DNA from: a virus
DNA length: 64,000 nt
Strand: one strand, 5' to 3'
IMG/VR virus record: IMGVR_UViG_3300045988_105534
Shown: piece by piece, positions 1 to 64,000 of the stretch
Position numbering within the stretch: position 1 is the stretch's first letter
Layout: each line of letters opens with the position of its first letter
Made by a program: the position numbers and the translations under genes
Notes under the pieces: model-generated
Databases searched by the model: none
What the model was told of the DNA's origin: nothing
What the model saw: only the letters and a program-made list of their open reading frames with translations

Positions 1-153
1 ATCAAAACTTAACGACTTTTTGTTTTTTAGGATATTAGATAAATTAGCCGGGGAGATACCAATAGCCGTTGCAAGTTGTTTTTGTGTATAATTCTTTCTT
101 AATTGCAATTCTTTAATGGTTGCGATTAATTGAGTATTATCTATATATATCAT
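1..153 (-). CDS. XRE-family helix-turn-helix transcriptional regulator; N-terminal part only, the gene runs off the window start
   Basis: Minus-strand ATG at 153 preceded by AAGGAAGG. Translation MIYIDNTQLIATIKELQLRKNYTQKQLATAIGISPANLSNILKNKKS shows an HTH_XRE pattern. Confidence 0.7.
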   Translation of the reverse strand, partial: MIYIDNTQLIATIKELQLRKNYTQKQLATAIGISPANLSNILKNKKSLSFD

Positions 154-228
154 ATATGTTTTACCTTCCTTTACTTTTTATATTATTAAGTGTATAAAAA
201 TAATTTTAAAAAAAGATCAAATAAATAC

Positions 229-258
229 TTGACAAATCAAGTAAAAACTTGATATAAT
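229..258 (+). promoter_or_regulatory. Consensus sigma70 promoter P1: TTGACA, 18-nt spacer, extended -10 TGATATAAT
   Basis: TTGACA at 229-234 and TGaTATAAT at 250-258. Spacer contains the palindrome ATCAAGT-N5-ACTTGAT. Confidence 0.7.
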
Positions 259-358
259 AATAACTGTCAAAAGGATACAAGATATAAATCAAGTATCTAA
301 TTGATATTATATCATAATTTGATTTTAAAACAAATCAAAAAATAAATCAAATAAATGC

Positions 359-388
359 TTGACAAATCAAGTAAATACATGATATAAT
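359..388 (+). promoter_or_regulatory. Consensus sigma70 promoter P2, a tandem copy of P1
   Basis: TTGACA at 359-364 and TGaTATAAT at 380-388. About 50 bp is near-identical to the P1 region. Confidence 0.7.
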
Positions 389-1252
389 ATAAACAAGTTA
401 AGAGAGAGACATAAAAAACAAACCACATTGAGTTGTCGGTAGTTTTCAAAAGTCAATCAATTAGCAACAACTTATAAACAGTCTTAAAAAGGAGAGTCAA
501 ACAAAAGTAAATCTTAAAAATTAAAATGGTTGTACATGATGAAATGTACATAAGGATAATGAAAAAGGCTTTCAAATGCTGGTAACATTCAAAAGCCCAT
601 AGATAAGTATAAATTATACTTAGCCCTAAACAATCTAAGTATAACATATCTTAAAAAGTTTTGTCAATTCTGATAAAACAAATTTCATTTTTTGAACGGC
701 AGACAACTAAATAGTTTGTCTTGCATGATGATATATGATAAACCCTAGATAATAGCAAGGTGGTGCTTGCGGGGTTTTGATAAGGCAATAGCCAACGTGG
801 TAAGTAATAGACAAGTGTCAGAGTAGGGAATAAACCGTGACCATAGGGAACACTTGCAAGGAACAACAAACAAAACTTATATATTTATAATATATAAGGG
901 ATAACTTAACAATGAACGGATCTAAACTTAAGGGTGTCAATTTTTGATACTCTGTTTTTTTGTAACAAATTGTAGCAACTCTTTTCTTGCTTTAGAGTAA
1001 AAAAAGCATGGTTGGAACTTAAACCATTTAATGGTTGTTAGTGCTGATTATAGCACCATGGCAAGTATATCATCTAGTAGGATATTTGTCTTTATAACCG
1101 AACGCAAACGGCTTGTACCTTAGTAGTTAGTAGGTTATATACAAATTATATGAACAGTGATCACTGTCTTGCATACCGCTTTAATCGGCATTATAGAACT
1201 ATTAAAAAATCCAGCCTTGAAAGCTGGTCGTAGTGATAGGAGGTAAACAACT

Positions 1253-1438
1253 ATGAAAAGAATGAGATACTATATTGACTATGTCGATAAAAAAACAAAT
1301 ATGGAACATTCAACTAGTTTTGAAACAAAAATTGAATGTTGGGCTTTTATTCGAAAGAATGAAAAAGACATTCACTTGACGAAAAAACCATATACAAGTG
1401 ATTTTCTTGATTGGTTTTTTAGTGAAGGAATAGCGTAA
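1253..1438 (+). CDS. Hypothetical protein (61 aa)
   Basis: ORF with GGAGGT Shine-Dalgarno 8 nt upstream. Confidence 0.6.
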   Translation: MKRMRYYIDYVDKKTNMEHSTSFETKIECWAFIRKNEKDIHLTKKPYTSDFLDWFFSEGIA

Positions 1439-1448
1439 ATCATAAAGG

Positions 1449-1479
1449 CACGATCTAAAAAAAGATTGTGTCTTTTTTA
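1449..1479 (+). terminator. Rho-independent terminator candidate
   Basis: Hairpin CACGATC/GATTGTG followed by TCTTTTTT. Confidence 0.45.
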
Positions 1480-1541
1480 TTGCAAGCAAACAAAATCCCG
1501 CTTTTATAAGTCGGGTAACTAAAGAAAGAAGGTATATTATT

Positions 1542-1940
1542 ATGACAGCAACAAAAAAATATTTTACAAGAGAAGAAGCAATGAACGATATTATTGAGTG
1601 TTTAGAAAGTGGTTACGACGGTTATTACTGCGACTTACACGATGAAGTATTTAACACTGATTATTATATTATCGGTACTTATGAAGCAAAAGAAGCACTT
1701 AACCAGTACGACGTATTTAAAGCGATCGAAAAGGTTAAAGATTACGAAGAATTAAACTTCGGAGAAGTAACAACTGATATCTCAGATCCTGAAAAACTTG
1801 CCAATATGCTTTACTATATCGTCGGAGAAGATGTAATTTCCGATATGTATGAAATTGAAGAATACAATGATAATTGGAATTACTTAGCAACTGAAGAAAC
1901 GAACGCAATTATAGTTGCACAGTTAAAAGAAATGTTATAA
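1542..1940 (+). CDS. Hypothetical acidic protein (132 aa)
   Basis: ORF with AGAAAGAAGG Shine-Dalgarno. Confidence 0.65.
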   Translation: MTATKKYFTREEAMNDIIECLESGYDGYYCDLHDEVFNTDYYIIGTYEAKEALNQYDVFKAIEKVKDYEELNFGEVTTDISDPEKLANMLYYIVGEDVISDMYEIEEYNDNWNYLATEETNAIIVAQLKEML

Positions 1941-1955
1941 AAGGAGTGTTTTAAA

Positions 1956-2318
1956 ATGGAACAATATTTATATGCTGATGAATATGATGATAATGAGATT
2001 AAAATTCTAACGGTTGGGCAACTGTTGGAATTTTTTAATAAATCGGATGATAAAAAGAACGGTTCAGACTTAGAAAGTTACATTCAAGACAATATCAAAA
2101 TGGATCTTATTGAACCGTTTTGCCCACATAAAGAAGCAGAAACGATTGTTTGTGATTTACAGCCATTAGCAAAACAGTATATCTTGCAAGAAGCTGAGAA
2201 GGTTTTTAATGATATGTCGTGGGTAGATACTCAAGAAGAACTGGATAACGTGTATCATGAGAAAATCAAGAACTTATATGATACGGTTGATTTTTCAGAG
2301 TTTGTAGCGTATTTATAA
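1956..2318 (+). CDS. Hypothetical protein (120 aa)
   Basis: ORF with AAGGAG Shine-Dalgarno. Confidence 0.65.
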   Translation: MEQYLYADEYDDNEIKILTVGQLLEFFNKSDDKKNGSDLESYIQDNIKMDLIEPFCPHKEAETIVCDLQPLAKQYILQEAEKVFNDMSWVDTQEELDNVYHEKIKNLYDTVDFSEFVAYL

Positions 2319-2330
2319 GTCGAGCATTAT

Positions 2331-2363
2331 AGACAAGTCAAAACACGGCTTGTCTATTTTGTT
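2331..2363 (+). terminator. Rho-independent terminator candidate
   Basis: AGACAAG / CTTGTCT stem followed by ATTTTGTT. Confidence 0.5.
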
Positions 2364-2492
2364 GAACCTATAAAAAAGAAAGTCCCGTAAAGGGCAGAAA
2401 GAAGGAAAGATATGACAAAATACAGAGTGATTTATAGTTATTTTAGCGAACTTGTAACAGTTGACGAATAAAGAAACCAGGAGGAAAGCATA

Positions 2493-2684
2493 ATGGAAAA
2501 TAAGACACAATTACATAAACCAGCTATAACAGAAATAGCCGTTGCACTTGTAGGAATTGCAATGGCTATTATTACATTTATCAAGATACCGCAAGCCTTT
2601 ATATTAGAAGCGTTATTGGTAATGATTACCGCTGTCTATATGCTTGCTTGCGTTGGATTTTTTGATGATACAGATACAGAATAA
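2493..2684 (+). CDS. Small hydrophobic membrane protein (63 aa)
   Basis: AGGAGGA Shine-Dalgarno; two predicted transmembrane helices. Confidence 0.6.
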   Translation: MENKTQLHKPAITEIAVALVGIAMAIITFIKIPQAFILEALLVMITAVYMLACVGFFDDTDTE

Positions 2685-2709
2685 GAAAATAGAAAGAAGG
2701 TAAACGATT

Positions 2710-3318
2710 ATGAAAACAAAACAGAACAAAACAATCAAGATCCTATTAGCTGTAGCACTCATGTTTACGGCTTTTTTAATCTTTGGAAATACTGTACACG
2801 CAAAGACAAAAAGAAGCACGTACAGAACGATAAACGGCATTTATAACAGTGACGGCACAATTGACACGGCAGATGGTTATTGCTGGAAAGTTCGCAAGGA
2901 ATCATATGCCTATCCAGGGACTACCGTTGTCACTGTAAAATTTAACACACACGGCACTAGAAACAAGCTTGATGATTCTATTGTAAAGATCACGGCAAAG
3001 AATAAGAATATCCAACTTGTAAACGATTATATACGCAGAAATTATGACTTAAATGCCTATAAGGTAAAGTATATCAGCACTGGAAAACTAACGGATAAAA
3101 TGATCCGTGAACGTGCCACACGACATACAATTTATGTGGAAATTATTAAAAGTGTTTCTGCTGGAGGTAGACATGGAACGTATGGAAAAAACTACTATAT
3201 TGCCTATAACAAACGTGTACGCAAGGGAAAACACATAACAAGCTATTGTGTATGGAATCCTTGCAATAGTTATTGTGATGATGTAGAAGTCGTGGCAGAT
3301 AATGGAAAAATCAGATAA
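2710..3318 (+). CDS. Secreted protein with N-terminal signal peptide (202 aa)
   Basis: MKTKQNKTIKILLAVALMFTAFLIFGNTVHA looks like a signal peptide; AGAAAGAAGG Shine-Dalgarno. Confidence 0.7.
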   Translation: MKTKQNKTIKILLAVALMFTAFLIFGNTVHAKTKRSTYRTINGIYNSDGTIDTADGYCWKVRKESYAYPGTTVVTVKFNTHGTRNKLDDSIVKITAKNKNIQLVNDYIRRNYDLNAYKVKYISTGKLTDKMIRERATRHTIYVEIIKSVSAGGRHGTYGKNYYIAYNKRVRKGKHITSYCVWNPCNSYCDDVEVVADNGKIR

Positions 3319-3335
3319 AAAGAAGGTTGGAAATT

Positions 3336-3530
3336 ATGACAACTGTTACTATTTACAGAAACAAAAGAAACGAGAACAAATATATAGAAGTCCATAACGA
3401 TGGATATTATCACAACTCAGTAAAACAGTTTATGCAATGGAAGAAAGATCACAATGGGAATCAGCTTGCTAAACCTATCAGAAATGAAATGGGCGATCGA
3501 GTCTTACATAGATGGAAAAAGCAAACTTGA
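3336..3530 (+). CDS. Hypothetical protein (64 aa)
   Basis: ATG six nt after the GTG used by the ORF track; AAGAAGG Shine-Dalgarno. Confidence 0.55.
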   Translation: MTTVTIYRNKRNENKYIEVHNDGYYHNSVKQFMQWKKDHNGNQLAKPIRNEMGDRVLHRWKKQT

Positions 3531-3585
3531 TGGAGCTACTGGAAGATTATGAACTGATTACAGCATAGAAAGAAGGTATAGAATC

Positions 3586-3834
3586 ATGGAAAAGAAAATA
3601 ATTAATATTAATATCAAGGCATTTTTGGAAAAATTCAATGAAGCATACGACTTCTTATATGATAACTATGATCGAGTAGCTGGTTATACAGAAGCACTTG
3701 AAGCTGGTGATTCTTTTATAGAAAGTCATTTAGATTTTGTTAAAGAGTTTAATAATTATAGGGGAGATATTCTTTCTAGTGATAGAGAAGTTGTAGCATT
3801 TATGTTTGCATTAGAATCCATGGAGGTGGCATAG
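3586..3834 (+). CDS. Hypothetical protein (82 aa)
   Basis: AGAAAGAAGG Shine-Dalgarno. Confidence 0.6.
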   Translation: MEKKIININIKAFLEKFNEAYDFLYDNYDRVAGYTEALEAGDSFIESHLDFVKEFNNYRGDILSSDREVVAFMFALESMEVA

Positions 3835-3835
3835 A

Positions 3836-4147
3836 ATGAAAGATTATAGAACGATTATTTCTAGCGGTACAGTGGAAAATATCTGCGATGCTTTAGCGGA
3901 TTTCCTTGACGAATATTTTGTAGGATGTTTACAAGATAATTATTTCTTCAGTGTTGGAAATAACAATCTAAAGTTAGGCAGAATCAAACTAAGAAAGTAC
4001 GTGATGATCTTAGAAAAAGGCTTGAATGAATGGTCTAGTGTCAACGAATTGTACATGACAGACAGTGAAAAGAAGTATAGAGAACTGTTAGATATGTATT
4101 ATAAGGATCGTGAAGAGTACGAAAAAGAAGAACTAGAAACGGCATAG
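3836..4147 (+). CDS. Hypothetical protein (103 aa)
   Basis: GGAGGTGG Shine-Dalgarno; tight coupling to the upstream gene. Confidence 0.6.
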   Translation: MKDYRTIISSGTVENICDALADFLDEYFVGCLQDNYFFSVGNNNLKLGRIKLRKYVMILEKGLNEWSSVNELYMTDSEKKYRELLDMYYKDREEYEKEELETA

Positions 4148-4165
4148 AATAGGAGGAACGATAGA

Positions 4166-4471
4166 ATGGAAAAGAACTTCAAAGATTTATACTTTGTATC
4201 TGTTTATTACAGTTTTGATTGTGATTCACCGCTTTATGTTTTTAGTACAGAAGAAGAAGCGGCTGCATTTATTAGAAAACAATATAAGCATGAATTAAAC
4301 ATAGAATGTAGAGAATTGGAAATTGATATGAGTGTTTCTGAAAAGGATTATAGTGATTATGGATTATTTGTCAATATATCCGATGATGGAAACTTTGCAC
4401 GTATAGAACAAGTAAATGACGAACCATCATTTATTGAATGGAACCTAACAACATTAAGAAATGATTTGTAA
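4166..4471 (+). CDS. Hypothetical protein (101 aa)
   Basis: TAGGAGGAA Shine-Dalgarno. Confidence 0.6.
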   Translation: MEKNFKDLYFVSVYYSFDCDSPLYVFSTEEEAAAFIRKQYKHELNIECRELEIDMSVSEKDYSDYGLFVNISDDGNFARIEQVNDEPSFIEWNLTTLRNDL

Positions 4472-4489
4472 TAAAGGAAGGTACATAGA

Positions 4490-4762
4490 ATGGAAATTTT
4501 AAAGATGACAGAACGCAAAACAGTAGTGATTCAGACAGTAGAAAATGAAGAACGTAACACTTTTGACATTGGAAAAATCAGAGTCGCAGCCTTGCCACCG
4601 ATCGCAAAGAAAGATCTTATCGCAGAACTTAAAAGTAAAGGATTCTGTGATGGAATGATTCATATAGCTTTACAATGTAAGTTAGAAGATCTGAACGAAT
4701 ATGTGAACGTATGGAAGTATGTAGCATATATCCTTGCTGTAGAACTGATGGAAAGATTATAG
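4490..4762 (+). CDS. Hypothetical protein (90 aa)
   Basis: AAGGAAGG Shine-Dalgarno. Confidence 0.55.
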   Translation: MEILKMTERKTVVIQTVENEERNTFDIGKIRVAALPPIAKKDLIAELKSKGFCDGMIHIALQCKLEDLNEYVNVWKYVAYILAVELMERL

Positions 4763-4778
4763 AAGGAAGGTGGAAATT

Positions 4779-4955
4779 ATGATAGTAAAAAATACTTATC
4801 CCGATGGAAGAACAGAAATTTTTTGTGATACGCCCGATGAATACAATGACTTATGCTGTGAGTACGATCTTGAAGATTGCGGCAGGAGTGGAAAATACGT
4901 TGGATCTAGTTGGAGCCACGATGATAAGAACAACGTAGATGTTTATTATAAATAG
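4779..4955 (+). CDS. Hypothetical Cys-containing small protein (58 aa)
   Basis: GGTGGAAATTATG initiation cassette. Confidence 0.5.
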   Translation: MIVKNTYPDGRTEIFCDTPDEYNDLCCEYDLEDCGRSGKYVGSSWSHDDKNNVDVYYK

Positions 4956-4971
4956 AAAGTAGGTGGAAATT

Positions 4972-5130
4972 ATGTGGTACTCATTAGAAAACGGAAAAGA
5001 TTGTTGCTTAGGTGTGAAATACACATTGAATGATGCAGAACTAGAAGCACGGAATAATCCAATGATAAAAGAAATTTTTGAATATGATAATAACGATGAA
5101 TTAATTGGTTGTGTATGGTCAAGAAAGTAG
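4972..5130 (+). CDS. Hypothetical small protein (52 aa), not in the ORF track
   Basis: AGGTGGAAATTATG cassette; ORF reads MWYSLENGKDCCLGVKYTLNDAELEARNNPMIKEIFEYDNNDELIGCVWSRK. Confidence 0.45.
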   Translation: MWYSLENGKDCCLGVKYTLNDAELEARNNPMIKEIFEYDNNDELIGCVWSRK

Positions 5131-5139
5131 GTGGAAAGA

Positions 5140-5394
5140 ATGAGTCGCAGAACAACTATGGAAGCATTAGCGTGTCACATTGAACGAAAGTACAACACAC
5201 TGTACTTCACAGAAAATCCTCCGAACGCTGGAATTAACAATGATTTGTTTGGTTACAAATACTTCTTGCTATTCAAGAATACGTTCGGAATTTTTCGTAA
5301 ATACAGAACGCAAGAAGAAGCAATTAACGGCATGACGGAAATTTTAAAAGAAGATCCAGCTAATCTATTCAACTTCTCTATATGCCGTACATAG
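5140..5394 (+). CDS. Hypothetical protein (84 aa)
   Basis: AGGTGGAAAGAATG cassette. Confidence 0.55.
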   Translation: MSRRTTMEALACHIERKYNTLYFTENPPNAGINNDLFGYKYFLLFKNTFGIFRKYRTQEEAINGMTEILKEDPANLFNFSICRT

Positions 5395-5690
5395 TTTATT
5401 ACATAGCCAATTAAAGGCTTTTACTGTCTGTAATGAAGCAGACTACACCCTAACGGAAAGACTCGACTATTGAAGCTAATAGTTACTTTATATGAACGGA
5501 AATACTGTACTACTGGTTGATGGTAGTGACGTACTGGAACGGAAAAACGGTGGCGTATGGCAGATAAAAGAGTGCTTTTATTGGGCGGTTCAATTCCGCC
5601 CTCGCTACTTCACACGATGGAAATTATCGTGTATAATATAAGAGAACTGTTAATATTTTAAAGTCCTAAATAGGCAGAAAGAAGGAAATT

Positions 5691-6152
5691 ATGTACGAGT
5701 TTAAAGAACTGATCTTGCCCGAACATTTTAGACACGCCTCCTACGGTGGATTTTGTGTGAAACCTGGAATGTTTTATGGCGTAGAGAAAGAAACTGGAAA
5801 ATTGGTTGCCACAACTGGCTGGAACGTAAACGGATTAACAAATATCTATATCCAGCACGAGCCAAAGTCACAATGGAACAACGACTTGTGGGAAGATCTT
5901 TACGATGATTACGGAAAACCTTTAATCACGATTGAAGAGAACGACTTGCAACGGATTAGTGATAAGGTTAAAGATTTTCAGAAAACGGCAATGGATTTTG
6001 AAACGTGGGCAGACGAAAATGGATATGATGACGAAAGCTGGGATGAAGATCAGATAGAATCAGCATACGAGAGTTATTACTTTATGGAATATCCTGAGTT
6101 TGTTATCCAGCTTTTAAAAGAACATTGGGATTTAGAAAATTATGAAAGATAG
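5691..6152 (+). CDS. Hypothetical acidic protein (153 aa)
   Basis: AGAAAGAAGGAAATTATG; TGTATAAT promoter-like element upstream. Confidence 0.65.
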   Translation: MYEFKELILPEHFRHASYGGFCVKPGMFYGVEKETGKLVATTGWNVNGLTNIYIQHEPKSQWNNDLWEDLYDDYGKPLITIEENDLQRISDKVKDFQKTAMDFETWADENGYDDESWDEDQIESAYESYYFMEYPEFVIQLLKEHWDLENYER

Positions 6153-6165
6153 GATGGTGGAAATT

Positions 6166-6504
6166 ATGAAATCATATAAAGAATACGAAAGAGAATTTAT
6201 CGGAGATAGTGACATTGCAGCTTTAATTTTTGTAGGAACGACAAAGAACGGACTAGAAGCAAATATCTTAGATTTTGGTTGCGATGGAAGATACGATGCT
6301 TATATCGTTGACGAGAACGCAAAGATCGGAGATCACTATACATTAGAGATGGAGTTTGAAACGTCATCAGGTTTTAAGGCATGGCTTAAAATTTATGATG
6401 ATGAAGGATTGACAGCAGATTATAGGGCAGACAAAATTAGAGTATATCGTGCTGGAGATTTTGGTTGCATTATTCAGCTTATCGGAAAGAAAGAATGTGA
6501 ATAA
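6166..6504 (+). CDS. Hypothetical protein (112 aa)
   Basis: GATGGTGGAAATTATG cassette. Confidence 0.6.
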   Translation: MKSYKEYEREFIGDSDIAALIFVGTTKNGLEANILDFGCDGRYDAYIVDENAKIGDHYTLEMEFETSSGFKAWLKIYDDEGLTADYRADKIRVYRAGDFGCIIQLIGKKECE

Positions 6505-6518
6505 GGATGGTGGAAAAT

Positions 6519-6962
6519 ATGCTTAGATATAAAGATTATTACCATACAATTACAAAAACAGATCACGGATTAGATATTGACGTAAACAAATGTAATAATA
6601 CTTGTAATCATCATTCTTATATAGATTGTAGTAGTTGCGATTGCAAAGATGGATGCTTTGGAAAATCGTTTGCCAAAGACACTTTAAATGAATTCAAGAA
6701 ACATCATTTTACATGGAAAGATATCGTACAAGTCAATGGAAAATTATATGAAGAAGAGTTCATGATTAGTGGTTTGATGGATGATAAAAATACATATCAG
6801 ATTGATGATTTTTTAGAAGCTGTAGCAAAGAAGTATGATGTTAGTCCGAAGGATATTAAGACATATACAATGGATAATATACCATTAAATCCAACGGAAA
6901 TTATTCTTGCCGGAGATTGTGGTTGCTATATTGACGGAACGCCTGAATGGTGTATAGACTAG
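6519..6962 (+). CDS. Cys-rich hypothetical protein (147 aa)
   Basis: GATGGTGGAAAATATG cassette; cluster of CxxC and CxC motifs. Confidence 0.6.
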   Translation: MLRYKDYYHTITKTDHGLDIDVNKCNNTCNHHSYIDCSSCDCKDGCFGKSFAKDTLNEFKKHHFTWKDIVQVNGKLYEEEFMISGLMDDKNTYQIDDFLEAVAKKYDVSPKDIKTYTMDNIPLNPTEIILAGDCGCYIDGTPEWCID

Positions 6963-6992
6963 CGGAAAATTAAATAAGAACAAAGTAATCTA

Positions 6993-7023
6993 GGAAGATG
7001 CAGAAATGTATCTTCCTTTTTTA
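6993..7023 (+). terminator. Rho-independent terminator
   Basis: AGGAAGAT ... ATCTTCCT perfect 8-bp stem followed by TTTTTT. Confidence 0.7.
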
Positions 7024-7048
7024 ATGGAAAGAAACGAGGTAAGAACGA

Positions 7049-7336
7049 ATGAAAGTTAGCAGAGAAGAGTATGAAAGATTAGACTTTGAAGATTTTGTGG
7101 AAAAATTAAAACCACAATACAGCACATTATGTAGTTTAGAAGATATGAAGAACGCTTGCGTTCAGGCGGTAAACGTAATGGAAGTTAGTCTTGCGATCCA
7201 TATATTGGAACCGATTGAAGAATACGGTGTATGGTATTACGACTACGATCGAGAAAAGGGTATGCAGTATGTACCGCAGCCATTATCACAAAAAGAGGAT
7301 CTTGTGAAGGCTGGATACTTAGAATTAGTCGGATAA
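7049..7336 (+). CDS. Hypothetical protein (95 aa)
   Basis: GAGGT Shine-Dalgarno. Confidence 0.6.
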   Translation: MKVSREEYERLDFEDFVEKLKPQYSTLCSLEDMKNACVQAVNVMEVSLAIHILEPIEEYGVWYYDYDREKGMQYVPQPLSQKEDLVKAGYLELVG

Positions 7337-7377
7337 TAAAATGCAGATTTGAAAGAAAGATATGAGGTATACAGATT

Positions 7378-8526
7378 ATGAAATTTACATTAAATACAAA
7401 GGATTTTAAAGAAGTAGTAAGCAAGTTGGAAAAAACAATCAAGTATAGCGTAACAGATGATTGCATTGTATTTATGGGTGGAAATGTTGTGACATTTATT
7501 GCAAATACAGCAGATGCACGAATGATTATCGTAAAAGACAGTGTTTGTGATGATATCGGAAAATTCGTTGTGCCATTTGCTAAATTAAAACAAATATCTA
7601 AATTGAAAGCAAAAGATTTTACTTTTGATTTTCACAAACATGATGGAAAACTTATCGTAAAAGCCGATAAGAAAGTGCAGAGTATTATAGGATCAGAAGT
7701 CAATGTAATCTACAATGGACTGAAAAAATTACAACACGTTGCCATTATTCCAGGGAATGATCTTTTTGAGATGATGGAAAAACTTTCATTATTTAATAAA
7801 GAGTTAGACAAAAATAAACCGATGATGAATTGCTTTAATTTAAACATTATGAATAAAACAATAACTGTACTTGATGGGTACAGAATTATTCAGAAAGATT
7901 TATCTGAGTATATGTTTGGCGATACAGCACTGACGGAAATTAACATTCCATTAAGGGCATATATAATGCTTAAAAATTGCTTAAAAGGAAATAAAGGTAA
8001 CGTAGAGATTCAAGCCAATCAAGATTATGTACAGTTTACTGGAAATGATTTTACTTTCTTTATTGAAATGGTAGGTGGAAAATATTTTGATGTAGATGGA
8101 ATTTTAAAAGGGATTGAACCGACTGGATCAGTAGAGCTTGCAACAAAAGAATTAATAGAAATTACAAAGTATAATGTAAATCATGTTAAAGGTTCAAGAT
8201 TTCCAATGCTTCTACATAATAAAGAAAACAAATTAGTATCTTATTGTGAGAACAAACATAATGAGTCATCAATGGACTTTCTCGACACAAAGAACAATGA
8301 ATTATCAGAAAATTTTGCGATTGGATTCGATCCGAACTTTGTATTAGATGCTTTAAAAGTTATTCAAAATGATACGTTTACACTGGAAGTTATGAGTGAT
8401 AAAGCACCATGTAAAATTATTGATAATGGATATACGATTGTACTTCTTCCAGTAAATATTAACATGATTGACAAATTTAATGAGGTGTTAGAAAACATCA
8501 AAACTTTAAAACAGTCAATGGAATAA
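7378..8526 (+). CDS. dnaN: DNA polymerase III beta-subunit-like sliding clamp
   Basis: 382 aa. N-terminus MKFTLNTKDFKEVVSKLEKTIKY...FIANTADARMII resembles the DnaN N-terminal signature. Size fits a three-domain clamp. Confidence 0.65.
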   Translation: MKFTLNTKDFKEVVSKLEKTIKYSVTDDCIVFMGGNVVTFIANTADARMIIVKDSVCDDIGKFVVPFAKLKQISKLKAKDFTFDFHKHDGKLIVKADKKVQSIIGSEVNVIYNGLKKLQHVAIIPGNDLFEMMEKLSLFNKELDKNKPMMNCFNLNIMNKTITVLDGYRIIQKDLSEYMFGDTALTEINIPLRAYIMLKNCLKGNKGNVEIQANQDYVQFTGNDFTFFIEMVGGKYFDVDGILKGIEPTGSVELATKELIEITKYNVNHVKGSRFPMLLHNKENKLVSYCENKHNESSMDFLDTKNNELSENFAIGFDPNFVLDALKVIQNDTFTLEVMSDKAPCKIIDNGYTIVLLPVNINMIDKFNEVLENIKTLKQSME

Positions 8527-8535
8527 ATTAGTGTA

Positions 8536-8565
8536 AAGCGGCATCTATATCGGTGCTGCTTTTTG
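8536..8565 (+). terminator. Terminator candidate after the clamp gene
   Basis: AGCGGCA / TGCTGCT imperfect stem followed by TTTTT. Confidence 0.45.
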
Positions 8566-8604
8566 AGTTAAAAGAAAGTTTTATTACAGATAGGAGTGGA
8601 AATT

Positions 8605-8880
8605 ATGAAAGAAAATTATATTGTAGTTACATCAGGTGGAACAATACGTACGACATTAACAAGTAAGGTAAAAGAAATCTTAACTGAATTCAAGCCAAAA
8701 GGATGTCCGTTTGGAAATTATTCGATGTTAAATTTATTACAAGATTGGCTTGGTATGTATGCATGGCAGTTGCCAAAGAATAAGCCTATGTCAATAGTTA
8801 AATGTATTGAACGATTGGACGTGGATGGAACATCTATCTACAAAGAATCAATGATTCGATTGATTGAAGTAGTAGCATAA
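8605..8880 (+). CDS. Hypothetical protein (91 aa)
   Basis: Conserved cassette AGTTTTATTACAGATAGGAGTGGAAATTATG. Confidence 0.6.
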   Translation: MKENYIVVTSGGTIRTTLTSKVKEILTEFKPKGCPFGNYSMLNLLQDWLGMYAWQLPKNKPMSIVKCIERLDVDGTSIYKESMIRLIEVVA

Positions 8881-8914
8881 AAGAAAAGTTTTATCACAGA
8901 TAGGGGTGGAAATT

Positions 8915-9628
8915 ATGGATATCGAACTTACAAAAATGGATTATGTAAACTTTCCTATGGATGAACAATGTTATTCTAATGGAATGTATAATTTTTGGTT
9001 CATTAATAAAGACGTTGCACAAACATTGATCGGTAGATCGATTACCGATAACGAATTTATGTATGAATGTTGTAACAATGTTCGTCATTTAACAAGCAAT
9101 TGTGAATGCATGAATGTTTACGGAGAAGGCGTCTTATGTAATGGAAATACAGGGTTTTTAGACCGTGAATCATTAGGTTTGATTATATGTAGATTAAAAA
9201 ATATTTATGATAATTATTATAAATATTTTGAAAAATTCATGAATCAACAGTTCGATATATTTGTTCACAATTGTCGGAAATTTGAAGCAGAGCATGATTC
9301 GAATACGGTAAGACCTATAACTAAAAAGACACCAGCAGTTGCGAAAAATCCAAAAGGATATATCTATGTTATGAAATGCTGTGGATATTATAAAATAGGT
9401 CGAGCACAAATAGGCAGCACACGATTTGGTGAATATACAAAATTACCAGAAGAACCTGAGTATATTATTAAGCAAATTGTATGTAATTACCAAAAAGTAG
9501 AAATAGCATTACATGAAAGATACAAAGATAAACGGCAAAGAGAAGGAATGTGTGAATGGTTTGAATTGGAAGATTCAAACATAGAAGAAATTAGAGATTT
9601 TGTTAATCAATATGCAGTAGAGGAGTGA
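8915..9628 (+). CDS. T5orf172 / GIY-YIG-like domain protein with Cys-rich N-terminal region
   Basis: C-terminal YIYVMKCCGYYKIGRAQ...EWFELEDSNIEE resembles the T5orf172 (MUG113) domain motif. Confidence 0.5.
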   Translation: MDIELTKMDYVNFPMDEQCYSNGMYNFWFINKDVAQTLIGRSITDNEFMYECCNNVRHLTSNCECMNVYGEGVLCNGNTGFLDRESLGLIICRLKNIYDNYYKYFEKFMNQQFDIFVHNCRKFEAEHDSNTVRPITKKTPAVAKNPKGYIYVMKCCGYYKIGRAQIGSTRFGEYTKLPEEPEYIIKQIVCNYQKVEIALHERYKDKRQREGMCEWFELEDSNIEEIRDFVNQYAVEE

Positions 9629-9634
9629 TTAGTT

Positions 9635-9886
9635 ATGGAAAATAACGAAGTAAAAAGAATTGCAAACATCTTATTCAATATGTCTTTGGGAATGGACTAT
9701 GACACGTTCGTAGATGATTGTAAAGAAGATATGAAAATGCTGACTGAAAGCATTGGAAAATTATCTAAGGCAATCGGGAAATTGTCTAAAGCGGATGATT
9801 CTCTGTTTTATGTATTGCAGAATATTGCAGATAACAACGCAGATATGGAAAATAGATTGGTCAATGCAGATGGATCTATTAATTAA
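9635..9886 (+). CDS. Hypothetical protein (83 aa)
   Basis: GAGGAG Shine-Dalgarno; internal repeat SIGKLSKAIGKLSKA. Confidence 0.55.
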   Translation: MENNEVKRIANILFNMSLGMDYDTFVDDCKEDMKMLTESIGKLSKAIGKLSKADDSLFYVLQNIADNNADMENRLVNADGSIN

Positions 9887-9925
9887 TAGAATGTCAATTT
9901 TATTGTAGGAAGGATAGAAATAATC

Positions 9926-10267
9926 ATGAGAGTTTTAGTAGAATCAAATTATGGAACAACGACCAAACCAGATGGTCTTGGTGTAGTATGTAAATTGGTA
10001 TGCAGCCCAGACTCAAAAAGAAATTTTTATTGGTATGGAAATGATATGGAATTAAATAGTAGCTTAGGTCCCGACATCCGACAATGTGGAACACGAGAAG
10101 AATTGTTGGAAAAATTAAATAGACGAAAGAAAAATTATGAAATACGATTACAAAATCTTTCTTCTGATTTATTTCTTAATCAAAAAGGCAAAGTGGTCTT
10201 TGAGAACTGTCTTAAGCAAGATATTCTTATGTATAAGACTTTTATTGAAGCACTAGAAAAACAATAG
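9926..10267 (+). CDS. Hypothetical protein (113 aa)
   Basis: AGGAAGGA Shine-Dalgarno. Confidence 0.6.
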   Translation: MRVLVESNYGTTTKPDGLGVVCKLVCSPDSKRNFYWYGNDMELNSSLGPDIRQCGTREELLEKLNRRKKNYEIRLQNLSSDLFLNQKGKVVFENCLKQDILMYKTFIEALEKQ

Positions 10268-10284
10268 GAAGGATGGAAATTTAC

Positions 10285-10479
10285 ATGAAAAAATATATAA
10301 TAGATGTTGTAGAAACATATAAGAGATCAGTTGAAATTAAAGCAGAAACAGAGGATGAAGCAAGAAATATTGTAGCGGAAAAGATTAATACAGGAGATAT
10401 TGATATTCCTTGTGATGGCGGTGGTTACGACTATGAGTACGAGTTATTTGCAAGTGAGGTAGAGGAAAGCGAAGTGTAA
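10285..10479 (+). CDS. Hypothetical acidic protein (64 aa)
   Basis: AGGAAGGATGG Shine-Dalgarno. Confidence 0.55.
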   Translation: MKKYIIDVVETYKRSVEIKAETEDEARNIVAEKINTGDIDIPCDGGGYDYEYELFASEVEESEV

Positions 10480-10586
10480 TTTTTATGGACTGTTTACTAC
10501 AGTCAGAGAAGATGATGATATATACATATTAGTTGAGATACAAGACAAACAAAAAACTTAAAGAACAGAGCAAAGGAGAGTAAATT

Positions 10587-10757
10587 ATGCCATTGGTTTT
10601 ATTATTAATAATTATATTTATCGTTCCAGATGACACTTTGGAATATATGTTAGGAGCTATTTTAGGTGGTGGTTATGGAATTTTAATGGTTATAGCATTT
10701 GTTGCTATTCTGTATGGGATTTATAAGTTCTTTTCCGATCTTTGGAATGGAAGATAG
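10587..10757 (+). CDS. Small membrane protein (56 aa), not in the ORF track
   Basis: AAAGGAGAG Shine-Dalgarno; MPLVLLLIIIFIVPDD...ILMVIAFVAILYGIY shows two transmembrane helices. Confidence 0.5.
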   Translation: MPLVLLLIIIFIVPDDTLEYMLGAILGGGYGILMVIAFVAILYGIYKFFSDLWNGR

Positions 10758-10809
10758 AATGGAAAATATTATTTGATAAAGCAGATTATATATGGAAGGA
10801 GTTATGAAT

Positions 10810-11331
10810 ATGAATAAATTCAAGCATTATGGGAAAGATGTATGGGTTCAGACATTTACAGAAACAAACTGGGTAGATGGACTAAAGAAAAACGGATTAG
10901 AATATGTAGCACTTCCAGATCTTGAACATGAAGTATATAAATATGTTAAGAATGGAAAAGAGAGGTATGCTCTAATTCATTATCCTGATGTACCTGAAGA
11001 AGCATTACAAGAAGTATATATAATAGAAAAGATTCCTGATGATCTTAGTTGGGATAACATAATAGAAGATTACAGACAGCAGAGTAGAGGATATGAACCG
11101 ATGAAACTGCCAACACGAGCAAGGCTATTGTATGATAAAGCCGATCACATAGCATATGAATTGGAAAAAGAAGATCCCAATTTTGCTAAAAATTTTTGGC
11201 ATAGACCTACAGGATATATTGATCCTAAACGATTTAAGTCGGCTCTTACTTTGCTTGGAACAAGTATCGAAGAACTAAGGGAAATGGATCATTCCGATAC
11301 GCCAGAAATTGATGAACTAGAATTAGAATGA
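10810..11331 (+). CDS. Hypothetical protein (173 aa)
   Basis: TGGAAGGAG Shine-Dalgarno; third in-frame ATG chosen for spacing. Confidence 0.55.
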   Translation: MNKFKHYGKDVWVQTFTETNWVDGLKKNGLEYVALPDLEHEVYKYVKNGKERYALIHYPDVPEEALQEVYIIEKIPDDLSWDNIIEDYRQQSRGYEPMKLPTRARLLYDKADHIAYELEKEDPNFAKNFWHRPTGYIDPKRFKSALTLLGTSIEELREMDHSDTPEIDELELE

Positions 11332-11424
11332 ATACAAATTAATATAGGTAACTAGGACACTTATGGAAAATTCCAGAGTGTCTTTTTTAATACAAATTTT
11401 TACATAAGAAAGGTGGAATTAATT

Positions 11425-12777
11425 ATGAATCTAAACGAAATGGAAATCCCTTGCGATCCAATTTTGGACAAAGCAAAGAGGGATGAGTTGGTGCAGAACA
11501 CAGAACTTTTAAAACAGGTTACAATCAAGCCGATCCCGTGGCTTCCTGGACGAGATTATATTACTACAGAACAGGTAGCACGATTCTTTGATGGAAATGT
11601 TGACGAGGTTAAGAGGTTGTGTACGAAGTATCGCAAAGAGTTTTTAGACGATGGAATGGAAGTTAAGACAGTACAAGAGATCATTGACGGTCAGGACGCA
11701 ACAACGGAAAAACAGAAGGGAAGAATCATGGTAACGTATCCGAACGGATTGAATATCTCATTCGGCTATAAGGGTGCTAAGGTGTTTACTCTTAAATGTT
11801 TGATCAGGTTATCTTTACTAATGGAAACTTCAAAACTTGCCGAGAGCGTGAGGTATTATGTTTTCATTAATGATTATATCACGATAGAAGAGCAGAGAGA
11901 ACAAGAGCAGGTAGAGGCAGGTGTGCAGCTTGTAGACACAACGGAAATTTTAGGTAGAAGAATTGACTTATACAGAAGCATTGAAGATCCGTTATTCTTG
12001 GCAAGAGATGTTGCAGAATGGATTGATTATAGTAAACGTCCTGATGGAAGTTATAAAACAGATATGATGTTACAGGTGATTGATTCAGAGGAAAAATATA
12101 AGACCAAAATCTTAACCGCCAATAATGTTGGCGGGTCAAATTTAGGTCAGATTGATTCTACGGGAAAGACTATTAATCCATTTTGGTTTCTGACAGAAGA
12201 TGGACTCTATGAAGTGTGTATGCAGTCACGCAAGCCGATTGCAAAACAGATGAAGAAACAGATCAAAGAATACCTTAGAAACATCCGTAAGACAGGCGGT
12301 GCAGTTGACTTTGGAAAAGAATCACAGTTTATTGAACACTATTTTCCATCATTCTCTGAAGATGTCAAGCTTGCAATGGTAACGGATCTGAGAACACAAA
12401 ACAAGGAACTCAAAGAAGAAAATCAGAAGCTACAGAATGATAATAAGCTATTAGCAGCGGAAATTTTGACGTGGGATGATCGCAATAAGATGAACGCTGG
12501 TATTAGGAAATTAGCTGCGGTTACAGGAACACAGTTCTCTGTTATGTGGAACGAGCTGTATAAGAACTTACAGTATAAATATCAGATTGATGTTAAGAAA
12601 CGTGGAAAGAAACCATTTCTACAGTGGATTCAAGAACATGAATGGGATAAGGTACTGAAAGTCTTTTGTGCAATGTGTGAAGCTAGAAACCTATCTCCAA
12701 CAGATATGTTCCAACAGACGGCACCTGTGGAAAATTTATATGATAATGAAGATGAGGATGATGAAGTATGGAATTAG
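11425..12777 (+). CDS. Phage antirepressor-like protein (ORF6N/KilA-N-like N-terminal, ORF6C-like C-terminal)
   Basis: 450 aa. The central RRIDLYRSIEDPLFLARDVAEWIDYS...NPFWFLTEDGLYEVCMQSRKPIAKQ segment resembles ORF6N / Bro-N-type domains. Confidence 0.5.
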   Translation: MNLNEMEIPCDPILDKAKRDELVQNTELLKQVTIKPIPWLPGRDYITTEQVARFFDGNVDEVKRLCTKYRKEFLDDGMEVKTVQEIIDGQDATTEKQKGRIMVTYPNGLNISFGYKGAKVFTLKCLIRLSLLMETSKLAESVRYYVFINDYITIEEQREQEQVEAGVQLVDTTEILGRRIDLYRSIEDPLFLARDVAEWIDYSKRPDGSYKTDMMLQVIDSEEKYKTKILTANNVGGSNLGQIDSTGKTINPFWFLTEDGLYEVCMQSRKPIAKQMKKQIKEYLRNIRKTGGAVDFGKESQFIEHYFPSFSEDVKLAMVTDLRTQNKELKEENQKLQNDNKLLAAEILTWDDRNKMNAGIRKLAAVTGTQFSVMWNELYKNLQYKYQIDVKKRGKKPFLQWIQEHEWDKVLKVFCAMCEARNLSPTDMFQQTAPVENLYDNEDEDDEVWN

Positions 12778-13013
12778 AACAGATTATTCATGTCTTTGAA
12801 CAGTTCTGCGGAATATCTTTTGTGTTATATGTGATTGTTTTCCTAGCTTGGTTATCGCTAAGAAAAATTGATCGTGAACATAATAAGGTATATTTAAGCA
12901 AATATATAGACGTATTAGAGGAAATATTAGAAGCTATTATGAAGCCTATGAAAGTAATTACGACATTATGGGTTATCGTAGCTTTCGGAATGCTTATTTA
13001 TCAGCTGATTTAA
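12768..13013 (+). CDS. Small membrane protein (81 aa)
   Basis: Overlaps upstream stop; two hydrophobic helices. Confidence 0.55.
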   Translation: MELEQIIHVFEQFCGISFVLYVIVFLAWLSLRKIDREHNKVYLSKYIDVLEEILEAIMKPMKVITTLWVIVAFGMLIYQLI

Positions 13014-13033
13014 TTCCATATAATAATTTTGGC

Positions 13034-13066
13034 AAAGAACCGAGTGGAAGGTTCTTTTTATTTTAC
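13034..13066 (+). terminator. Rho-independent terminator
   Basis: AAAGAACC-gagtggaa-GGTTCTTT followed by a T-run. Confidence 0.7.
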
Positions 13067-13082
13067 GGGAATATTTGACGAG

Positions 13083-13108
13083 AACCGATTTGGCAGGTCG
13101 GTTTTTTG
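13083..13108 (+). terminator. Second tandem rho-independent terminator
   Basis: AACCGA-tttggcagg-TCGGTT followed by TTTTTT. Confidence 0.65.
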
Positions 13109-13335
13109 TCAAATTTATTATACACAAACTAATGATTCACTAAGCATATAATTGTTAATGGAAAGGGTGTTGATTACATAGAGAGCTAATAGGAATAGAA
13201 TAGGTTTCGATTAGGATTGGCACACTAATAGTTGGAATTAAATGTTGATTTTATTCCTATTGGTTTACGGAATACAGTTATACAAAAATAATGAGTGTAG
13301 AGAAAAATAAGACAGTTTAGAAAGGAAGATGAAGA

Positions 13336-14430
13336 ATGAACCTACAGTTAGTAAAAACGGAAAATTTTAATGATATAGCGTGTGATTTTTATAGTGCCGA
13401 GGACGATATTTGGATGACAAGAAAGCAGATCGGAGAGGCACTGGAATATGGAGATCCACAGAAAGCAATTGATAATTTGCACAATAGATATAGAGATAGA
13501 CTGAATAAATATTCAGTTACCCTCAAACTGGGGGCTACTGATAACAAGAAGTATGACACTACACTCTATAATGAACGTGGCGTGATGGAAATTTGTAGAT
13601 GGAGCAGACAGCCAAAGGCAAACGCCTTCATGGATTGGGTTTGGGACGTGATTTCCTCTTATCGTCATGGAAATTTAAGAACAGGAACTCCCGTAACAAC
13701 AGTGGAGCAATTTCTTACAGAACAGACAGAACTTATGAGGCAGATGGAAAGAAACAATGAACGCTTATACAATGTTACTATCAAAGGTTTCAATCAGTTG
13801 GCAGACATTGTAAAAGAGATGAAAGCCGAACGGAAAGAATTATATAAGCAGATTGGCAAGTCTACGAAAGATATTCCAGTAATGGATACGGAAAATGTTA
13901 TTGCAGAATACAAACTTAATGAATGGAAATCCAAGGTGTATTCTATCATTAATGATATTCTAAAAGAATCTGATGAACTAGGAACAACTACTAGAGATAT
14001 TCTTAAAGAAACATACAGGTATCTTACCAACACATATGGAATTGTGTGGGAACAGGATCGGAAAGAATATAAAGAGAAGTATAATATTAGCGAAAGAGGT
14101 AATGTACCAACGATTGATCTTTGCTATGACAAGTACCCTGATCTGCTAATCAATTCATTGGAAAAACTTCTGCGACAGTTCCGCAAAGAAAATGCACAGC
14201 CTGATTGGGAAGAAATGAAAATTAAGATTACTAATTATGCTAATCATATTGGAAATAAATCTAAAGGCGGAACGTCTGTGTATCGGAAAATCTACACTAA
14301 GATGACAGAGAATGGAGTTAACTGGGATGAATATGCTCATGGGCTATCTAAATCCCAGCTTATTAAAACAAATGCAACTTTGTACAACAGATTTTACGAA
14401 GCAGCGGTGGAAATTATTTCAGAAGAATAG
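13336..14430 (+). CDS. Bro-N domain antirepressor-like protein
   Basis: N-terminus LQLVKTENFNDIACDFYSAEDDIWMTRKQIGEALEYGDPQKAI...ERGVMEICRWSRQPKANAFMDWVWD matches the Bro-N pattern. Confidence 0.7.
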   Translation: MNLQLVKTENFNDIACDFYSAEDDIWMTRKQIGEALEYGDPQKAIDNLHNRYRDRLNKYSVTLKLGATDNKKYDTTLYNERGVMEICRWSRQPKANAFMDWVWDVISSYRHGNLRTGTPVTTVEQFLTEQTELMRQMERNNERLYNVTIKGFNQLADIVKEMKAERKELYKQIGKSTKDIPVMDTENVIAEYKLNEWKSKVYSIINDILKESDELGTTTRDILKETYRYLTNTYGIVWEQDRKEYKEKYNISERGNVPTIDLCYDKYPDLLINSLEKLLRQFRKENAQPDWEEMKIKITNYANHIGNKSKGGTSVYRKIYTKMTENGVNWDEYAHGLSKSQLIKTNATLYNRFYEAAVEIISEE

Positions 14431-14479
14431 AGAGTTGTGATATAATTATGACACAAAACGAAAAAGGAGTTGTCTCAAA

Positions 14480-14749
14480 ATGAATAAATTGGAAAACCGA
14501 AAAGAAGAAGCTAAAGAATATAGGAAATTAGTTGATAAATGTTTAGCTTTAATGGATAAATACGTTGGAGTAACATTTGGAATTCCTGTATGGATTAATC
14601 GCATAAATAGAAAATTACAATTTAAGAATGATAAAACTGGCGAATGGCGACTTTTGACTAAAGAAGAAGTGTTGTACATTATTGATAAATATGAGAAATT
14701 GGACAACTTTGTAGCAGAATTAGAAAAGGAAACGAATATTGGATACTAG
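14480..14749 (+). CDS. Hypothetical protein (89 aa)
   Basis: AAAGGAG Shine-Dalgarno. Confidence 0.6.
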   Translation: MNKLENRKEEAKEYRKLVDKCLALMDKYVGVTFGIPVWINRINRKLQFKNDKTGEWRLLTKEEVLYIIDKYEKLDNFVAELEKETNIGY

Positions 14750-14786
14750 AATAAAACAAATATTTGATCATAAGGAATGAGAGTAA

Positions 14787-15371
14787 ATGGAAGATAGATA
14801 TATGTATGAAGATATGAGCAAAATTTTAAAAGATAGACAGATTGGAGATTTTAAATTGTCTCATTTTACAATAAGCAACCATAATGGATACGCCATGTGT
14901 CATGGAATTGCACCAGGAGATTATGTGAGATTAGAACATAGAGGAAGTGTCTTAATGTCTAATACACCAATGGAAAAAAGAACAAATGAAGATTTTGTAA
15001 CAAATGCTCATGGGAAAGTTCTTATTGGTGGACTTGGAATTGGCTTGATTTTACTTGCGATTCAAGATGATCCAATGGTAGATAAGATAACTGTAGTAGA
15101 AAAGAATCAGGAAGTTATTGATTTGGTAGCAAGTCAGTTGCCATTGAGTAATAAGGTAGAAATCATCTGTTCAGATGTATATGATTATATCCCAGAAGAT
15201 TGGTATAATACAATTTACATGGACATTTGGAGTTTTATCAACGAAGATATTTGTTATAACGAAATGTATCCACTGATGGATAAGTACGAACAATATTTAG
15301 ATATTAATGATGAAGATAGATATCTTGATTGTTGGTGTAGATATGAGGCAGAACATGGTATTAGAATTTAG
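14787..15371 (+). CDS. Putative Rossmann-fold SAM-dependent methyltransferase (spermidine-synthase-like)
   Basis: GKVLIGGLGIGLILLAI is a glycine-rich motif I; an acidic VVEKN motif II follows. Weak assignment. Confidence 0.4.
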   Translation: MEDRYMYEDMSKILKDRQIGDFKLSHFTISNHNGYAMCHGIAPGDYVRLEHRGSVLMSNTPMEKRTNEDFVTNAHGKVLIGGLGIGLILLAIQDDPMVDKITVVEKNQEVIDLVASQLPLSNKVEIICSDVYDYIPEDWYNTIYMDIWSFINEDICYNEMYPLMDKYEQYLDINDEDRYLDCWCRYEAEHGIRI

Positions 15372-15547
15372 AAATTGAGGTGATAAAAATGGAAATATTA
15401 ACATTAAAGGGTATTGGAAAGTTCAAATTGTTAACACGATTATTAATGCAATGCCCACCAGAAAATTGTTTGATTACAGTTATCCAACTTGCATTGTAAT
15501 CTGCAAAGAATAAAATGAAACTTTGATGGAAAGGAAAGGGGATAAGT

Positions 15548-16537
15548 ATGGCTAAATATGAAGGCACTTACGCTTGTGGGCATGATGGAGTAGTAAATGT
15601 TATTGGAAAAATGAGTGAAAGACAGAGAAAGGTTGACTATGCTTTTTCTCATCTATGTCCACAATGTGAAAAAAAAGAAAGAGAAAAACAGATTACAGAA
15701 GAAAACAAAAACTCTGAGGCACTATCAAAAGAATATGGATTTCCAGAATTGACAGGAACAGAAAAACAAGTAGCGTGGGCTAATACAATTCGATTGGATG
15801 TTTATAATGAGTTTGAAAACGACAGAACAGTACAGGAAATTATAGAAAATGAAACGACAGCCTCTTTTTGGTTAGACTTAGATCGATTTATTAGTAAACA
15901 AGATTTTCTGCGAAAATATAAACGAACTAAGAGGGAGAAAGAGCGTCGAGAAAGAATCATTAGTATTGATGCTGTGGCACCAGAAAGACTAGAACATGAA
16001 GGTGTTGTGGAAATTGTTAAAAAACTTGATAAAATATGCTTGTTTTACCTGAAAGATCAGGATTTCATTAATTTGGTTAAATCAAAAGATTATAGATGGA
16101 ATGAAGATGATTGTTGTTGGTGTCGTTGTCTGACCGAGAAAAGCGGAAATTATGCTGACAGAGCAGCAGAAATTGGACACAGTTTATTACAAAATGGGTT
16201 TGCTATTTGTATTCATGATAGCGAAATCACAGAAATGGCAATCAGCGGTAACTATAAAAAAGAAAACACTCGTTGGATTAATTACGATTCAAAAGATAAA
16301 GTTCTAACATTGCGTTGGAGTGCAAGGAGTAATGAAATTTACAACGCTTCAAGGAAAATTGTGAATAATCGATATAATCGAGACAAAGGGTGCGTGGAAG
16401 TACCTATAGTCAATTACAGGTCTGTAAATAACTTTGCGAAAAAGTATGATTTTTGTTATACTGAAAATGCACTTGATGCTATCGAACAGTATAAAAAAGA
16501 AGTCAGAGAAATGAGAAGGGTTAAGGTGGACAAGTAA
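15548..16537 (+). CDS. Hypothetical protein (329 aa) with N-terminal Cys cluster
   Basis: GGAAAGGGG Shine-Dalgarno; CGHDG...CPQCEKK zinc-ribbon-like motif. Confidence 0.6.
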   Translation: MAKYEGTYACGHDGVVNVIGKMSERQRKVDYAFSHLCPQCEKKEREKQITEENKNSEALSKEYGFPELTGTEKQVAWANTIRLDVYNEFENDRTVQEIIENETTASFWLDLDRFISKQDFLRKYKRTKREKERRERIISIDAVAPERLEHEGVVEIVKKLDKICLFYLKDQDFINLVKSKDYRWNEDDCCWCRCLTEKSGNYADRAAEIGHSLLQNGFAICIHDSEITEMAISGNYKKENTRWINYDSKDKVLTLRWSARSNEIYNASRKIVNNRYNRDKGCVEVPIVNYRSVNNFAKKYDFCYTENALDAIEQYKKEVREMRRVKVDK

Positions 16538-17322
16538 TGGAATATATTAATCATTATACTCTGTTGACAGGGCATATGAGAAAATCTTATTCAGAGGAAA
16601 TCAGTAGTGAAATAAGAACTAGAATGAGAGAGCTTATCGAATTTGATAGGAATGTATCATCTAATTACACAGTACCGTTTATGGATGGAACTAAATTGCA
16701 TATTACTGCGGATAGATCTTTCTATTGTGCAGAAGTTATATTAGAAGCTGAAGGCGAAAATATTGTATTGCTGACAACAGTAGGATGCAAAGATAGAAGC
16801 GGATTATCCCTTGCAATGAAATCAATAGAGTGTGCTTACAAAGATTTGTTTGGAAAATCCTTGGGCGAATATCATCCAGAATTGCCATTCATTGTAGATA
16901 TTCCAACGCCATTTTGTACCATAATCTCAAACTGGTCAGGAGATTTTTGTAGAACATTAGCATGGTCGATCTTTGATGATAAAGATGATCAACCGACAGA
17001 AGAAAACGTAGAAACAAATACAATTCGTAGAAGTGTAGCAGATCTTCATGGAGTAAAGAAAGATAATTACGAAGGACTTCCAGAGGAATTAAAAGAATTC
17101 AATTATTACTTCGTGGATTGTGGACATTCTATTCTTGCAATTCCAGAATGTAAGTTAGACGAAGCAATTAAAGATGTAGATTTGGATATGTTTGAATGTC
17201 CATTTCCTGTTAAATATGTACTTGAAAAAGGATATAGAATGTATAAAGATCATGTAGTTTGCGAGGCAGAATATCATCCTGCATTTGGGTTAATAATTGA
17301 TGAAGAATGGGATGAATTTTAG
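16537..17322 (+). CDS. Hypothetical protein (261 aa)
   Basis: Translationally coupled with the upstream gene (overlapping TAATG). Confidence 0.6.
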   Translation: MEYINHYTLLTGHMRKSYSEEISSEIRTRMRELIEFDRNVSSNYTVPFMDGTKLHITADRSFYCAEVILEAEGENIVLLTTVGCKDRSGLSLAMKSIECAYKDLFGKSLGEYHPELPFIVDIPTPFCTIISNWSGDFCRTLAWSIFDDKDDQPTEENVETNTIRRSVADLHGVKKDNYEGLPEELKEFNYYFVDCGHSILAIPECKLDEAIKDVDLDMFECPFPVKYVLEKGYRMYKDHVVCEAEYHPAFGLIIDEEWDEF

Positions 17323-17413
17323 AGTAACTTAATAAGATGAAATAAATTAAAGCATATCATTTTTTGGTATGCTTTAAAAATACAAATAAAAATATAGAAA
17401 GGAAGTTGGATAA

Positions 17414-18142
17414 ATGAGAGAAAATGCTAGGAAAGAAGGAGATTATATAATATCAGAAGATGTTCTTGGAACATCATATAAACACCCATCATTTGGAATG
17501 TTATCATTCAATCGTACTCATGGTGGGCATAGCAATTTATTTGGCAGTAGCATTCAGCATAACGATACAATCCATATGGTATTAAAGGAAGGTGTGGTTA
17601 TAAGGGGACTCAATGATGATAGGTATGTTGGAGAAGATGAGATTCTGGAAGTAGAAATGTCGCAATCACAATTTGCGGAATTAATTACGTCTATGAATGT
17701 TGGAACAGGTATTCCATGTACTATTAAATATTTACGTGGTAAAGGACGTATTAACGAAGCGGATTTTATCAATAAAAGACAGCAGATAACAAATGAATTT
17801 AAAGAGTCTATGAACGAGCGTATGAGCGATGCAAAAGAATTTTATGATGAAGTCAAGGAGCTTTTTACTACGAAGAAATCTATTGGAAAAGGCGATCGAG
17901 AAATGATTCTGAGAAGACTTGCCAACGTGACTCAAGGTATGGAATCTAGTTCAAAATTTATCTTTGATCAATTCCAAAATCAGATAGACAAAACAATTAC
18001 AGAAGCTAAAGGAGAAATCGAGGCTTTTGCACAGAATAAAATTAATGCAATAGCTCAACAAGCTCTTGTAGAACAGAAAGAAGATATTTTAAAATTAGAG
18101 AATCCTGTTGATGTAAATCATATGGAACTTGATGAAGAATAA
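17414..18142 (+). CDS. Hypothetical protein (242 aa)
   Basis: GAAAGGAAG Shine-Dalgarno. Confidence 0.6.
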   Translation: MRENARKEGDYIISEDVLGTSYKHPSFGMLSFNRTHGGHSNLFGSSIQHNDTIHMVLKEGVVIRGLNDDRYVGEDEILEVEMSQSQFAELITSMNVGTGIPCTIKYLRGKGRINEADFINKRQQITNEFKESMNERMSDAKEFYDEVKELFTTKKSIGKGDREMILRRLANVTQGMESSSKFIFDQFQNQIDKTITEAKGEIEAFAQNKINAIAQQALVEQKEDILKLENPVDVNHMELDEE

Positions 18143-18170
18143 AACGAAAATTTGATAGGTGGTGGTACGA

Positions 18171-18545
18171 ATGGTGGATTTGAATGATCACAAATGTACG
18201 TTTGAATATACAGATGATGAACTGTTGGAGCAGGGAAAGTTAGACATTCAGGTAAGATCACATGGAATAAGAGACGATAGAACTTTTTTAGAACAATATA
18301 TAGTCTTGGAAGAAATCGGCAAGCGATGGATTCGAGAACATGAAAATATGAAGAAAGAAAATATCGTGAGTAATCAGTTCAAAAGCTGGAGCGATGATAA
18401 GTTGTTGAAATTTTATAAGGAACGAAAAGAAATTTATAATGGAAATTTCCCTATCTCGTATATTAATATGTTAGCGGAAATTTCTGATCGTTGGATTAAA
18501 CAAAATGAAATTAAAGAGATAGAATTAGAAGAAGGTGCTAAATGA
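18171..18545 (+). CDS. Hypothetical protein (124 aa)
   Basis: AGGTGGTGG Shine-Dalgarno; ATG four codons after the track GTG. Confidence 0.55.
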   Translation: MVDLNDHKCTFEYTDDELLEQGKLDIQVRSHGIRDDRTFLEQYIVLEEIGKRWIREHENMKKENIVSNQFKSWSDDKLLKFYKERKEIYNGNFPISYINMLAEISDRWIKQNEIKEIELEEGAK

Positions 18546-18787
18546 GAAAACCAATAACAAAATGTCCGCACTGCGGAAGTGATCGTGGAATGGCTGTTAG
18601 GTTTAAAGCTACTGGAACCGATATATATAGTTTTGATGGACATTTTCAAGATGAAGAAATTATTGAATGCTGTACATATAATAAATGTATGACATGCTGT
18701 GACTGTGGTAAACGTATAATGAGTTATGATGAATTTATGACACATTATGCAATTGATGAATTAACTGGTAAGCATTTAAAACAGTGA
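18542..18787 (+). CDS. Zinc-ribbon small protein (81 aa)
   Basis: CPHCGS ... CCDCGK four-Cys motif; overlaps upstream stop. Confidence 0.6.
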   Translation: MRKPITKCPHCGSDRGMAVRFKATGTDIYSFDGHFQDEEIIECCTYNKCMTCCDCGKRIMSYDEFMTHYAIDELTGKHLKQ

Positions 18788-18827
18788 AAGGAGAATTTTA
18801 TCTCCACATATAGAGGGGAGCGATGCC

Positions 18828-19553
18828 ATGAGTAACACAGGATGGATTAAACTCCATCGGAAAATTACAGATCATTGGCTATGGGAAGACAAACCATTTG
18901 CCAGAGGACAAGCAATGATTGACTTACTGATTCTCGCAGGTTATAATGATCAACCTAAGTATGTTGATGGAAACTTAGAAACAGTCGAGCGAGGATCGGT
19001 AGTTACTTCGATCAGAAGATTGTGTGATCGATGGGGGTGGAGCAATTCAAAAGTTGTCAAATTTTTAAAAATACTAGAAAACGACAGTATTATATATGTA
19101 AAAAGCGACACTAGAAAGACAGTCATAACTATAGTAAATTACAGTGTTTATCAAGGTTTTGTAGATGAAAAAACTACACAGAAACGACACCAAAACGACG
19201 CAGAAGCGACACATAAAAAGAAAGTAAAGAATAATAATAAATATAATAATAATAATAATATAAAGCGATTCACACCGCCTGATTGCGAGCAAGTCTCCAG
19301 ATATTGTCAACAAAGAAACAATGGGATTGATCCAGAAGAGTTTGTGGATTATTACACAGCCAAAGATTGGATGATGGGCAATAGCAAGATGCAAGACTGG
19401 AAGGCAGCAGTACGAAACTGGGAACGAAATCAGGCTAAGAAGAACGCTAAACAAAAGCCAAAGGTAACGAACCTTGCACACTTGGAATGTGATCGTGATT
19501 ATGATTTTGGTGCGTTGGAAAGACAGTTGTTTGAGAAGCAGATGACAGGATAA
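18828..19553 (+). CDS. DnaD-like / phage replisome organiser N-terminal domain protein
   Basis: WIKLHRKITDHWLWEDKPFARGQAMIDLLILAGYND matches Phage_rep_org_N-type motifs; the C-terminal part resembles a DnaD-like domain. Confidence 0.55.
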   Translation: MSNTGWIKLHRKITDHWLWEDKPFARGQAMIDLLILAGYNDQPKYVDGNLETVERGSVVTSIRRLCDRWGWSNSKVVKFLKILENDSIIYVKSDTRKTVITIVNYSVYQGFVDEKTTQKRHQNDAEATHKKKVKNNNKYNNNNNIKRFTPPDCEQVSRYCQQRNNGIDPEEFVDYYTAKDWMMGNSKMQDWKAAVRNWERNQAKKNAKQKPKVTNLAHLECDRDYDFGALERQLFEKQMTG

Positions 19554-19731
19554 ACCTGTATGACGAATGATGATAATTGCAAATTGAATAATGGCAATTT
19601 TGAGAAGCTTATGGGCTTCTTTTTATTTTACCTAAATTTAGAGAATGGGAGTGAGAATTATGGAATTAATCGAAGTAGAAATTAGACCAGAAGTACGTGA
19701 ACAGTGCAATAATTAGAGAGGAGAGATTATC

Positions 19732-20682
19732 ATGGCAGCAACACAGTTTGAAGTTATTGAAACAGTAAACAATAATAACGCAGAAGAATCTGAAACAAAG
19801 ATTAAAAGACGCAAGGACGGAAGTCCTAAATGGACTCGATCTAACAAACGGAAAGGCGTATCATCTTTAGTGTATCCGATTAAGAACAGAGAAAAATTTG
19901 CAGCCTTTAATGCATATTTTAGAGATCAGATTGATAAATCATATACAGAGTACAAACGATATGTAGCTGCTAGAAATAATCTTTTGGTTGCAGTTGGAAA
20001 TAATACAGCGTATCGTATTTCTGATATTGTTAGACTTAAATGGGGTGATTTATTAGACGATAAGACTCGTAAGCAGGAAAAGAAAACAAAGAAATTCAGA
20101 ACTGTATACTTTAACGATTTGGTAACTGAAGCAGTGGATATTTTCTTTGAAGCTGTTGCAGGAACTAAATATGATGTCAAGATTGATGGCAAAGTGCCAA
20201 TGGATGATTATGTTTTCGGAACATGTAAGTCTGGATCAGGGCATATGACTGAAGCAAATGCTTTGGATTTTGTTAAAAAAGGTGCTAAGGCAGTTGGAAT
20301 TGAGGATAACATTGGTACACATACATTGCGAAAAAACTTTGTATACTGGACACTTGTTGATCATAAGGATGATCAGAATGTATTGTATACACTTATGAGA
20401 TTACTGAATCATAGTAGTCCTGCAATGACGTTTTTATATGCTACAATTACAGAAGAGGAAACACATGTATTGTTCGATGATATTGCTCAGACGTATAAGG
20501 ATATTATCAGCGGAGTATTTAACGGATTAAAGGAAAATGTTATTAATGTGAGTTATGATAGAGTAATAGAGATTATCAAGTGTGCTTATGAGACAGGGAA
20601 AGATGATGCAGATAAAGATGATGGAGTACATGAGGATAATATGCAAGCATTAAAAGAATTACTGGAAGGAGTTATTTTATGA
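19732..20682 (+). CDS. Tyrosine site-specific recombinase (small integrase/Xer-like)
   Basis: Arg box AYRISDIVRLKWGDL; HxxR in GTHTLRKNFVYW; His-Tyr box LLNHSSPAMTFLYAT. Confidence 0.7.
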   Translation: MAATQFEVIETVNNNNAEESETKIKRRKDGSPKWTRSNKRKGVSSLVYPIKNREKFAAFNAYFRDQIDKSYTEYKRYVAARNNLLVAVGNNTAYRISDIVRLKWGDLLDDKTRKQEKKTKKFRTVYFNDLVTEAVDIFFEAVAGTKYDVKIDGKVPMDDYVFGTCKSGSGHMTEANALDFVKKGAKAVGIEDNIGTHTLRKNFVYWTLVDHKDDQNVLYTLMRLLNHSSPAMTFLYATITEEETHVLFDDIAQTYKDIISGVFNGLKENVINVSYDRVIEIIKCAYETGKDDADKDDGVHEDNMQALKELLEGVIL

Positions 20683-21425
20683 TATTTGTAACAGGAGATA
20701 CGCATGGGGATTGGATGACTCGATTAAACAGTCATTCTTTTCCTGAAGGCGTAGGGTTGACTAAAGATGATTATGTAATCATTTGTGGAGATTTTGGATT
20801 ATGGCATGACACAAAAGAAGAACGACATAATCTGAAATGGTTGGACAACAAACCATTTACTACTTTGTTTGTATGTGGGAACCATGAGAATTATGATAGG
20901 CTGTACGAATATCCTGTAGAGAAATGGTGTGGAGGAAAGATTCATAAGATTTGTAGCTCTGTTTTTCATCTCATGCGAGGACAGGTATTTGATGTCCATG
21001 GAAAGAGATTCTTTACGTTTGGTGGAGCTAGTTCTCACGATGTTCAGGATGGGATTTTAGAGCAAGACGATCCAAGAATTAATGAGTGGTATCGTGATTA
21101 TGACAAAATGTTTAGGATCAATCATACGTCATGGTGGAAAGAGGAGTTGCCTTCAGAAGAAGAAATGACAGAAGGTATGATGAATCTGGAGCAGAATGGA
21201 TCGCAAGTGGATTATATAATTACACATAGTCCATACACATCTGCATTACGTCAAATGGATCAAGGATCAGGAGTGTACAAAACAGATATATTGACGGATT
21301 ATTTGCAAGAGATTAAAGAATCTGTCGAATATAAAAAGTGGTTCTTTGGGCATATGCATGTTAATCAGAACTTTCCAGAAGATAACGCAATTGCAATTTA
21401 CGAACAGATCATTAGGATTTTATAG
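20679..21425 (+). CDS. Calcineurin-like metallophosphoesterase (lambda-phosphatase-like)
   Basis: GDTHGD, CGDFGLWH and GNHEN motifs in canonical order. Confidence 0.75.
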   Translation: MIFVTGDTHGDWMTRLNSHSFPEGVGLTKDDYVIICGDFGLWHDTKEERHNLKWLDNKPFTTLFVCGNHENYDRLYEYPVEKWCGGKIHKICSSVFHLMRGQVFDVHGKRFFTFGGASSHDVQDGILEQDDPRINEWYRDYDKMFRINHTSWWKEELPSEEEMTEGMMNLEQNGSQVDYIITHSPYTSALRQMDQGSGVYKTDILTDYLQEIKESVEYKKWFFGHMHVNQNFPEDNAIAIYEQIIRIL

Positions 21426-21436
21426 GAGAATTTTGT

Positions 21437-21757
21437 ATGAAGATAAATACGATTAGACAAAATAAGGAAGAAAAGAAAGCAAACCAGAATCTTATGTGGA
21501 TTTCAGCAGAGATTCCACCGCTAAAACCAGATAATGCATCACGTTATATGAGATATAAAACATATCCTGTTATCGTGGATTACCAATATAATGATGGATG
21601 TGTGGGCGAAGTGCTTGATTTCTGTGACTATGATTTTGAAGAAAAGAAATGGAAACTGGATAATCCGCATAAAGTTAGACAGTATTTCCCACTTCCAAGT
21701 AAGCACAAAGTAAAGTGTTCGAACAAAAAGAGAACACTTGTTCGAAAAATATCTTGA
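21437..21757 (+). CDS. Hypothetical protein (106 aa)
   Basis: TAGGAGAA Shine-Dalgarno. Confidence 0.55.
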   Translation: MKINTIRQNKEEKKANQNLMWISAEIPPLKPDNASRYMRYKTYPVIVDYQYNDGCVGEVLDFCDYDFEEKKWKLDNPHKVRQYFPLPSKHKVKCSNKKRTLVRKIS

Positions 21758-21829
21758 TTTTGTTCTATGGTAGCATTATAATAAGAAATGTAGAGATTCT
21801 TTGTTCACAATAAAAATTAACTTTCTTTC

Positions 21830-21867
21830 TTGCACCTATTGACAGGGTGCAAAAAGTATGGTATATT
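21830..21867 (+). promoter_or_regulatory. Operator-flanked sigma70 promoter (copy 1): TTGCACC-N-TTGACA-GGGTGCAA ... TATATT
   Basis: TTGACA at 21839-44, 17-nt spacer, TATATT at 21862-67. A 7-bp inverted repeat TTGCACC/GGTGCAA brackets the -35. Near-identical to 63789-63826. Confidence 0.6.
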
Positions 21868-21917
21868 TAATTCATGAAAATAAAAAATACAACTGGGGAA
21901 AGTTGAGGGACGTAAAA

Positions 21918-22367
21918 ATGAACGGATATACTAACAAAGAAAGAAAAGGAAACGATAACAGAAAAAGAAAAGAATATGTATATGGCAAATATCAAAATCC
22001 TCAAGTTTGGGGAATATATTTTGCAGATTTGCCGAAAATTGAAGGTAGTCACATCTTGCATGGGAAAAGACCAGTCATCGTATATTCTAATAATATTTGT
22101 AATAATACGAGCACAGAGATCAACGTGTATCCAATTACAAAAAAATTAAGGAACTGGATACCGACACATGTAACCATTTATCCAAATACCAGTAATGGAT
22201 TAAAAATGGTATCACAGGTGTATTTAGAGCAAGGAAGAACAATTCCAAAGAATAATCTTTTAGAGTATTGGGGAAGAATATCTGATCTATCTTTAATGTT
22301 AAAAATAGGACATGGCATTTTAATACAAAACGGCATGTTATCGTACATGAATGCAATGGCATCCTAG
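21918..22367 (+). CDS. MazF/PemK-like endoribonuclease toxin-fold protein with a basic N-terminal extension
   Basis: GIYFADLPKIEGSHILHGKRPVIVYSN and VYPITKK...TSNGL...LEQGRTI match PemK motifs. Start moved to the ATG with a GAGGGA Shine-Dalgarno, downstream of the promoter. Confidence 0.55.
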   Translation: MNGYTNKERKGNDNRKRKEYVYGKYQNPQVWGIYFADLPKIEGSHILHGKRPVIVYSNNICNNTSTEINVYPITKKLRNWIPTHVTIYPNTSNGLKMVSQVYLEQGRTIPKNNLLEYWGRISDLSLMLKIGHGILIQNGMLSYMNAMAS

Positions 22368-22381
22368 AAATGGAGAATATT

Positions 22382-23398
22382 ATGAATAATAAAGAATTGA
22401 TACAAAATTATATAGATTCTTACGTATCAGAATCACGTCGCCCAACATGGAATTGGTTATTAGATTCTGATATTGCGGACGACAATGAATCTGGGTTAAC
22501 GTATGCACCAGGTACAATCCAAGAGGCTATATTATCAGATACTAGAGGTAAAAAAACCAAAAGTATGAATTCTATTAAAAAAAGATATGACCAGCTTGTT
22601 AAACTATATACTTATGCATATGAACAAAATTACATTAAATATAATCCATTTGTTAATGATAAATTTATAAACTTGCAATTAGCAGTTGATATATATTTTT
22701 CAAATAGAGTTAACGTTAATTATGTTACACCAGATAAAATAAATGCGTTTATTTCGAATCTGATGTCGTGCAATGCATCAGCCGATACCAAATTGAATAC
22801 TAGATTTCACATTGTGAGTTTATATAATGGGATAAATGGAAAGGAGTTAAGAAATCTAAAATTCTCAGATATTAATCAAAATGATTTGACAATTTTTGGG
22901 AAACCAGTCTCCAAAGATTTTATCGAGACATTGAATGAATATAAATTGAAAATGGGAGATACGAATATATATGATGATTTTGTATTAATACCACGAAAAA
23001 AATGTAATAATATAGAAGAATATCAAGCAGAGCAAAAGAGGATATATAATAATGTGCAGTCTCAATTAGAATTAACTGGTAACACTTTATCTTATGAGAA
23101 ATTGACAACCATTGATGTTATTAATTCTGGTTTTATACAATATTTAAAATCTAAAATGGATATCAAGGCAATTGCAGATTTATATTATATTAAATCAAAA
23201 GAAGGAATCGCACGATCTTTAATCGCACGTCAATTTAGTGAAATTGCAATTGAATTTTATTATAATTATTATATATCATATAGATTAAAAAAGAAACAAT
23301 TTAGTGATCGTCAAACTGTAATTGGTAAAACTATTGGTTATCTATATAAAGATGAGGACTATAAGAATTATCGTGTACATCAAATTATGACAGAATAA
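22382..23398 (+). CDS. Hypothetical protein (338 aa)
   Basis: Long ORF with a weak Shine-Dalgarno (GGAGAA); no motif recognised. Confidence 0.5.
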   Translation: MNNKELIQNYIDSYVSESRRPTWNWLLDSDIADDNESGLTYAPGTIQEAILSDTRGKKTKSMNSIKKRYDQLVKLYTYAYEQNYIKYNPFVNDKFINLQLAVDIYFSNRVNVNYVTPDKINAFISNLMSCNASADTKLNTRFHIVSLYNGINGKELRNLKFSDINQNDLTIFGKPVSKDFIETLNEYKLKMGDTNIYDDFVLIPRKKCNNIEEYQAEQKRIYNNVQSQLELTGNTLSYEKLTTIDVINSGFIQYLKSKMDIKAIADLYYIKSKEGIARSLIARQFSEIAIEFYYNYYISYRLKKKQFSDRQTVIGKTIGYLYKDEDYKNYRVHQIMTE

Positions 23399-23412
23399 AG
23401 GAAGGTATATGT

Positions 23413-23778
23413 ATGGACAATCAAATATTAAAAACATTGGTAGCGAATCAATCAAATCAAATGCATATTGATGTACTTGATTTACACTCATCAGAAATGT
23501 CATCATGGTTTCTGAGTGAATATAAGATTCGAGCAGATGATAGAAAGATAAAGATCTATGGCAAAGATAAAGATCTTTCATATCATTGGATCGAATTTAT
23601 TCAAGATGAGAATTTGTTTTCTCATATTAAGCAGGACGACATATTTGACATAATCAAATGCCTGCAATTTACATACAAAGAGAGATACAATGTTGGCATA
23701 AAAATACAGACAATAAAAAAGAAAGCAGAAGTCTTTGATAAAACTTCTACTTTCACACAAACTAAAAATTTCAACTAA
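23413..23778 (+). CDS. Hypothetical protein (121 aa)
   Basis: AAGGAAGG Shine-Dalgarno. Confidence 0.6.
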   Translation: MDNQILKTLVANQSNQMHIDVLDLHSSEMSSWFLSEYKIRADDRKIKIYGKDKDLSYHWIEFIQDENLFSHIKQDDIFDIIKCLQFTYKERYNVGIKIQTIKKKAEVFDKTSTFTQTKNFN

Positions 23779-23852
23779 ACAAATCATAGATAACAAAAAA
23801 AGATTTTTTGAATCTACCGTGTTGGCAGCACGATAGAAAATCGAATTTGATA

Positions 23853-23929
23853 TTTAGAATTGTTTAATCTGAAAGGATAATAATATCCTTAAAATCATTA
23901 TAACAATTCTAAACATGTTCGTCAACATG
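23853..23929. repeat. Nested palindromes in an intergenic region
   Basis: 12-bp perfect inverted repeat TTTAGAATTGTT / AACAATTCTAAA encloses the hairpin AAGGATA-ataat-TATCCTT. A CATGTT-cgtc-AACATG palindrome follows immediately. Confidence 0.6.
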
Positions 23930-23971
23930 AAAATTTTTCCAAAAAACTACAATTAAATATAGGAGTGATGT

Positions 23972-24622
23972 ATGAAATACATAATTACGAATGAAGAGTT
24001 CTATGTAAAAAGAGATCATGCAAGAAATAGATACGTTCGTGATAATCGTAAGTCTGAAGCTACTCAGTTTACCTCCAAGCAAGCAAAGCACATTTTAGGT
24101 TTGAAGCATAAATATACGTGGATGAAAGACGGATTTCATGCCAGAGAAATTGAGCTAGGTAAAGTTGGAAAACCTATGGAATCTAGTGAAATAATGCGTA
24201 AAGGTAATGGAAATTGCTTTATGGATTGGAAATGTGATAATACATTGATCGACAATATAGAGACTGAGGAAAGAGCTATAGTAGGACTTCTAGCATATGA
24301 CTCAGATCAATTAGGAGAAAAGAAGTTTGAATTAGAGCAGGCATTATCATATGCCGATTCTGCTAGAAGTGATATTCTTCATGCGATTGAGTTTAAAAAG
24401 ATTGATGCTGCGAAACGTGCAGTGATTGTTGGGTATCTTAAAACCTTACAGGAATTACACAGAAAGATCAAGAATTGTATTCGATACATAGAAGTGATGC
24501 AGAATTGCATGGATAATCAGAAAGATATATGCACTTTGAAGAAAGAATTAAAAGATTCAGAACATAAGTCGTATGTCGGTAGAACAAAGTATTATGAGCT
24601 GATCCAGAATATAATCGGGTAG
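23972..24622 (+). CDS. Hypothetical protein (216 aa)
   Basis: TAGGAGTGA Shine-Dalgarno. Confidence 0.6.
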   Translation: MKYIITNEEFYVKRDHARNRYVRDNRKSEATQFTSKQAKHILGLKHKYTWMKDGFHAREIELGKVGKPMESSEIMRKGNGNCFMDWKCDNTLIDNIETEERAIVGLLAYDSDQLGEKKFELEQALSYADSARSDILHAIEFKKIDAAKRAVIVGYLKTLQELHRKIKNCIRYIEVMQNCMDNQKDICTLKKELKDSEHKSYVGRTKYYELIQNIIG

Positions 24623-24705
24623 AGTTTCTTCCTTATTATATATGATGACTCGCACAGGCATTTGTGCAAAATTAAAATGTAAAATTATAACTTAGGAGGT
24701 ATTTA

Positions 24706-25530
24706 ATGACAGAAGAAAAGGATATTGTAAATGAAGGATTAAACACATTAGTATTTAGCAATGATAAATTTGGGAATATCCGCACAGCGGTCTTAGATAA
24801 TAATCCGTGGTTTGTTGGCAAAGATGTTGCTGAATGTTTAGAGTACAAAAATACAAAAGACGCTCTTGCAAGACATGTAGATGCCGAAGACAAACAATTA
24901 ATCCTAAGGTCGCAAATCACGACCTTAGAAAATGTACCAAACAGAGGACTCACATTTATTAATGAGTCAGGACTTTATGCATTAATCTTTGGAAGTAAGC
25001 TTGATAAGGCAAAAGAATTCAAGCATTGGGTAACATCAGAAGTTCTTCCGCAGATTCGTAAGACGGGCGGATATATTCCAATTGAAAAAGATGATGATGA
25101 TTTAACTATCATGGCGAAAGCATTGAATATTATGCAAAACACTTTGGAGCAAAAGGATGAACTATTAGCCCAGAAAGAAGAAGTTATCAGTAAACAGAAG
25201 CCACTTGTTGATTTTGCTAATACGGTCAGTGCCACACCAACAATGGTTGATATGAAAACAATGGCAAAGCTTCTTGAGAAAGAGAATCAAGATATTCATA
25301 TGGGCAGAAACAAATTATTTGCGTGGTTAAGAAAAGAAGGGTATCTCATGTCAGATAATACCCCATATGAAAGATATGTTAAGCAGGGCATTTTCAAATT
25401 AACAGAAAGTGAAGTTGAAACTAAGAATGGAAACAAGTTGATTACCAAAACATATGTGACTGGCAAAGGGCAATTATACTTGGCAAAGAAATTAGCACAA
25501 TACTTTGCCTCACAGAGTGCATCAGCTTAG
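24706..25530 (+). CDS. Phage antirepressor (Bro-N N-terminal domain, KilA-C-like C-terminal domain)
   Basis: LVFSNDKFGNIRTAVLDNNPWFVGKDVAECLEYKNTKDALARHVD...GLYALIF is a canonical Bro-N domain; TAGGAGGT Shine-Dalgarno. Confidence 0.8.
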   Translation: MTEEKDIVNEGLNTLVFSNDKFGNIRTAVLDNNPWFVGKDVAECLEYKNTKDALARHVDAEDKQLILRSQITTLENVPNRGLTFINESGLYALIFGSKLDKAKEFKHWVTSEVLPQIRKTGGYIPIEKDDDDLTIMAKALNIMQNTLEQKDELLAQKEEVISKQKPLVDFANTVSATPTMVDMKTMAKLLEKENQDIHMGRNKLFAWLRKEGYLMSDNTPYERYVKQGIFKLTESEVETKNGNKLITKTYVTGKGQLYLAKKLAQYFASQSASA

Positions 25531-25544
25531 AGAGGAGACAAAGA

Positions 25545-26849
25545 ATGGAAGAAAATAAAACGGGCGTTTGGGTGCAGACTAAAGGCAGATATAGGAAGAG
25601 ACTTGATAGTGATGATGAAATTCGTTTGAGCATTGGAGATTATATACAAGTATTTTCCGATGTTGATAATGTACTTTTCAAGGTAGTAAGTGTCGAATAT
25701 AACAGAAGTAGAGGATCGAGCTTTCAAAAACTTTTGCCTGTATGTAGTGTATTTGGGGAAGATGATAAAGCCATTGATCCAACAGCTACAGGGTTACATC
25801 GTTTAATATATACGAAAATAAATAGTAATAATAAGATGTGGTTTGATGGTGATTTATATAGGTATATTAATTGTGTTGTTCGAACTTCAGATGAACTACA
25901 GGTTGTGCTTATTCGTAAAACAATGAATGAAGATATTGAGATTCAGACAGGTACGATTTTAGCTGACGAAATAAAAATTGGCACATTAGCCCCACCACCA
26001 CTTTCAGAAAGAAGAGGTTCTTTCCTGCCATACTATCAGCAAAAACCAATTACTGCAACGTCAGAAGCAGCAAAGAATTTTAAAAAAGAATATTATGGAA
26101 CATTTGGAGCTGAACGTGAATTAAAGTCACAGATACCGACAACAGAACTGGGTCAGACGTTAAAAAAGATTTCTGACAGAATGGGCGACATAACGATTAG
26201 CGATTTAGGAGAAAGTCACATCGAATTTAAGGAGAAAGAAATGTATACAAAAAATCTAAAAGAAATGATTAAGAAACCGATTTATGTTGATAAGGAAATT
26301 ACTGTGAAGGAACCAATGTTAGATAACAATGGTAAACAAATCGAAAAAGATGGTAAGCCAGTGTTTAAAGTAAAACATTATCATGGAATGGTTAAAATTT
26401 TATGGGTTAGTGGAGCAGAAACTGTTGCGTATGTAGAAGGAAATGATGTATATGACAGAGAAAATGGCTTCAAAACCTGTGTATTAAAATACCTTTGCGG
26501 CAACGCAGGTGCTCATGATGCAGTTGACTTCTGGACAAATAAATATGTGAAATATCCAAGCAGCTGCATTGAAGTGACAGAAAACTTATGTAAATTAGAG
26601 AAGATTCTTGAAAAGGATAAGTATAGAAAAGATGATCAGAAAGGTTTACCTCATGCGAAGTTCTTAAGAAGAATAGCTGTAAATTGTATTGCTGAATTTT
26701 CAAGCGATAAATTGCACTATATGCCAAATGATTCCAAGCTTGCAAGTGAATTCAAAAAACTTGCTAAGAAATATTTTCCAGAACTTAAAGGTACAGAAAT
26801 TTATATCAATAATAATAAACAGGATGAAGTTTTTGTAGCAATTAAATAA
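25545..26849 (+). CDS. Hypothetical protein (434 aa)
   Basis: GAGAGGAGA Shine-Dalgarno. Confidence 0.6.
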   Translation: MEENKTGVWVQTKGRYRKRLDSDDEIRLSIGDYIQVFSDVDNVLFKVVSVEYNRSRGSSFQKLLPVCSVFGEDDKAIDPTATGLHRLIYTKINSNNKMWFDGDLYRYINCVVRTSDELQVVLIRKTMNEDIEIQTGTILADEIKIGTLAPPPLSERRGSFLPYYQQKPITATSEAAKNFKKEYYGTFGAERELKSQIPTTELGQTLKKISDRMGDITISDLGESHIEFKEKEMYTKNLKEMIKKPIYVDKEITVKEPMLDNNGKQIEKDGKPVFKVKHYHGMVKILWVSGAETVAYVEGNDVYDRENGFKTCVLKYLCGNAGAHDAVDFWTNKYVKYPSSCIEVTENLCKLEKILEKDKYRKDDQKGLPHAKFLRRIAVNCIAEFSSDKLHYMPNDSKLASEFKKLAKKYFPELKGTEIYINNNKQDEVFVAIK

Positions 26850-26870
26850 TACATGAAAAGGAGATAAATT

Positions 26871-28940
26871 ATGTGTACACCAATGAATGAAAACTGGAGT
26901 AACTTTTTAAGCAAATTGTCAGAGCATTTAAATAAAATGCTCGACTATGTAGAGAAAAACAATTCTACATTGTATGAAACCGACATTGATAAGGATGAAC
27001 TTTGGGAAGTATATCTGAGTAGTTTTCCTGAAGGAACCAATAAGATGTATCGCAAGCGACGAGAATATGATTGTGGGCATTGCCGAAACTTCATTAAAAC
27101 AATCGGTGGAGCTGTGGCAATTGTTGATGGCAAGATTCATACGATCTGGGAGATTGATACCGATGACGTAGTATTTCAGCCAGTAGTTGATGCTTTACGA
27201 ACATATGTAGAATCAAAACCGATCAAAGACATTTGGAGACATTTTACAAATACAGTTGGTACAAAAACGACAAATGAGTATACAGAAGATAAGCAGATTA
27301 TCAAATGGACTCATATGTATACACCGATTCCAGAGAGATTACTGGAAAAGAAATCTGATATTCCTACAGCGAAAGCAAAAGTGAGGGATCGAAAGAATGT
27401 GTTCAAAAGATCACTTGATGAAATCACAGAAGAAGCTGTTGATACAGTGTTAGAGCTGATCGCTTCAAATACTCTTTACAGAGGACAGGAATGGGAAAGA
27501 GTATTAAAAGATTTTAGAAAATATCAGCGAGAATACAACGGTTTGTCTGATGTAGAAAAAGATACATACACATGGACAAAAGCCATGACGATCGGAGATG
27601 TAATTGGTCGTATTAGAAACCATAGTATCGGTACATTACTTGTGAATATCAGCGAAGGTATGGATTTAGATAATGCAGTAAAAGCTTATGAAAATGTTGT
27701 AGCTCCTGCAAATTACAAACGACCAAAGGCAATTTTTACAAAGAAAATGCTTGAGGATGCAAAGAAAACTGTAACCGATTTAGGATATATGGATTCATTA
27801 CAGCGTAGATTTGCAAGACTTGATGATATTACAGTAAACAATATTCTGTTTTGTAATCGTGATGCAGCACCACGTATTCAGGGTGGCTTAGATATTTTTG
27901 ACGAGATGAGCAAGGAAGTCGCTGTAAATCCTAAGAAATTTTCTAAAGTAGAAGAGATCAGTGCAGAGAAATTTGTATCAGATGTTCTACCAACAGCAAA
28001 AGAATTAGAAGTTCTGTTTGAAAATCGTCACAAGAAGAACATGGTCTCACTGATCGCACCTGTAAACAAAGATGCTAAGAATATGATGAAGTGGAGCAAT
28101 CCTTTCAGTTGGGTGTACTCAGGAAATATGACAGATAGTGAAATGAAAGAACGAGTTAAGAACGCAGGCGGAGCAGTTGATGGAGTCTTAAGATTTTCAA
28201 TTCAGTGGAACGCAGGAAAAGATTGGAATAGGGATGATTTTGATGCACATTGTAAAACACCTTGTCACCATATTTTCTTTGGACAGATGCTTGATCATAA
28301 AACACGAGGCAGACTTGATGTTGATGTGATTAATCCAGTAAAAGGCGAACCTGCCGTAGAGAATATCACATGGGCAGACAAAACCCAGATGGTTGATGGA
28401 GATTATGAATTTTTCGTACGCAATTATTGCCATAACAACGGTACATCAGGATTTACAGCAGAGATTGAGTTTGATGGTCAGATTTATGAATTTGAATACG
28501 ACAAACCTTTAAAACAGGGACAGAACGTACCAGTGGCTACAGTTACATTAAAAGATGGAGTGTTCACAATCAAAGAGAAACTTCCATCAACAACATCTTC
28601 AAGAGAAATCTGGGGCATCAATACAAATCAGTTTGTGCCAGTAACAGTAATGTGTTATTCCCCTAACTATTGGGACGAACAGACAGGTATTGGACATAAA
28701 CATTATCTGTTTATGTTAAACGGATGTGTAAATGATGATACTCCAAATGGATTTTTCAATGAGTTTTTGAAGCAGGAATTAGTACAGCACAAGAGAGTAT
28801 TCGAGGCTTTAGGAAGTAAGATGCATGTCGCAGATGATCCAAACCAGTTATCAGGAATTGGTTTCAGTTCTACAAAACGAGATGGTGTGATCGTCAAAGT
28901 CAAAGGTGCAACAGAAAGAGTTCTTAAAATTAAATTTTAA
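26871..28940 (+). CDS. Hypothetical large protein (689 aa)
   Basis: AAAGGAGA Shine-Dalgarno; YDCGHCRNF Cys motif; no confident family. Confidence 0.6.
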   Translation: MCTPMNENWSNFLSKLSEHLNKMLDYVEKNNSTLYETDIDKDELWEVYLSSFPEGTNKMYRKRREYDCGHCRNFIKTIGGAVAIVDGKIHTIWEIDTDDVVFQPVVDALRTYVESKPIKDIWRHFTNTVGTKTTNEYTEDKQIIKWTHMYTPIPERLLEKKSDIPTAKAKVRDRKNVFKRSLDEITEEAVDTVLELIASNTLYRGQEWERVLKDFRKYQREYNGLSDVEKDTYTWTKAMTIGDVIGRIRNHSIGTLLVNISEGMDLDNAVKAYENVVAPANYKRPKAIFTKKMLEDAKKTVTDLGYMDSLQRRFARLDDITVNNILFCNRDAAPRIQGGLDIFDEMSKEVAVNPKKFSKVEEISAEKFVSDVLPTAKELEVLFENRHKKNMVSLIAPVNKDAKNMMKWSNPFSWVYSGNMTDSEMKERVKNAGGAVDGVLRFSIQWNAGKDWNRDDFDAHCKTPCHHIFFGQMLDHKTRGRLDVDVINPVKGEPAVENITWADKTQMVDGDYEFFVRNYCHNNGTSGFTAEIEFDGQIYEFEYDKPLKQGQNVPVATVTLKDGVFTIKEKLPSTTSSREIWGINTNQFVPVTVMCYSPNYWDEQTGIGHKHYLFMLNGCVNDDTPNGFFNEFLKQELVQHKRVFEALGSKMHVADDPNQLSGIGFSSTKRDGVIVKVKGATERVLKIKF

Positions 28941-28959
28941 TATAAAAGGAGATTAAATT

Positions 28960-29349
28960 ATGACAACAGAAAATTTATTCGAAATGGCTACTAGAAACAA
29001 AATGAGATTCCCATCTACAAAAGGCGAATTATCTGTAGAAGATTTATGGGATTTATCTGATAAAGATTTAGACGTGGTTTACAAAAATCTGAAAGATCAG
29101 GAAGTTAAATCTTCAGAAGAAAGCCTGTTGGATGATGCAAATGTTGATTCAAAATTAACGGTTGCGATTGGTATTGTGAAGTATATCTTTACAACAAAAC
29201 GTAATGAGAGACTTGCTGAGAAGGAACGTATTAATAAGAAACTGACACAGAGAAAATATATTGATGCTCTTTCCAAGAAACAGGATGAGGCTATTGAGAA
29301 GATGTCAGAAGCAGAATTACGTGCGATGATTGATTCTTTAGAAGATTAA
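28960..29349 (+). CDS. Hypothetical protein (129 aa)
   Basis: AAAGGAGA Shine-Dalgarno. Confidence 0.6.
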   Translation: MTTENLFEMATRNKMRFPSTKGELSVEDLWDLSDKDLDVVYKNLKDQEVKSSEESLLDDANVDSKLTVAIGIVKYIFTTKRNERLAEKERINKKLTQRKYIDALSKKQDEAIEKMSEAELRAMIDSLED

Positions 29350-29406
29350 GACAATATGCCTGAGCGTCCGTTTGGACGTTCGGGTGCTTAAAGAAAGGAG
29401 ATTACG

Positions 29407-29874
29407 ATGATTTATAAATTAGAATTAGGTGATTGGTCGGGAGACGGACATAAAATATCAGAAAGTTTTTTATTTGATTGTAACTATGATATTCATAAAA
29501 TTCGACAAGCGTATAAAGACAGTTGTAAAAAGCTAGGAGTAGCTTTTAATTACAATGAAGATTATACGGGTCTAGGTCTTGGTTATAGAAGTGAGAGATT
29601 GATTTGGACAGAGTATCAAGAATCAGAAATGAGCGAAACAGCATTTGAAATTTTAAATAATTCTGGGTGTTTTAAAGAGGTTGATTTCTATAAAGAAGAT
29701 GGCGTGTATTATATCGAAGAAAGGAAAGACTGTGCAAAACTTATTATGAATTTTATTGCACTGTCTATGCCTAAAGATTTTCGATATAAGCTTGTCCAAG
29801 AGCCAAAAGTTGAATCGATTAATAGTTGGAATGATGAACTGAGACAGCACTTTGGGTATGGATTATTTGATTAA
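29407..29874 (+). CDS. Hypothetical protein (155 aa)
   Basis: AAAGGAGA Shine-Dalgarno. Confidence 0.6.
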   Translation: MIYKLELGDWSGDGHKISESFLFDCNYDIHKIRQAYKDSCKKLGVAFNYNEDYTGLGLGYRSERLIWTEYQESEMSETAFEILNNSGCFKEVDFYKEDGVYYIEERKDCAKLIMNFIALSMPKDFRYKLVQEPKVESINSWNDELRQHFGYGLFD

Positions 29875-29904
29875 TCAAACAGTAATTTAAAGGAAGGAGA
29901 GAAA

Positions 29905-30867
29905 ATGAGACAGATTACAGACACACATACAGGAGAAATTATCTCCGATACAGATTTAACATTAGAATACTTATTCGTTGGTGATTATGGCAAGAAAAAC
30001 AACATTAAGGCAGATTTTCTTGGGTATGATAAACGAATTGAAAAAGTTGAACATAAACCAGTTGATATTAGAGAAAAATTAGTTGTGACTGTTTCGTCAC
30101 AGAAAGGTTGCCCGATGCATTGCAATTTCTGTGATTGCCCTAAACTTGGATTTAAAGGAAACGCATCGTTGCCAGAGTTAATGATGGAGATCACTTCTGG
30201 AATTGCTTTATCAGGAATCAGACATGGAGAACGATTAAATGTACATTATGCAAGAATGGGAGAGCCTACATTTAATCAAAATGTAATTGCTTCGGCTAAA
30301 CAGATTGCACATATGTTAGCAGATCCAGACAGTGATATACATTTCAACACATATCATCCAGTAATTTCTACAATGATGCCAAAGGCAAATAATAATTTAA
30401 AAGAATTTTTACATAAATGGGTTAAAACTGGATTTGAATATGGTGAAGAAGATGGCTTTGGTCTTCAGTTCTCTATCAATACTCTTAATGAAGAACAAAG
30501 AAATGAAATGTTTCGAGGATGTTCATTATCTTTAACAGAGATCGGAGGCATTATTGATTGGTTACCAATGCCAAAGAAGCGTAAGTATACATTGAATTTT
30601 GCTGTTACATCCAAAAGTAATTTAGACGTAGATTTGATGAACAAGTATTTCGATAAGGAAAAATGCATTGTCAAGATTACTCCTATCCATGAAACAGTTG
30701 AAGCAGTTGACGAAGGATATGAGATTGTAACAGATTTTGATGTATATGAAAAATTTGAACAACCACTTGTAAAAGACGGTTGGGATGTAATTGTATTTGT
30801 TCCATCGAAAGAAGAAGACGCAGATAGAATTACATGTGGAAATTCATTAATTGCATTAGGAAATTAA
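29905..30867 (+). CDS. Radical SAM enzyme, RlmN/Cfr-like (putative RNA or DNA C-methylating enzyme)
   Basis: VSSQKGCPMHCNFCDC is a CX3CX2C cluster in RlmN-style VSSQ.GC context. RMGEPT is a glycine-rich SAM motif. C-terminal ITCGNSL resembles the RlmN AACGQL catalytic Cys motif. Confidence 0.6.
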   Translation: MRQITDTHTGEIISDTDLTLEYLFVGDYGKKNNIKADFLGYDKRIEKVEHKPVDIREKLVVTVSSQKGCPMHCNFCDCPKLGFKGNASLPELMMEITSGIALSGIRHGERLNVHYARMGEPTFNQNVIASAKQIAHMLADPDSDIHFNTYHPVISTMMPKANNNLKEFLHKWVKTGFEYGEEDGFGLQFSINTLNEEQRNEMFRGCSLSLTEIGGIIDWLPMPKKRKYTLNFAVTSKSNLDVDLMNKYFDKEKCIVKITPIHETVEAVDEGYEIVTDFDVYEKFEQPLVKDGWDVIVFVPSKEEDADRITCGNSLIALGN

Positions 30868-30887
30868 ATTGAAGAGGATGATTAAAC

Positions 30888-31220
30888 ATGGAAATTAAAG
30901 CAAAATGGACAGGTCGTGGTTTTGCACATTGCGTTGGAGAATGGAAGCTTTATGTTGATGGCAAAGATGTTACAGATAAGATTCCAGAAGACTTACGCAC
31001 AGAATCTATGAATACGTATAAGAGATATGAACGATGGTACTTTAAGGGTTGGGACGTAGAATGGGAATCATATTATGACGGACTAAAGCAAGATGAATGG
31101 ATTGAGTCTAATAAGTATTGGTTAGATGAAATTACAACAGACATTGATGTCCAGCGTCAGATCTTCAAAGCAATCAATGAAGAGGATTTTCGCACTAATT
31201 CTTGTGGCGGATGTATTTAG
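30888..31220 (+). CDS. Hypothetical protein (110 aa)
   Basis: GAAGAGGA Shine-Dalgarno. Confidence 0.55.
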   Translation: MEIKAKWTGRGFAHCVGEWKLYVDGKDVTDKIPEDLRTESMNTYKRYERWYFKGWDVEWESYYDGLKQDEWIESNKYWLDEITTDIDVQRQIFKAINEEDFRTNSCGGCI

Positions 31221-31285
31221 TAACAAGATTATGACATCTATATATGGTGTTGTGATAAATAAATTTTATAACAAAGGAGATATTT

Positions 31286-32746
31286 ATGATTGAAGTAATT
31301 GGAACAGTGGTACCAGTGGTTATTGCGGTAGGTGGCGTAGGAGCTATTATCGGTAGCGGTTATGTCAAAGCAAGTCCAGATAAAGCTTATATTATTTCTG
31401 GACTTAGAAAGACACCTAAGACATTAATTGGTAAGGCAGGGTTAAAAATCCCATTCTTTGAAAAAGCAGATCATCTTAATCTTGAGTTAATTCCAATTGA
31501 TGTTAAGACATCAAGTTCTGTGCCTACAGCAGATTATATCAATATCAATGTAGATGCAGCGGTCAATGTAAAGGTTAGCAGTAATCCAGAAAGATTAAAA
31601 CTTGCAGCAGAAAACTTCTTAAATAAGCCAGTAGGCGATATTGGACAGGTCGCAAGAGAAGTCCTTGAAGGTAATATGCGAGAGATCGTTGGAAAGATGA
31701 GCCTCGAAGAAATGGTTTCTGATCGTCAGAAATTTGCACAGCTTGTTACAGAAAATGCGAAGCCAGACCTTGCTGCAATGGGACTAGATATCATCAGTTT
31801 TAATGTGCAGAATTTTATGGATGATAATGATGTTATTGAAAATCTTGGTGTAGATAATGTTGTTAAAATTCAGAAGAAGGCTGCAATTTCCAGAGCTGAA
31901 AGCGAAAGAGATATTGAAAAAGCAAAAGCAATGGCTGAAAAAGAAGCGAATGATGCAAGGGTTGAGTCAGAAACAGCGATCGCAGAAAAGAATAACAATC
32001 TGGAAATTAAAAAATCTGAACTTGAGAAGATTTCAAAAGCAAAGAAGGCTGAGGCAGATGCAGCATACAAGATCCAGGAAGAAAAATCACGTAAAGAAAT
32101 TGAAATTGTAACTGCGGATGCTAATATTATGCGGCAGGAAAAAGAAATTGAACTGAAACGTAAAGACGTTGAGGTAACAGAGCAGACATTAGATGCACAG
32201 ATCAAGAAACAGGCAGAGGCTGAAAGATATGCCTCTCAGCAGAAAGCAGATGCAGATTTATATAAGAGACAGAAAGAGTCAGAAGCTAATAAATATGCTA
32301 AAGAAAAAGAAGCTGAATCTACAAAATATGCTATGGAGCAGGAAGCTGAAGGTATTCGTGCAAAGGGTGTAGCAGAAGCCGAGGCAATCAAAGCTAAAGG
32401 TATTGCTGAAGCAGAAGCAATCGAAAAGAAAGCAGAAGCCATGAAACAGATGGGTAAAGCATCTATTGTAGAAATGATGTGTCAGATGTTCCCAGAGGCA
32501 GTTAAAAATGCAGCCGCACCATTAGGAAATGTAGGAAGTATCACTATGTATGGAGAAGGAAACACAACAAAATTAACAAAAGATATTATGAATGTTGTGA
32601 ATCAGGTATCAGATGGTGTTAAAGGATCTACAGGTGTTGATCTTGCAAAGATGTTAAAAGATTTTGTTTCTGAAGATAACGAAGTAGAATCTACAGATAA
32701 TGTTGGTCAGCCAGAAGTATATTCAGACGATTATCGTGAGTTCTAA
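31286..32746 (+). CDS. Flotillin-like SPFH/Band-7 family membrane protein
   Basis: N-terminal transmembrane helix, then an SPFH domain, then a long E/A-rich coiled coil (AEAEAIKAKGIAEAEAIEKKAEA) and a C-terminal flotillin tail. 486 aa. Confidence 0.85.
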   Translation: MIEVIGTVVPVVIAVGGVGAIIGSGYVKASPDKAYIISGLRKTPKTLIGKAGLKIPFFEKADHLNLELIPIDVKTSSSVPTADYININVDAAVNVKVSSNPERLKLAAENFLNKPVGDIGQVAREVLEGNMREIVGKMSLEEMVSDRQKFAQLVTENAKPDLAAMGLDIISFNVQNFMDDNDVIENLGVDNVVKIQKKAAISRAESERDIEKAKAMAEKEANDARVESETAIAEKNNNLEIKKSELEKISKAKKAEADAAYKIQEEKSRKEIEIVTADANIMRQEKEIELKRKDVEVTEQTLDAQIKKQAEAERYASQQKADADLYKRQKESEANKYAKEKEAESTKYAMEQEAEGIRAKGVAEAEAIKAKGIAEAEAIEKKAEAMKQMGKASIVEMMCQMFPEAVKNAAAPLGNVGSITMYGEGNTTKLTKDIMNVVNQVSDGVKGSTGVDLAKMLKDFVSEDNEVESTDNVGQPEVYSDDYREF

Positions 32747-32760
32747 TAGGAGAAATTATT

Positions 32761-33495
32761 ATGACAATTATTATTATTTGTGTAATTATAGCGATTATCG
32801 CATATTTGCAATTTACTAAAAATGGAAAACAGATTAAAAATGTGGCATCTGGAACAGTTACAGAGAAAATCAAAGAAAATGCAATGACTCCAGAGGGAGC
32901 AAGAGCCAGATATAATACTGCAATTAAAGACAAGCAGGACTTCTACCAGAAAACAATGGGTACATACACAATGGTAGCTGGTCGATTGGCAACAATGGAA
33001 GATGACCTCAAAGAAACAAAAGAAGAAATTTCTAAAACCGAGGTAATGATCAACCAGTATCTTGATAACAATGATGATAAAAAAGCAATGTATTATGCTC
33101 AAAAATTAGCCACGTTAAAGGCACAAAAATCAGTGTACGAAAAGAAGATCCCAGAGTTGCAAGCAACAAAAGATAAGCAAGAAGAAATTAAAAACCAAGC
33201 ATATGATCAGCTTATTAAACTAAAAGGCGAAAAAGACACTGTAGTTCTCCAGATGGATGCAGATCAGCAGATTGCAGAATTGCAGAAAAATTTAGATCAA
33301 TACAATAGTTCAAATGCTGCTCAGGAAGGTTTGGAAGAGGTTCGAGAAGGAGCAAAGAAACTTAGCGAACAAGCCAAAGGCGTTGCTATTGCGTATGAAT
33401 CTAGTGCAGAAACATTGGATTATCATATGGAACAAGAAGAGCGACAGCAAGAAGCTAAAGCCATATTAGATCAGATGAAAAATGCTCGCAAATAA
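32761..33495 (+). CDS. Membrane-anchored coiled-coil protein, PspA/IM30-like (tentative)
   Basis: N-terminal transmembrane helix followed by about 200 aa of heptad-rich coiled coil. Adjacent to the flotillin gene, as in PspA-SPFH operons. Weak assignment. Confidence 0.35.
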   Translation: MTIIIICVIIAIIAYLQFTKNGKQIKNVASGTVTEKIKENAMTPEGARARYNTAIKDKQDFYQKTMGTYTMVAGRLATMEDDLKETKEEISKTEVMINQYLDNNDDKKAMYYAQKLATLKAQKSVYEKKIPELQATKDKQEEIKNQAYDQLIKLKGEKDTVVLQMDADQQIAELQKNLDQYNSSNAAQEGLEEVREGAKKLSEQAKGVAIAYESSAETLDYHMEQEERQQEAKAILDQMKNARK

Positions 33496-33536
33496 CGGAT
33501 AAATTCATCTACAAAAATTAATTTCACAAACATAAA

Positions 33537-33622
33537 ACTGGCATTTTATGACTCTATAAAACACAATATATAGTGATTATCCAATTATTGAACCACTATA
33601 TATAGTTGTATAAAGTGCCAGT
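33537..33622. repeat. Long imperfect inverted repeat abutting the tRNA 5' end
   Basis: ACTGGCATTTTAT...CACAATATATAGTG pairs with CACTATATATAGTTG...ATAAAGTGCCAGT. Confidence 0.55.
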
Positions 33623-33625
33623 CAT

Positions 33626-33763
33626 GGAAACATAGCTCAGTTGGTAGAGCAGGCAATACATAAACATTCATTTTTCTACCTCCATATAAGTATTTTTATT
33701 TATTTACATTTAATTTTCATCACATATAAATTGCCGACACAGGTTCGATTCCTGTTGTTTCCA
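33626..33763 (+). tRNA. tRNA gene (anticodon loop reads UACAUAA, so CAU-like for Met or Ile2) interrupted by a ~67-nt AT-rich insertion next to the anticodon loop
   Basis: Acceptor GGAAACA/TGTTTCC is perfect. D-arm GCTC-AGTTGGTA-GAGC. Anticodon stem GGCAA/TTGCC. T-arm ACAGG-TTCGATT-CCTGT. Discriminator A. 74 nt lie between the anticodon stem halves. Confidence 0.6.
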
Positions 33764-33765
33764 CT

Positions 33766-33802
33766 AAAAAAGACCTCAACCTAAATGGTTAAAGTCTTTT
33801 TG
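33766..33802. terminator. Bidirectional rho-independent terminator
   Basis: AAAAGAC ... GTCTTTTT hairpin with A-run and T-run on the two sides, between convergent transcription units. Confidence 0.6.
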
Positions 33803-33803
33803 G

Positions 33804-34007
33804 TTAATCGTTTGGTATGACCTCGATAACATCTTCAACTTTGCAATCAAGATATAAGCAAATTTTGTCAATGTTTTCGAGACTGATATACTGATTCTTT
33901 GCCATCTTGGCAATTGTACCAGACCCCATATTTAAAGCGGTTCGTAAATCAGATTTTGTCATACCCTTTTTCGCTAAAGTTACGAAAAGCGGTTTATAAC
34001 TTATCAT
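33804..34007 (-). CDS. XRE-family HTH transcriptional regulator (67 aa)
   Basis: MISYKPLFVTLAKKGMTKSDLRTALNMGSGTIAKMAKNQYISLENIDKICLYLDCKVEDV. GGAGGT Shine-Dalgarno 7 nt before the ATG at 34007. The track ORF was extended upstream. Confidence 0.8.
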   Translation of the reverse strand: MISYKPLFVTLAKKGMTKSDLRTALNMGSGTIAKMAKNQYISLENIDKICLYLDCKVEDVIEVIPND

Positions 34008-34028
34008 ATGATATACCTCCACATCTAT

Positions 34029-34057
34029 ATTGTAACATATTATATACAGGATGTAAA
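34029..34057 (-). promoter_or_regulatory. Leftward promoter for the XRE regulator (TTTACA-17-TACAAT on the minus strand)
   Basis: Read from the reverse complement of 34029-34057. Confidence 0.5.
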
Positions 34058-34088
34058 ATAAAATATTCAATAAGTTGAAGATTTTGTA

Positions 34089-34117
34089 TTGACACTATGT
34101 GCAATAAGTGGTATATT
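34089..34117 (+). promoter_or_regulatory. Rightward consensus promoter TTGACA-17-TATATT, divergent from the XRE gene
   Basis: TTGACA at 34089-94 and TATATT at 34112-17. Confidence 0.65.
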
Positions 34118-34173
34118 ATATTCAACAAATGAAAGATAAACTTCAAGAAAATGAAATATGAAGGAGTGAGAAA

Positions 34174-34581
34174 ATGTCAAATAAAATTTACAGATATTAT
34201 CAACCAAACGATAAAGATACAAAAGACAATCATTCAGATTGCGTGATCAGAGCATTAACAAAAGTGCTTGATAAAGAATGGTTAACAACATTTGATGATT
34301 TGTTACCATACGCAAGGGATATGCAGTGTATGCCATCAGAGCGAAAATGTTACGAAGAATATTTATTCGATAATGGGTTTGCTTATCAAGGTATTAGCAA
34401 CCGAAAAGGATCTAAACGACCAACAGTTGAAAGTTTTGCAAAAGATCATAAACAAGGCAATTACTTGGTAAATGTTGCGAATCATGTAGTTGCAATTTCA
34501 GACGGTTGTTATTACGACACATGGGATTCTGGAGATTGTTGCTTGTATGGATATTACTATAAGGAAGAAGGAGAGAAATAA
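34174..34581 (+). CDS. Hypothetical protein with conserved Cys/His pair (possible papain-like amidase or peptidase fold)
   Basis: NHSDCVIRAL ... NHVVAISDGCYYDTWDSG; GAAGGAGTGAG Shine-Dalgarno. Confidence 0.55.
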   Translation: MSNKIYRYYQPNDKDTKDNHSDCVIRALTKVLDKEWLTTFDDLLPYARDMQCMPSERKCYEEYLFDNGFAYQGISNRKGSKRPTVESFAKDHKQGNYLVNVANHVVAISDGCYYDTWDSGDCCLYGYYYKEEGEK

Positions 34582-34869
34582 ATGAGAAAGAAAATTTTGG
34601 CAACGGTTCTAGGAACAACGATTTGCTTAGGATCAATGACAGGATGTACCGCAGGATTCAAAAGAGGAGTTGTTGATATGAAAAGCAATTGGAATGGTGG
34701 TATGAATAGAGTCATTACAGTATACACGGCAGACGGTAAGAAGATTGCTGAATATAAAGGAAAAATTGATATTGATACAAATGATGGTGGATATGTCAAG
34801 TTTGACTACAAAGGTAAGAGATATATTTATTATAACTGTTTTGTAGAGAGTATCGCAGATATTGATTAG
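34582..34869 (+). CDS. Lipoprotein (95 aa)
   Basis: MRKKILATVLGTTICLGSMTGC shows a lipobox. Confidence 0.7.
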   Translation: MRKKILATVLGTTICLGSMTGCTAGFKRGVVDMKSNWNGGMNRVITVYTADGKKIAEYKGKIDIDTNDGGYVKFDYKGKRYIYYNCFVESIADID

Positions 34870-34884
34870 AGAGGAGAGAAACAA

Positions 34885-35277
34885 ATGAATTTAGAAGAAA
34901 CTATCAAATGCGCAAATGATATGACAACAAAGAAATACACAGAAGCCATGTTGTGTCATGCGAATCCAGACGATGAAGAACTTGATGGATTGATTGACTG
35001 TGCCTTAAATCATGAGCAACTTGCGAAGTGGCTGGGAGAATTGAAAGAGTTAAAAGAATATAAAGAAAAGTATAGATGGCATGACTTAAGAAAGAATCCT
35101 GATGATCTGCCAGAAGATATTAAGTACGTTTGGGTTTTTATAAAAGGTGAATGCACTCATAGGTCATGGCACGATTCTCATGGATGGAGAAGGCGTAACA
35201 GTAACATTTTATACTATAACGACGAAAGTGTTTTGGCGTGGAGAGAGATTGAAGAGTTTAAAAGTGAGGGGAAATAA
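34885..35277 (+). CDS. Hypothetical protein (130 aa)
   Basis: GAGAGGAGAG Shine-Dalgarno. Confidence 0.6.
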   Translation: MNLEETIKCANDMTTKKYTEAMLCHANPDDEELDGLIDCALNHEQLAKWLGELKELKEYKEKYRWHDLRKNPDDLPEDIKYVWVFIKGECTHRSWHDSHGWRRRNSNILYYNDESVLAWREIEEFKSEGK

Positions 35278-35790
35278 ATGAGTACAACAAAAACAATTGA
35301 TATTTCAGTGCTGCCAGAGGCAGAACAGGATCTAATAAAAGCATTATTTGATAAATGTTGTGAAAGAGCGAAACCAAAAGAAAAAACTAATTCAGGGTCT
35401 AAAGTTTGGAAACCAAAATACGGTGAAAGATATCATTACATTGATGGTAGCGGATCTATTTATAGTGCAATATGGTTTAATAGCATTGTCGATAACGGTA
35501 GATGGGTATTAGGCAACGTATTTAAAACACAAGAAGAAGCAGTATTTGCAAGAAAGAAAAGAAAAGTAGAAGTTGAACTTGAGCGGTATGCAAAGGAACA
35601 CAATGGCACAGAATTTGCCAATCGTTGTTATTGTATTCGATGTGAAGAAGACGGAAAAAGACTTCTTTGCGATACATGGGCTACAACAAAAATACAGGGT
35701 ACAGTTATGTTTACATCAAAAGATGTTTTAGTTGATGCAATTGAAGCAATCGGAAGAGACAGAATCATTAAATACATCTTTGGAGCATAA
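35278..35790 (+). CDS. Hypothetical protein, tandem paralog A (170 aa)
   Basis: Shares KTIDIS..L.EA.Q.L.K.LF...CER......NS ... LGNVFKT.....FA ... RIIKYIF with the next gene. Confidence 0.6.
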   Translation: MSTTKTIDISVLPEAEQDLIKALFDKCCERAKPKEKTNSGSKVWKPKYGERYHYIDGSGSIYSAIWFNSIVDNGRWVLGNVFKTQEEAVFARKKRKVEVELERYAKEHNGTEFANRCYCIRCEEDGKRLLCDTWATTKIQGTVMFTSKDVLVDAIEAIGRDRIIKYIFGA

Positions 35791-35806
35791 AGTGAGGTGA
35801 AAGAAA

Positions 35807-36340
35807 ATGGGTACAGAAAAGACAATTGATATTTCAAAATTATCTGAAGCACAACAGAATTTATTCAAATCATTATTTGAGCAATTTTGTGAAAGATCAG
35901 AAAAAGAAGAAAAAGCTAATTCATGTGGTTTAAAGAATGGGGATACGTATTATTTCATCACTGATGATGGGCATATCTGTATGGCAAAATGGCAAGGTAG
36001 AGCATCAGATTTTAGAAGATTAGCTTTAGGTAATGTATTTAAGACTGAAAAGGATACAGAGTTTGCTATTGAAAAGCAGAAGGTTAGGGTTGAATTGCAA
36101 ATATATGCTGATGAACATAATGATCCTGATCAAGAAGAATGGGATGGAGCGAATTTTCATTATTATATTGGATATGATGTGACTGAGGATGATTTGGCAA
36201 AAATCCCTGCCGTACAACTTAGACGCCTAAATGAGGTATATTTTTCTTCTAAAGAAATCGCTGAGGATGCCGCCAACAAGGTTGGAGCAAAACGCATCAT
36301 AAAATATCTATTTGATGTTGATTGTGGGGTGGATGAATGA
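35807..36340 (+). CDS. Hypothetical protein, tandem paralog B (177 aa)
   Basis: Paralog of 35278-35790. Confidence 0.6.
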   Translation: MGTEKTIDISKLSEAQQNLFKSLFEQFCERSEKEEKANSCGLKNGDTYYFITDDGHICMAKWQGRASDFRRLALGNVFKTEKDTEFAIEKQKVRVELQIYADEHNDPDQEEWDGANFHYYIGYDVTEDDLAKIPAVQLRRLNEVYFSSKEIAEDAANKVGAKRIIKYLFDVDCGVDE

Positions 36341-36660
36341 GTACATATAAAATCGGAGAAATCTTAGTATCACAAAGAGAAACAGAAGTTGAAACAATTT
36401 TTGGAAGAAAAGAGATAATTCCTAAAGGAAACAAAATTATTATTACCGCTCATAGGCTTGGGTATCATATTAGGAACGGCATGAAACAGCCTTTGCAAAA
36501 GGATGATGTTGTAAAAGGCTATGACACAGAAGGACTTGCAGAGTATTTGTTTACGTGTATGAAAAGTCATCTTCCGATGGATGATATGATGTGTGATTAT
36601 GATTTGACACAAACAGATGTTCAAGAAGTTATTGAAGAAGCATTGGATGAGATTTTTTAG
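36337..36660 (+). CDS. Hypothetical protein (107 aa)
   Basis: Overlapping start and stop with the upstream gene. Confidence 0.55.
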   Translation: MSTYKIGEILVSQRETEVETIFGRKEIIPKGNKIIITAHRLGYHIRNGMKQPLQKDDVVKGYDTEGLAEYLFTCMKSHLPMDDMMCDYDLTQTDVQEVIEEALDEIF

Positions 36661-36676
36661 AAGAGGAGGATGAATA

Positions 36677-37141
36677 GTGCTGATAACAATACTTGTAATT
36701 ACTATAATTGCTTCAATAACCTATTATCATCATGCTAAAAACAAGGATTACTCCTCTGGTGATCTTGATATTCTTAGTGTTGTATTAATTCTGATTAACT
36801 TTGCCATTATCGTACTTTTATGTTCACTACTGAGTAATCTATATGAAAATCAAGGTGTCAATCAGAAAATCAAAATGTATGAAACACAAAATCGGCAGCT
36901 TGAGAGAAAGATTGATGTGACTGTTAAGAGTTACATGAATCATGAAAAGGATACATACAAAGAATTTAAAGCTGGTGATGGAATGGCATTGATCACAACA
37001 TATCCTGAATTAAGAAGCAATGAACTTGTTAAAAAACAGATGGATACATACCAAAGCAATAATCGTAAGATTGCAAAATTAAAAGAAAAAGAAATTGATT
37101 GCAATGTTACCAAGTGGTGGATTTATTTTGGAGGAGAATAA
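36677..37141 (+). CDS. Membrane protein (154 aa), GTG start
   Basis: AGAGGAGGA Shine-Dalgarno before GTG; two N-terminal transmembrane helices. Confidence 0.55.
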   Translation: MLITILVITIIASITYYHHAKNKDYSSGDLDILSVVLILINFAIIVLLCSLLSNLYENQGVNQKIKMYETQNRQLERKIDVTVKSYMNHEKDTYKEFKAGDGMALITTYPELRSNELVKKQMDTYQSNNRKIAKLKEKEIDCNVTKWWIYFGGE

Positions 37142-37143
37142 TT

Positions 37144-37332
37144 ATGAAAGTTTTATATAAAGGTAAGAAGTACAAAGTGTATGGAGTAAGCCCTAGCCCA
37201 TACACACAAGGTTATTACTATGAAAAGGGTGCAGATTTCTTAATCTATATAAAAAATAGTTGGGTATGGGTATCTTCTGATTATTGTATACCATATAAAA
37301 AGAAAAAACATAAGAAGGAAGAGGGTAAATGA
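37144..37332 (+). CDS. Hypothetical small basic protein (62 aa)
   Basis: TTGGAGGAGAA Shine-Dalgarno before the ATG at 37144. Confidence 0.5.
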   Translation: MKVLYKGKKYKVYGVSPSPYTQGYYYEKGADFLIYIKNSWVWVSSDYCIPYKKKKHKKEEGK

Positions 37333-37432
37333 TATTAGATACGCACTTAGAGATGTTTCGCTATTTGCGCTTACTGACGATACAACCGATGAAGAAAAAA
37401 TAATATTTACAGTTCAAGGGAGTAAGGCTGAT

Positions 37433-37753
37433 ATGAATTATAATCTAACATTTCCTGTCGTAGTTCTAAAAGATGAGAATGACTCAGTTCCATATATGGC
37501 ATATATCCCATATTTTGACGTAATGACACAGGGATATGATGAAGAAGAATTGCAGATGATGGTCAAAGATTTGTTGAATCTCTGCTTAGAAGATAAAGAA
37601 TCTTATACAATTCCTGCATGGGCATATAGTTATTTCAATGAAGACGATGTCAAGGAACGAGGCAGAAAATATTTCACAGAACTTGATGATGGAGACGATA
37701 CATATTTTCAGAAGAATTTTTACACAGTATGGTGGTTTGATTTTAGGAAATAG
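37433..37753 (+). CDS. Hypothetical protein (106 aa)
   Basis: AAGGGAG Shine-Dalgarno. Confidence 0.6.
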   Translation: MNYNLTFPVVVLKDENDSVPYMAYIPYFDVMTQGYDEEELQMMVKDLLNLCLEDKESYTIPAWAYSYFNEDDVKERGRKYFTELDDGDDTYFQKNFYTVWWFDFRK

Positions 37754-37776
37754 TCGTAGAAAAGGAGAAAGATAAA

Positions 37777-37959
37777 ATGGACGTTTTGTTTTACATAATT
37801 TGGGTATTGGCGTTTATTGTAATCGTAGCAATTGGTGTTGGAGTACCGTATATGACATATTATAACTACAAAAGAATCAAGGCAATGGACAAGAAACTTA
37901 CAGGAATGTGTACGGGTCTTGGCATTATGTTAAGACCAGAAGAAGGTGATAATGAATGA
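37777..37959 (+). CDS. Small membrane protein (60 aa)
   Basis: AAAAGGAGAAAG Shine-Dalgarno; one transmembrane helix. Confidence 0.55.
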   Translation: MDVLFYIIWVLAFIVIVAIGVGVPYMTYYNYKRIKAMDKKLTGMCTGLGIMLRPEEGDNE

Positions 37960-38264
37960 AAGATATGAGAAATAATCCCATTGAAAATGGAAATCTGTGT
38001 TTTAGATCAAGAATGGTAAATGGAGAAACATTGATGGGATATGCATTAGTTATCTCAAACAAGCTGTTTTGGAAAGACGGATGGAATAACTATATTTCTA
38101 GCCACGACAAACTTAATTCTAAGCAATTAATTGTCATCGAACACCTAAATGATGATGAAAAGAAAATGAGAAAAGAATGGTTAAAGTTCATGGCAACAAC
38201 AAAATCAAAAAAGGTTAAAGATGCAGACCGAGTAATTGTGAAAGACTTATTGAGTGAAATATGA
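37956..38264 (+). CDS. Hypothetical protein (102 aa)
   Basis: Overlapping start and stop with the upstream gene. Confidence 0.55.
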   Translation: MKDMRNNPIENGNLCFRSRMVNGETLMGYALVISNKLFWKDGWNNYISSHDKLNSKQLIVIEHLNDDEKKMRKEWLKFMATTKSKKVKDADRVIVKDLLSEI

Positions 38265-38279
38265 GGTGCAAGGTATTAA

Positions 38280-38447
38280 ATGAGAAAATTAATTTGGTAT
38301 ATAAGATCTTGTTTCTGTAAGCATGATTGGGAACAGATATTTGATTCAGATATATACTGGAGTGAGAAATCAACTAGACCTTATAAGTGTGAAAAGGTTT
38401 ATCGCTGTAAGAAATGTGGCTGTGAGAAAAGATATGTAATAGAGTAA
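38280..38447 (+). CDS. Small Cys-rich protein (55 aa), not in the ORF track
   Basis: GAGGTGCAAGG Shine-Dalgarno; CxC...CxxC pairs suggest a zinc ribbon. Confidence 0.4.
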   Translation: MRKLIWYIRSCFCKHDWEQIFDSDIYWSEKSTRPYKCEKVYRCKKCGCEKRYVIE

Positions 38448-38480
38448 AATCTGAGTTTTATGTAAAGGGAGGTGATTAAT

Positions 38481-38780
38481 ATGGGAGCTAATATTGAGTT
38501 TGCCATTGGGTTTTGTATCGTTGGAGTGATTGTATTTCTAAGATATGAAAGAAAGTTAGATCGGATGAGACAGACAAATGTAAATCTGATCTTAGATAAA
38601 ATGTCATTCATGGCTGATGCGAACGACAAAGAAAATGGTACATATAATAAGGAAGAAACTCGTTCAGATGTTAAGGATGCAGTGAAGTATGCAATGAAGA
38701 AAAGTCATCCAGACAATGGTGGTAGTGCGGATGATTTTAGAAAATTTAGAGAGCTTTATGAAGAAATGGAAGGTAAGTAA
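38481..38780 (+). CDS. Membrane-anchored J-domain-like protein (99 aa)
   Basis: N-terminal transmembrane helix; C-terminal AVKYAMKKSHPDNGGSADDFRKFRELYEEM carries the J-domain HPD signature; AAAGGGAGGTGA Shine-Dalgarno. Confidence 0.5.
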   Translation: MGANIEFAIGFCIVGVIVFLRYERKLDRMRQTNVNLILDKMSFMADANDKENGTYNKEETRSDVKDAVKYAMKKSHPDNGGSADDFRKFRELYEEMEGK

Positions 38781-39062
38781 ATGCTAAAGGTCGGAGATAG
38801 AGTTTATATTTATAGAATGAAGCCAGCGGCTAAAGGAGGTTTGGTTAGAAATAACGACAAAGGTACAATTACTCGCATCGGAACAGATGAGATTGGTCGT
38901 AGATATGGGTATAGATATATGACCGTTAAATTTGACAAACCAGTAAACATCTCTAATCGTGATATTTACTCTTTAGAATTTTTTGAAAACAAGGATGATC
39001 GTAAGATAGGTAGAATACGAGATCTTGGATTCTTACTATATGGTAGAAAATGTGAGGAATAA
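38781..39062 (+). CDS. Hypothetical protein (93 aa)
   Basis: Translationally coupled (TAAATG). Confidence 0.55.
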   Translation: MLKVGDRVYIYRMKPAAKGGLVRNNDKGTITRIGTDEIGRRYGYRYMTVKFDKPVNISNRDIYSLEFFENKDDRKIGRIRDLGFLLYGRKCEE

Positions 39063-39067
39063 GACTC

Positions 39068-39253
39068 ATGAGTAAACAAGAATCATTGAAGTTTTTGCAA
39101 GGTTTGATTGACGAAGTAGAAAATTGGACAAAAGAAGATATTGAACGAGCGCAGAAGTTGATGGAGAAAATAGATAAAGAAGAGCCAAAAGAAGTTGAAA
39201 ATAGTGATGGGTATTGGGAATTTATAATGCCAGATGGTAAGGTAGTGAAGTAG
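39068..39253 (+). CDS. Hypothetical protein (61 aa)
   Basis: GTGAGGAA Shine-Dalgarno. Confidence 0.5.
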   Translation: MSKQESLKFLQGLIDEVENWTKEDIERAQKLMEKIDKEEPKEVENSDGYWEFIMPDGKVVK

Positions 39254-39255
39254 AT

Positions 39256-39471
39256 ATGGCTAAGAAACAAAATAAAAATTTTAAAATACTTGGTGTGTTT
39301 TGGGAATATATAAAATATTCTGCTCAAATAATATTGAGTACGCCAAAAGTGAGGCTTACTATAGCACTCACTAAAATCTATGTTATATTGTCGGATTTAT
39401 GTTATTTGGGGTTTGACAACTATAAAAATAACATAGGTACAAAACTAGATTGCTGGATCAGATGCTTATGA
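39256..39471 (+). CDS. Small membrane protein (71 aa)
   Basis: ORF; hydrophobic. Confidence 0.45.
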   Translation: MAKKQNKNFKILGVFWEYIKYSAQIILSTPKVRLTIALTKIYVILSDLCYLGFDNYKNNIGTKLDCWIRCL

Positions 39472-39493
39472 ATTGGTTTGACAACTATAAAAA
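39410..39493 (+). repeat. 19-bp direct repeat GGTTTGACAACTATAAAAA, two copies 65 bp apart
   Basis: Copies at 39410-39428 and 39475-39493; each contains TTGACA. Confidence 0.6.
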
Positions 39494-39506
39494 ATAAAGG
39501 AAAATT

Positions 39507-39674
39507 ATGAAAACAAGACAAGAACGTAAACAGGAAATAAAACGATTCTTTGATCGGTTGAGTCCGCAGGAATTGGACGCACTGTTAGAAAGAAATGGAA
39601 TCAATGATAAAGAGTCAAAAGAGGCTCTTTCATATAGAATTATTAAAGAAGAAATTGAGAAAGGAGAGATATAA
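39507..39674 (+). CDS. Small basic protein (55 aa), not in the ORF track
   Basis: MKTRQERKQEIKRFFDRLSPQELDALLERNG...; stop overlaps the next ATG. Confidence 0.4.
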   Translation: MKTRQERKQEIKRFFDRLSPQELDALLERNGINDKESKEALSYRIIKEEIEKGEI

Positions 39675-40021
39675 TGAACCACTTCTTATATATTGAATCA
39701 CGGGAAGAAGAGAATACATCCCTCGATTCTAAACGTGTTTTATTAAATGAAGAAAATTACAAACATATTATTTCATCATTAGATCATTATCCACCGACGG
39801 CAGATGAAGTTAAGAGAGCAATTTGTATTTTGATAGGACGATTGATCTATAGAAGCGTTTGGAATATGGAATCTGATATTGATAGTTTAAATATGAGTTT
39901 ATCCCCGCCAAAAGAAATGACGGTTGCAGAAATCGAAAAAGAACTCGGTCATAAAGTAAAAATTGTAGAGGAGAAAGAATGCCAATGGCAAAAAAGAAAC
40001 AAGGAATGTCGTTTGAAATGA
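39674..40021 (+). CDS. Hypothetical protein (115 aa)
   Basis: GAGAAAGGAGAG Shine-Dalgarno. Confidence 0.6.
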   Translation: MNHFLYIESREEENTSLDSKRVLLNEENYKHIISSLDHYPPTADEVKRAICILIGRLIYRSVWNMESDIDSLNMSLSPPKEMTVAEIEKELGHKVKIVEEKECQWQKRNKECRLK

Positions 40022-40290
40022 TGATGCAAAATATGGAAATTAATCCAAGACAATTGTATCGTCGTAGTTCGTGGAAGAAGACACGAACAACTTATGATTA
40101 TGTGTTTATGATGTGCGAAGAAGAATTAAATGAGATTATTCCATTTGATAAAAAATATAAAATGAAACCACTCTTATGTAGAGACCAAAATGGAGTTATA
40201 ACATTGGGATGGTTGCCTACACAAGAGGATATTTTCGCAAATGATTGGGTTGAGCAAGGATGGGATTTTAACAGTAAAAGGAAGAGGTGA
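40006..40290 (+). CDS. DUF2829 (Tad2-like) protein, copy 1; alternative start 39979
   Basis: N-terminus MSFEMMMQ...YRRSSW and C-terminus GWLPTQEDIFANDWV match the conserved ends of DUF2829 proteins. Confidence 0.5.
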   Translation: MSFEMMMQNMEINPRQLYRRSSWKKTRTTYDYVFMMCEEELNEIIPFDKKYKMKPLLCRDQNGVITLGWLPTQEDIFANDWVEQGWDFNSKRKR

Positions 40291-40298
40291 GTAATTAA

Positions 40299-40583
40299 TT
40301 GAATTTTATAAAAGCAATGACTGCAATAAAAAAAGACAAAACGACTATAAGAAGAGGCATTTGGGGAAAGGAAAAGTATTTGAAAATTTATTCGTCAGAA
40401 TTAACTAATGTTTATTTTGAGTGTAATGATATGGGTGAATATAAGCCAGATTCAATTATTTTTTTATTTGATAAAGAAAACGCAGAAGTTTGGATACCTC
40501 TTGCGGAAGATGTATATGCAGATGACTGGGAAATATATGTTGAGTCAATTAATAAAGGTGAGCAGATAAAGGAGGAAAAATAA
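40299..40583 (+). CDS. DUF2829 (Tad2-like) protein, copy 2; TTG start
   Basis: MNFIKAMTAIKKDKTTIRRGIWGKEKYL ... VWIPLAEDVYADDWEIY; AGGAAGAGGTGAG Shine-Dalgarno before TTG. Confidence 0.55.
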   Translation: MNFIKAMTAIKKDKTTIRRGIWGKEKYLKIYSSELTNVYFECNDMGEYKPDSIIFLFDKENAEVWIPLAEDVYADDWEIYVESINKGEQIKEEK

Positions 40584-41536
40584 TGAAGTGTTTTTATCAT
40601 GTTGATCAAGACGGAATCGTGTCTGGATTCTACGTCAGAAAAGCTTGTGAACAGCGAGGTTTAGCATTTGAACCAGAGGACTTCCGAAAAATTAATTACG
40701 GTATGAAATTCCCGTTTCATGACATTAAACAGGATGAATTTGTATTCATTGTAGACTACAGCATTGAGCCAGAAGAAATGTGGCAGTTGTTTAGTATTAC
40801 AAAGAATGTATTTTGGATCGACCATCATCAATCTACGATTGAAACGTATAAAGATTTTAAGTGTGATGTGAAAGGAATTCGAATCACTGGAGAAGGTATT
40901 TCAGGAGCGAATTTGACATGGTTATATTTTAAAGAAATGTGTGACGAAGATTGGGAACAAATTGAGAGGACGGATGAGAAAAATGTAAAAAGATTACTCA
41001 ATATATATAAATATAAAGAAGATTATCCAAAACTGGCAGAATATACAGCCATGTGGGATACATTTTATTTTGGTGCAACGTCAAAAAAATTCATAAAAGC
41101 ATTTCACTATGCATTTGAATCGTATGATTTTGATGCGTTAAGTCCATTGCTAAACACGTTAAATGAAGATCAAGGAATTTATGAAGCAGCAAAAATTATT
41201 GGTGATATGATAACAGATGGCTTATCAATTATTGAGTATTTAGCAGCAAATGCAGAACAGTATCTTAGAGCATATGGTTTTGAAACCACATTTGAGGGAC
41301 ATAAAGTCTATGCTATCAACCGAGCATTAATCAATTCTGATTTCTTTGAATCTATTGATGCTTCTAAATATGATATGTTCATTGGTTTTTCGTTCAATGG
41401 TAGTATGTGGGAATATCAGTTACGATCAGCAGAACAGGATAAAGTAAATGTGTATGAGCTTGCTGTGAAATATGGTGGTGGCGGTCATCCAAATGCAGCT
41501 GGATTTAGAAGTGAGAAATACATGTTAGGAGTGTGA
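40583..41536 (+). CDS. DHH-DHHA1 family phosphoesterase (NrnA/GdpP-like nanoRNase / pAp / cyclic-nucleotide phosphodiesterase)
   Basis: HVDQDGIVSG and IDHHQST are DHH motifs; GGGHPNAAG is a DHHA1 motif. 317 aa, the size of stand-alone NrnA. Confidence 0.8.
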   Translation: MKCFYHVDQDGIVSGFYVRKACEQRGLAFEPEDFRKINYGMKFPFHDIKQDEFVFIVDYSIEPEEMWQLFSITKNVFWIDHHQSTIETYKDFKCDVKGIRITGEGISGANLTWLYFKEMCDEDWEQIERTDEKNVKRLLNIYKYKEDYPKLAEYTAMWDTFYFGATSKKFIKAFHYAFESYDFDALSPLLNTLNEDQGIYEAAKIIGDMITDGLSIIEYLAANAEQYLRAYGFETTFEGHKVYAINRALINSDFFESIDASKYDMFIGFSFNGSMWEYQLRSAEQDKVNVYELAVKYGGGGHPNAAGFRSEKYMLGV

Positions 41537-41539
41537 TGT

Positions 41540-42301
41540 ATGGATAAAGGTATAACTATAGAATTTTATAGGAATTATGAATTTGATATTGTGCGAGGTA
41601 TTTGTCTTGGAGATGAATCAACAAAAATTGACTTCCCTATAAATGATGAAACTTTAAACATAATGGCTTCAGATTTTCAATATAATGAACAAACTATACA
41701 GTTAGATTATGGTTATAAATATAGAAGAAAAAATTATGTAAAAATCGACGAAATGCAAGCTACATCAACAAATATATTGTCATGTAACGGAATTATATTA
41801 AAAGATGGCATTAAGTTTTTTATTGGTGAAGCAGTAATGGATGTTTCTAGTGGAAAAGAAATATATAAATTATATGACAAAGATGTATATAAAGATAAAA
41901 CTTATTATAATCAAACGAAAGAAATGGTATTTGAATGGGCAAAGAAAGATATATATAAAGTTGTAATGATGATGGACAGGATTGCAGGAGAGGCAATTAA
42001 TCGAGCGATGACCGAATATGCTAATCACGGATCTTTGTATCGTATGTTCTTTCCACCTAATATTCCTGAGCCACAATATAGTTATTCTATGCATGATTTA
42101 TACTTGATGACTGATCCTAATATAATGAAGGGTGACATTCGTAGGCGTATATGCTGCAAGGTACCTAATTTTGATAGGAGGGTGAGGAAATGGGATTATA
42201 GTGCAGATCGTTATGAACATTACTTAGTGTTGGATTACAGTAAGGAAATCAATAAATTCATTAAAGAACAGGAGGATAAAAAATGTGAAGAAATTAAATG
42301 A
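41540..42301 (+). CDS. Hypothetical protein (253 aa)
   Basis: TAGGAGTG Shine-Dalgarno. Confidence 0.6.
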   Translation: MDKGITIEFYRNYEFDIVRGICLGDESTKIDFPINDETLNIMASDFQYNEQTIQLDYGYKYRRKNYVKIDEMQATSTNILSCNGIILKDGIKFFIGEAVMDVSSGKEIYKLYDKDVYKDKTYYNQTKEMVFEWAKKDIYKVVMMMDRIAGEAINRAMTEYANHGSLYRMFFPPNIPEPQYSYSMHDLYLMTDPNIMKGDIRRRICCKVPNFDRRVRKWDYSADRYEHYLVLDYSKEINKFIKEQEDKKCEEIK

Positions 42302-42818
42302 TGAACAGCGAAAGCTGATTGAAGATAACTATTCTTTGATTTGGCATTTGCATGAAAAGTATTTTACAAAATTTACAGATTTTGATACATATATGGATCT
42401 TGGGCGTATGGCAATTTGTAAAGCAGCATTAAAATGGGACGAGTCTAAAGGAACTTTTGGTACATATCTCTTCTGGGTATTACGTTCAGAAGTGAATCAA
42501 TATTATACAAAATGGCACAGACCAACAGAAAAAATGAATAGGAATGCTGAATCGTTAGATACGCCATTGGCAGGATATGAACCAGAAGATGATATTACAA
42601 TCGGAACAACACTGATGAGTGGGGATAACGTAGAAGATGAGGTACTTACAAAGGTACATTTTCAAAATGAGTTTGATAAATTGGCACCGAGAAATAAAAA
42701 GATTATTGTTTTAAAGCAGAAAGGTTTAACACAAAGACAAATTGCAAGTCAGCTTGGAATCACTCATCAGTGGGTTAGTCAAAATATTGTACAGTTTAAG
42801 AAAGCATTATGTGGATAA
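42285..42818 (+). CDS. Sigma-70 family RNA polymerase sigma factor (phage-encoded), paralog 1
   Basis: Region 2-like FGTYLFWVLRSEV and region 4 HTH LTQRQIASQLGITHQWVSQNI. GTG start with AGGAGGA Shine-Dalgarno. N-terminus parallels 48538. Confidence 0.8.
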   Translation: MKKLNDEQRKLIEDNYSLIWHLHEKYFTKFTDFDTYMDLGRMAICKAALKWDESKGTFGTYLFWVLRSEVNQYYTKWHRPTEKMNRNAESLDTPLAGYEPEDDITIGTTLMSGDNVEDEVLTKVHFQNEFDKLAPRNKKIIVLKQKGLTQRQIASQLGITHQWVSQNIVQFKKALCG

Positions 42819-42831
42819 AAGAGGTGAGATC

Positions 42832-43665
42832 ATGACAATTGAAGAAGTAAAGGATTACATAAACTCGTCTACAGAGTATGATTTTTTGCGAGATTATCCG
42901 CATAAAATTGCTTTTCTAACATTAGGTGGAAGTTATGCCTATGGAACAAATACAGAGGATTCTGACATTGATTTACGTGGCGTTTTCCTTAGTGATAAAA
43001 GAGAGATTTTGTTGAACAATAATCAAAACAATCTTGAGAAGACCGATGATCGTAAAGACGTTGATACTGTGATACATTCGCATATTAAGATGATCAACAT
43101 GCTTGCTAAGGGTAATCCTACGTTTTTAGAGTTGCTATACTTTGCACCAGATCGCTATTTGTATGTATCCGATATTGGTATGGAGTTGATCAAAAATAGA
43201 GATATGTTCTTATCTAAGAGAGTTTATCATGCATATAAAGGATATATATGTGATTGCCTGACTCGAACGAGTTTTAAGTATTATAAAAATAAAGATTCAG
43301 AGAAAGAAAAGCAAAAGGCGGAACGATACGCTAATAAATCAATGATGCACGCAGTTCGATTATTGTTACAGGGCATTGAATTATTGCATAACGGAACAAT
43401 GTTAGGATCTATGGATGACATAGGAAAAGATCTTGTAAAGATCAAAGAAGGATATAATAGTACGCATAAAACATATAGATTTGGCAAACACAATGAGCAT
43501 ACAGAATATTTCCCAAATCAGTCATACGATGTTTTTATTGAAGGATTACTTTATCAATTTGATTATGATTATATGAATACTGATTTGCCAGACGAACCAG
43601 ACTGGGATCGTATCAATAACTTCTTGATGACAACAAATGAACGAATTGTGAGAGGAATGGTGTAA
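42832..43665 (+). CDS. Pol-beta superfamily nucleotidyltransferase
   Basis: IAFLTLGGSYAYGTNTEDSDIDLRGVF matches the GS-x(9-10)-DxD nucleotidyltransferase motif; AAGAGGTGAG Shine-Dalgarno. Confidence 0.65.
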   Translation: MTIEEVKDYINSSTEYDFLRDYPHKIAFLTLGGSYAYGTNTEDSDIDLRGVFLSDKREILLNNNQNNLEKTDDRKDVDTVIHSHIKMINMLAKGNPTFLELLYFAPDRYLYVSDIGMELIKNRDMFLSKRVYHAYKGYICDCLTRTSFKYYKNKDSEKEKQKAERYANKSMMHAVRLLLQGIELLHNGTMLGSMDDIGKDLVKIKEGYNSTHKTYRFGKHNEHTEYFPNQSYDVFIEGLLYQFDYDYMNTDLPDEPDWDRINNFLMTTNERIVRGMV

Positions 43666-43667
43666 AA

Positions 43668-43937
43668 ATGTATGTAAAGATTGGAGACGAAATTGCTTTT
43701 CATCCTGGCGAATGCTTAGAAGAATTTGTTGAATCTTGCAGGATGACTCCTTATCAGCTTGCGAGTAAAATTGGCATGGATGTTGATTATGTTCAAGGGT
43801 TGATTGACGGATTACAAAGTATTACAAAAGAATTTGCAAAAGCAATGGCGGATCATTATGGGTTCGCTGACGATGGGCAGTTCTGGTTAAATTTACAAGA
43901 GACATTTGATAAGAAAGTAGGTGATAGAGATGTTTAA
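43668..43937 (+). CDS. Hypothetical protein (89 aa)
   Basis: Translationally coupled with the upstream gene. Confidence 0.55.
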   Translation: MYVKIGDEIAFHPGECLEEFVESCRMTPYQLASKIGMDVDYVQGLIDGLQSITKEFAKAMADHYGFADDGQFWLNLQETFDKKVGDRDV

Positions 43938-44463
43938 ATTAATAAAACAACCACGTTCTGATAACGATAAATATACTAAATATGATGTTGTGCTTGATAA
44001 AGAGTATACTGTAGAAGAATTTATTGATGCGATTGCAGATGGAAGAAATGGAACGCATGGTCAAATTACAATAAAAAATGATAAAGAAGCCATTGAATCA
44101 TTGGTCTATAATATCGAGAGTATTGATTATAGACATTCTATACTTCAAAATGCTGAAGAAAAAATTAAACAAGTATGGGCAGATGGTAGCTGGTTAAAAA
44201 TTAATTATACTATCTTACTTGAAAACAAAAAGGAAGCACAAAAAGGTTCGCTCAGGTTCATTGTTAAGAAGCCGAATGAGGAAGAATCAGTGGTGGTTAT
44301 TTTTAAGAACAAATCCGATGGCACATATTCATTTGTTAATTTGACAAAAGAGCATATTTGTTCATGTAAATTTAAAACAATTGAGGAAGCCATCCAGGAT
44401 ATGAATGATCGCTTAAGAAAAGGATTGATTGAGTCCTATATTGTGAAAGGAGAAAGAAAATAA
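43921..44463 (+). CDS. Hypothetical protein (180 aa)
   Basis: GTAGGTGA Shine-Dalgarno; overlaps the upstream gene end. Confidence 0.55.
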   Translation: MIEMFKLIKQPRSDNDKYTKYDVVLDKEYTVEEFIDAIADGRNGTHGQITIKNDKEAIESLVYNIESIDYRHSILQNAEEKIKQVWADGSWLKINYTILLENKKEAQKGSLRFIVKKPNEEESVVVIFKNKSDGTYSFVNLTKEHICSCKFKTIEEAIQDMNDRLRKGLIESYIVKGERK

Positions 44464-44801
44464 TGGATATACATATTGGAGATTTTTGGCAGAGTAAATG
44501 TAATCCAAAAGTAATTCAACATGTAGTTAATTTTTCATTTAGAATGGGTGGAGTCCCAAGTAGTAAAGATATGCTACTGGTCTGTGAAGAATTTCATTAT
44601 ACAAAGATAGGTGAGAATCCTGCCTCTGTCAAAGAAGATTCCAGATTCTTTTCACATATTACAGTGGATAATTTTAAAAAGATGAATCAATGTATTCTAA
44701 GTGCTGAGAGGATTATGAAAGATACTCAGGCATTTAAAACAGATAAAGATATTTTGGATTATTTAACGAAGAAAGTGGAGGAGAAATTAAATGCAAAATA
44801 A
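44463..44801 (+). CDS. Hypothetical protein (112 aa)
   Basis: AAAGGAGAAAG Shine-Dalgarno. Confidence 0.55.
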   Translation: MDIHIGDFWQSKCNPKVIQHVVNFSFRMGGVPSSKDMLLVCEEFHYTKIGENPASVKEDSRFFSHITVDNFKKMNQCILSAERIMKDTQAFKTDKDILDYLTKKVEEKLNAK

Positions 44802-45264
44802 TATATTTCAGATTTATTTGGCTGGCGGTATGCAGGATTTATCATTTGAAGAGCAGAATACTTGGAGAGAAAGAATTTGCAATCAAATTATTGCTATGCG
44901 TAGAATACTTAATGTTAATATGAAAGAAGTCAACATTATTAACCCCGTTGATTATTACAATTTTCAAACAGAGTTACATGATACAGAAAAAGAAGTAATG
45001 AGATTTGATACAAATTTTGTTAGAAATAGTGATCTTGTTGTGGTAAATGCGAATGATCCGAAGAGCATTGGTACATCTATGGAGATTGCAATTGCATATG
45101 AACGTCATATTCCTGTACTGATTTTGAATACAGAAAAGAAAAGATTGCATGCTTGGTGGGTGCAAATGTCTGACAAGATATTTGACGATGAGAAAAAATT
45201 ATGTACATATATATATGACTTTTATCTCAGGATGAATCATAGTAGTATTCGAGCATGGGTGTAA
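44791..45264 (+). CDS. Nucleoside 2-deoxyribosyltransferase-fold protein (NDT / dNMP N-hydrolase-like)
   Basis: IYLAGGM near the N-terminus; SDLVVVN ... GTSMEIAIAYERHIPVL carries the catalytic Glu in a GT-x-x-E context typical of the NDT/Rcl fold. Confidence 0.55.
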   Translation: MQNNIFQIYLAGGMQDLSFEEQNTWRERICNQIIAMRRILNVNMKEVNIINPVDYYNFQTELHDTEKEVMRFDTNFVRNSDLVVVNANDPKSIGTSMEIAIAYERHIPVLILNTEKKRLHAWWVQMSDKIFDDEKKLCTYIYDFYLRMNHSSIRAWV

Positions 45265-45425
45265 ATGCAATGATATAAAATAGGAATTTGAGGCAAAATG
45301 AAAGGAGTTGAAGTACTATCACAGCAGAAAAACAAGGCAAGTTTATTATTTTCCATCTGGATGATGGTAAAACTTGTAAATATGATTTATCAAATGGTGA
45401 TTGCTATGGCAAGAGCGGCAAGAAA

Positions 45426-46460
45426 GTGAAAGCTTTGAACAATATTCTGTCTGGACATTCAGCTGATGAATTGGATAAATTGTTTGTGTCCGATCCACAT
45501 TATGCAGAGTTTCTAAAATATGTAAATTGGCGAAGAAATTGTGAAATGGGAAGAACTACATGGGGCTTCATTGATTATAATTTAGGAACTTTGTTTGAAT
45601 ATGCAAATAAGTATTCTATGTGCGAGCAGTTCTTTGCTATAGGTTTTACACACAAACAAGTCACAGAAGATTTTAAATATTCAATTAATGAAGTACCAAA
45701 ATGGTTGAGAAATTATTGTCTTGGTGTGAAGAATAGACGATTGTTAAGTAATGATTTTGTTGATTTTTATAAGATGTATCCAGATTATGTACAAACGATT
45801 TTACAGACAGAGTATATGACATTAACTAAAGAATATTTAATAAATTTCTTTGAGGATAATCATAGATATCGTTTTACGAAAATTTTGGAGGCTTTAAATC
45901 AGGATTATGGCTATAATCTTGTAGATGTGTTTGTTTATATAGATAGAATAATTACATTTGAAGCTGCTACCAATAGTATAAATTGGTTACTCGGAGAATT
46001 GCGTGATTATGCCCGTATGATGGACGCAATCAGTCATAAATTTGATAGATATCCAAGACATTTCAAAACAACAATGGATATTGTCACAAGAAATTACAAA
46101 AGATTACAAAAAGAATTTTCGGAAGAAGTCTTTAAGAGCCGTATTAATAAAGAATACGAATTTACATATAAAGGACTGAGATTCTTTTATCCAGACTCCA
46201 CTCAAGACATTAAAGACGAAGCGGTGCAGCAAAATAATTGTGTGGCAAGTTACATAGATCGAGTCATTGATGGCGAATGCCATATCATGTTTTTGAGAAA
46301 CGCAAAAGAACCAAACAAATCCTTAGTGACGATTGAAATACAAAATGGACGAATCGTACAAGCACTGCAAAGATTCAATGATCCTCTAACTGCCGATCAA
46401 CAAGAAGCGGTCGATGCATGGAATGAACATTTTAGTAAGAAAGGTAAGGTGGCAGCATGA
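45426..46460 (+). CDS. Hypothetical protein (344 aa; GTG start)
   Basis: Long ORF with a weak Shine-Dalgarno; start uncertain. Confidence 0.5.
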   Translation: MKALNNILSGHSADELDKLFVSDPHYAEFLKYVNWRRNCEMGRTTWGFIDYNLGTLFEYANKYSMCEQFFAIGFTHKQVTEDFKYSINEVPKWLRNYCLGVKNRRLLSNDFVDFYKMYPDYVQTILQTEYMTLTKEYLINFFEDNHRYRFTKILEALNQDYGYNLVDVFVYIDRIITFEAATNSINWLLGELRDYARMMDAISHKFDRYPRHFKTTMDIVTRNYKRLQKEFSEEVFKSRINKEYEFTYKGLRFFYPDSTQDIKDEAVQQNNCVASYIDRVIDGECHIMFLRNAKEPNKSLVTIEIQNGRIVQALQRFNDPLTADQQEAVDAWNEHFSKKGKVAA

Positions 46461-46993
46461 TTAATATTAATGAATTGACTATAGATCATAAGATTAAATT
46501 AAAGAAGCCAATGGGATGCTTTGATAATCTTGGAGAGGTATGCGAGATTGTTAAGATTGATATAGATGAAAATGTTATTAATTTTAGATTTGGTGTAGAT
46601 GGAGTACATCTTGGCGTGATGTCAGGAGATGAATTGGAAAAATATTTTGATGTCATTGAACCAGCTGTTGTACCAGATGATTATGATTGGCATCCATATG
46701 GGTTTATTGACGGATATCAGGTTGAATATCGGGCGGATGTCAATGGAGGAATTCATATGAGCATTGGTTATAATGGATCAATTATTTCAGTTTCATATAA
46801 CCATCCAGAAATTGGATATCGTACAATTCAAAATGGACAGCAGGGTAAATTTTATGAAAATGATTTAAAGGTTGCATTTTTCAAATTACAGAAATCATAT
46901 TATGAGCAATTATATAAAGATGTTCGCTATGAAGTTGAATCTGAGTATTTTGCTAAGAGAGACGAATGTGGTCTTGAGCTTAATGAATGGTAG
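46457..46993 (+). CDS. Hypothetical protein (178 aa)
   Basis: AAAGGTAAGGTGG Shine-Dalgarno; coupled to the upstream gene. Confidence 0.6.
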   Translation: MININELTIDHKIKLKKPMGCFDNLGEVCEIVKIDIDENVINFRFGVDGVHLGVMSGDELEKYFDVIEPAVVPDDYDWHPYGFIDGYQVEYRADVNGGIHMSIGYNGSIISVSYNHPEIGYRTIQNGQQGKFYENDLKVAFFKLQKSYYEQLYKDVRYEVESEYFAKRDECGLELNEW

Positions 46994-47001
46994 AAGTAAC
47001 T

Positions 47002-47220
47002 ATGAAGGATGTAAAATTGATAATCCAATTAGCAAGTATTCTCATAGCATGTGTCGTTTATGTTGGAATATGGTGCTGGATTTATGACAATCGAGATGAA
47101 TACTTATATATATCATATCCAAAATGGATTCCTGGAAGATTCTTGAGTATGTTCTCTCAAATATGGTGTGTTATACATATTGTTGGTGCTATAGGTGTAA
47201 TTATATGGGCTTGGTGTTAG
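47002..47220 (+). CDS. Small membrane protein (72 aa)
   Basis: Two transmembrane helices; ATG five codons after the track GTG. Confidence 0.5.
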   Translation: MKDVKLIIQLASILIACVVYVGIWCWIYDNRDEYLYISYPKWIPGRFLSMFSQIWCVIHIVGAIGVIIWAWC

Positions 47221-47236
47221 AAAAAGGTGATGTAAA

Positions 47237-47635
47237 ATGTGCGATTTTAAGGTTGGAGATAAGGTGTATTTTGCTTGGTATGATGAACCATATACTGTTA
47301 AGTCTGGAATCATTACGGAGATTAAATGTCTTGGCAATCTAATATATATAATGATACAAGACAGTATAACGCATGGTTTATATATGGTTCTTTTAGAAGA
47401 GATATATCGCACTGAATCAGACATAAAAGCGGTTCTAAAACGAGAGTTTTATGGCAAGGTAAATGAGGTTAAAAAAGACATTCATACCTTAGAAGATTTG
47501 CTGAAATTTATGTATGACAATGATCTCACAAATTGGTCATCACCACATATAAATGGTTGGCAGACAGATTGGGTAAGTCGTGTTGCAGCACGAGAACTGG
47601 CAAAAGAAATTTGCGGTATTGAGTTAGGAGAGTAA
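47237..47635 (+). CDS. Hypothetical protein (132 aa)
   Basis: AAAAGGTGATG Shine-Dalgarno. Confidence 0.6.
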   Translation: MCDFKVGDKVYFAWYDEPYTVKSGIITEIKCLGNLIYIMIQDSITHGLYMVLLEEIYRTESDIKAVLKREFYGKVNEVKKDIHTLEDLLKFMYDNDLTNWSSPHINGWQTDWVSRVAARELAKEICGIELGE

Positions 47636-47641
47636 ATTCTT

Positions 47642-48046
47642 ATGAATAAACTTTATCAAGACAATGGAATGTATTGTCGAGCACAAAACCAATGTGATAA
47701 TAAATGGTTTGTCGGAACATATATCGGCAATGAGTGGTTGTTATTCCCAAGAACAGATAATACTGCTGTGTACGGATGTCAAATTAATCCAGAGTCTATC
47801 TGTAGATCAACAGGCAGAGAAAATGAGTTTGAATATGATGTAGTACAGTTGGTCGACGATGACGAAGACGTATATTTGATTATTTATAATGATGAAGATT
47901 TGGCGTGGCAGATGTTATCTGTTTATGGTTCTGATATGATTGACTTAGGAGAAATCAAGCCCAGTCAATATGTTAAACTTGGCAATATCAAAGAAGATGA
48001 TTATTGGAGAAAGGAATGGGAAAGACAGAGTGAAGAAAGAAAATAA
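47642..48046 (+). CDS. Hypothetical protein (134 aa)
   Basis: TAGGAGAG Shine-Dalgarno. Confidence 0.6.
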   Translation: MNKLYQDNGMYCRAQNQCDNKWFVGTYIGNEWLLFPRTDNTAVYGCQINPESICRSTGRENEFEYDVVQLVDDDEDVYLIIYNDEDLAWQMLSVYGSDMIDLGEIKPSQYVKLGNIKEDDYWRKEWERQSEERK

Positions 48047-48257
48047 GCAATATACACCTGAAGAAATTTTAAATGCATTGCATGTAATTCAGGATACATG
48101 TGAGTATTATCTTCATGGCAATGATGAAGATTGCAAAAAATGCCCATTATGTACAATGACAGGGAGAGCGCCAAGTTGCACAATTAGAGATTCTGATCCT
48201 TATGTTTGGGAGATTGATGACAATCCAGATACTACGTGGCGAGCATTTAAGAAGTAG
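47997..48257 (+). CDS. Cys-rich small protein, tandem paralog A (start uncertain)
   Basis: YTPEEILNALHVIQDTCEYY...C..C parallels the next gene; overlaps the upstream ORF end. Confidence 0.4.
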   Translation: MIIGERNGKDRVKKENKQYTPEEILNALHVIQDTCEYYLHGNDEDCKKCPLCTMTGRAPSCTIRDSDPYVWEIDDNPDTTWRAFKK

Positions 48258-48270
48258 GAGATGAAGATTT

Positions 48271-48507
48271 ATGGATGAGAAAAATTATGGAGAGTATACA
48301 AAGGAAGAAGTGGCTGTTGCACTAAAAACAATTCAAGATATTTGTGATTTTAATGGAGATAGTTGTGGTTGTAATATCACATGTCCATTTTTAGAATTAC
48401 TGGATGGAGGAACTAGGCAAATATGTCATATCTCCTATAATTATCCTGATAACTGGAAATTAAACAAATTTCCATCTGAGCAATGGGAGCCTTTCTACAA
48501 GGGATAA
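48271..48507 (+). CDS. Cys-rich small protein, tandem paralog B (78 aa)
   Basis: YTKEEVAVALKTIQDICDFNGDSCGCNITCPF; GTAGGAGATGA Shine-Dalgarno. Confidence 0.55.
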   Translation: MDEKNYGEYTKEEVAVALKTIQDICDFNGDSCGCNITCPFLELLDGGTRQICHISYNYPDNWKLNKFPSEQWEPFYKG

Positions 48508-48537
48508 TTACATAAACACAAGTAAATAAAGGAGTAA

Positions 48538-49080
48538 ATGTCGTTGAAATTAAATGACGAACAGAGAAAATTAGTAGAACAAAATCATAATTTGATTTAC
48601 TCTGCTATGACAAAATGCGGTATCCGCAGACAAGATTTTGATGACTATTATGGATTCGCTGCTATTGGGTTGTGTAAGGCAGCAATTGATTATGATAAAA
48701 CACGATCTAAATCATTTTCGACATATGCGTATTTATGTATACAAAATGAAATAACGGTATATAACAAATACAGATTTCGGCAGAGAAGAAAGGGTGATAT
48801 GAATACTATTTCATATAATCATATGTTAGATGATTGGGATGAAGACAAAAATGAAAATTCATTTCTTTTAAAGGATGAAGAAAATTTTGAAAAAAATATT
48901 ATTTTTAAGTTGAATTTTCAAGATAAATGTTACACACTAAATAATAAGGACAGAATGATTGTTGATTTAAAATCAAAAGGTTATACATATCAAGAAATTG
49001 CAAAAATGTTTGGTACATCATTTCAAGCGATACAACAAAAGATTAAAAAAATGCGATCAACAACATTTTCCAGATTATAA
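48538..49080 (+). CDS. Sigma-70 family RNA polymerase sigma factor (phage-encoded), paralog 2
   Basis: MSLKLNDEQRKLVEQNHNLIY; region 2-like FSTYAYLCIQNEI; C-terminal HTH YTYQEIAKMFGTSFQAIQQKI. Confidence 0.8.
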   Translation: MSLKLNDEQRKLVEQNHNLIYSAMTKCGIRRQDFDDYYGFAAIGLCKAAIDYDKTRSKSFSTYAYLCIQNEITVYNKYRFRQRRKGDMNTISYNHMLDDWDEDKNENSFLLKDEENFEKNIIFKLNFQDKCYTLNNKDRMIVDLKSKGYTYQEIAKMFGTSFQAIQQKIKKMRSTTFSRL

Positions 49081-49116
49081 AAGTTGAATAACGCAAACAA
49101 CTTTTATTATTTTTTT
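49081..49116 (+). terminator. Rho-independent terminator after the sigma gene
   Basis: AAGTTG-aataacgcaaa-CAACTT followed by TTATTATTTTTTT. Confidence 0.65.
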
Positions 49117-49291
49117 GACGCATTTGTTATAAACGTAATAGAACGATTATAACAATATAAGCCGATCAGATAAAATTATTTTTTGTTCCTGTTGACTTTG
49201 GCAGAGTTGACAGTGGATATAAATTGATGACTTATTTACAAACTAAAAACTAACTAAACAAATTTAATAACAAGAGGAGGAATTCTATTTA

Positions 49292-50536
49292 ATGAATTTT
49301 GAAATGACAGGGAAACTCAGCATTAGCAAGGACACAGAAAAATTTCACCCTTACAGTGAGACAAAATATGAAAAGTCAGGCTGGGTACGAAGAAGACTGT
49401 TATTTAATGTGACATGCGGTGACAGTAGACATATGTTAACTGTTGATGCAGGAAGTTTCGAAGATGGACACGGTGATGTCTATACATATTCCAAACCAGA
49501 ATACGACCCAAGTGGTAAGAAAATCAAAGATGGAGAAAAAATTCAGATTCCTTTTAAAGACAGATTAACATCTCCAAAACTGGAAGAAGTATCAGATTTC
49601 AGAAAATTTGTTTTTGATTTAGAAAAACCAGGAAGAAGATACAAATTAAAAAATGCTTTAGAAAAAATCAAAGAAGGTAAAGATCTTACAGATAAAGATC
49701 TTGCAGAAGTTGGATTAACATCTGTAGACGAACTTGAAAAAGAGTATGAGAAGAGTAAGAAGAGACATCATGAATTTATTTCTGAATGGGATTACGTAGA
49801 ATTCATCAAAAAAGTCATTGATAGTGGCAAATATGATGACTGTAACTTCCATATTAGAGGACGTGGAGATTATTCATATTCTGATGACAAAGAAAGATTT
49901 TATGAGAATCTGATCCCTAACAGAATTTATCTCGCAGCAGATGATGATGAACCATATTCTACAGCAACAATGAGTTTTGTATTTGGAGTTGATAGCTTAG
50001 ACGAAACAAGTGTTGAGGAAGACGGTAAATATTACGTTAATGGATTTGTCTTTGAATACATCCAGAGCAGAAAGAAAAAATTAGCCGTTCCAACAACAGT
50101 TGTTATTCCAGTTCCTGATAAAGAAAAAGACGAAAGCGGATACAAGAAGGCTAATGGCTTAAAGAGAAAATTCATTGTCGACGATGAAGACAAATACATG
50201 GAATACGGCATTGTCGTAGATATGATCAATGGTTCTCAGCGTGTAGAACTTACAGAGGACATGCTCTCAGAAGAACAGAGAGATGATCTTGAATGTGGAA
50301 TCATTACTATGGAAGAGATTCAAAAAGCGATTGGTGGAAGTGCTTATGGAGATAAGGTCAAAGAGTATCAGTTAATTAAGCCATCACGCAACGGTATTAA
50401 AGAGGGCGTTCAGGACACGGTTTATACAGCAGAAGATATGGAAGTACCTGCATTAGAGATTGACGAGAACGAAGATTTATTCTCAGAAGAATCAATCGAT
50501 AATGATAATGATGACGATGATGACTTATTCGATTAG
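49292..50536 (+). CDS. Hypothetical protein (414 aa) with SSB-like acidic C-terminal tail
   Basis: AAGAGGAGGAA Shine-Dalgarno. C-terminus DNDNDDDDDLFD resembles the SSB DDDIPF tail. N-terminus MNFEMTGKLSI is weakly OB-fold-like. Confidence 0.6.
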   Translation: MNFEMTGKLSISKDTEKFHPYSETKYEKSGWVRRRLLFNVTCGDSRHMLTVDAGSFEDGHGDVYTYSKPEYDPSGKKIKDGEKIQIPFKDRLTSPKLEEVSDFRKFVFDLEKPGRRYKLKNALEKIKEGKDLTDKDLAEVGLTSVDELEKEYEKSKKRHHEFISEWDYVEFIKKVIDSGKYDDCNFHIRGRGDYSYSDDKERFYENLIPNRIYLAADDDEPYSTATMSFVFGVDSLDETSVEEDGKYYVNGFVFEYIQSRKKKLAVPTTVVIPVPDKEKDESGYKKANGLKRKFIVDDEDKYMEYGIVVDMINGSQRVELTEDMLSEEQRDDLECGIITMEEIQKAIGGSAYGDKVKEYQLIKPSRNGIKEGVQDTVYTAEDMEVPALEIDENEDLFSEESIDNDNDDDDDLFD

Positions 50537-50614
50537 AGTTTAGAGCTTTTAGCTCTTTACTCGCTTGATGATTTATAAAACAAAATACTGTCTTTAAAAG
50601 GAGAAATTATACAT

Positions 50615-51823
50615 ATGGAATTACCAGTAATTAACGAAATTAAACCAGATATTAAAAACCTGTCAATCTATCTTAGATCAATTAAAAAGTTCGGAAAAAC
50701 TACATTGTTCAGAGATGTAATTGTTGCAAAATATGGAGATCCGTCATATGGACTTCTCGTACAGTGCGGATTCGAAAAAGGAACAAGGATGTTAGATAAT
50801 ATTAACACTCTGCGTATTACTTCATATGAAGATGCGGTAGAGTTAAAAGAATACTTAATTAACAAAAGAGTATTCAAAAGAGATAAGTCTGGCAAAATTG
50901 TTCGCAATGAAAAGAGAAAACCAGAATATGTTCCAGTAAAACACAATATTCAGATGGTTTGTTTTGATACCGTTGATGAAATTTGTCCATTATTTGAAGA
51001 AGAGACAATCAGGATCAGCAATAAAGAAGGACAGAAAAAGTGCAAAACTATCAACGCTGCTATGGGTGGCTATCAGGCAGGACAGAGATATACAGCAGAC
51101 ATGATCAAAGCTTACATGAGTGATATCGAAGATGCTGGCATTGGTGTTTGGGGAATTGCTCATACAAAATTCAAAACTATCAGAGAAAAAGGTGGCTTAG
51201 AAGAAGACGGATACCAGCAGTTAACATCCAATCTTGTAAGTGCTTATGAATCTGCTTTTGGTGATATCTTTGATGTAACTTTCACTGGTGTAATTGACAG
51301 AAATGTTGAAGTCAGAGGTGAAGGTGATAAAGCTAAGAGATATGCTACAGATGAAATTAGAAAACTTTATTTCCGTGGAACAACATTAATTGACGCTGGT
51401 GGTAGATTTGCTTCTGATGCAGTTCCTGAATATATGGTATTTGACAAAGGAAATATGGGAGAAGATTTCATTGAAGTGGTAGAAGACGGAATGGAGAAAT
51501 CTAAAACAGTTCTTTCTAAAAAAACTAAAAAGCCAACTCCTCAGCCAGAGCCAGAAGATGAGATCGAGGAAGACATCGATGATGTTATTGAAGACGATAT
51601 TACAGAAGCTGACGAAGATTTAATGGAAGATATCGTTGATGATATTGATGAAGATACATCAGACGATTATCCAGAAGATTTAAGAGAACATGTAAAAGAG
51701 TTATGTAAAACTTGTGAAGACGCAGAATTAAAAACAAAAGTCAAAGGAATCATTAAGCAGTATGGAAAACTTAGTGAAGTCGACGATGATGGGTTAAAAG
51801 AAATGTATGATCTGCTGAAATAG
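50615..51823 (+). CDS. Hypothetical protein (402 aa) with degenerate P-loop-like motif and very acidic C-terminal region
   Basis: IKKFGKTTLF ... MVCFDTVDE could be deviant Walker A/B; 60-aa D/E-rich tail. Confidence 0.6.
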   Translation: MELPVINEIKPDIKNLSIYLRSIKKFGKTTLFRDVIVAKYGDPSYGLLVQCGFEKGTRMLDNINTLRITSYEDAVELKEYLINKRVFKRDKSGKIVRNEKRKPEYVPVKHNIQMVCFDTVDEICPLFEEETIRISNKEGQKKCKTINAAMGGYQAGQRYTADMIKAYMSDIEDAGIGVWGIAHTKFKTIREKGGLEEDGYQQLTSNLVSAYESAFGDIFDVTFTGVIDRNVEVRGEGDKAKRYATDEIRKLYFRGTTLIDAGGRFASDAVPEYMVFDKGNMGEDFIEVVEDGMEKSKTVLSKKTKKPTPQPEPEDEIEEDIDDVIEDDITEADEDLMEDIVDDIDEDTSDDYPEDLREHVKELCKTCEDAELKTKVKGIIKQYGKLSEVDDDGLKEMYDLLK

Positions 51824-51834
51824 GAGTCTGAGCA

Positions 51835-52371
51835 ATGCTTGTAAAATGTAGAATTTGCGGCAAAAAAGTAGACAGAAACGAAGCTTTTAAAGTAGCAGTA
51901 GAAGGTAAACCAAATGCCTACTACTGCTCAGAAGCTGAGTATAACAAAATGATGGAGAACCGCAAAAATAGAAATGATACATATTATTGTATTTATGATA
52001 TTTTCGGCTATACGGTAACGAACACTGTATTAAATAAGGAAGTAAATGCTCTTGGCAAGATTTACGGATTTAAGCTGATATTAGAATACTTGCATGACAA
52101 TCAAGAATATTTAACAAGAATTGTTGGGAGAGAATACAATAGCGAATTTGCTAAGATTAAATATTTTTCAGCAATTTTAAAAAATAGTCTGGTTGATTAT
52201 AGGGACTCAGACGATGGAGTTCCACAGAGACAACAGGCTATTGTTAAACATCATATTGTAAGCAAGCAGATCAATGAAAATATCGGAGCTGAAAAAACTA
52301 AATACAAGAAGAAAAAGAAATCTCGTAGATGTATTAACGATATTTTGACGGAAGTTGGTGAGAAAGAATAG
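51835..52371 (+). CDS. Hypothetical protein with N-terminal zinc ribbon (178 aa)
   Basis: CRICGKK...YYC; position upstream of the helicase suggests a loader-type accessory protein (inference only). Confidence 0.55.
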   Translation: MLVKCRICGKKVDRNEAFKVAVEGKPNAYYCSEAEYNKMMENRKNRNDTYYCIYDIFGYTVTNTVLNKEVNALGKIYGFKLILEYLHDNQEYLTRIVGREYNSEFAKIKYFSAILKNSLVDYRDSDDGVPQRQQAIVKHHIVSKQINENIGAEKTKYKKKKKSRRCINDILTEVGEKE

Positions 52372-52427
52372 CAGATTTTGTTGCAGGAGTTAAAGACAAA
52401 TATCCGTCAAAATTATTAAAAGGTCGT

Positions 52428-53918
52428 ATGGAGGCAGAGGGAAATGTAATTAGTTGTTTCTTTAAAGATATGTTGCTTTTGGATGACACTACATTCGAAC
52501 AACACGATTTCATTACAAAAGATGGACTTTTTTACTTTTCTATGCTCAAAAAATTACGTGAACAGGGCTTCTATTCTCTGGATGAAATCACGATTTTATC
52601 CAATCTGTCTAAGAACGCTATAAAAAGATACACTGACATGGGAGGATGGGATTCTATTCAACATCAGATAGATATTATCAACACACAGAATTTTGATGTG
52701 TATATCGACATTCTGTATAGAGAAAACACTATGCTGAAGATGTATGATGATGGATTTAACCTGTTCAAAGAGATAGACATTGACGGCAAGAAAATCGTAC
52801 CAGTAACACTTTTCAGAAGAATGACTGCCGAGGAAGTTACGGATTGGTATGATGCAAGACTAAGTACATATGGTACGGGATATTCCAGTAAGATTCTGGA
52901 AGAAGAAGAAATTGATTTTGATGATGATTTTATTGATTCCTGCGTGGAAGGTGAAGAAAATGGAGTTCCATTTGATGTGGCAGGGATTGATATTAATGGC
53001 GAAGAAATGAATTGCTTTCCGTTTCTATCCAGACAGATCATGGGTATTCTTGAGGGAACACTCACTATGATGGGCGGATTCAGTAGTGCAGGTAAGTCAA
53101 CATGGTTTATTACTTTGCTTATGGCGTTACTGAATTATGATAGGAAAGTGCTAATTATTTCAAATGAAGAAAAAGTAAAGAAATTTAAAGTCAAGTTTAT
53201 GATCTGGCTTTTAGCGAAGCATAATCGTTATTTTAAGCTGACAAAGAAGAAAATGATGTCTGGGCAGATTGATGATGCAAGCCGAAGAGAACTAAAAGAC
53301 GTGCAACAGTTATGGCGAGAACAGTATAAGGGTAGAGTGAAATTCTTACTTATCAATGATGCTGATATGACTGTTGTCAAGAAGAAAATCAGAGAGCATG
53401 TACTTCGCTATGGATATGACACAGTGTTGTATGACACTTTTAAGATTCAAGAAGGAGATTTTAAAGGCAATCGTACTGACTTATCTTTGGTTCATGACAG
53501 TCGAGAGTTAGATAAACTTGCGAAAAAATATAACATTATCATGTTGGCATCTGTGCAGTTAGCAGAGTATATGAGAGGAAGGCTATTTCTTGATAGTTCT
53601 GTTCTTTCAAACTCTAAACAGATCAAAGAAGTATTAGAGAATCTTTTCTTGATGAGGACTGTATATGATGAAGAACTTGATGAAAAGAGTAAATTCTATT
53701 GTCGTCCATTTAGGCTAAAAAAAGTTAATGATAAATGGATTGAGGAAGAATATCATCCTGATCGTACTGCGGTGTGGAGAGCTTTATTTGTTGAGAAATG
53801 TCGAAGCGGTTCAAACTCATCAGATACAGGAGTTGGTTATCTACTTAAATTCGATGGAGATCATTGTATCTTTAGAGAAGTTGCGCAGGCAAGATTTAAA
53901 CATGGAGAAATCAAATAA
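52428..53918 (+). CDS. dnaB: DnaB-like replicative DNA helicase
   Basis: Walker A GGFSSAGKSTW in a RecA-like C-terminal domain; DnaB-like N-terminal domain; 496 aa. Confidence 0.75.
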   Translation: MEAEGNVISCFFKDMLLLDDTTFEQHDFITKDGLFYFSMLKKLREQGFYSLDEITILSNLSKNAIKRYTDMGGWDSIQHQIDIINTQNFDVYIDILYRENTMLKMYDDGFNLFKEIDIDGKKIVPVTLFRRMTAEEVTDWYDARLSTYGTGYSSKILEEEEIDFDDDFIDSCVEGEENGVPFDVAGIDINGEEMNCFPFLSRQIMGILEGTLTMMGGFSSAGKSTWFITLLMALLNYDRKVLIISNEEKVKKFKVKFMIWLLAKHNRYFKLTKKKMMSGQIDDASRRELKDVQQLWREQYKGRVKFLLINDADMTVVKKKIREHVLRYGYDTVLYDTFKIQEGDFKGNRTDLSLVHDSRELDKLAKKYNIIMLASVQLAEYMRGRLFLDSSVLSNSKQIKEVLENLFLMRTVYDEELDEKSKFYCRPFRLKKVNDKWIEEEYHPDRTAVWRALFVEKCRSGSNSSDTGVGYLLKFDGDHCIFREVAQARFKHGEIK

Positions 53919-53939
53919 TTAAAATGTGCGGTGTGATAT

Positions 53940-54968
53940 ATGTTAGACAATATAAAAAAAGAACTATTGTCTAATCCTGAAAAAATAAGAGAAGTCTTGG
54001 AGCATTTTGATTATTATCATGTAGTGATCAGAAACACATATATGTCATTTGGTCGAGATGAGGTCTCTTCAAAGAAGTCCATAGTAATCAATCTGAAAAA
54101 TAACAAAGCGTTGTTTGTGCATGATTATGCTAGAGCAATCCAAAAAGATTTGTTCTCATATATTATGCAGCAACGTGGAGTTGATTTTGCAGAGGTTTTA
54201 GGAGTTGTTAAAAACATCTTAGGGATTACTGATTACTATGATTTCTTTGATAGACAAGGTATTTTTGGCGGATTTTATGAAAGGATTAGAAATCACAATG
54301 TAGTTCGAATCCAAACTTATGATGAATCTATATTAGATAAATACAATAATGTAGGGAATTTAAGATTCCTTAAAGATAATATATCACTTGAAGCACAAAG
54401 AACTTTTGGCATTCGGTTTGATACATCATCTCAAGGGATCGCAATTCCGATTAGAAATCAATTAGGACAACTAATTGGCGTAAAAGAAAGATTTAACTAT
54501 GACGTTGAAGATGGTGAAATGAAATATTTCTACGATGTTCCGTGTCAAATGTCTCAAACATTATATGGATATTCTCAGAATTATCAGTATTTAGCCAACG
54601 GTGTTGTGTTGATATTTGAGGCAGAGAAATCTGTAATGCAGTGTTTTACATATGGAATTAGAAACTGTGTGGCACTTGGTAGTGGAACAATCAGCAAGAA
54701 ACAGGTGCAATTATTATTGGAATTAAATCCTAAAAAAGTAATATTTATGCATGACGTTGGCTATGATATTAAGAATATCATGAGAAATATTGACATGGTA
54801 AAAGGATATTCAAGATTTGCTGAGATTGAGTTAGGATACTGGGACTTTAATTTAAGTGAGTATTCCAATAAGGTATCACCGTCCGATATGGGAAAAGAAA
54901 AGTTAAATTACATATTAGAAAACGAAATAAAAATGATAGGGGATGAAGACGTCGAAGAAGAAATATAA
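53940..54968 (+). CDS. Toprim-domain DNA primase (DnaG-like catalytic core)
   Basis: Toprim motifs IFEAEKSVM (Glu) and FMHDVGYD (DxD). Confidence 0.6.
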   Translation: MLDNIKKELLSNPEKIREVLEHFDYYHVVIRNTYMSFGRDEVSSKKSIVINLKNNKALFVHDYARAIQKDLFSYIMQQRGVDFAEVLGVVKNILGITDYYDFFDRQGIFGGFYERIRNHNVVRIQTYDESILDKYNNVGNLRFLKDNISLEAQRTFGIRFDTSSQGIAIPIRNQLGQLIGVKERFNYDVEDGEMKYFYDVPCQMSQTLYGYSQNYQYLANGVVLIFEAEKSVMQCFTYGIRNCVALGSGTISKKQVQLLLELNPKKVIFMHDVGYDIKNIMRNIDMVKGYSRFAEIELGYWDFNLSEYSNKVSPSDMGKEKLNYILENEIKMIGDEDVEEEI

Positions 54969-56562
54969 CATTTTGAACGATTGCAGAGGACTTTTTGAAG
55001 ATGAGGTATTTGAAATTATCATGCAGGAGCGTGGTATTGACGATCCAGAACATTTTCTAAATCCTACGGAAGATGATTTACTTTCTCTTGATGACTTAAA
55101 AAATATTGATAAAGCATACAGACTCGTGATGAGTGCGGTGAATGAAGATAAACGTATTGCAGTACATTTTGATACAGATACTGACGGCATCACATCTGGT
55201 GCCGTTATGACACGATATTTAAAAAACATGACAGAAAATCCAGTAGATGTATACATTAACCGAGGCAAACAGCATGGATTAGCAAATCAGGACATTGCTA
55301 AGTTTTATGGGTATGATTTACTGATTGTCGTTGATAGTTTGGATAAAGACGAGACTCAGTATAAGGATTTAAAAGAAACAGGAGTTGATGTGATTGTGTT
55401 AGACCACCATGCCATCGATCCAGATGTTCCTTATGACAACTATTGCACATTAGTTTCTTCTCAGAGAGAATATGAAAATCCACAGTTATCTGGTGCAGGT
55501 GTTGTCTGGAAGTTTTGCAAGTATATTGATGAGCAGAATGGTACAGATTATGCAGATAATTTGGTCGATCTAGCAGGCGTTGGGCTGATTGCAGATATGA
55601 TGGATATGAGAGTAATGGAGAATCGTTACATTGTATCCGAAGCTTTGAAAGAAATTAGAAATCCTGCGATTAAGAAGATTATTGGTGGATTTGAATTCAA
55701 CAGCACAGCAGTTGCTTTTAGTATTGCACCGTTGGTTAATGCTGCAAACAGAATGGATCAGAATGAAATTGCTCTAAATGCTTTCCTTGAAGATGACAAT
55801 AAAAAGTTACGAGGATATATTAAACAATTAAAGCAATGCAAAGAAGACCAAAATGAAGAGGTCGCACAGCTGATGCCAATGATTGCGGAACAGTGTGAAG
55901 CTCAGAGTGATAAAAAGATGATCACAACTTTTATCGACACTGATTATGGTATTTCTGGGTTAATTGGAAACAAATTGCTTGAAAAATACCAGAAGCCGAT
56001 TCTTGTGCTAAAGAAAAATGAAGATACATATGCAGGATCTATGAGAGCAGTTGGTGTAAAAGACTTCCGACAGATGTGTAATAACAGTCAGTTGGCTGAA
56101 GCAAATGGACATGAACTTGCCAGTGGTATTGAAATTCCTAGAAAGAACTTTGCTGAGTTCACCTCTTATATAGAAGAAACTCTTCCAGATAAGCCAGAAG
56201 ATACAACAGTTGATGTCGATATTATGCTTGATATTTCAGACATCACAAGAAAAATGGTTGACATGATTAAGAAAATTGATCGTATTTCTGGGCAAGGATT
56301 TAAACCTGTAAGAGTTTATATTGAAGAGATTGACGACTATGACATTGGTCAGATGAGCAATTATAAACATCTTGTCCTGAAACCATGTAACAATGATAAA
56401 TTGTGGATCATTAAATGGAACTATGATGGATCGTTTGAGGATATGGAAGACCATTCTATGATGAATGATGAGTTTTGTGCAGTTACTACACTTGATTGCG
56501 GATTCTTTGGAAGAAAGTTTGTGCTGAAAGCTGTGTGTGATTCACTTGAAGAGGTGGGATGA
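54943..56562 (+). CDS. RecJ-like DHH-family single-stranded DNA exonuclease (start uncertain; alternative ATG at 55021)
   Basis: AVHFDTDTDGITSGAV and VLDHHAID are DHH motifs; RecJ-like linker; 513-539 aa. Confidence 0.7.
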   Translation: MKTSKKKYNILNDCRGLFEDEVFEIIMQERGIDDPEHFLNPTEDDLLSLDDLKNIDKAYRLVMSAVNEDKRIAVHFDTDTDGITSGAVMTRYLKNMTENPVDVYINRGKQHGLANQDIAKFYGYDLLIVVDSLDKDETQYKDLKETGVDVIVLDHHAIDPDVPYDNYCTLVSSQREYENPQLSGAGVVWKFCKYIDEQNGTDYADNLVDLAGVGLIADMMDMRVMENRYIVSEALKEIRNPAIKKIIGGFEFNSTAVAFSIAPLVNAANRMDQNEIALNAFLEDDNKKLRGYIKQLKQCKEDQNEEVAQLMPMIAEQCEAQSDKKMITTFIDTDYGISGLIGNKLLEKYQKPILVLKKNEDTYAGSMRAVGVKDFRQMCNNSQLAEANGHELASGIEIPRKNFAEFTSYIEETLPDKPEDTTVDVDIMLDISDITRKMVDMIKKIDRISGQGFKPVRVYIEEIDDYDIGQMSNYKHLVLKPCNNDKLWIIKWNYDGSFEDMEDHSMMNDEFCAVTTLDCGFFGRKFVLKAVCDSLEEVG

Positions 56563-57824
56563 TTATGGCAGGAAAAGAAGTATTTTGTTCAGTCTGCGGT
56601 TTATCATCTACTTTGGACGGACATTTTTGGAAAGAAAAGAAGTTGTGCAACAGACACAATATGCAGTTAGAAAAACATGGAAAACTGTTAGATAAAGATA
56701 TAGTGATCCCTAAAAAGAGACATAGATGGACTCCAGAAGAAGAAGTCAGATTAGAAGAGTTGTATAAACAAGGAGTTTCTTTTGAAAAAATTAGTAAACA
56801 AATGAATCTATCCGTGGCAGCCATAGCGGCTCGAAGTCGTCATTTGAATCTTGGCAATAAGTATATGAGGTCTAATAATCCTAATTTTAAAGCCACATAT
56901 CAGGATTATGATTGGTGTTATGAAAGATATGTTGTTAAGGGAATGACTCATCAAGAAATGGCAGATGAATGTGGTGTCTCGTTAAGAGTTATTCAGAAAT
57001 GGTGTTCTGAAGTTCATAAATTAAATTGTTGGACTTTCAAAAACAATAAGACATTAACCGATAAACAGTATCAAATTATTTTATTTGGCACATTAGGGGA
57101 TGGGCATATTGATAAAAGAGAGACGCAACCTTTGTATATTGAATGTCATTCTATAGCAGAAAAGGATTACGTGTTTTGGAAATATGAAGAATTAAAAGAT
57201 TTATGTAACTCTGAGCCAAAGTATTATGAAGGTGGCTATAAAGATTTTGGTTCTGGTACAAAGTATTGGTGTAAACCACATTACAGATTTGAGACAAGAA
57301 TTATTAATCAATTGAAGGACATTCGAGACATGCCAAGAATCAATAAGATTTGGCAATTGAATGAATTTGGATTATCTCTTCATTGCTTAGACGATGGATG
57401 CAGAGGTAAATCAGCGTGGGAATTATGTTTGGCAGAATATACTCAGCAAGAAATTGATTTATATATCAAGCTGTGTAAAAAGAGATTTGGGTTATATGCT
57501 AAACAGCAGACAGATAAAAGATATATAAGATTTGATTCAGATTCAAGTAGAATTATTGATCAAATTATTTTAAACAATATTCCTAATTCGCTTGACATTA
57601 TCAAAAAGAAGATATTAGAAAACGATAAAATTTCTAAAAAAGTAAGATACATTTATGTTGTCATGCAGAACGGAGAACAGATTGGTTTATCTACATATTG
57701 TAGATCTCATGGTATTCCATATGAAAAGACAAGAAAATATGTCATTGAGCACAATATCTCTCGAATTCAAGAAGCTGATCTACTAAATAGATTAAAAGCT
57801 GGAGGATTAATGAATGCGGTATAA
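56559..57824 (+). CDS. Free-standing LAGLIDADG-family homing endonuclease with N-terminal zinc-ribbon/HTH region
   Basis: Two LAGLIDADG-like motifs, ILFGTLGDGHI and LHCLDDGCRGKS; N-terminal CSVCG...CNRH and an HTH-like RWTPEEEVRLEELYKQGVSFEKIS. Confidence 0.6.
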   Translation: MIMAGKEVFCSVCGLSSTLDGHFWKEKKLCNRHNMQLEKHGKLLDKDIVIPKKRHRWTPEEEVRLEELYKQGVSFEKISKQMNLSVAAIAARSRHLNLGNKYMRSNNPNFKATYQDYDWCYERYVVKGMTHQEMADECGVSLRVIQKWCSEVHKLNCWTFKNNKTLTDKQYQIILFGTLGDGHIDKRETQPLYIECHSIAEKDYVFWKYEELKDLCNSEPKYYEGGYKDFGSGTKYWCKPHYRFETRIINQLKDIRDMPRINKIWQLNEFGLSLHCLDDGCRGKSAWELCLAEYTQQEIDLYIKLCKKRFGLYAKQQTDKRYIRFDSDSSRIIDQIILNNIPNSLDIIKKKILENDKISKKVRYIYVVMQNGEQIGLSTYCRSHGIPYEKTRKYVIEHNISRIQEADLLNRLKAGGLMNAV

Positions 57825-60800
57825 CAATTATCATAAACACGATCATGTATCAAATATCTTTACCCCAGATACAAATACTAAACAAGAAGAGTATATTCTT
57901 AAAGCATTGGAGTATGGGCATACAAGTTATTATAGTACGAATCATGGCAGTTTTGGAGATATCTTTGAAGCCAGAACATTGTGTAATAAGTATGGATTGC
58001 GTTGTATTGCAGGCATCGAAGGATATATTGTCCCAAATGCGTCGCAAAAAGACAAAAGGAATTATCATATTATAGTGATCCCTAAAACCGATGAAGCCAG
58101 AAAGAAGATGAATTATGTATCAAGTATGGCAAACATCAAAGGGTTTTATTATAAACCAAGATTTTTTTTATCTGATTTATTAAAACTTGATCCCAATGAT
58201 GTTTATATTACAACTGCATGTGTAGCAGGATTATTACGAGATGAGGATTCAATTAATGAGATTTTTATGCCTCTATATAAGCATTTTAAAGAAAATGTAA
58301 TGCTAGAAGTTCAGACTCATGATGATCCGTTGCAAATTGAAATCAATAAAAAGGCAATATATCTGTCTGATCAATATGGGTTAAGCTTAATTGCTGCAAA
58401 TGATTCACACTATATTGACGAATCAGGCAAAGAAGAACGTCTGGAATTATTGCGAGGTAAACATATCAATTACGGCAGTGAAGACGATTTTATATTAGAT
58501 TATCCTACTGCTGAAACAATGATTGAAAGATTCAAAAAACAAGGCGTTTTGACAGATAGACAAATCTCAGATGCATTAAATAACACATTGTTGTTTGATG
58601 AATGTGAAGAAATACAACTCGATTATTCAATTAAAATGCCTACGATTTATCCTAACTTGACTCCCGAACAAAGAGTGGGTCTTCTAAAAAAAGAAGTAAA
58701 TAAACGGTTCAAGGAGATTCGAAAAGAAGAACATATTGAAGGAGAAGAGTTTAAAAAATATAAAGATGGAATTCGATATGAGATGAAAATCATCGAGGAT
58801 ACTAACGATGAAATACATACAGCGGACTATTTTTTGTTTAATGAGAAAAATGTAGATCTTGCAGTTAATAAATATGGTGGTGTATTGACTCGTGGTGGAA
58901 GAGGTAGTTGCGGTTCCTTCTATATAAATAGGATATTGGGAATGACACAACTAGATAGATTTAAAATTAATCTTCCGCTTTTCCCAGACAGATTTGCTTC
59001 TACTGCCAGATTGCTAGAGAATCGCTCATTGCCCGATATAGATTTTAACGTAAAATCCCAAGAACCATTTATTAAAGCTTCAAGGGAATTGCTTGGTGAA
59101 CACGGGTGTTATCCAATGTATGCACCAGGAACCATGCAAATATCTGAAGCATTTAGAAATGTATGTAGATCTAAGAATATGTCATTTGACGAATTTAATC
59201 ATGTGGCAAAAAATCTGGAAGAATATCAAGATGATCCGAAATGGAAACCGATTATCGAAGAGGCAAATCGCTATGTTGGAACAATTATATCTGGTTCTGT
59301 ACATCCTTGCGCCCATATTTTAAGCAACACTAATTTGCTTTATGAGTACGGTGTTACTCGTTTAGGTGAAAACGTATGTGTTTTAATTACTTCATCTGAA
59401 GCAGATGAATATAAGGTACTTAAAAACGATTATCTTATCGTCACGGTCTGGAAGCTTATTGACGAAACATTTAAAGAGATTGGAATTCCGATTATTAAGG
59501 CAAATGAATTATTGGATAAAATTAAAGATGATCAGAGAATATGGGATTTATTTAAAAATGGTATTACATGCACTTTAAATCAGGTTGATAGCGACAATGG
59601 ATGTAGACAAGCAAAACAGTATGGTATTTCGTCATTTGAGGATGGCGCCCATATTGCAGCAGCCATAAGACCGTCTTTTGATTCATGGAGAGAACAGTTT
59701 TTAGACAGAAAACCATATACAACTGGTTCAGATCAGCTTGACGATGTTTTGAAAGATACTCATGGATACATTTTATTTCAAGAATCATTAATGCAATATT
59801 TTGACTGGTTGGGGGTTAGTCCAGCTGAATCTATTGGTTTAATTAAGAAAATTTCCAAGAAAAAAATTAAACAATCGGATTTTGATAATCTTGAGGAAAG
59901 AATCAAAAAGCAATGGATTATTAATACTGGCTCAGAAGAAATGTTTTCCGAAACATGGCATTTGGTACAAAGTTGTATGAGTTACGGATTTTGTTCAGCC
60001 CATGCAGCAGCAACCTCATTGGACATGTGTTATGGAGCATATCTAAAGGTCAATTATCCTTACGAATACTACAGTGTTTGCTTCAATAATTACGTTGGAG
60101 ACAAAGAACGAACGAATAAACTAACAAATGAGTTAGAGTATTTTGGTATTAAATTAAGCGACATTAAGTTTAGACACTCTAACTCAAAATATTCTTATGA
60201 TAAAGAGGGTCATACAATATTCAAAGGCATGTCGTCCATTAAATTTGTTGGAGATAATGTTGGAGAAGAACTGTATGCATTACGAGATAATCAATATGAT
60301 TCTTTTATAGATTTGTTGCAAGACATATCTAATACATCTGTCAATTCTAAACAGTTAGATATTTTAATTAAATTAGATTTCTTTTCTGAATTTGGAGACA
60401 TTAATTATCTACTTAAACAGGTTGAGTGCTATGACAAATTCTATGGCAGAAAACAGTTTACAATTTCGAAGCTCCAAAAAGAAGGCGAAGATATTGAATT
60501 AATCAAAAAGTATTGTCAGAAACAGACAGAAAAAACATTGAAAGAATTTGATTATATTGGATTTTTGAAAGATATGACATCAAGTATGGCATATTCACTA
60601 GTTTCAATAACTGAACGGATGGATTATCAGAAAGAATATATTGGTTACATCAGTTACATTAACCCTAACATTGGCAAGCGATATTACTATGTCAAAGATT
60701 TATCTGTAACAAAATCCATCGTTAACATTCAGTTATATGAAATTTACTCTGGAAAAACACAGAAAGTAAAAATGTGGACAACCCAATATAAGAAGAACCC

Positions 60801-60978
60801 ATTCGATGAAGGAGATATTCTATATCTGAAATCAGTTGAGAAGAAACATAAAAAAGAACCAACTGGGGAGATCAATACAAAAACAGGAAAGAAAATCTAC
60901 AAAGATGTACCAGATAAATTTGAGTTTTGGCTTAAGAATTTCACTATTAAAAATGACGCAAAGGAGGAATTAGTATAA
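57814..60978 (+). CDS. dnaE: DNA polymerase III alpha subunit (DnaE-type) with N-terminal PHP domain
   Basis: 1054 aa. PHP motifs NYHKHDHVSN, YSTNHGS, IVPKTDEA; polymerase core follows. Confidence 0.8.
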   Translation: MRYNNYHKHDHVSNIFTPDTNTKQEEYILKALEYGHTSYYSTNHGSFGDIFEARTLCNKYGLRCIAGIEGYIVPNASQKDKRNYHIIVIPKTDEARKKMNYVSSMANIKGFYYKPRFFLSDLLKLDPNDVYITTACVAGLLRDEDSINEIFMPLYKHFKENVMLEVQTHDDPLQIEINKKAIYLSDQYGLSLIAANDSHYIDESGKEERLELLRGKHINYGSEDDFILDYPTAETMIERFKKQGVLTDRQISDALNNTLLFDECEEIQLDYSIKMPTIYPNLTPEQRVGLLKKEVNKRFKEIRKEEHIEGEEFKKYKDGIRYEMKIIEDTNDEIHTADYFLFNEKNVDLAVNKYGGVLTRGGRGSCGSFYINRILGMTQLDRFKINLPLFPDRFASTARLLENRSLPDIDFNVKSQEPFIKASRELLGEHGCYPMYAPGTMQISEAFRNVCRSKNMSFDEFNHVAKNLEEYQDDPKWKPIIEEANRYVGTIISGSVHPCAHILSNTNLLYEYGVTRLGENVCVLITSSEADEYKVLKNDYLIVTVWKLIDETFKEIGIPIIKANELLDKIKDDQRIWDLFKNGITCTLNQVDSDNGCRQAKQYGISSFEDGAHIAAAIRPSFDSWREQFLDRKPYTTGSDQLDDVLKDTHGYILFQESLMQYFDWLGVSPAESIGLIKKISKKKIKQSDFDNLEERIKKQWIINTGSEEMFSETWHLVQSCMSYGFCSAHAAATSLDMCYGAYLKVNYPYEYYSVCFNNYVGDKERTNKLTNELEYFGIKLSDIKFRHSNSKYSYDKEGHTIFKGMSSIKFVGDNVGEELYALRDNQYDSFIDLLQDISNTSVNSKQLDILIKLDFFSEFGDINYLLKQVECYDKFYGRKQFTISKLQKEGEDIELIKKYCQKQTEKTLKEFDYIGFLKDMTSSMAYSLVSITERMDYQKEYIGYISYINPNIGKRYYYVKDLSVTKSIVNIQLYEIYSGKTQKVKMWTTQYKKNPFDEGDILYLKSVEKKHKKEPTGEINTKTGKKIYKDVPDKFEFWLKNFTIKNDAKEELV

Positions 60979-61028
60979 TTCAATTTTACAAATATACCGA
61001 CAAGGAAATCAAAGAACTCATCAGCTCG

Positions 61029-61511
61029 ATGACAATCCTGGTCGACACAAGGGAGCAAAAGGCTGATCATATCATAGGTTACTTCGATAGAAAAAGCGTA
61101 AATCATAAAAAGAAAGCATTGAATTATGGAGACTACAGTTTCCTGATTCCTGCAAATGAGAAGCTTGGTATTCAGAGAGATATGTATTTTGACAGCAAAG
61201 TATGTGTTGAGCGCAAAGGAAGTCTTGAAGAAATCAGTGGCAATTTATCAAAAGATCGTGCCAGATTTGAAAAAGAGCTAAGTCTTGCACCAGAGACAAA
61301 AGTTATCTTACTTGAAAATGCCAATTATTCAGATATTGCAGATGGCAATTACAACACGCAGTATAACAAGAAATCATTCATTGGATCATTGCATAGCTTC
61401 TGGTTCAAATACGATGTGCCGATATTCTTCATGCCAGATAATAAATATTCTGGGCTGTTTATTAGATTATATTTCGAGTATTACTTTAAAAATTATTTAA
61501 AAGGGAAATGA
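61029..61511 (+). CDS. ERCC4-type (XPF/Mus81/Hef-like) nuclease domain protein
   Basis: ILVDTREQ ... GDYSF ... VCVERKGSLEE matches the ERCC4 signature. The ATG lacks a close Shine-Dalgarno; a strong AAGGAGGAA at 60961 might drive an upstream non-ATG start. Confidence 0.55.
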   Translation: MTILVDTREQKADHIIGYFDRKSVNHKKKALNYGDYSFLIPANEKLGIQRDMYFDSKVCVERKGSLEEISGNLSKDRARFEKELSLAPETKVILLENANYSDIADGNYNTQYNKKSFIGSLHSFWFKYDVPIFFMPDNKYSGLFIRLYFEYYFKNYLKGK

Positions 61512-61526
61512 GGTGTTGCCTAAATA

Positions 61527-63779
61527 ATGGAGAGTCAGACATGCGGAAAGGTATGCGAGTTTGAAATGATTCCTACATATCAGATATTTTATGATGAAGA
61601 ATCAATGTTTGGTATCTATGCGTTTTGTACAAAAGACCAGATACCACAATTCAGTCCATACAATGATAATAAATTTGATGACTCAGGAGATAAAGAATAT
61701 GTTGCAAGTAAACTTGTTGGAGAAGTTCAACAGTTATATATTGGGACAAAGTATAATGTAAAAGCGACATGTATTTATTCTCAAAAATATCATGAATATC
61801 AATATAAACCGATTTCGGTTGTTGCAGACGTTCCAAAAACACAGACTGATCAGTTAATGTTTTTAAAAACACAAGCGAAAGAATCAATTGCTGAAAGCTT
61901 GCTTGCTGAATATCCAAATATTATTGAGGATGTTATGGCAGGAAAATGTAAGACGATTGACACATCTATGATTAAAGGACTTGGCAACAAGACATGGGCG
62001 AAGCTCAGAGAGAAGATCATTAATAATTATGTGATTTCTGAGGTTGTAGTTATGCTACAGCCTCATGGCATTACTTTTAATATGATTAAGAAATTGGTAG
62101 AAGCTGAGCCAGATCCAGAAAAGTTAAAGTATAAAATCAACACAAATCCTTACATTTTAACTAAGATCAGAGGTCTTGGATTTAAGAAAGTTGATGATAT
62201 TGCTTTAAAGATCCGTCCAGAGTTGAGAGATTCTAAGTATCGACTTGATTATTTTATGACGTATTATTTAACGAATCTTGGCGAAAGTGACGGACATACA
62301 TATATGGCGATTGCCACATTGCGATCAGAAGTTAGTACAACAGTTGGAGAGTGTCTGCATATATTTGACGATTATGTTGAAAATGATTTTCCTCCAGACA
62401 TCTATGTTAGTGGCGAACTAATTGGTTTGAAAAAGTACCATGACACAGAAATGAATATACTGGCATTGTTGCAAGAACGCAGAGATACTAATTCTACCAA
62501 GAAGAAAGAGATAATCACTGTAAACGAAATTGGACAAGTTATTGCTGAAGTTGAAAAAGAAGAAGGATTTACTTTTAGTGAAGAACAAAACAAAGGTATT
62601 TATACTGCATTACAAACAAATGTTGTCTTGATCAGTGGTGAAGCTGGAACTGGTAAAACTACTTTATTAAAGCCGATCATCAGATGTTATAAGAAAAGAA
62701 ATTACAGCATTGCTGCATGTGCGTTATCTGCGAAAGCAGCACAGAGAATCCAAGAGGCAACAGGATTAGAAGCAAAAACTATTCATAGATTGCTTGAGGC
62801 ACAAGGCGTAGATTCATTTATGCACGATGCCAACAATCCGTTGCCAATAGATGTAGTTCTTTTAGATGAGGCAAGTATGGTTAATGCAGGATTGTTTTAT
62901 CAGTTGCTTTTAGCAATTCGTCCAGGTACAAAAATTATTATTAGCGGAGATCATATGCAGTTACCACCAATTGGATATGGTAACATTTTCTCTGATCTAC
63001 TCAAAATGGATGAGTTAGATTCAGTGCAATTAACGAAGCCAATGAGACAAGCAGAAAAGTCTGGTATTCTTAGTGATGCTAGAAAAGTGCGTAGAGCAAT
63101 TTCTCCAATTGAGGATTTTAGTGCTAAACAAGTTCATGGAGAGCTACATGATATGTTTTACATTTTCAGAAATAATCGTGAGAATATTTTTAATTTGGTT
63201 GTAAAGCAGTTCATGACGTGTGTTAAACAAGACGGTATGGATAATGTGGTTGTAATCTCTCCTCGTAAGTCAGGTTGCATAAACTCTACAGAAGAACTTA
63301 ATGTAGCAATTCAGAAAGAATTGTATAAAAATAAATCCAATGCAAGGTTTGTTACATATGGCAAAACAAAGAAGTTTTATGTGGGAGATAAAGTGCTTCA
63401 AACCAGTAATGACTATGAAAGAAACACATTTAATGGAGATATTGGATACATTACTGGCATTAATTATGATAAGAAAGTTGTTCATGCCATGATGAATCCA
63501 GACATGGATAAGAAGATGATTGAATATTCTTTTGCTCAGTTAGGACAACTTCAATTGGCATATGCATTAACAACGCATAAGCTTCAAGGATCGGCTGCTC
63601 AAACTGTAATTGGCATCATTGACAACACACATTACAAATTGCTTGATAACTGTATGCTATATACAATGTTAACACGAGCTAAGAAAAGATTTGCGCTCCT
63701 TGCAGAGCCAGAAGCGTTTAAGAGATGTATCGTGACAAATCATAATAAGAGGCGCACATGGTTAAGCTTAAAAAATTAA
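61527..63779 (+). CDS. recD: RecD-like (RecD2/TraA family) SF1 ATP-dependent DNA helicase
   Basis: Walker A VVLISGEAGTGKTT; Walker B VVLLDEASMV; C-terminal YALTTHKLQGSAAQTVI motif; 750 aa. Confidence 0.8.
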   Translation: MESQTCGKVCEFEMIPTYQIFYDEESMFGIYAFCTKDQIPQFSPYNDNKFDDSGDKEYVASKLVGEVQQLYIGTKYNVKATCIYSQKYHEYQYKPISVVADVPKTQTDQLMFLKTQAKESIAESLLAEYPNIIEDVMAGKCKTIDTSMIKGLGNKTWAKLREKIINNYVISEVVVMLQPHGITFNMIKKLVEAEPDPEKLKYKINTNPYILTKIRGLGFKKVDDIALKIRPELRDSKYRLDYFMTYYLTNLGESDGHTYMAIATLRSEVSTTVGECLHIFDDYVENDFPPDIYVSGELIGLKKYHDTEMNILALLQERRDTNSTKKKEIITVNEIGQVIAEVEKEEGFTFSEEQNKGIYTALQTNVVLISGEAGTGKTTLLKPIIRCYKKRNYSIAACALSAKAAQRIQEATGLEAKTIHRLLEAQGVDSFMHDANNPLPIDVVLLDEASMVNAGLFYQLLLAIRPGTKIIISGDHMQLPPIGYGNIFSDLLKMDELDSVQLTKPMRQAEKSGILSDARKVRRAISPIEDFSAKQVHGELHDMFYIFRNNRENIFNLVVKQFMTCVKQDGMDNVVVISPRKSGCINSTEELNVAIQKELYKNKSNARFVTYGKTKKFYVGDKVLQTSNDYERNTFNGDIGYITGINYDKKVVHAMMNPDMDKKMIEYSFAQLGQLQLAYALTTHKLQGSAAQTVIGIIDNTHYKLLDNCMLYTMLTRAKKRFALLAEPEAFKRCIVTNHNKRRTWLSLKN

Positions 63780-63788
63780 CTTTATTCT

Positions 63789-63826
63789 TTGCACCTATTG
63801 ACAGGGTGCAAGAAGTATGGTAAAAT
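63789..63826 (+). promoter_or_regulatory. Operator-flanked sigma70 promoter (copy 2), near-identical to 21830-21867
   Basis: TTGCACC-tat-TTGACA-GGGTGCAA-gaagtatgg-TAAAAT; 17-nt spacer. Confidence 0.6.
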
Positions 63827-63856
63827 ACCAATATGTTAAGGAAAGGAGATGCAAAA

Positions 63857-64000
63857 ATGAGAAAAAGATTTTTAATGAAAGTTGTTTCATTTAGCTTCTT
63901 AGCAATGTGTTCGGGCTTTATGACTCACACAGTTAAAGCAGAGGAGCGACCCTCGGTAGAGACTTCAACCTTATCAACAGAGACAACTGTTGCAGAAAAT
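63857..64000 (+). CDS. Secreted or cell-surface protein, N-terminal part (runs off window)
   Basis: AAGGAAAGGAGA Shine-Dalgarno; MRKRFLMKVVSFSFLAMCSGFMTHTVKA is a signal peptide, followed by a Ser/Thr-rich region. Confidence 0.6.
   Translation, partial: MRKRFLMKVVSFSFLAMCSGFMTHTVKAEERPSVETSTLSTETTVAEN

Follow-up and report, generated by a model that had tools for sequence, protein, structure and literature searches.

In the large Firmicute phages SPO1 and SP10, several sigma-70-family factors (gp28, gp34, gp2.21, and their homologues) redirect the host RNA polymerase, with two or three sigmas per phage (PMC9429907). Both are lytic myoviruses without a phage-encoded RNA polymerase, and none of the sigmas within one phage is a close paralogue of another. 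In SPbeta the late operon is transcribed by YonO (PMC5467207), a single-subunit RNA polymerase, and the reviews of SPbeta consulted mention no sigmas of the kind described below. An alternative sigma on a large mobile element is described in two reports on pBS32 of Bacillus subtilis, whose SigN (ZpdN) is active after DNA damage (PMC6751061, PMC10601692); SigN acts alone, on a defined regulon of the plasmid. The cultured Enterocloster bolteae phages PMBT24 and CB457P/CB473P (∼100 kb) carry a module of PolIII-alpha, RecJ, primase, DnaB, and ExoV genes together with two sigma homologues each, of which one is annotated as SigK and the second as a hypothetical protein, with no sigma function discussed in their description (PMC11035940).

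The locus analysed here lies in a 64,000-nt stretch of DNA (the window) from the IMG/VR virus record IMGVR_UViG_3300045988_105534; coordinates are those of the window, and features are on the + strand unless stated otherwise. Two ORFs, which we call phage sigma-A (42285–42818, GTG start, 177 aa) and phage sigma-B (48538–49080, ATG start, 180 aa) to distinguish them from host sigma-A, begin 6,253 nt apart. They are 32% identical over 167 residues (BLASTP E 8e-28) and both contain the N-terminal motif KLNDEQRKL[IV]E[DQ]N, with an invariant N-terminal motif common to 25 family members in an alignment; the placement, paralogy, and common N-terminus given in the original prediction therefore stand. 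No third paralogue occurs within the window. Judged by sequence, the two are paralogous branches of one sigma family, which is known so far almost exclusively from phage and metagenome sequences; cellular homologues in GTDB are only 26–30% matches from Lachnospiraceae, and close ones are almost absent. Unlike the factors of SPO1 and SP10, the present sigmas are clear paralogues, have no sigma-3, and are found in an SPbeta-like genome with a YonO-type RNA polymerase. Their most likely role, to which we would give an even chance, is that of two complete minimal sigmas, each of which redirects the RNA polymerase of the host to its own group of middle genes in the phage.

Both proteins exceed the cut-off of TIGR02937, the NCBIfam model of the sigma-70 superfamily (63.1 bits for phage sigma-A and 64.7 for phage sigma-B vs 42.9), and both match PHROG 351 (RNA polymerase sigma factor). 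Pfam Sigma70_r2 is reached by phage sigma-B (37.7 vs a cut-off of 24) and slightly missed by phage sigma-A (23.0), while Sigma70_r4 is reached by phage sigma-A (25.8 vs 24.1) with phage sigma-B under the single-domain cut-offs at 17–21. AF2 models (pLDDT 78 for each) contain two helical domains joined by a low-pLDDT linker of ∼40 residues, no folded sigma-3, and a confident C-terminal domain of three to four helices; phage sigma-A is thus divided into sigma-2 (residues 1–77), a low-confidence linker (78–115), and sigma-4 (116–176), and phage sigma-B has the same architecture, with residues 85–115 predicted to be disordered. Foldseek and PDB matches of the two are exclusively sigma factors, and in a PDB profile search phage sigma-B matched sigma-F (7e-18) and Fusobacterium nucleatum sigma-H (5.5e-16), the alignment jumping residues 104–158 of sigma-F, which are its sigma-3. 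The family profile aligns with regions 2 and 4 of solved bacterial sigma-F, sigma-B, and sigma-A, and regions 2.1–2.4 and the helix–turn–helix of regions 4.1–4.2 can be aligned to both phage proteins, so that neither lacks the 2.4 or 4.2 segments whose loss would have marked it as something other than a sigma. In sequence and predicted structure they are complete minimal sigma-70-family factors (sigma-2, linker, and sigma-4), which bears out the region 2 and region 4 motifs claimed from the ORFs. A split sigma pair, with regions 2 and 4 on separate polypeptides in the manner proposed for SPO1 gp33/gp34, was rejected, each ORF having both domains. In SPO1, gp34 is the sigma and gp33 an accessory protein, and phi29 is not known to have a sigma pair, so that both analogies are loose.

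The combination of sigma-2 and sigma-4 without sigma-3, at ∼180 aa, is that of the group 4 (ECF) sigmas. However, the ECF-specific Pfam profile Sigma70_ECF gives 18.2 bits for phage sigma-B (cut-off 21.1) and nothing for phage sigma-A, and no recognisable anti-sigma partner or AAC/CGT-type autoregulated promoter was found. The conserved neighbours (a 253-aa ORF 5' of phage sigma-A, and 95-aa and 78-aa Cys-rich ORFs 5' of phage sigma-B) have no Pfam or PHROG match. The top specific NCBIfam matches are the group-3 families SigF/G, SigK, SigE, and SigH, and in sequence the pair is nearer to group-3 sigmas (sigma-F, sigma-H, sigma-K) minus sigma-3 than to ECF factors.

Such matches bear on whether the pair is directed at the host, with one or both proteins acting on sporulation/dormancy, stress, or toxin promoters and not on the phage programme. 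Parallel proposals exist for TcdR/BotR-type factors and for sporulation-like phage sigmas; the latter change host dormancy without being essential (PMC9429907). A weak tblastn match was also obtained between phage sigma-B and SPO1 gp2.21 (28.8% identity, E 4e-3). The surroundings of phage sigma-A are also of the accessory or anti-defence type (two Tad2-like genes, a DHH phosphoesterase, and an RlaP nucleotidyltransferase). We nevertheless consider host-directed action unlikely. Scores lie 5–10 fold under every sporulation-sigma cut-off (SigBFG 53.5 and 46.8 vs 234; SigF 44.6 and 45.4 vs 321; SigK 42.7 and 41.5 vs 299; SigH 27.9 vs 295), and the sigma-3 domain that sporulation sigmas have is missing from both, so that assignment to SigF/G, SigE, SigK, or SigH was rejected. 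The comparison with ECF, SigK, and SigF-type sigmas called for by the original prediction hence places the pair inside the superfamily and below each of these specific cut-offs. The near-absence of close cellular homologues also argues against a host-directed role, as does the fixation of the pair in its clade beside the replication module, which is not the pattern of a sporadic moron. No TcdR-family model is among the best 25 NCBIfam matches, and phage c-st is absent among organisms matched by phage sigma-B at E ≤ 0.05.

If the two are instead phage middle-gene sigmas, both would contact the core enzyme of the host RNA polymerase with region 2.1, in the invariant N-terminus, and with region 2.2. 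In the alignment, region 2.4 reads FWVLRSEVNQ in phage sigma-A and YLCIQNEITV in phage sigma-B, and the region 4.2 helix reads THQWVSQNI and SFQAIQQKI, respectively; because the proteins differ at these DNA-contact positions, each may serve a separate set of middle promoters in the phage. Conservation is strongest in the core-binding N-terminal part, with the DNA-recognition helices varying freely among alleles, and in phage sigma-B the alignment has L-C in place of the tryptophan pair of region 2.3. These observations would also be expected of an RNA polymerase decoy, in which one paralogue binds the core without productive promoter recognition and competes with host sigma-A, leading to host shut-off; pBS32 SigN is reported to be toxic in itself at high expression, independently of its regulon (PMC10601692). 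A decoy is quite improbable, given that the sigma-4 helix–turn–helix is intact, confidently folded, and under evident selection in both proteins, that a pair of decoys would be redundant, and that the allelic diversity of the recognition helices resembles functional diversification and not decay.

The pair sits at the end of a rightward array driven by host sigma-A, directly 5' of an SPbeta-type replication module (49292–63779). As first described, replication genes follow phage sigma-B, and gene for gene their order is that of SPbeta yorF–yorM: a 414-aa acidic-tailed protein in the YorF position, AAA_24/YorG, YorH, DnaB/YorI, primase/YorJ, RecJ/YorK, a LAGLIDADG insert, PolIII-alpha/YorL, ERCC4, and RecD/ExoV (Pfam matches YorF, Phage_SPbeta_YorH, AAA_24, DnaB, DHH/RecJ, and PolIII-alpha, with a 3D-domain protein next in order). 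A YonO homologue of the same phage, on a contig 99.83% identical to positions 1–11935 of the window, lies ∼6–8.5 kb to the left of the window; aligned with SPbeta YonO it shows 41% identity (859 columns, E 0), and it retains the catalytic FDNDGD. The layout is a further likeness to SPbeta: a leftward arm begins close to the YonO gene, with a repressor gene and a rightward early arm diverging from it. Relatives carry MrpR-type and integrase-like genes. With a YonO-type single-subunit RNA polymerase and a yorF–yorM-type module in the same order, the element is SPbeta-like; it is a ∼160-kb phage of anaerobic gut Firmicutes. Unlike this phage, SPbeta yielded no detectable homologue of the phage sigmas (best E 0.18 vs 4.5e-28 for the positive control). 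Since YonO transcribes the late genes of SPbeta, neither phage sigma needs, by analogy, to be a late sigma, and a phage-sigma tier might be placed between host-sigma-A early and YonO-driven late transcription.

The YonO locus and the sigma pair occur together on at least 12 IMG/VR contigs, and no description of this combination was found in the literature searched. It recurs independently in six of six cultured E. bolteae phages: their YonO-like gene is distant (25% identity, with 42% of the query covered), and sigma homologues 33% identical to phage sigma-B are found at two places per record, one of them inside the replication module; these are distant relatives with another genome size and order. 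Might one or both phage sigmas then be promoter-specificity or initiation factors of the YonO-type enzyme and not of the host core enzyme? Forrest et al. leave open whether YonO needs extra host or phage factors in promoter recognition (PMC5467207), and no later paper resolving such factors was found in the literature searched. Even so, we think this highly improbable, more so than a decoy. SPbeta YonO functions in a phage without a detectable homologue, and at E ≤ 0.05 phage sigma-B has no match in the remaining isolated phages reached by the YonO search (the SPbeta group, Perkons, D-1873). Furthermore, sigma-4 docks on the flap (SBHM) of the multisubunit RNA polymerase (PMC7824862), and YonO is without most of the conserved domains of multisubunit enzymes, the flap included (PMC5467207). 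Were it true, a sigma-2/sigma-4 protein would partner a polymerase without canonical sigma docking sites, and the recurrent pairing of a YonO-like gene with two sigmas, in Enterocloster phages as well, would be functional rather than inherited.

Both sigma genes lie within one co-directional early or middle gene array. The 253-aa ORF (41540–42301) directly 5' of phage sigma-A overlaps its start by 17 nt and keeps its position in five relatives examined; phage sigma-A has no promoter of its own, and because its start and ribosome-binding site (AGGAGG, 42271–42276) lie inside this ORF, it is embedded in an operon, probably with translational coupling. Between ∼19.6 kb and the hairpin after phage sigma-B (∼49.11 kb), no intergenic terminator was detected, and the transcription unit holding both genes ends at this predicted intrinsic terminator (49077–49116), a 10-bp AT-rich stem with an 11-nt loop followed by a run of seven T residues. 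The hairpin had been called a strong terminator; stem and T run are present, but with an AT-rich stem and only −6.9 kcal/mol (z −2.2) the adjective was overstated. After other phage sigma-B alleles the hairpin differs in sequence and keeps its pairing by compensatory changes. The two genes appear to be co-transcribed, and hence have no obvious temporal order between them, a point against the middle-gene reading. Given the shared array, the presence of YonO, and the promoter findings below, the middle-versus-late cascade of the original prediction finds no support here.

Recurring promoters in the sequence are host sigma-A-like only. At the head of the rightward arm are two perfect host sigma-A-type promoters, TTGACA-N17-TGATATAAT (229–388, with starts at 229 and 359); facing them is an XRE-type HTH gene in divergent orientation (1–154, − strand, incomplete at the window edge). 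An operator-flanked promoter cassette of the same type, GCACCTATTGACAGGGTGC followed by an extended −10 (21832–21850), has an identical second copy at 63791–63809 (two exact copies vs none expected) and a third copy 5' of the YonO arm, where 17 loci conserve it ahead of YonO. Going 5' from phage sigma-A, the first strong consensus promoter is TTGACA-N17-TATATT with a TG extension (34089–34117). As originally remarked, promoters of the phage sigmas are not obvious: no motif specific to either was found in the minor part of the genome that was read, which lies outside the structural genes, candidate motifs showed no enrichment, and a dyad search did not rise above the shuffled null. The lack of an attributable motif counts against a middle-gene role and is in keeping with host targets; that the recurring promoters are all host sigma-A-like is a further point against a middle-gene role.

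About 50 metagenomic relatives, whose genomes measure ∼160 kb, keep the pair in the order A to B with 5–7 kb between the genes; it is present in five of five Logan/ENA relatives and in ∼47 IMG/VR loci of two closer tiers (≥93% and ∼64% phage sigma-A identity). This clade consists of abundant human-gut phages sampled in dozens of metagenomes. Within it, phage sigma-A and phage sigma-B alleles reassort independently of each other as gene-plus-terminator cassettes, the swapped alleles being 39–65% identical and the remaining backbone 79–96%. Such exchange on a constant backbone is difficult to explain if each allele relies on many scattered promoters of its own, a point against the middle-gene reading, and would be easier if the targets were not dispersed phage promoters, as in the host-directed alternative. 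The non-coding region that precedes the replication module (49117–49291) contains an inverted repeat GTTATAA-N14-TTATAAC and a host sigma-A-like element TTGGCA-N16-TAAATT, and is near-invariant in 52 loci regardless of the phage sigma-A or sigma-B allele or of which of two non-homologous genes lies downstream. It does not covary with five very different phage sigma-B alleles, so that its reader is probably something conserved, unless the phage sigma-B alleles have one common specificity.

Phage sigmas, and several of them per phage, are textbook material, and the pair itself is unsurprising. What stands out is the context, an SPbeta-type genome with a YonO-type RNA polymerase and two sigmas that are absent from the SPbeta prototype, which suggests a three-tier programme in which host sigma-A is followed by phage sigmas on the host core enzyme, and these by YonO. 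Because the cultured Enterocloster phages have a YonO-like gene and two sigmas, what the sigmas do and how they might relate to YonO are experimentally accessible. Sigma cassettes that are swapped independently of each other offer a clean natural experiment on the evolution of sigma specificity.

The two ORFs called sigma-A (42285–42818, plus strand, GTG start, 177 aa) and sigma-B (48538–49080, plus strand, ATG start, 180 aa) lie exactly where the original prediction placed them, as the ORF listing and translation agree, and the paralogy and common N-terminus it claimed are borne out by a BLASTP identity of 32% over 167 residues (E 8e-28). Both match the NCBIfam sigma-70 superfamily model TIGR02937 (63.1 and 64.7 bits for sigma-A and sigma-B; cut-off 42.9), Pfam Sigma70_r2 and r4, and PHROG 351 ('RNA polymerase sigma factor'). 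Scores against the curated SigF/G, SigK, SigE and SigH subfamilies are 28–54 bits against cut-offs of 234–457, and Pfam Sigma70_ECF also falls below its cut-off. No third paralogue was found in the window when all six-frame ORFs were searched by phmmer and with a two-sequence profile; the weak candidate on the minus strand at 1–177 is an XRE-type HTH gene.

For each sigma the AlphaFold2 model, built on the family alignment, averages a pLDDT of 78. A helical sigma-2 (approximately residues 1–77 in sigma-A and 1–88 in sigma-B) and a sigma-4 beginning in both near residue 115 are modelled with confidence, and the linker that joins them with low confidence. Foldseek searches of the PDB returned sigma factors only for either model, the top match being a B. 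subtilis SigH model (E 1.4e-4). In profile searches of PDB sequences both families align to regions 2.1–2.4 and 4.1–4.2 of sigma-F, sigma-B and sigma-A (here solved sigma factors, distinct from the phage ORFs) while skipping sigma-F residues 104–158, which are its sigma-3, and each phage protein is therefore a complete two-domain sigma factor. Regions 2.4 and 4.2, whose loss would have spoken against the assignment, are thus retained by both families, and the suggestion of a split sigma pair is excluded.

The called genes of the 64-kb window (GC ∼33%) are all on the plus strand, and none is recognisably structural. Because the GTG of sigma-A overlaps the preceding 253-aa ORF by 17 nt and has AGGAGG 9 nt upstream, the gene is without a promoter of its own. 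Sigma-B is followed by an AT-rich hairpin with a T7 run (49077–49116; –6.9 kcal/mol, z –2.2), and the replication module does come after it as described, beyond the hairpin and a 175-nt conserved non-coding region (49117–49291). A tolerant hairpin-plus-T-run scan placed intergenic terminators at 955, 1473, 2357, 7017, 11383, 13055/13102 and 19620, with no further one until 49110, and consensus promoters of the host sigma-A type lie at 229, 359 and 34089, with an operator-flanked one at 21832. We infer that both genes are transcribed by the host sigma-A holoenzyme in one or more long rightward units ending just after sigma-B.

The neighbours of sigma-A are of accessory or anti-defence type, with DHH, RlaP nucleotidyltransferase, HTH antitoxin-like and nucleoside deoxyribosyltransferase-like genes, and a tandem of two Tad2-like (anti-Thoeris) genes (39979–40290 and 40299–40583) closely precedes the DHH phosphoesterase and sigma-A; a third copy lies to the right of the window on a related contig (L006 17174–17437). 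Ahead of a PcfJ-like gene, the gap at 45265–45429 shows coding-like conservation and contains a 43-aa ORF, and the PcfJ gene of the related contig L003 is called 23 codons longer; the start in the window may be mis-set, or the gene frameshifted. Immediately upstream of sigma-B, all relatives have a pair of short Cys-rich ORFs that are paralogues of each other (95 and 78 aa; 47970–48257 and 48271–48507 in the window); neither has a family match, and nothing was found in favour of their being anti-sigma factors. Further left, an Rfam tRNA match at 33626–33763 (46.4 bits against 29) carries ∼66 extra nt in the anticodon-arm region and is not called by ARAGORN; the tRNA may contain an intron or be disrupted.

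Database protein matches to the pair are unnamed metagenomic proteins only, on contigs of up to 212 kb, and the five contigs retrieved with B-type or A-type proteins as starting points all have sigma-A and sigma-B in the same order. Among 63 IMG/VR loci (contigs up to ∼170 kb), a profile scan found the A...B pair, both genes on one strand with 5–7 kb between them, in ∼47 that belong to the two closer tiers (at least 93% and ∼64% sigma-A identity); those without a visible pair are mostly too short to show both genes. In the ∼40% tier (120–133-kb contigs, and also L012/L013) an A-type gene alone is visible within 10 kb on either side. A megablast of 12 kb against GenBank phages and a GTDB scan with exact peptides gave no match, and a second GTDB scan found only 26–30% relatives, in Lachnospiraceae.

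The alleles of the two genes are freely combined across the IMG/VR loci, A alleles at 99% or 65% identity occurring with B alleles at 100%, ∼63%, 49% or 45%, and in the related contig L005 they are only 39% and 46% identical to those of the window on a backbone of ∼79% nucleotide identity. Since the terminator hairpin varies with the sigma-B allele whereas the downstream non-coding region does not, sigma-B and its terminator behave as an exchangeable cassette (48538–49116), swapped as one unit between conserved flanks. The first gene beyond the non-coding region has two non-homologous forms, one 414 aa and acidic-tailed and the other YorF-like, independent of the sigma alleles. Extreme conservation of the non-coding region itself is too strong a description, the backbone being 79–96% identical anyway.

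In an alignment of 12 A-type and 13 B-type proteins, the invariant columns fall nearly all within the first 18 residues (L4, N5, Q8, R9, L11, E13, N15 and L18), the sole exception being C45. The motif there, KLNDEQRKL[IV]E[DQ]N..LI, is common to both families (window 42285–42344 and 48538–48600), and its E-x-N-x-x-L-I portion matches region 2.1 of sigma-F (IIEKNMRLV). Codons within this stretch differ at synonymous sites, so selection acts on the protein; in very divergent alleles detectable DNA similarity is limited to the 5' 60–75 nt. A common protein partner could account for the conservation, as could a linker at which alleles recombine, and the two may act together. Elsewhere in the same alignment region 2.4 reads FWVLRSEVNQ in sigma-A against YLCIQNEITV in sigma-B, and the 4.2 helix THQWVSQNI against SFQAIQQKI. 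Because these positions, which contact DNA in sigma-70, differ between the paralogues, sigma-A and sigma-B presumably differ in promoter specificity.

The search for sigma-specific promoters gave nothing significant: k-mer enrichment returned nothing, a two-block dyad search nothing above its shuffled null, and the eye-picked motif TGATGAY..T was dropped with 4 intergenic hits against 1.4 expected. TTGGCA-N16-TAAAT, with two sites only, was set aside as a promoter class. An inverted repeat and the sigma-A-like element TTGGCA-N16-TAAATT lie in the non-coding region that follows sigma-B; when read by eye this region has no convincing sigma-54, LexA-box, ECF-type (AAC/CGT) or sigma-H-type element, its few variable positions do not follow the sigma-A or sigma-B allele in 52 loci, and it has no similarity to the region downstream of the YonO gene. 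No target is assignable to either sigma from the sequence reached.

The only recurring promoter class is host-sigma-A-like (TTGCACC-N2-TTGACA-N-GGTGCAA, 17 nt, TGnTAAAAT). The window has exact copies at two places, 21832 and 63791, against 0 expected, and 17 loci have one ahead of the YonO arm. The 19-nt cassette GCACCTATTGACAGGGTGC, identical at 21832–21850, at 63791–63809 and on the overlapping contig L009 (5421–5439, minus strand), has at least three copies per genome and sets the sigma-A –35 hexamer within a perfect inverted repeat, followed by an extended –10; it probably represents a repressor-controlled promoter class analogous to the repeated operator elements of SPbeta. The copy at 21832 lies upstream of a PemK/MazF-like toxin ORF, between two tyrosine-recombinase-like ORFs. 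The left end (1–1252) has an XRE-type HTH gene on the minus strand, truncated by the window edge, and, reading divergently from it, two perfect sigma-A promoters (229 and 359) with repeated AAATCAAGTA elements; downstream are ∼0.8 kb without a convincing ORF and a terminator near 955 (–10.4 kcal/mol). This stretch may be a non-coding RNA, and the 1.25-kb leader has no Rfam match.

The neighbours beyond sigma-B reproduce the SPbeta yorF–yorM order, with Pfam matches to YorF, Phage_SPbeta_YorH, AAA_24, DnaB, DHH/RecJ and PolIII-alpha followed by a 3D-domain protein. In the window, and likewise in contigs L002, L003 and L006–L008, RecJ and PolIII-alpha are separated by an inserted LAGLIDADG/HNH homing-endonuclease-like ORF (window 56559–57824), which L001, L004 and L005 lack. 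No RNA polymerase catalytic motif was seen within the window, and the 689-aa ORF at 26871, considered as a candidate, is without a PDB or Pfam match. L009, found via the first complete protein of the window, is 99.83% identical to window 1–11935 and reaches 8.5 kb further left, where it encodes a 941-aa YonO-type single-subunit RNA polymerase (L009 1–2574, minus strand, ∼6–8.5 kb left of window position 1) with 41% identity to SPbeta YonO over 859 alignment columns (E 0) and the catalytic FDNDGD kept. The gene lies in a leftward arm past the XRE-type HTH gene and a gene-free stretch of ∼3 kb, a layout that parallels SPbeta yonR | yonP–yonO. That stretch (L009 5400–8368) has by eye a strand-asymmetric composition and AT-rich repeats, and could be an origin, packaging region or end region. 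Several tRNA-like sequences with GGTTCGA-type T-arms by eye lie downstream of the YonO gene on the related contig L079 (11200–12600), which suggests a tRNA cluster between it and the next large ORF.

Sigma and YonO loci, ∼50 kb apart, occur together on at least 12 IMG/VR contigs. This repeated co-occurrence, together with a need of YonO for extra promoter-recognition factors that has been left open (PMC5467207), could be taken to mean that the sigmas are specificity factors of YonO, but SPbeta YonO is sigma-free and sigma docking domains are missing from the enzyme, and we regard such a role as very improbable. SPbeta has no homologue of these sigmas, the best family-profile E being 0.18 over 124/134 kb against 4.5e-28 for the PMBT24 control.

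Phages with more than one sigma factor are already known, SPO1 and SP10 having three each (PMC9429907). The excerpted text of the jumbo-phage survey of Iyer et al. (PMC7824862) assigns sigma factors to a group without an RNA polymerase, places YonO-like enzymes in 0305phi8-36 and c-st, notes that YonO is without the sigma-binding flap, and does not describe YonO and sigma-70 factors together. Of 50,697 phage records in GenBank, 85 are matched by sigma-B at E ≤ 0.05 and 34 by the YonO homologue; among the matches listed, those common to both are six cultured phages of Enterocloster bolteae. All six have two places that match a sigma and, in addition, a distant YonO-like gene. The annotation of PMBT24 gives SigK for one sigma, within the replication module, hypothetical protein for the other and 'RNA-dependent RNA polymerase' for the YonO-like gene; sigma factor function is not discussed in the accompanying paper (PMC11035940). 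By DNA polymerase the nearest isolated phages are C. difficile phiCD211-type, c-st and Geobacillus E3, at ∼42% identity.

The observation behind the original prediction thus stands, and its interpretation is only partly borne out. In SPbeta the structural and lysis genes form one late operon, which YonO transcribes (PMC5467207; PMC8270828). On the reading we favor, at about even confidence, sigma-A and sigma-B would be minimal sigmas produced from the early rightward arm; by engaging the core RNA polymerase of the host they would switch on two sets of middle promoters in the phage, late genes being left to YonO. That highly divergent sigma alleles are exchanged freely while the backbone stays constant is poorly explained by this reading, by a part for the sigmas as specificity factors of YonO, and by the two that remain: that they are auxiliary factors directed at the host, which we think unlikely, or decoys for the core enzyme, which we think more doubtful still. 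Some of the probability falls to no reading named here. Both proteins are phage sigma-70-family factors of a kind already known; their context, SPbeta-like gut phages that encode YonO, is one not described in the literature searched.

Follow-up and report, generated by a model that had tools for sequence, protein, structure and literature searches.

The open reading frame (ORF) between the recJ-like and dnaE genes of this phage probably encodes a monomeric, two-motif LAGLIDADG endonuclease that is a free-standing, selfish gene of the homing type within the replication operon; we put the probability of this reading at about 0.7. Homing endonucleases cleave the allele that lacks their gene, and repair copies the gene into that allele. 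The window, the 64,000-nt stretch analyzed here (IMG/VR virus record IMGVR_UViG_3300045988_105534), comes from an uncultured human gut phage of ~140 to 170 kb, and the ORF lies within the replication operon (Table 1). Both neighboring genes are intact, full length, and uninterrupted. An ERCC4-domain gene follows dnaE and is 96 to 100% conserved in all siblings, whichever dnaE is present. An earlier note, made from the letters of the window, had proposed a free-standing LAGLIDADG endonuclease at this site, and family, fold, and position bear this out.

Table 1. Features of the recJ-ORF-dnaE region (positions in the window)
Feature	Positions	Strand	Basis
RecJ-like DHH/DHHA1 exonuclease, 539 aa, upstream neighbor	54943..56562	+	Pfam DHH E=6.7e-18; phrog_2484 E=1.4e-111
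Shine-Dalgarno-like AGAGGTGGG and ATGATTATG, inside/after recJ 3' end	56550..56567	+	Sequence, L013 junction, BLAST breakpoints
LAGLIDADG endonuclease ORF, 421 aa	56559..57824	+	ORF list, PF03161, AF2 model, Foldseek
Alternative cassette, ORF plus ~955 dnaE type 1 codons, 4.1 kb	56568..60675	+	tblastn architectures, BLASTN breakpoints
Zinc-ribbon-like module, C10-x2-C13 ... C30-x2-H33	56586..56657	+	Translation; pLDDT ~91; metal binding inferred
Allelic divergence block, ~20% nt divergent from L002-type allele	56617..57670	+	Flanks ~99.5% identical
HTH module 1, three-helix, Myb/SANT-like, aa 52-104	56712..56870	+	Subthreshold Pfam; phrog_323 E=2.5e-12; model
HTH module 2, sigma-70 region 4-like, aa 105-165, highly conserved	56871..57053	+	Sigma70_r4_2, PHROGs
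Double-motif (monomeric, I-SceI-like) LAGLIDADG nuclease core, aa 166-345	57054..57593	+	Pfam match over aa 174-330, hhalign, model
C-terminal beta-beta-alpha-alpha-beta-alpha module, aa 355-415	57621..57803	+	Model secondary structure, pLDDT 84-89
DnaE-type Pol III alpha (type 1), 1054 aa, downstream neighbor	57814..60978	+	Pfam PHP, DNA_pol3_alpha, finger, HHH_6; phrog_405 E=3e-194
Patchy polymorphic tract, dnaE 5' end; sparser changes to ~58460	57850..58210	+	Three haplotypes (haplotype table)

For the nuclease core we identified a Pfam LAGLIDADG_2 (PF03161) match at 44.9 bits (cutoff 25) that spans profile positions 3 to 165 of 168, and a match to phrog_11023, "homing endonuclease with LAGLIDADG motif" (E=1.7e-8). 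The note had pointed to LAGLIDADG_1 and LAGLIDADG_3; neither appeared at E<=1 in Pfam, and LAGLIDADG_2 was the family above threshold. The two LAGLIDADG-like blocks that it described are present and far above chance (LAGLIDADG_2 E=1.6e-11). Motif 1 (ILFGTLGDGHI) occupies aa 174 to 184 (57078..57110), with catalytic D181 at 57099..57101, and motif 2 (LHCLDDGCRGKS) occupies aa 274 to 285 (57378..57413), with D279 at 57393..57395. GDGHI is found in all 120 family members and L[DE]D[GA] in 119; G180-D181-G182-H183-I184 and L277-D278-D279 are invariant across 48 aligned members, and the catalytic motifs and many further residues are unchanged among members down to ~45% identity.

Searches of PDB sequences with the single sequence and with a family profile returned no LAGLIDADG chain, only the small HTH protein 2lvs, so the link to I-SceI required fold comparison. 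The AlphaFold (AF2) model of the ORF protein (pLDDT 91.3) has an alpha-beta-beta-alpha-beta-beta-alpha topology in its second half, and the predicted fold is pseudo-dimeric, with LAGLIDADG helices at 168-177 and 269-279 followed by D181 and D278/D279. The best Foldseek matches of this predicted model in the PDB were I-SceI (1r7m, E=3.7e-9, target TM 0.66) and I-WcaI (6x1j, E=6.7e-8), with overall ranges for the two enzymes of E 4e-9 to 7e-8 and TM 0.64 to 0.67. In hhalign, using what we take to be the I-SceI sequence, LGDGHI pairs with LGDAYI (D44) and LDDG with MDDGG (D144/D145). Judging by its conserved motif residues and its dN/dS of 0.15, the ORF protein is likely to be catalytically competent. 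I-SceI-like LAGLIDADG_2 monomers perform Mg2+-dependent cleavage of a site of ~18 to 22 bp, leaving 4-nt 3' overhangs.

Further DNA-binding modules appear to be fused to this core, in part on the evidence of the model: a zinc ribbon and two HTHs at the N terminus and one small module at the C terminus. The N-terminal zinc ribbon seen previously is present in the translation as C10-x2-C13...C30-x2-H33; across the family, zero, one, and two copies of a CxxC...C[NGS][KR]H module occur in 59, 28, and 33 of the 120 members. The HTH-like segments claimed for the same region were recovered at aa 52 to 104 and 120 to 150, but with subthreshold Pfam matches only. Those of HTH module 1 are to Myb_DNA-binding, HTH_38, and GcrA, and its modeled helices span 59-70, 75-82, and 86-95. 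HTH module 2 scores 23.0 bits against Sigma70_r4_2 (cutoff 25.7) and has matches in the DNA-binding portions of the HNH PHROGs 8446 (E=2e-8) and 7545; its invariant residues include N106, Y114, Q115, W119, C120, and W148. N-terminal HTH modules are common to the ORF and phage HNH endonuclease PHROGs. The C-terminal module is presumed to be an extra DNA-binding domain, a role that we only infer because it has no profile match. No NUMOD family (NUMOD1, NUMOD3, or NUMOD4), another expectation of the note, was detected at E<=1 in the Pfam search of the ORF protein; the accessory modules are HTH-like and zinc-ribbon-like instead.

The ORF lies outside any intron or intein and is equipped with a start codon and a ribosome-binding site of its own. 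As described previously, it overlaps both neighbors, by 4 nt (ATGA) with recJ upstream and by 11 nt with dnaE downstream. These overlaps had been called in-frame, but the ORF is read in frame 0 (coordinate mod 3), whereas both neighbors use frame 1. Relative to the Shine-Dalgarno-like AGAGGTGGG (56550..56558), the second ATG, at 56565, has better spacing than the first. Translation probably begins at this codon (M3), which would give 419 aa and remove the upstream overlap with recJ. Read from these signals, translation of the ORF starts from a ribosome-binding site that lies within recJ, and the last ORF codons in turn supply that of dnaE, GGAGG at 57801..57805. In siblings that lack the ORF, the dnaE present (type 2) uses the identical ribosome-binding site and start (L013 junction); homology between the window and these siblings stops at 56567 (BLAST breakpoints), and the L020 ORF begins MIMYED versus MIMAGK in the window. 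A promoter and terminator scan around the ORF found no enrichment and no dedicated signals.

Comparison among relatives suggests that the gene is selfish and exchangeable. Of 16 complete IMG/VR sibling loci with RecJ proteins 97 to 99% identical, 7 lack the ORF (L013, L015, L021, L025, L026, L020, and L023). These seven have RecJ 97 to 98% and ERCC4 97 to 100% identical and carry dnaE type 2, which shares 40% aa identity with type 1. Since the ORF-less siblings carry a different dnaE, the polymorphism is an ORF-plus-dnaE cassette and not an ORF-only insertion. DnaE types 1 and 2 are 27 to 47% identical per segment over residues 1 to 955 and 95% identical over residues 956 to 1054, and the right boundary of the cassette is at 60676 or 60705, within the 3' end of dnaE. 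Comparison of the recJ-dnaE junction among relatives, which had been suggested as a way to find the homing site, did yield ORF-less relatives, but the closest of them have the other dnaE and offer no simple empty site. A plain empty site (the same dnaE without the ORF) was sought in IMG/VR and one metagenome scan and was not found within the clade; all dnaE type 1 phages of the window's clade have the ORF (9 complete IMG/VR sibling loci, 6 from the metagenome, and 9 from an exact-protein look-up).

In two more distant relatives, L044 and L046, recJ directly adjoins dnaE. The earlier note had held that presence in all relatives would speak against its reading; the seven siblings above and these two loci lack the ORF. 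Such sporadic presence and absence at one locus is as in free-standing homing endonuclease genes (HEGs), with the caveat that the ORF-less siblings also differ in dnaE. A sister clade has an HNH endonuclease (phrog_374, E=1.6e-39) in the slot (L037, L047, L117, and L118). One family member, P0058, equals P0019 with a 73-aa in-frame deletion by which motif 2 is lost, and the nuclease is thus dispensable. Intron-like insertions occur in dnaE of relatives, and some dnaE type 2 genes carry a GIY-YIG insert. The dnaE type 2 of L020 has a 1142-bp insert that is intron-like by its exact boundaries alone, and Rfam returned no group I intron in it at E<=0.1.

The ORF is also allelic. One slot holds alleles at ~100, 96, 91, and 79% identity, all four full length at 421 aa. 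The divergence block relative to the L002-type allele was located by sliding identity and a 30-nt mismatch profile, and its edges are sharp. For this pair the ORF has dS 0.85 and dN/dS 0.15 (NG86), which clearly indicates purifying selection. In the same genomes recJ has dS 0.03 and distal dnaE 0.046, far below the ORF, and the first 660 nt of dnaE have dS 0.42. Changes in the dnaE 5' tract are densest at 57925..57942, in PHP motif II, where the variants YYSTNHG, YSTVNHG, and YYTVNHG occur versus the consensus YFTTNHG. In the recombinant L019, a window-type ORF is joined to an L002-type dnaE 5' tract. The tract at 57850..58210 is a candidate co-conversion tract and a candidate target region.

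At least 284 protein clusters match the family at E<=0.001, almost none from cultured phages. Megablast of the recJ-ORF-dnaE region found no match in 50,697 phage records, indicating no close cultured relative, and a scan of 185,579 species genomes gave only 2 matches, of which one is to a Clostridiaceae MAG contig. In every family member with an inspected locus dnaE is directly downstream, also where a PDDEXK nuclease replaces recJ upstream. Homologues 59 to 70% identical fill the recJ-X-dnaE slot of related clades (L033, L034, L036, and L050; P0019 in L090-L094; P0017 in L095-L096). Members 42 to 49% identical are likewise immediately 5' of dnaE genes that are 26 to 54% identical, and in L100-L101 and L104-L105 ORF identity (42 to 49%) exceeds that of DnaE (26 to 30%). 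Residence 5' of dnaE in all sampled members implies an old insertion. The recent insertion proposed beforehand does not hold: the slot is already filled in clades with RecJ 60 to 66% and DnaE 80 to 84% identical. From these comparisons, allele turnover, not insertion, is the recent event. Comparison of distant ORF-carrying with ORF-less phages gave no deep co-conversion signal (raised N-terminal DnaE similarity).

We propose that, in mixed infections, the ORF enzyme would cleave both DNA strands at a specific site in the replicase region of relatives with another allele or none, most likely within dnaE, which is our best guess for the target. Recombinational repair from the endonuclease-carrying genome would then copy the ORF and adjacent dnaE sequence. 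Between allele-carrying siblings, repair would yield a patchy 5' dnaE conversion tract; against dnaE type 2 siblings it would drag in the whole 4.1-kb cassette, because homology to these is confined to recJ and the last ~100 dnaE codons. Polymerase gene targeting and marker exclusion, as the note suggested, are plausible on indirect support. The boundaries of the cassette would be equally expected from any homologous recombination, which counts against the homing reading. The failure to find a plain empty site in the clade, a deep co-conversion signal in DnaE, or a dedicated promoter or terminator also speaks against it. Moreover, strict, packed synteny down to 26% DnaE identity, almost no decayed copies, and clear purifying selection are more than a classic cycle of invasion, decay, and loss predicts. 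These features are compatible with a useful phage function too.

One such function would be that of a domesticated LAGLIDADG protein, a sequence-specific binding or nicking factor for phage DnaE replication or its regulation (for instance an initiator that binds the origin or nicks, or a regulator like WhiA) and not a selfish element. Each sampled member directly precedes a dnaE, and the junctions are translationally coupled also at 26 to 30% DnaE identity. Of 120 members, 119 are intact, the dN/dS is low, the core has several HTH modules beside it like that of WhiA (itself among the fold matches: 3hyi, E=1.3e-4, and 8dy7), and no dedicated initiator is evident in the replication module. We nonetheless consider this conceivable but unlikely, given that the ORF is wholly absent from siblings with 97 to 99% identical replication genes, that an unrelated HNH endonuclease can take its slot, that recJ can abut dnaE directly, that a motif 2 deletion circulates naturally, and that synonymous divergence of the ORF is discordant with that of its flanks. 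Domestication of the WhiA type entails loss of the catalytic acidic residues, and WhiA is vertically inherited, whereas D181 and D279 are invariant here and only some of the siblings have the gene. Beyond selfish spread, a catalytically competent nuclease of this class might have been co-opted as a dedicated partner of DnaE, either as a site-specific nickase/initiator or as a weapon against rival polymerase alleles. This would explain the constant place 5' of dnaE (DnaE 26 to 99% identical), the purifying selection, and the near absence of decay, and we regard it as unlikely. If true, the swap between dnaE type 1 plus nuclease and dnaE type 2, in phages otherwise 97 to 99% identical, would be nuclease-driven replacement of an essential replicase.

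The ORF could also be the relic of a homing endonuclease gene, its product no longer active in cleavage and the gene carried along passively in the operon. All dnaE type 1 siblings have it, which on this account leaves no target within the lineage, and a deletion allele is known in a related clade; decay after fixation belongs to the textbook HEG life cycle (PMC13619312). A dN/dS of 0.15 sustained over a dS of 0.85, catalytic motifs invariant down to ~45% identity, and four slot alleles that are all full length make a relic quite unlikely. A LAGLIDADG maturase that helps to splice an intron of a neighboring gene is very improbable. The bI3 maturase is among the fold matches (2ab5, E=1.7e-5) and dnaE of relatives has intron-like insertions; however, recJ and dnaE of the window are uninterrupted, the ORF is outside any insertion, and the intron-like insert occurs in ORF-less siblings with dnaE type 2 and has its own GIY-YIG gene. 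We rejected the maturase reading since the locus in the window has no intron.

Overall, these results define a large gut-phage family of I-SceI-type monomeric meganucleases, none of them characterized, whose unusual add-on DNA-binding modules make it a possible source of new long-site nucleases. The locus is a natural example of an endonuclease gene that marks the edge of an essential-gene swap, in which 40%-identical polymerases alternate in 97 to 99% identical phages. Annotations should name the gene product a LAGLIDADG_2 homing-type endonuclease and not a hypothetical protein.

I-SceI and I-WcaI, monomeric homing endonucleases of the LAGLIDADG_2 family from group I introns of yeast mitochondria, are the best structural matches of the ORF. 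The ORF shares with them the Pfam family PF03161, two acidic-ended LAGLIDADG helices, and a compact core of ~180 aa. It differs in sequence (~17% identity), in being free-standing in a phage operon and not intron encoded, and in ~165 N-terminal and ~70 C-terminal extra residues without counterpart in I-SceI. The closest predicted viral structures (BFVD E=2.5e-15) are a "putative DNA endonuclease" of Bacillus phage PBC2, Sophrita gp149, and a protein of Enterococcus phage iF6_57, whose genes are the only tblastn matches among 50,697 phage records. These are likewise free-standing in nucleotide-metabolism and replication regions and, like the ORF, uncharacterized. Their products are 237 to 250 aa and 25 to 30% identical over about half of the query; they lack the N-terminal zinc ribbon, first HTH module, and C-terminal module, and the genes adjoin RNR, dUTPase, or kinase genes, not dnaE.

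WhiA, a bacterial transcription factor of the LAGLIDADG fold, resembles the ORF in combining a LAGLIDADG scaffold with a sigma-70 region 4-like HTH, but has lost the catalytic acidic residues. The Bacillus phages SPO1 and SP82 encode the HNH endonucleases I-HmuI and I-HmuII in introns of the DNA polymerase gene; in 1996, Goodrich-Blair and Shub reportedly found these enzymes to attack the allele of the rival phage. Our working model shares with them alternative sibling polymerase alleles that are each endonuclease linked, here LAGLIDADG with dnaE type 1 and a GIY-YIG insert in some dnaE type 2 genes. I-HmuI and I-HmuII are intron-encoded HNH nickases for which exclusion is demonstrated, whereas for the ORF it is proposed.

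Phage homing endonucleases near polymerase genes are already known, and the biology of the ORF fits that pattern. HEGs cluster at DNA polymerase genes, cognate HEGs are interchangeable, and essential cargo is HEG flanked (PMC10448857). Like the T4 seg/mob genes, the T5orf172/HNH HEGs of ICP1, and the HEG-islands of Barth et al. 2023 (PMC10448857), the ORF adjoins an essential replication gene at the edge of a recombination block. As in HEG-islands, an essential gene is the cargo, and the cognate HEGs of a slot may be diverged homologues or of another class, here as 79 to 96% alleles and HNH replacement. The ORF is of the LAGLIDADG class, whereas the T4 and ICP1 HEGs are GIY-YIG, T5orf172, or HNH. 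Bracketing by HEGs on both sides occurs only in the distant L104, where T5orf172 lies downstream of dnaE. In the window the HEG is on one side of dnaE only, because the ERCC4-domain gene downstream is conserved in all siblings, yet the behavior of the cassette resembles the HEG-island model.

The protein encoded between the RecJ-like gene and dnaE, a position proposed in an earlier note and borne out by the ORF list and domain assignments, has a LAGLIDADG core. Residues 174-330 match nearly the whole Pfam LAGLIDADG_2 profile (PF03161; E=1.6e-11, 44.9 bits, cutoff 25), whereas LAGLIDADG_1, LAGLIDADG_3 and the NUMOD families, suggested there as a domain check, had no match in Pfam. Both LAGLIDADG-like motifs quoted in that note are present (aa 174-184 and 274-285) and occur in 119 of the 120 relatives retrieved. 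An AlphaFold2 model built with 48 relatives is confident (mean pLDDT 91.3). Among PDB structures, I-SceI and I-WcaI match it best (E 4e-9 to 7e-8, target TM 0.64-0.67), followed by bI3 maturase, WhiA and I-DmoI. In the profile alignment LGDGHI pairs with LGDAYI of I-SceI (D44) and LDDG with MDDGG (D144/D145); G180-D181-G182-H183-I184 and L277-D278-D279 do not vary in the 48 aligned members. We assign the core to LAGLIDADG_2, with I-SceI and I-WcaI the nearest solved structures to its predicted fold.

Zinc-ribbon and HTH-like segments had been described at the N-terminus. The Cys/His unit is there; the HTH modules have only sub-threshold Pfam HTH hits but clearly match DNA-binding parts of phage HNH-endonuclease families (PHROGs). 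Phage homing enzymes of the GIY-YIG and HNH classes typically have such a multi-module layout, a core with DNA-binding add-ons, which to our knowledge is unusual among LAGLIDADG enzymes.

Features of the window locus, the ORF protein and related loci
Feature	Locus	Position	Strand	Remark
LAGLIDADG ORF, 421 aa	window	56559..57824	+	ORF list
RecJ-like DHH/DHHA1 protein, 539 aa	window	54943..56562		upstream neighbour
DnaE-type Pol III alpha, 1054 aa	window	57814..60978		downstream neighbour
Zinc-ribbon-like unit	ORF protein	C10-x2-C13...C30-x2-H33		0, 1 or 2 copies across family
HTH module 1	ORF protein	aa 52-104		three-helix
HTH module 2	ORF protein	aa 105-165		three-helix
Small C-terminal module	ORF protein	aa 355-415		AlphaFold2 model
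HNH endonuclease in recJ-dnaE slot	L037	5337..6011		DnaE 80% identical to window's
P0058 deletion allele	L188	4501..5553		natural, on two contigs
dnaE insertions	L073, L081, L083	DnaE residue ~364		in-frame, intein-like
dnaE insertions	L076, L082	539/540		stops inside, intron-like
dnaE insertions	L077-L080	408/409		stops inside, intron-like
Split dnaE	L100			753 + 314 aa

The ORF shares 4 nt (ATGA) with recJ and 11 nt with dnaE. These overlaps had been described as in-frame but are not: recJ and dnaE lie in one frame and the ORF in another. The second ATG, at 56565, lies at the correct distance from a Shine-Dalgarno-like AGAGGTGGG (56550..56558), which makes M3 the probable true start; dnaE is served by GGAGG at 57801..57805, within the last codons of the ORF. 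A promoter and terminator scan found no enrichment around the ORF, which therefore appears to be co-transcribed with the replication genes. The replication module (~50600..63779) comprises AAA_24, YorH-like, DnaB_C helicase, a 342-aa protein, RecJ-like, the ORF, DnaE, an ERCC4-domain nuclease and a RecD2-like helicase, and we take it to resemble the SPbeta yorG-yorL module. A patch near 51530..51729 is also divergent (75% identity), and homology is interrupted at about 50621..51530 in some siblings.

Across 17 sibling loci from IMG/VR (RecJ 97-99% identical) we identified three arrangements: recJ-ORF-dnaE type 1 (A); recJ followed directly by dnaE type 2, only about 40% identical, without the ORF (B); and B with dnaE2 interrupted by a 1142-bp insert (C). 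A-B homology ends at window position 56567, just past a common ribosome-binding site and ATGATTATG, and restarts at 60676 or 60705, in the final ~100 dnaE codons. Because homology stops and resumes at these points, the polymorphic unit in these alignments is a 4.1-kb cassette of the ORF and about 955 codons of dnaE1. When the window (56565..56567) is set against siblings L013 (7623..7625) and L020 (7617..7625), the cassette edge falls immediately 3' of the start codon; the ORF (MIMAGK...) and dnaE2 (MIMYED...) share the recJ-embedded ribosome-binding site and the ATGATTATG start. All dnaE1 phages in the window's clade carry the ORF, and a plain empty site was sought in that clade and not found.

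The 1142-bp insertion (L020 8889..10030, also in L023) is exact and lies within the catalytic PDID motif of dnaE2, at the equivalent of window dnaE codons 408/409. It encodes a 229-aa GIY-YIG/NUMOD3 endonuclease (ORF 9059..9748), so the rival polymerase alleles each carry their own endonuclease. The last base of the upstream exon is T and that of the insert is G, as in group I introns; an Rfam search of the L020 insert returned no intron.

Within arrangement A the ORF alleles are about 100, 96, 91 and 79% identical. Between the window and L002, the sibling with the 79% allele, the flanks are about 99.5% identical and the ORF interior (56617..57670) about 80%. The ORF has a dS of 0.85 and a dN/dS of 0.15, against dS values of 0.03 for recJ and 0.046 for distal dnaE; these values indicate a history separate from, and much deeper than, that of the flanks, with function maintained. 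A second, patchy divergent tract covers the dnaE 5' end (57850..58210; dS 0.42 over the first 660 nt), and sibling L019 joins an ORF of the window type to the other haplotype of the dnaE 5' end. A mosaic like this would be left by gene conversion beside a break, but could also arise through ordinary recombination. At 57925..57942 (dnaE codons 38-43, PHP motif II), 9 nucleotide and 4 amino acid differences cluster among three sibling haplotypes: YYSTNHG in the window, YSTVNHG in L002 and YYTVNHG in L012. The motif is otherwise near-invariant, and each haplotype differs from the family consensus, YFTTNHG, in its own way. The cluster looks like target-site escape and, as a lead only, marks a candidate target region.

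In related clades (RecJ 60-66%, DnaE 80-84% identical) the same slot holds ORF homologues 59-70% identical. At four loci (L037, L047, L117, L118) it is occupied by an unrelated 224-aa HNH endonuclease (phrog_374, E=1.6e-39), and at two (L044, L046) recJ directly adjoins dnaE. P0058 is the slot homologue P0019 with a 73-aa in-frame deletion that removes motif 2, the rest being 99-100% identical; the deletion endpoints show 'LC' microhomology at the protein level. Members 42-49% identical lie directly 5' of dnaE genes only 26-54% identical. A PDDEXK nuclease replaces recJ upstream of the homologue at some distant loci, and at L100-L101 and L104-L105 the ORF is better conserved than the neighbouring polymerase. 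In L104 a T5orf172 (GIY-YIG-like) gene (9031..9672) lies directly 3' of dnaE and the LAGLIDADG gene 5'; this dnaE is bracketed on two sides, like a homing endonuclease gene (HEG) island. dnaE of related phages has many insertions, at three recurrent positions, and appears to be a mobile-element hotspot in this group.

A megablast of the recJ-ORF-dnaE region against 50,697 phage records gave no match and no close cultured phage, and Clostridium and Clostridioides phages such as phiCD211 and c-st have DnaE proteins no more than 42% identical to the window's. Near-identical contigs occur in human-gut metagenomes and among phage contigs in IMG/VR, about 82-199 kb in length. The host is probably from the gut Clostridia. 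The ORF family has at least 284 clusters in a large protein database; tblastn gave only five weak matches, in three phages, among the 50,697 phage records, and 185,579 species genomes yielded two.

Overall, the observations agree with a homing-type endonuclease gene that is free-standing and linked to dnaE: the predicted fold is right and the catalytic residues intact, presence/absence and allele turnover occur in near-clonal backbones, another endonuclease class takes the same slot, and a dispensable deletion allele exists. The LAGLIDADG_2 match, the I-SceI-type predicted fold and sporadic sibling presence likewise uphold the earlier note's claim of a free-standing LAGLIDADG endonuclease. Retention of catalytic residues, siblings without the ORF, HNH substitution and the deletion allele also argue against the main rival, a domesticated partner of DnaE that binds or nicks DNA, for which very strict synteny with dnaE, purifying selection on the ORF and the rarity of decayed copies speak. 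An inactive relic of a homing gene is unlikely given the dN/dS. The absence of an intron from the window locus excludes a maturase role.

Under the proposed mechanism the enzyme would cut both DNA strands in the replicase region of a relative infecting the same cell, and the ORF-carrying genome would then serve as repair template, with adjacent dnaE sequence co-converted during repair; with a dnaE2 rival, the entire cassette would be co-converted. The add-on DNA-binding modules, exclusive dnaE association and polymerase swap give the locus moderate interest.

The nearest viral proteins are encoded by uncharacterised free-standing LAGLIDADG genes of Bacillus phages PBC2 and Sophrita and Enterococcus phage iF6 (237-250 aa, 25-30% identical), which are not beside dnaE. 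Phage HEGs cluster at DNA polymerase genes, cognate HEGs are interchangeable, and essential genes serve as cargo (PMC10448857); the ORF locus matches all three patterns. The window locus resembles the HEG-island model in its behaviour, but its HEG lies on one side of dnaE only.
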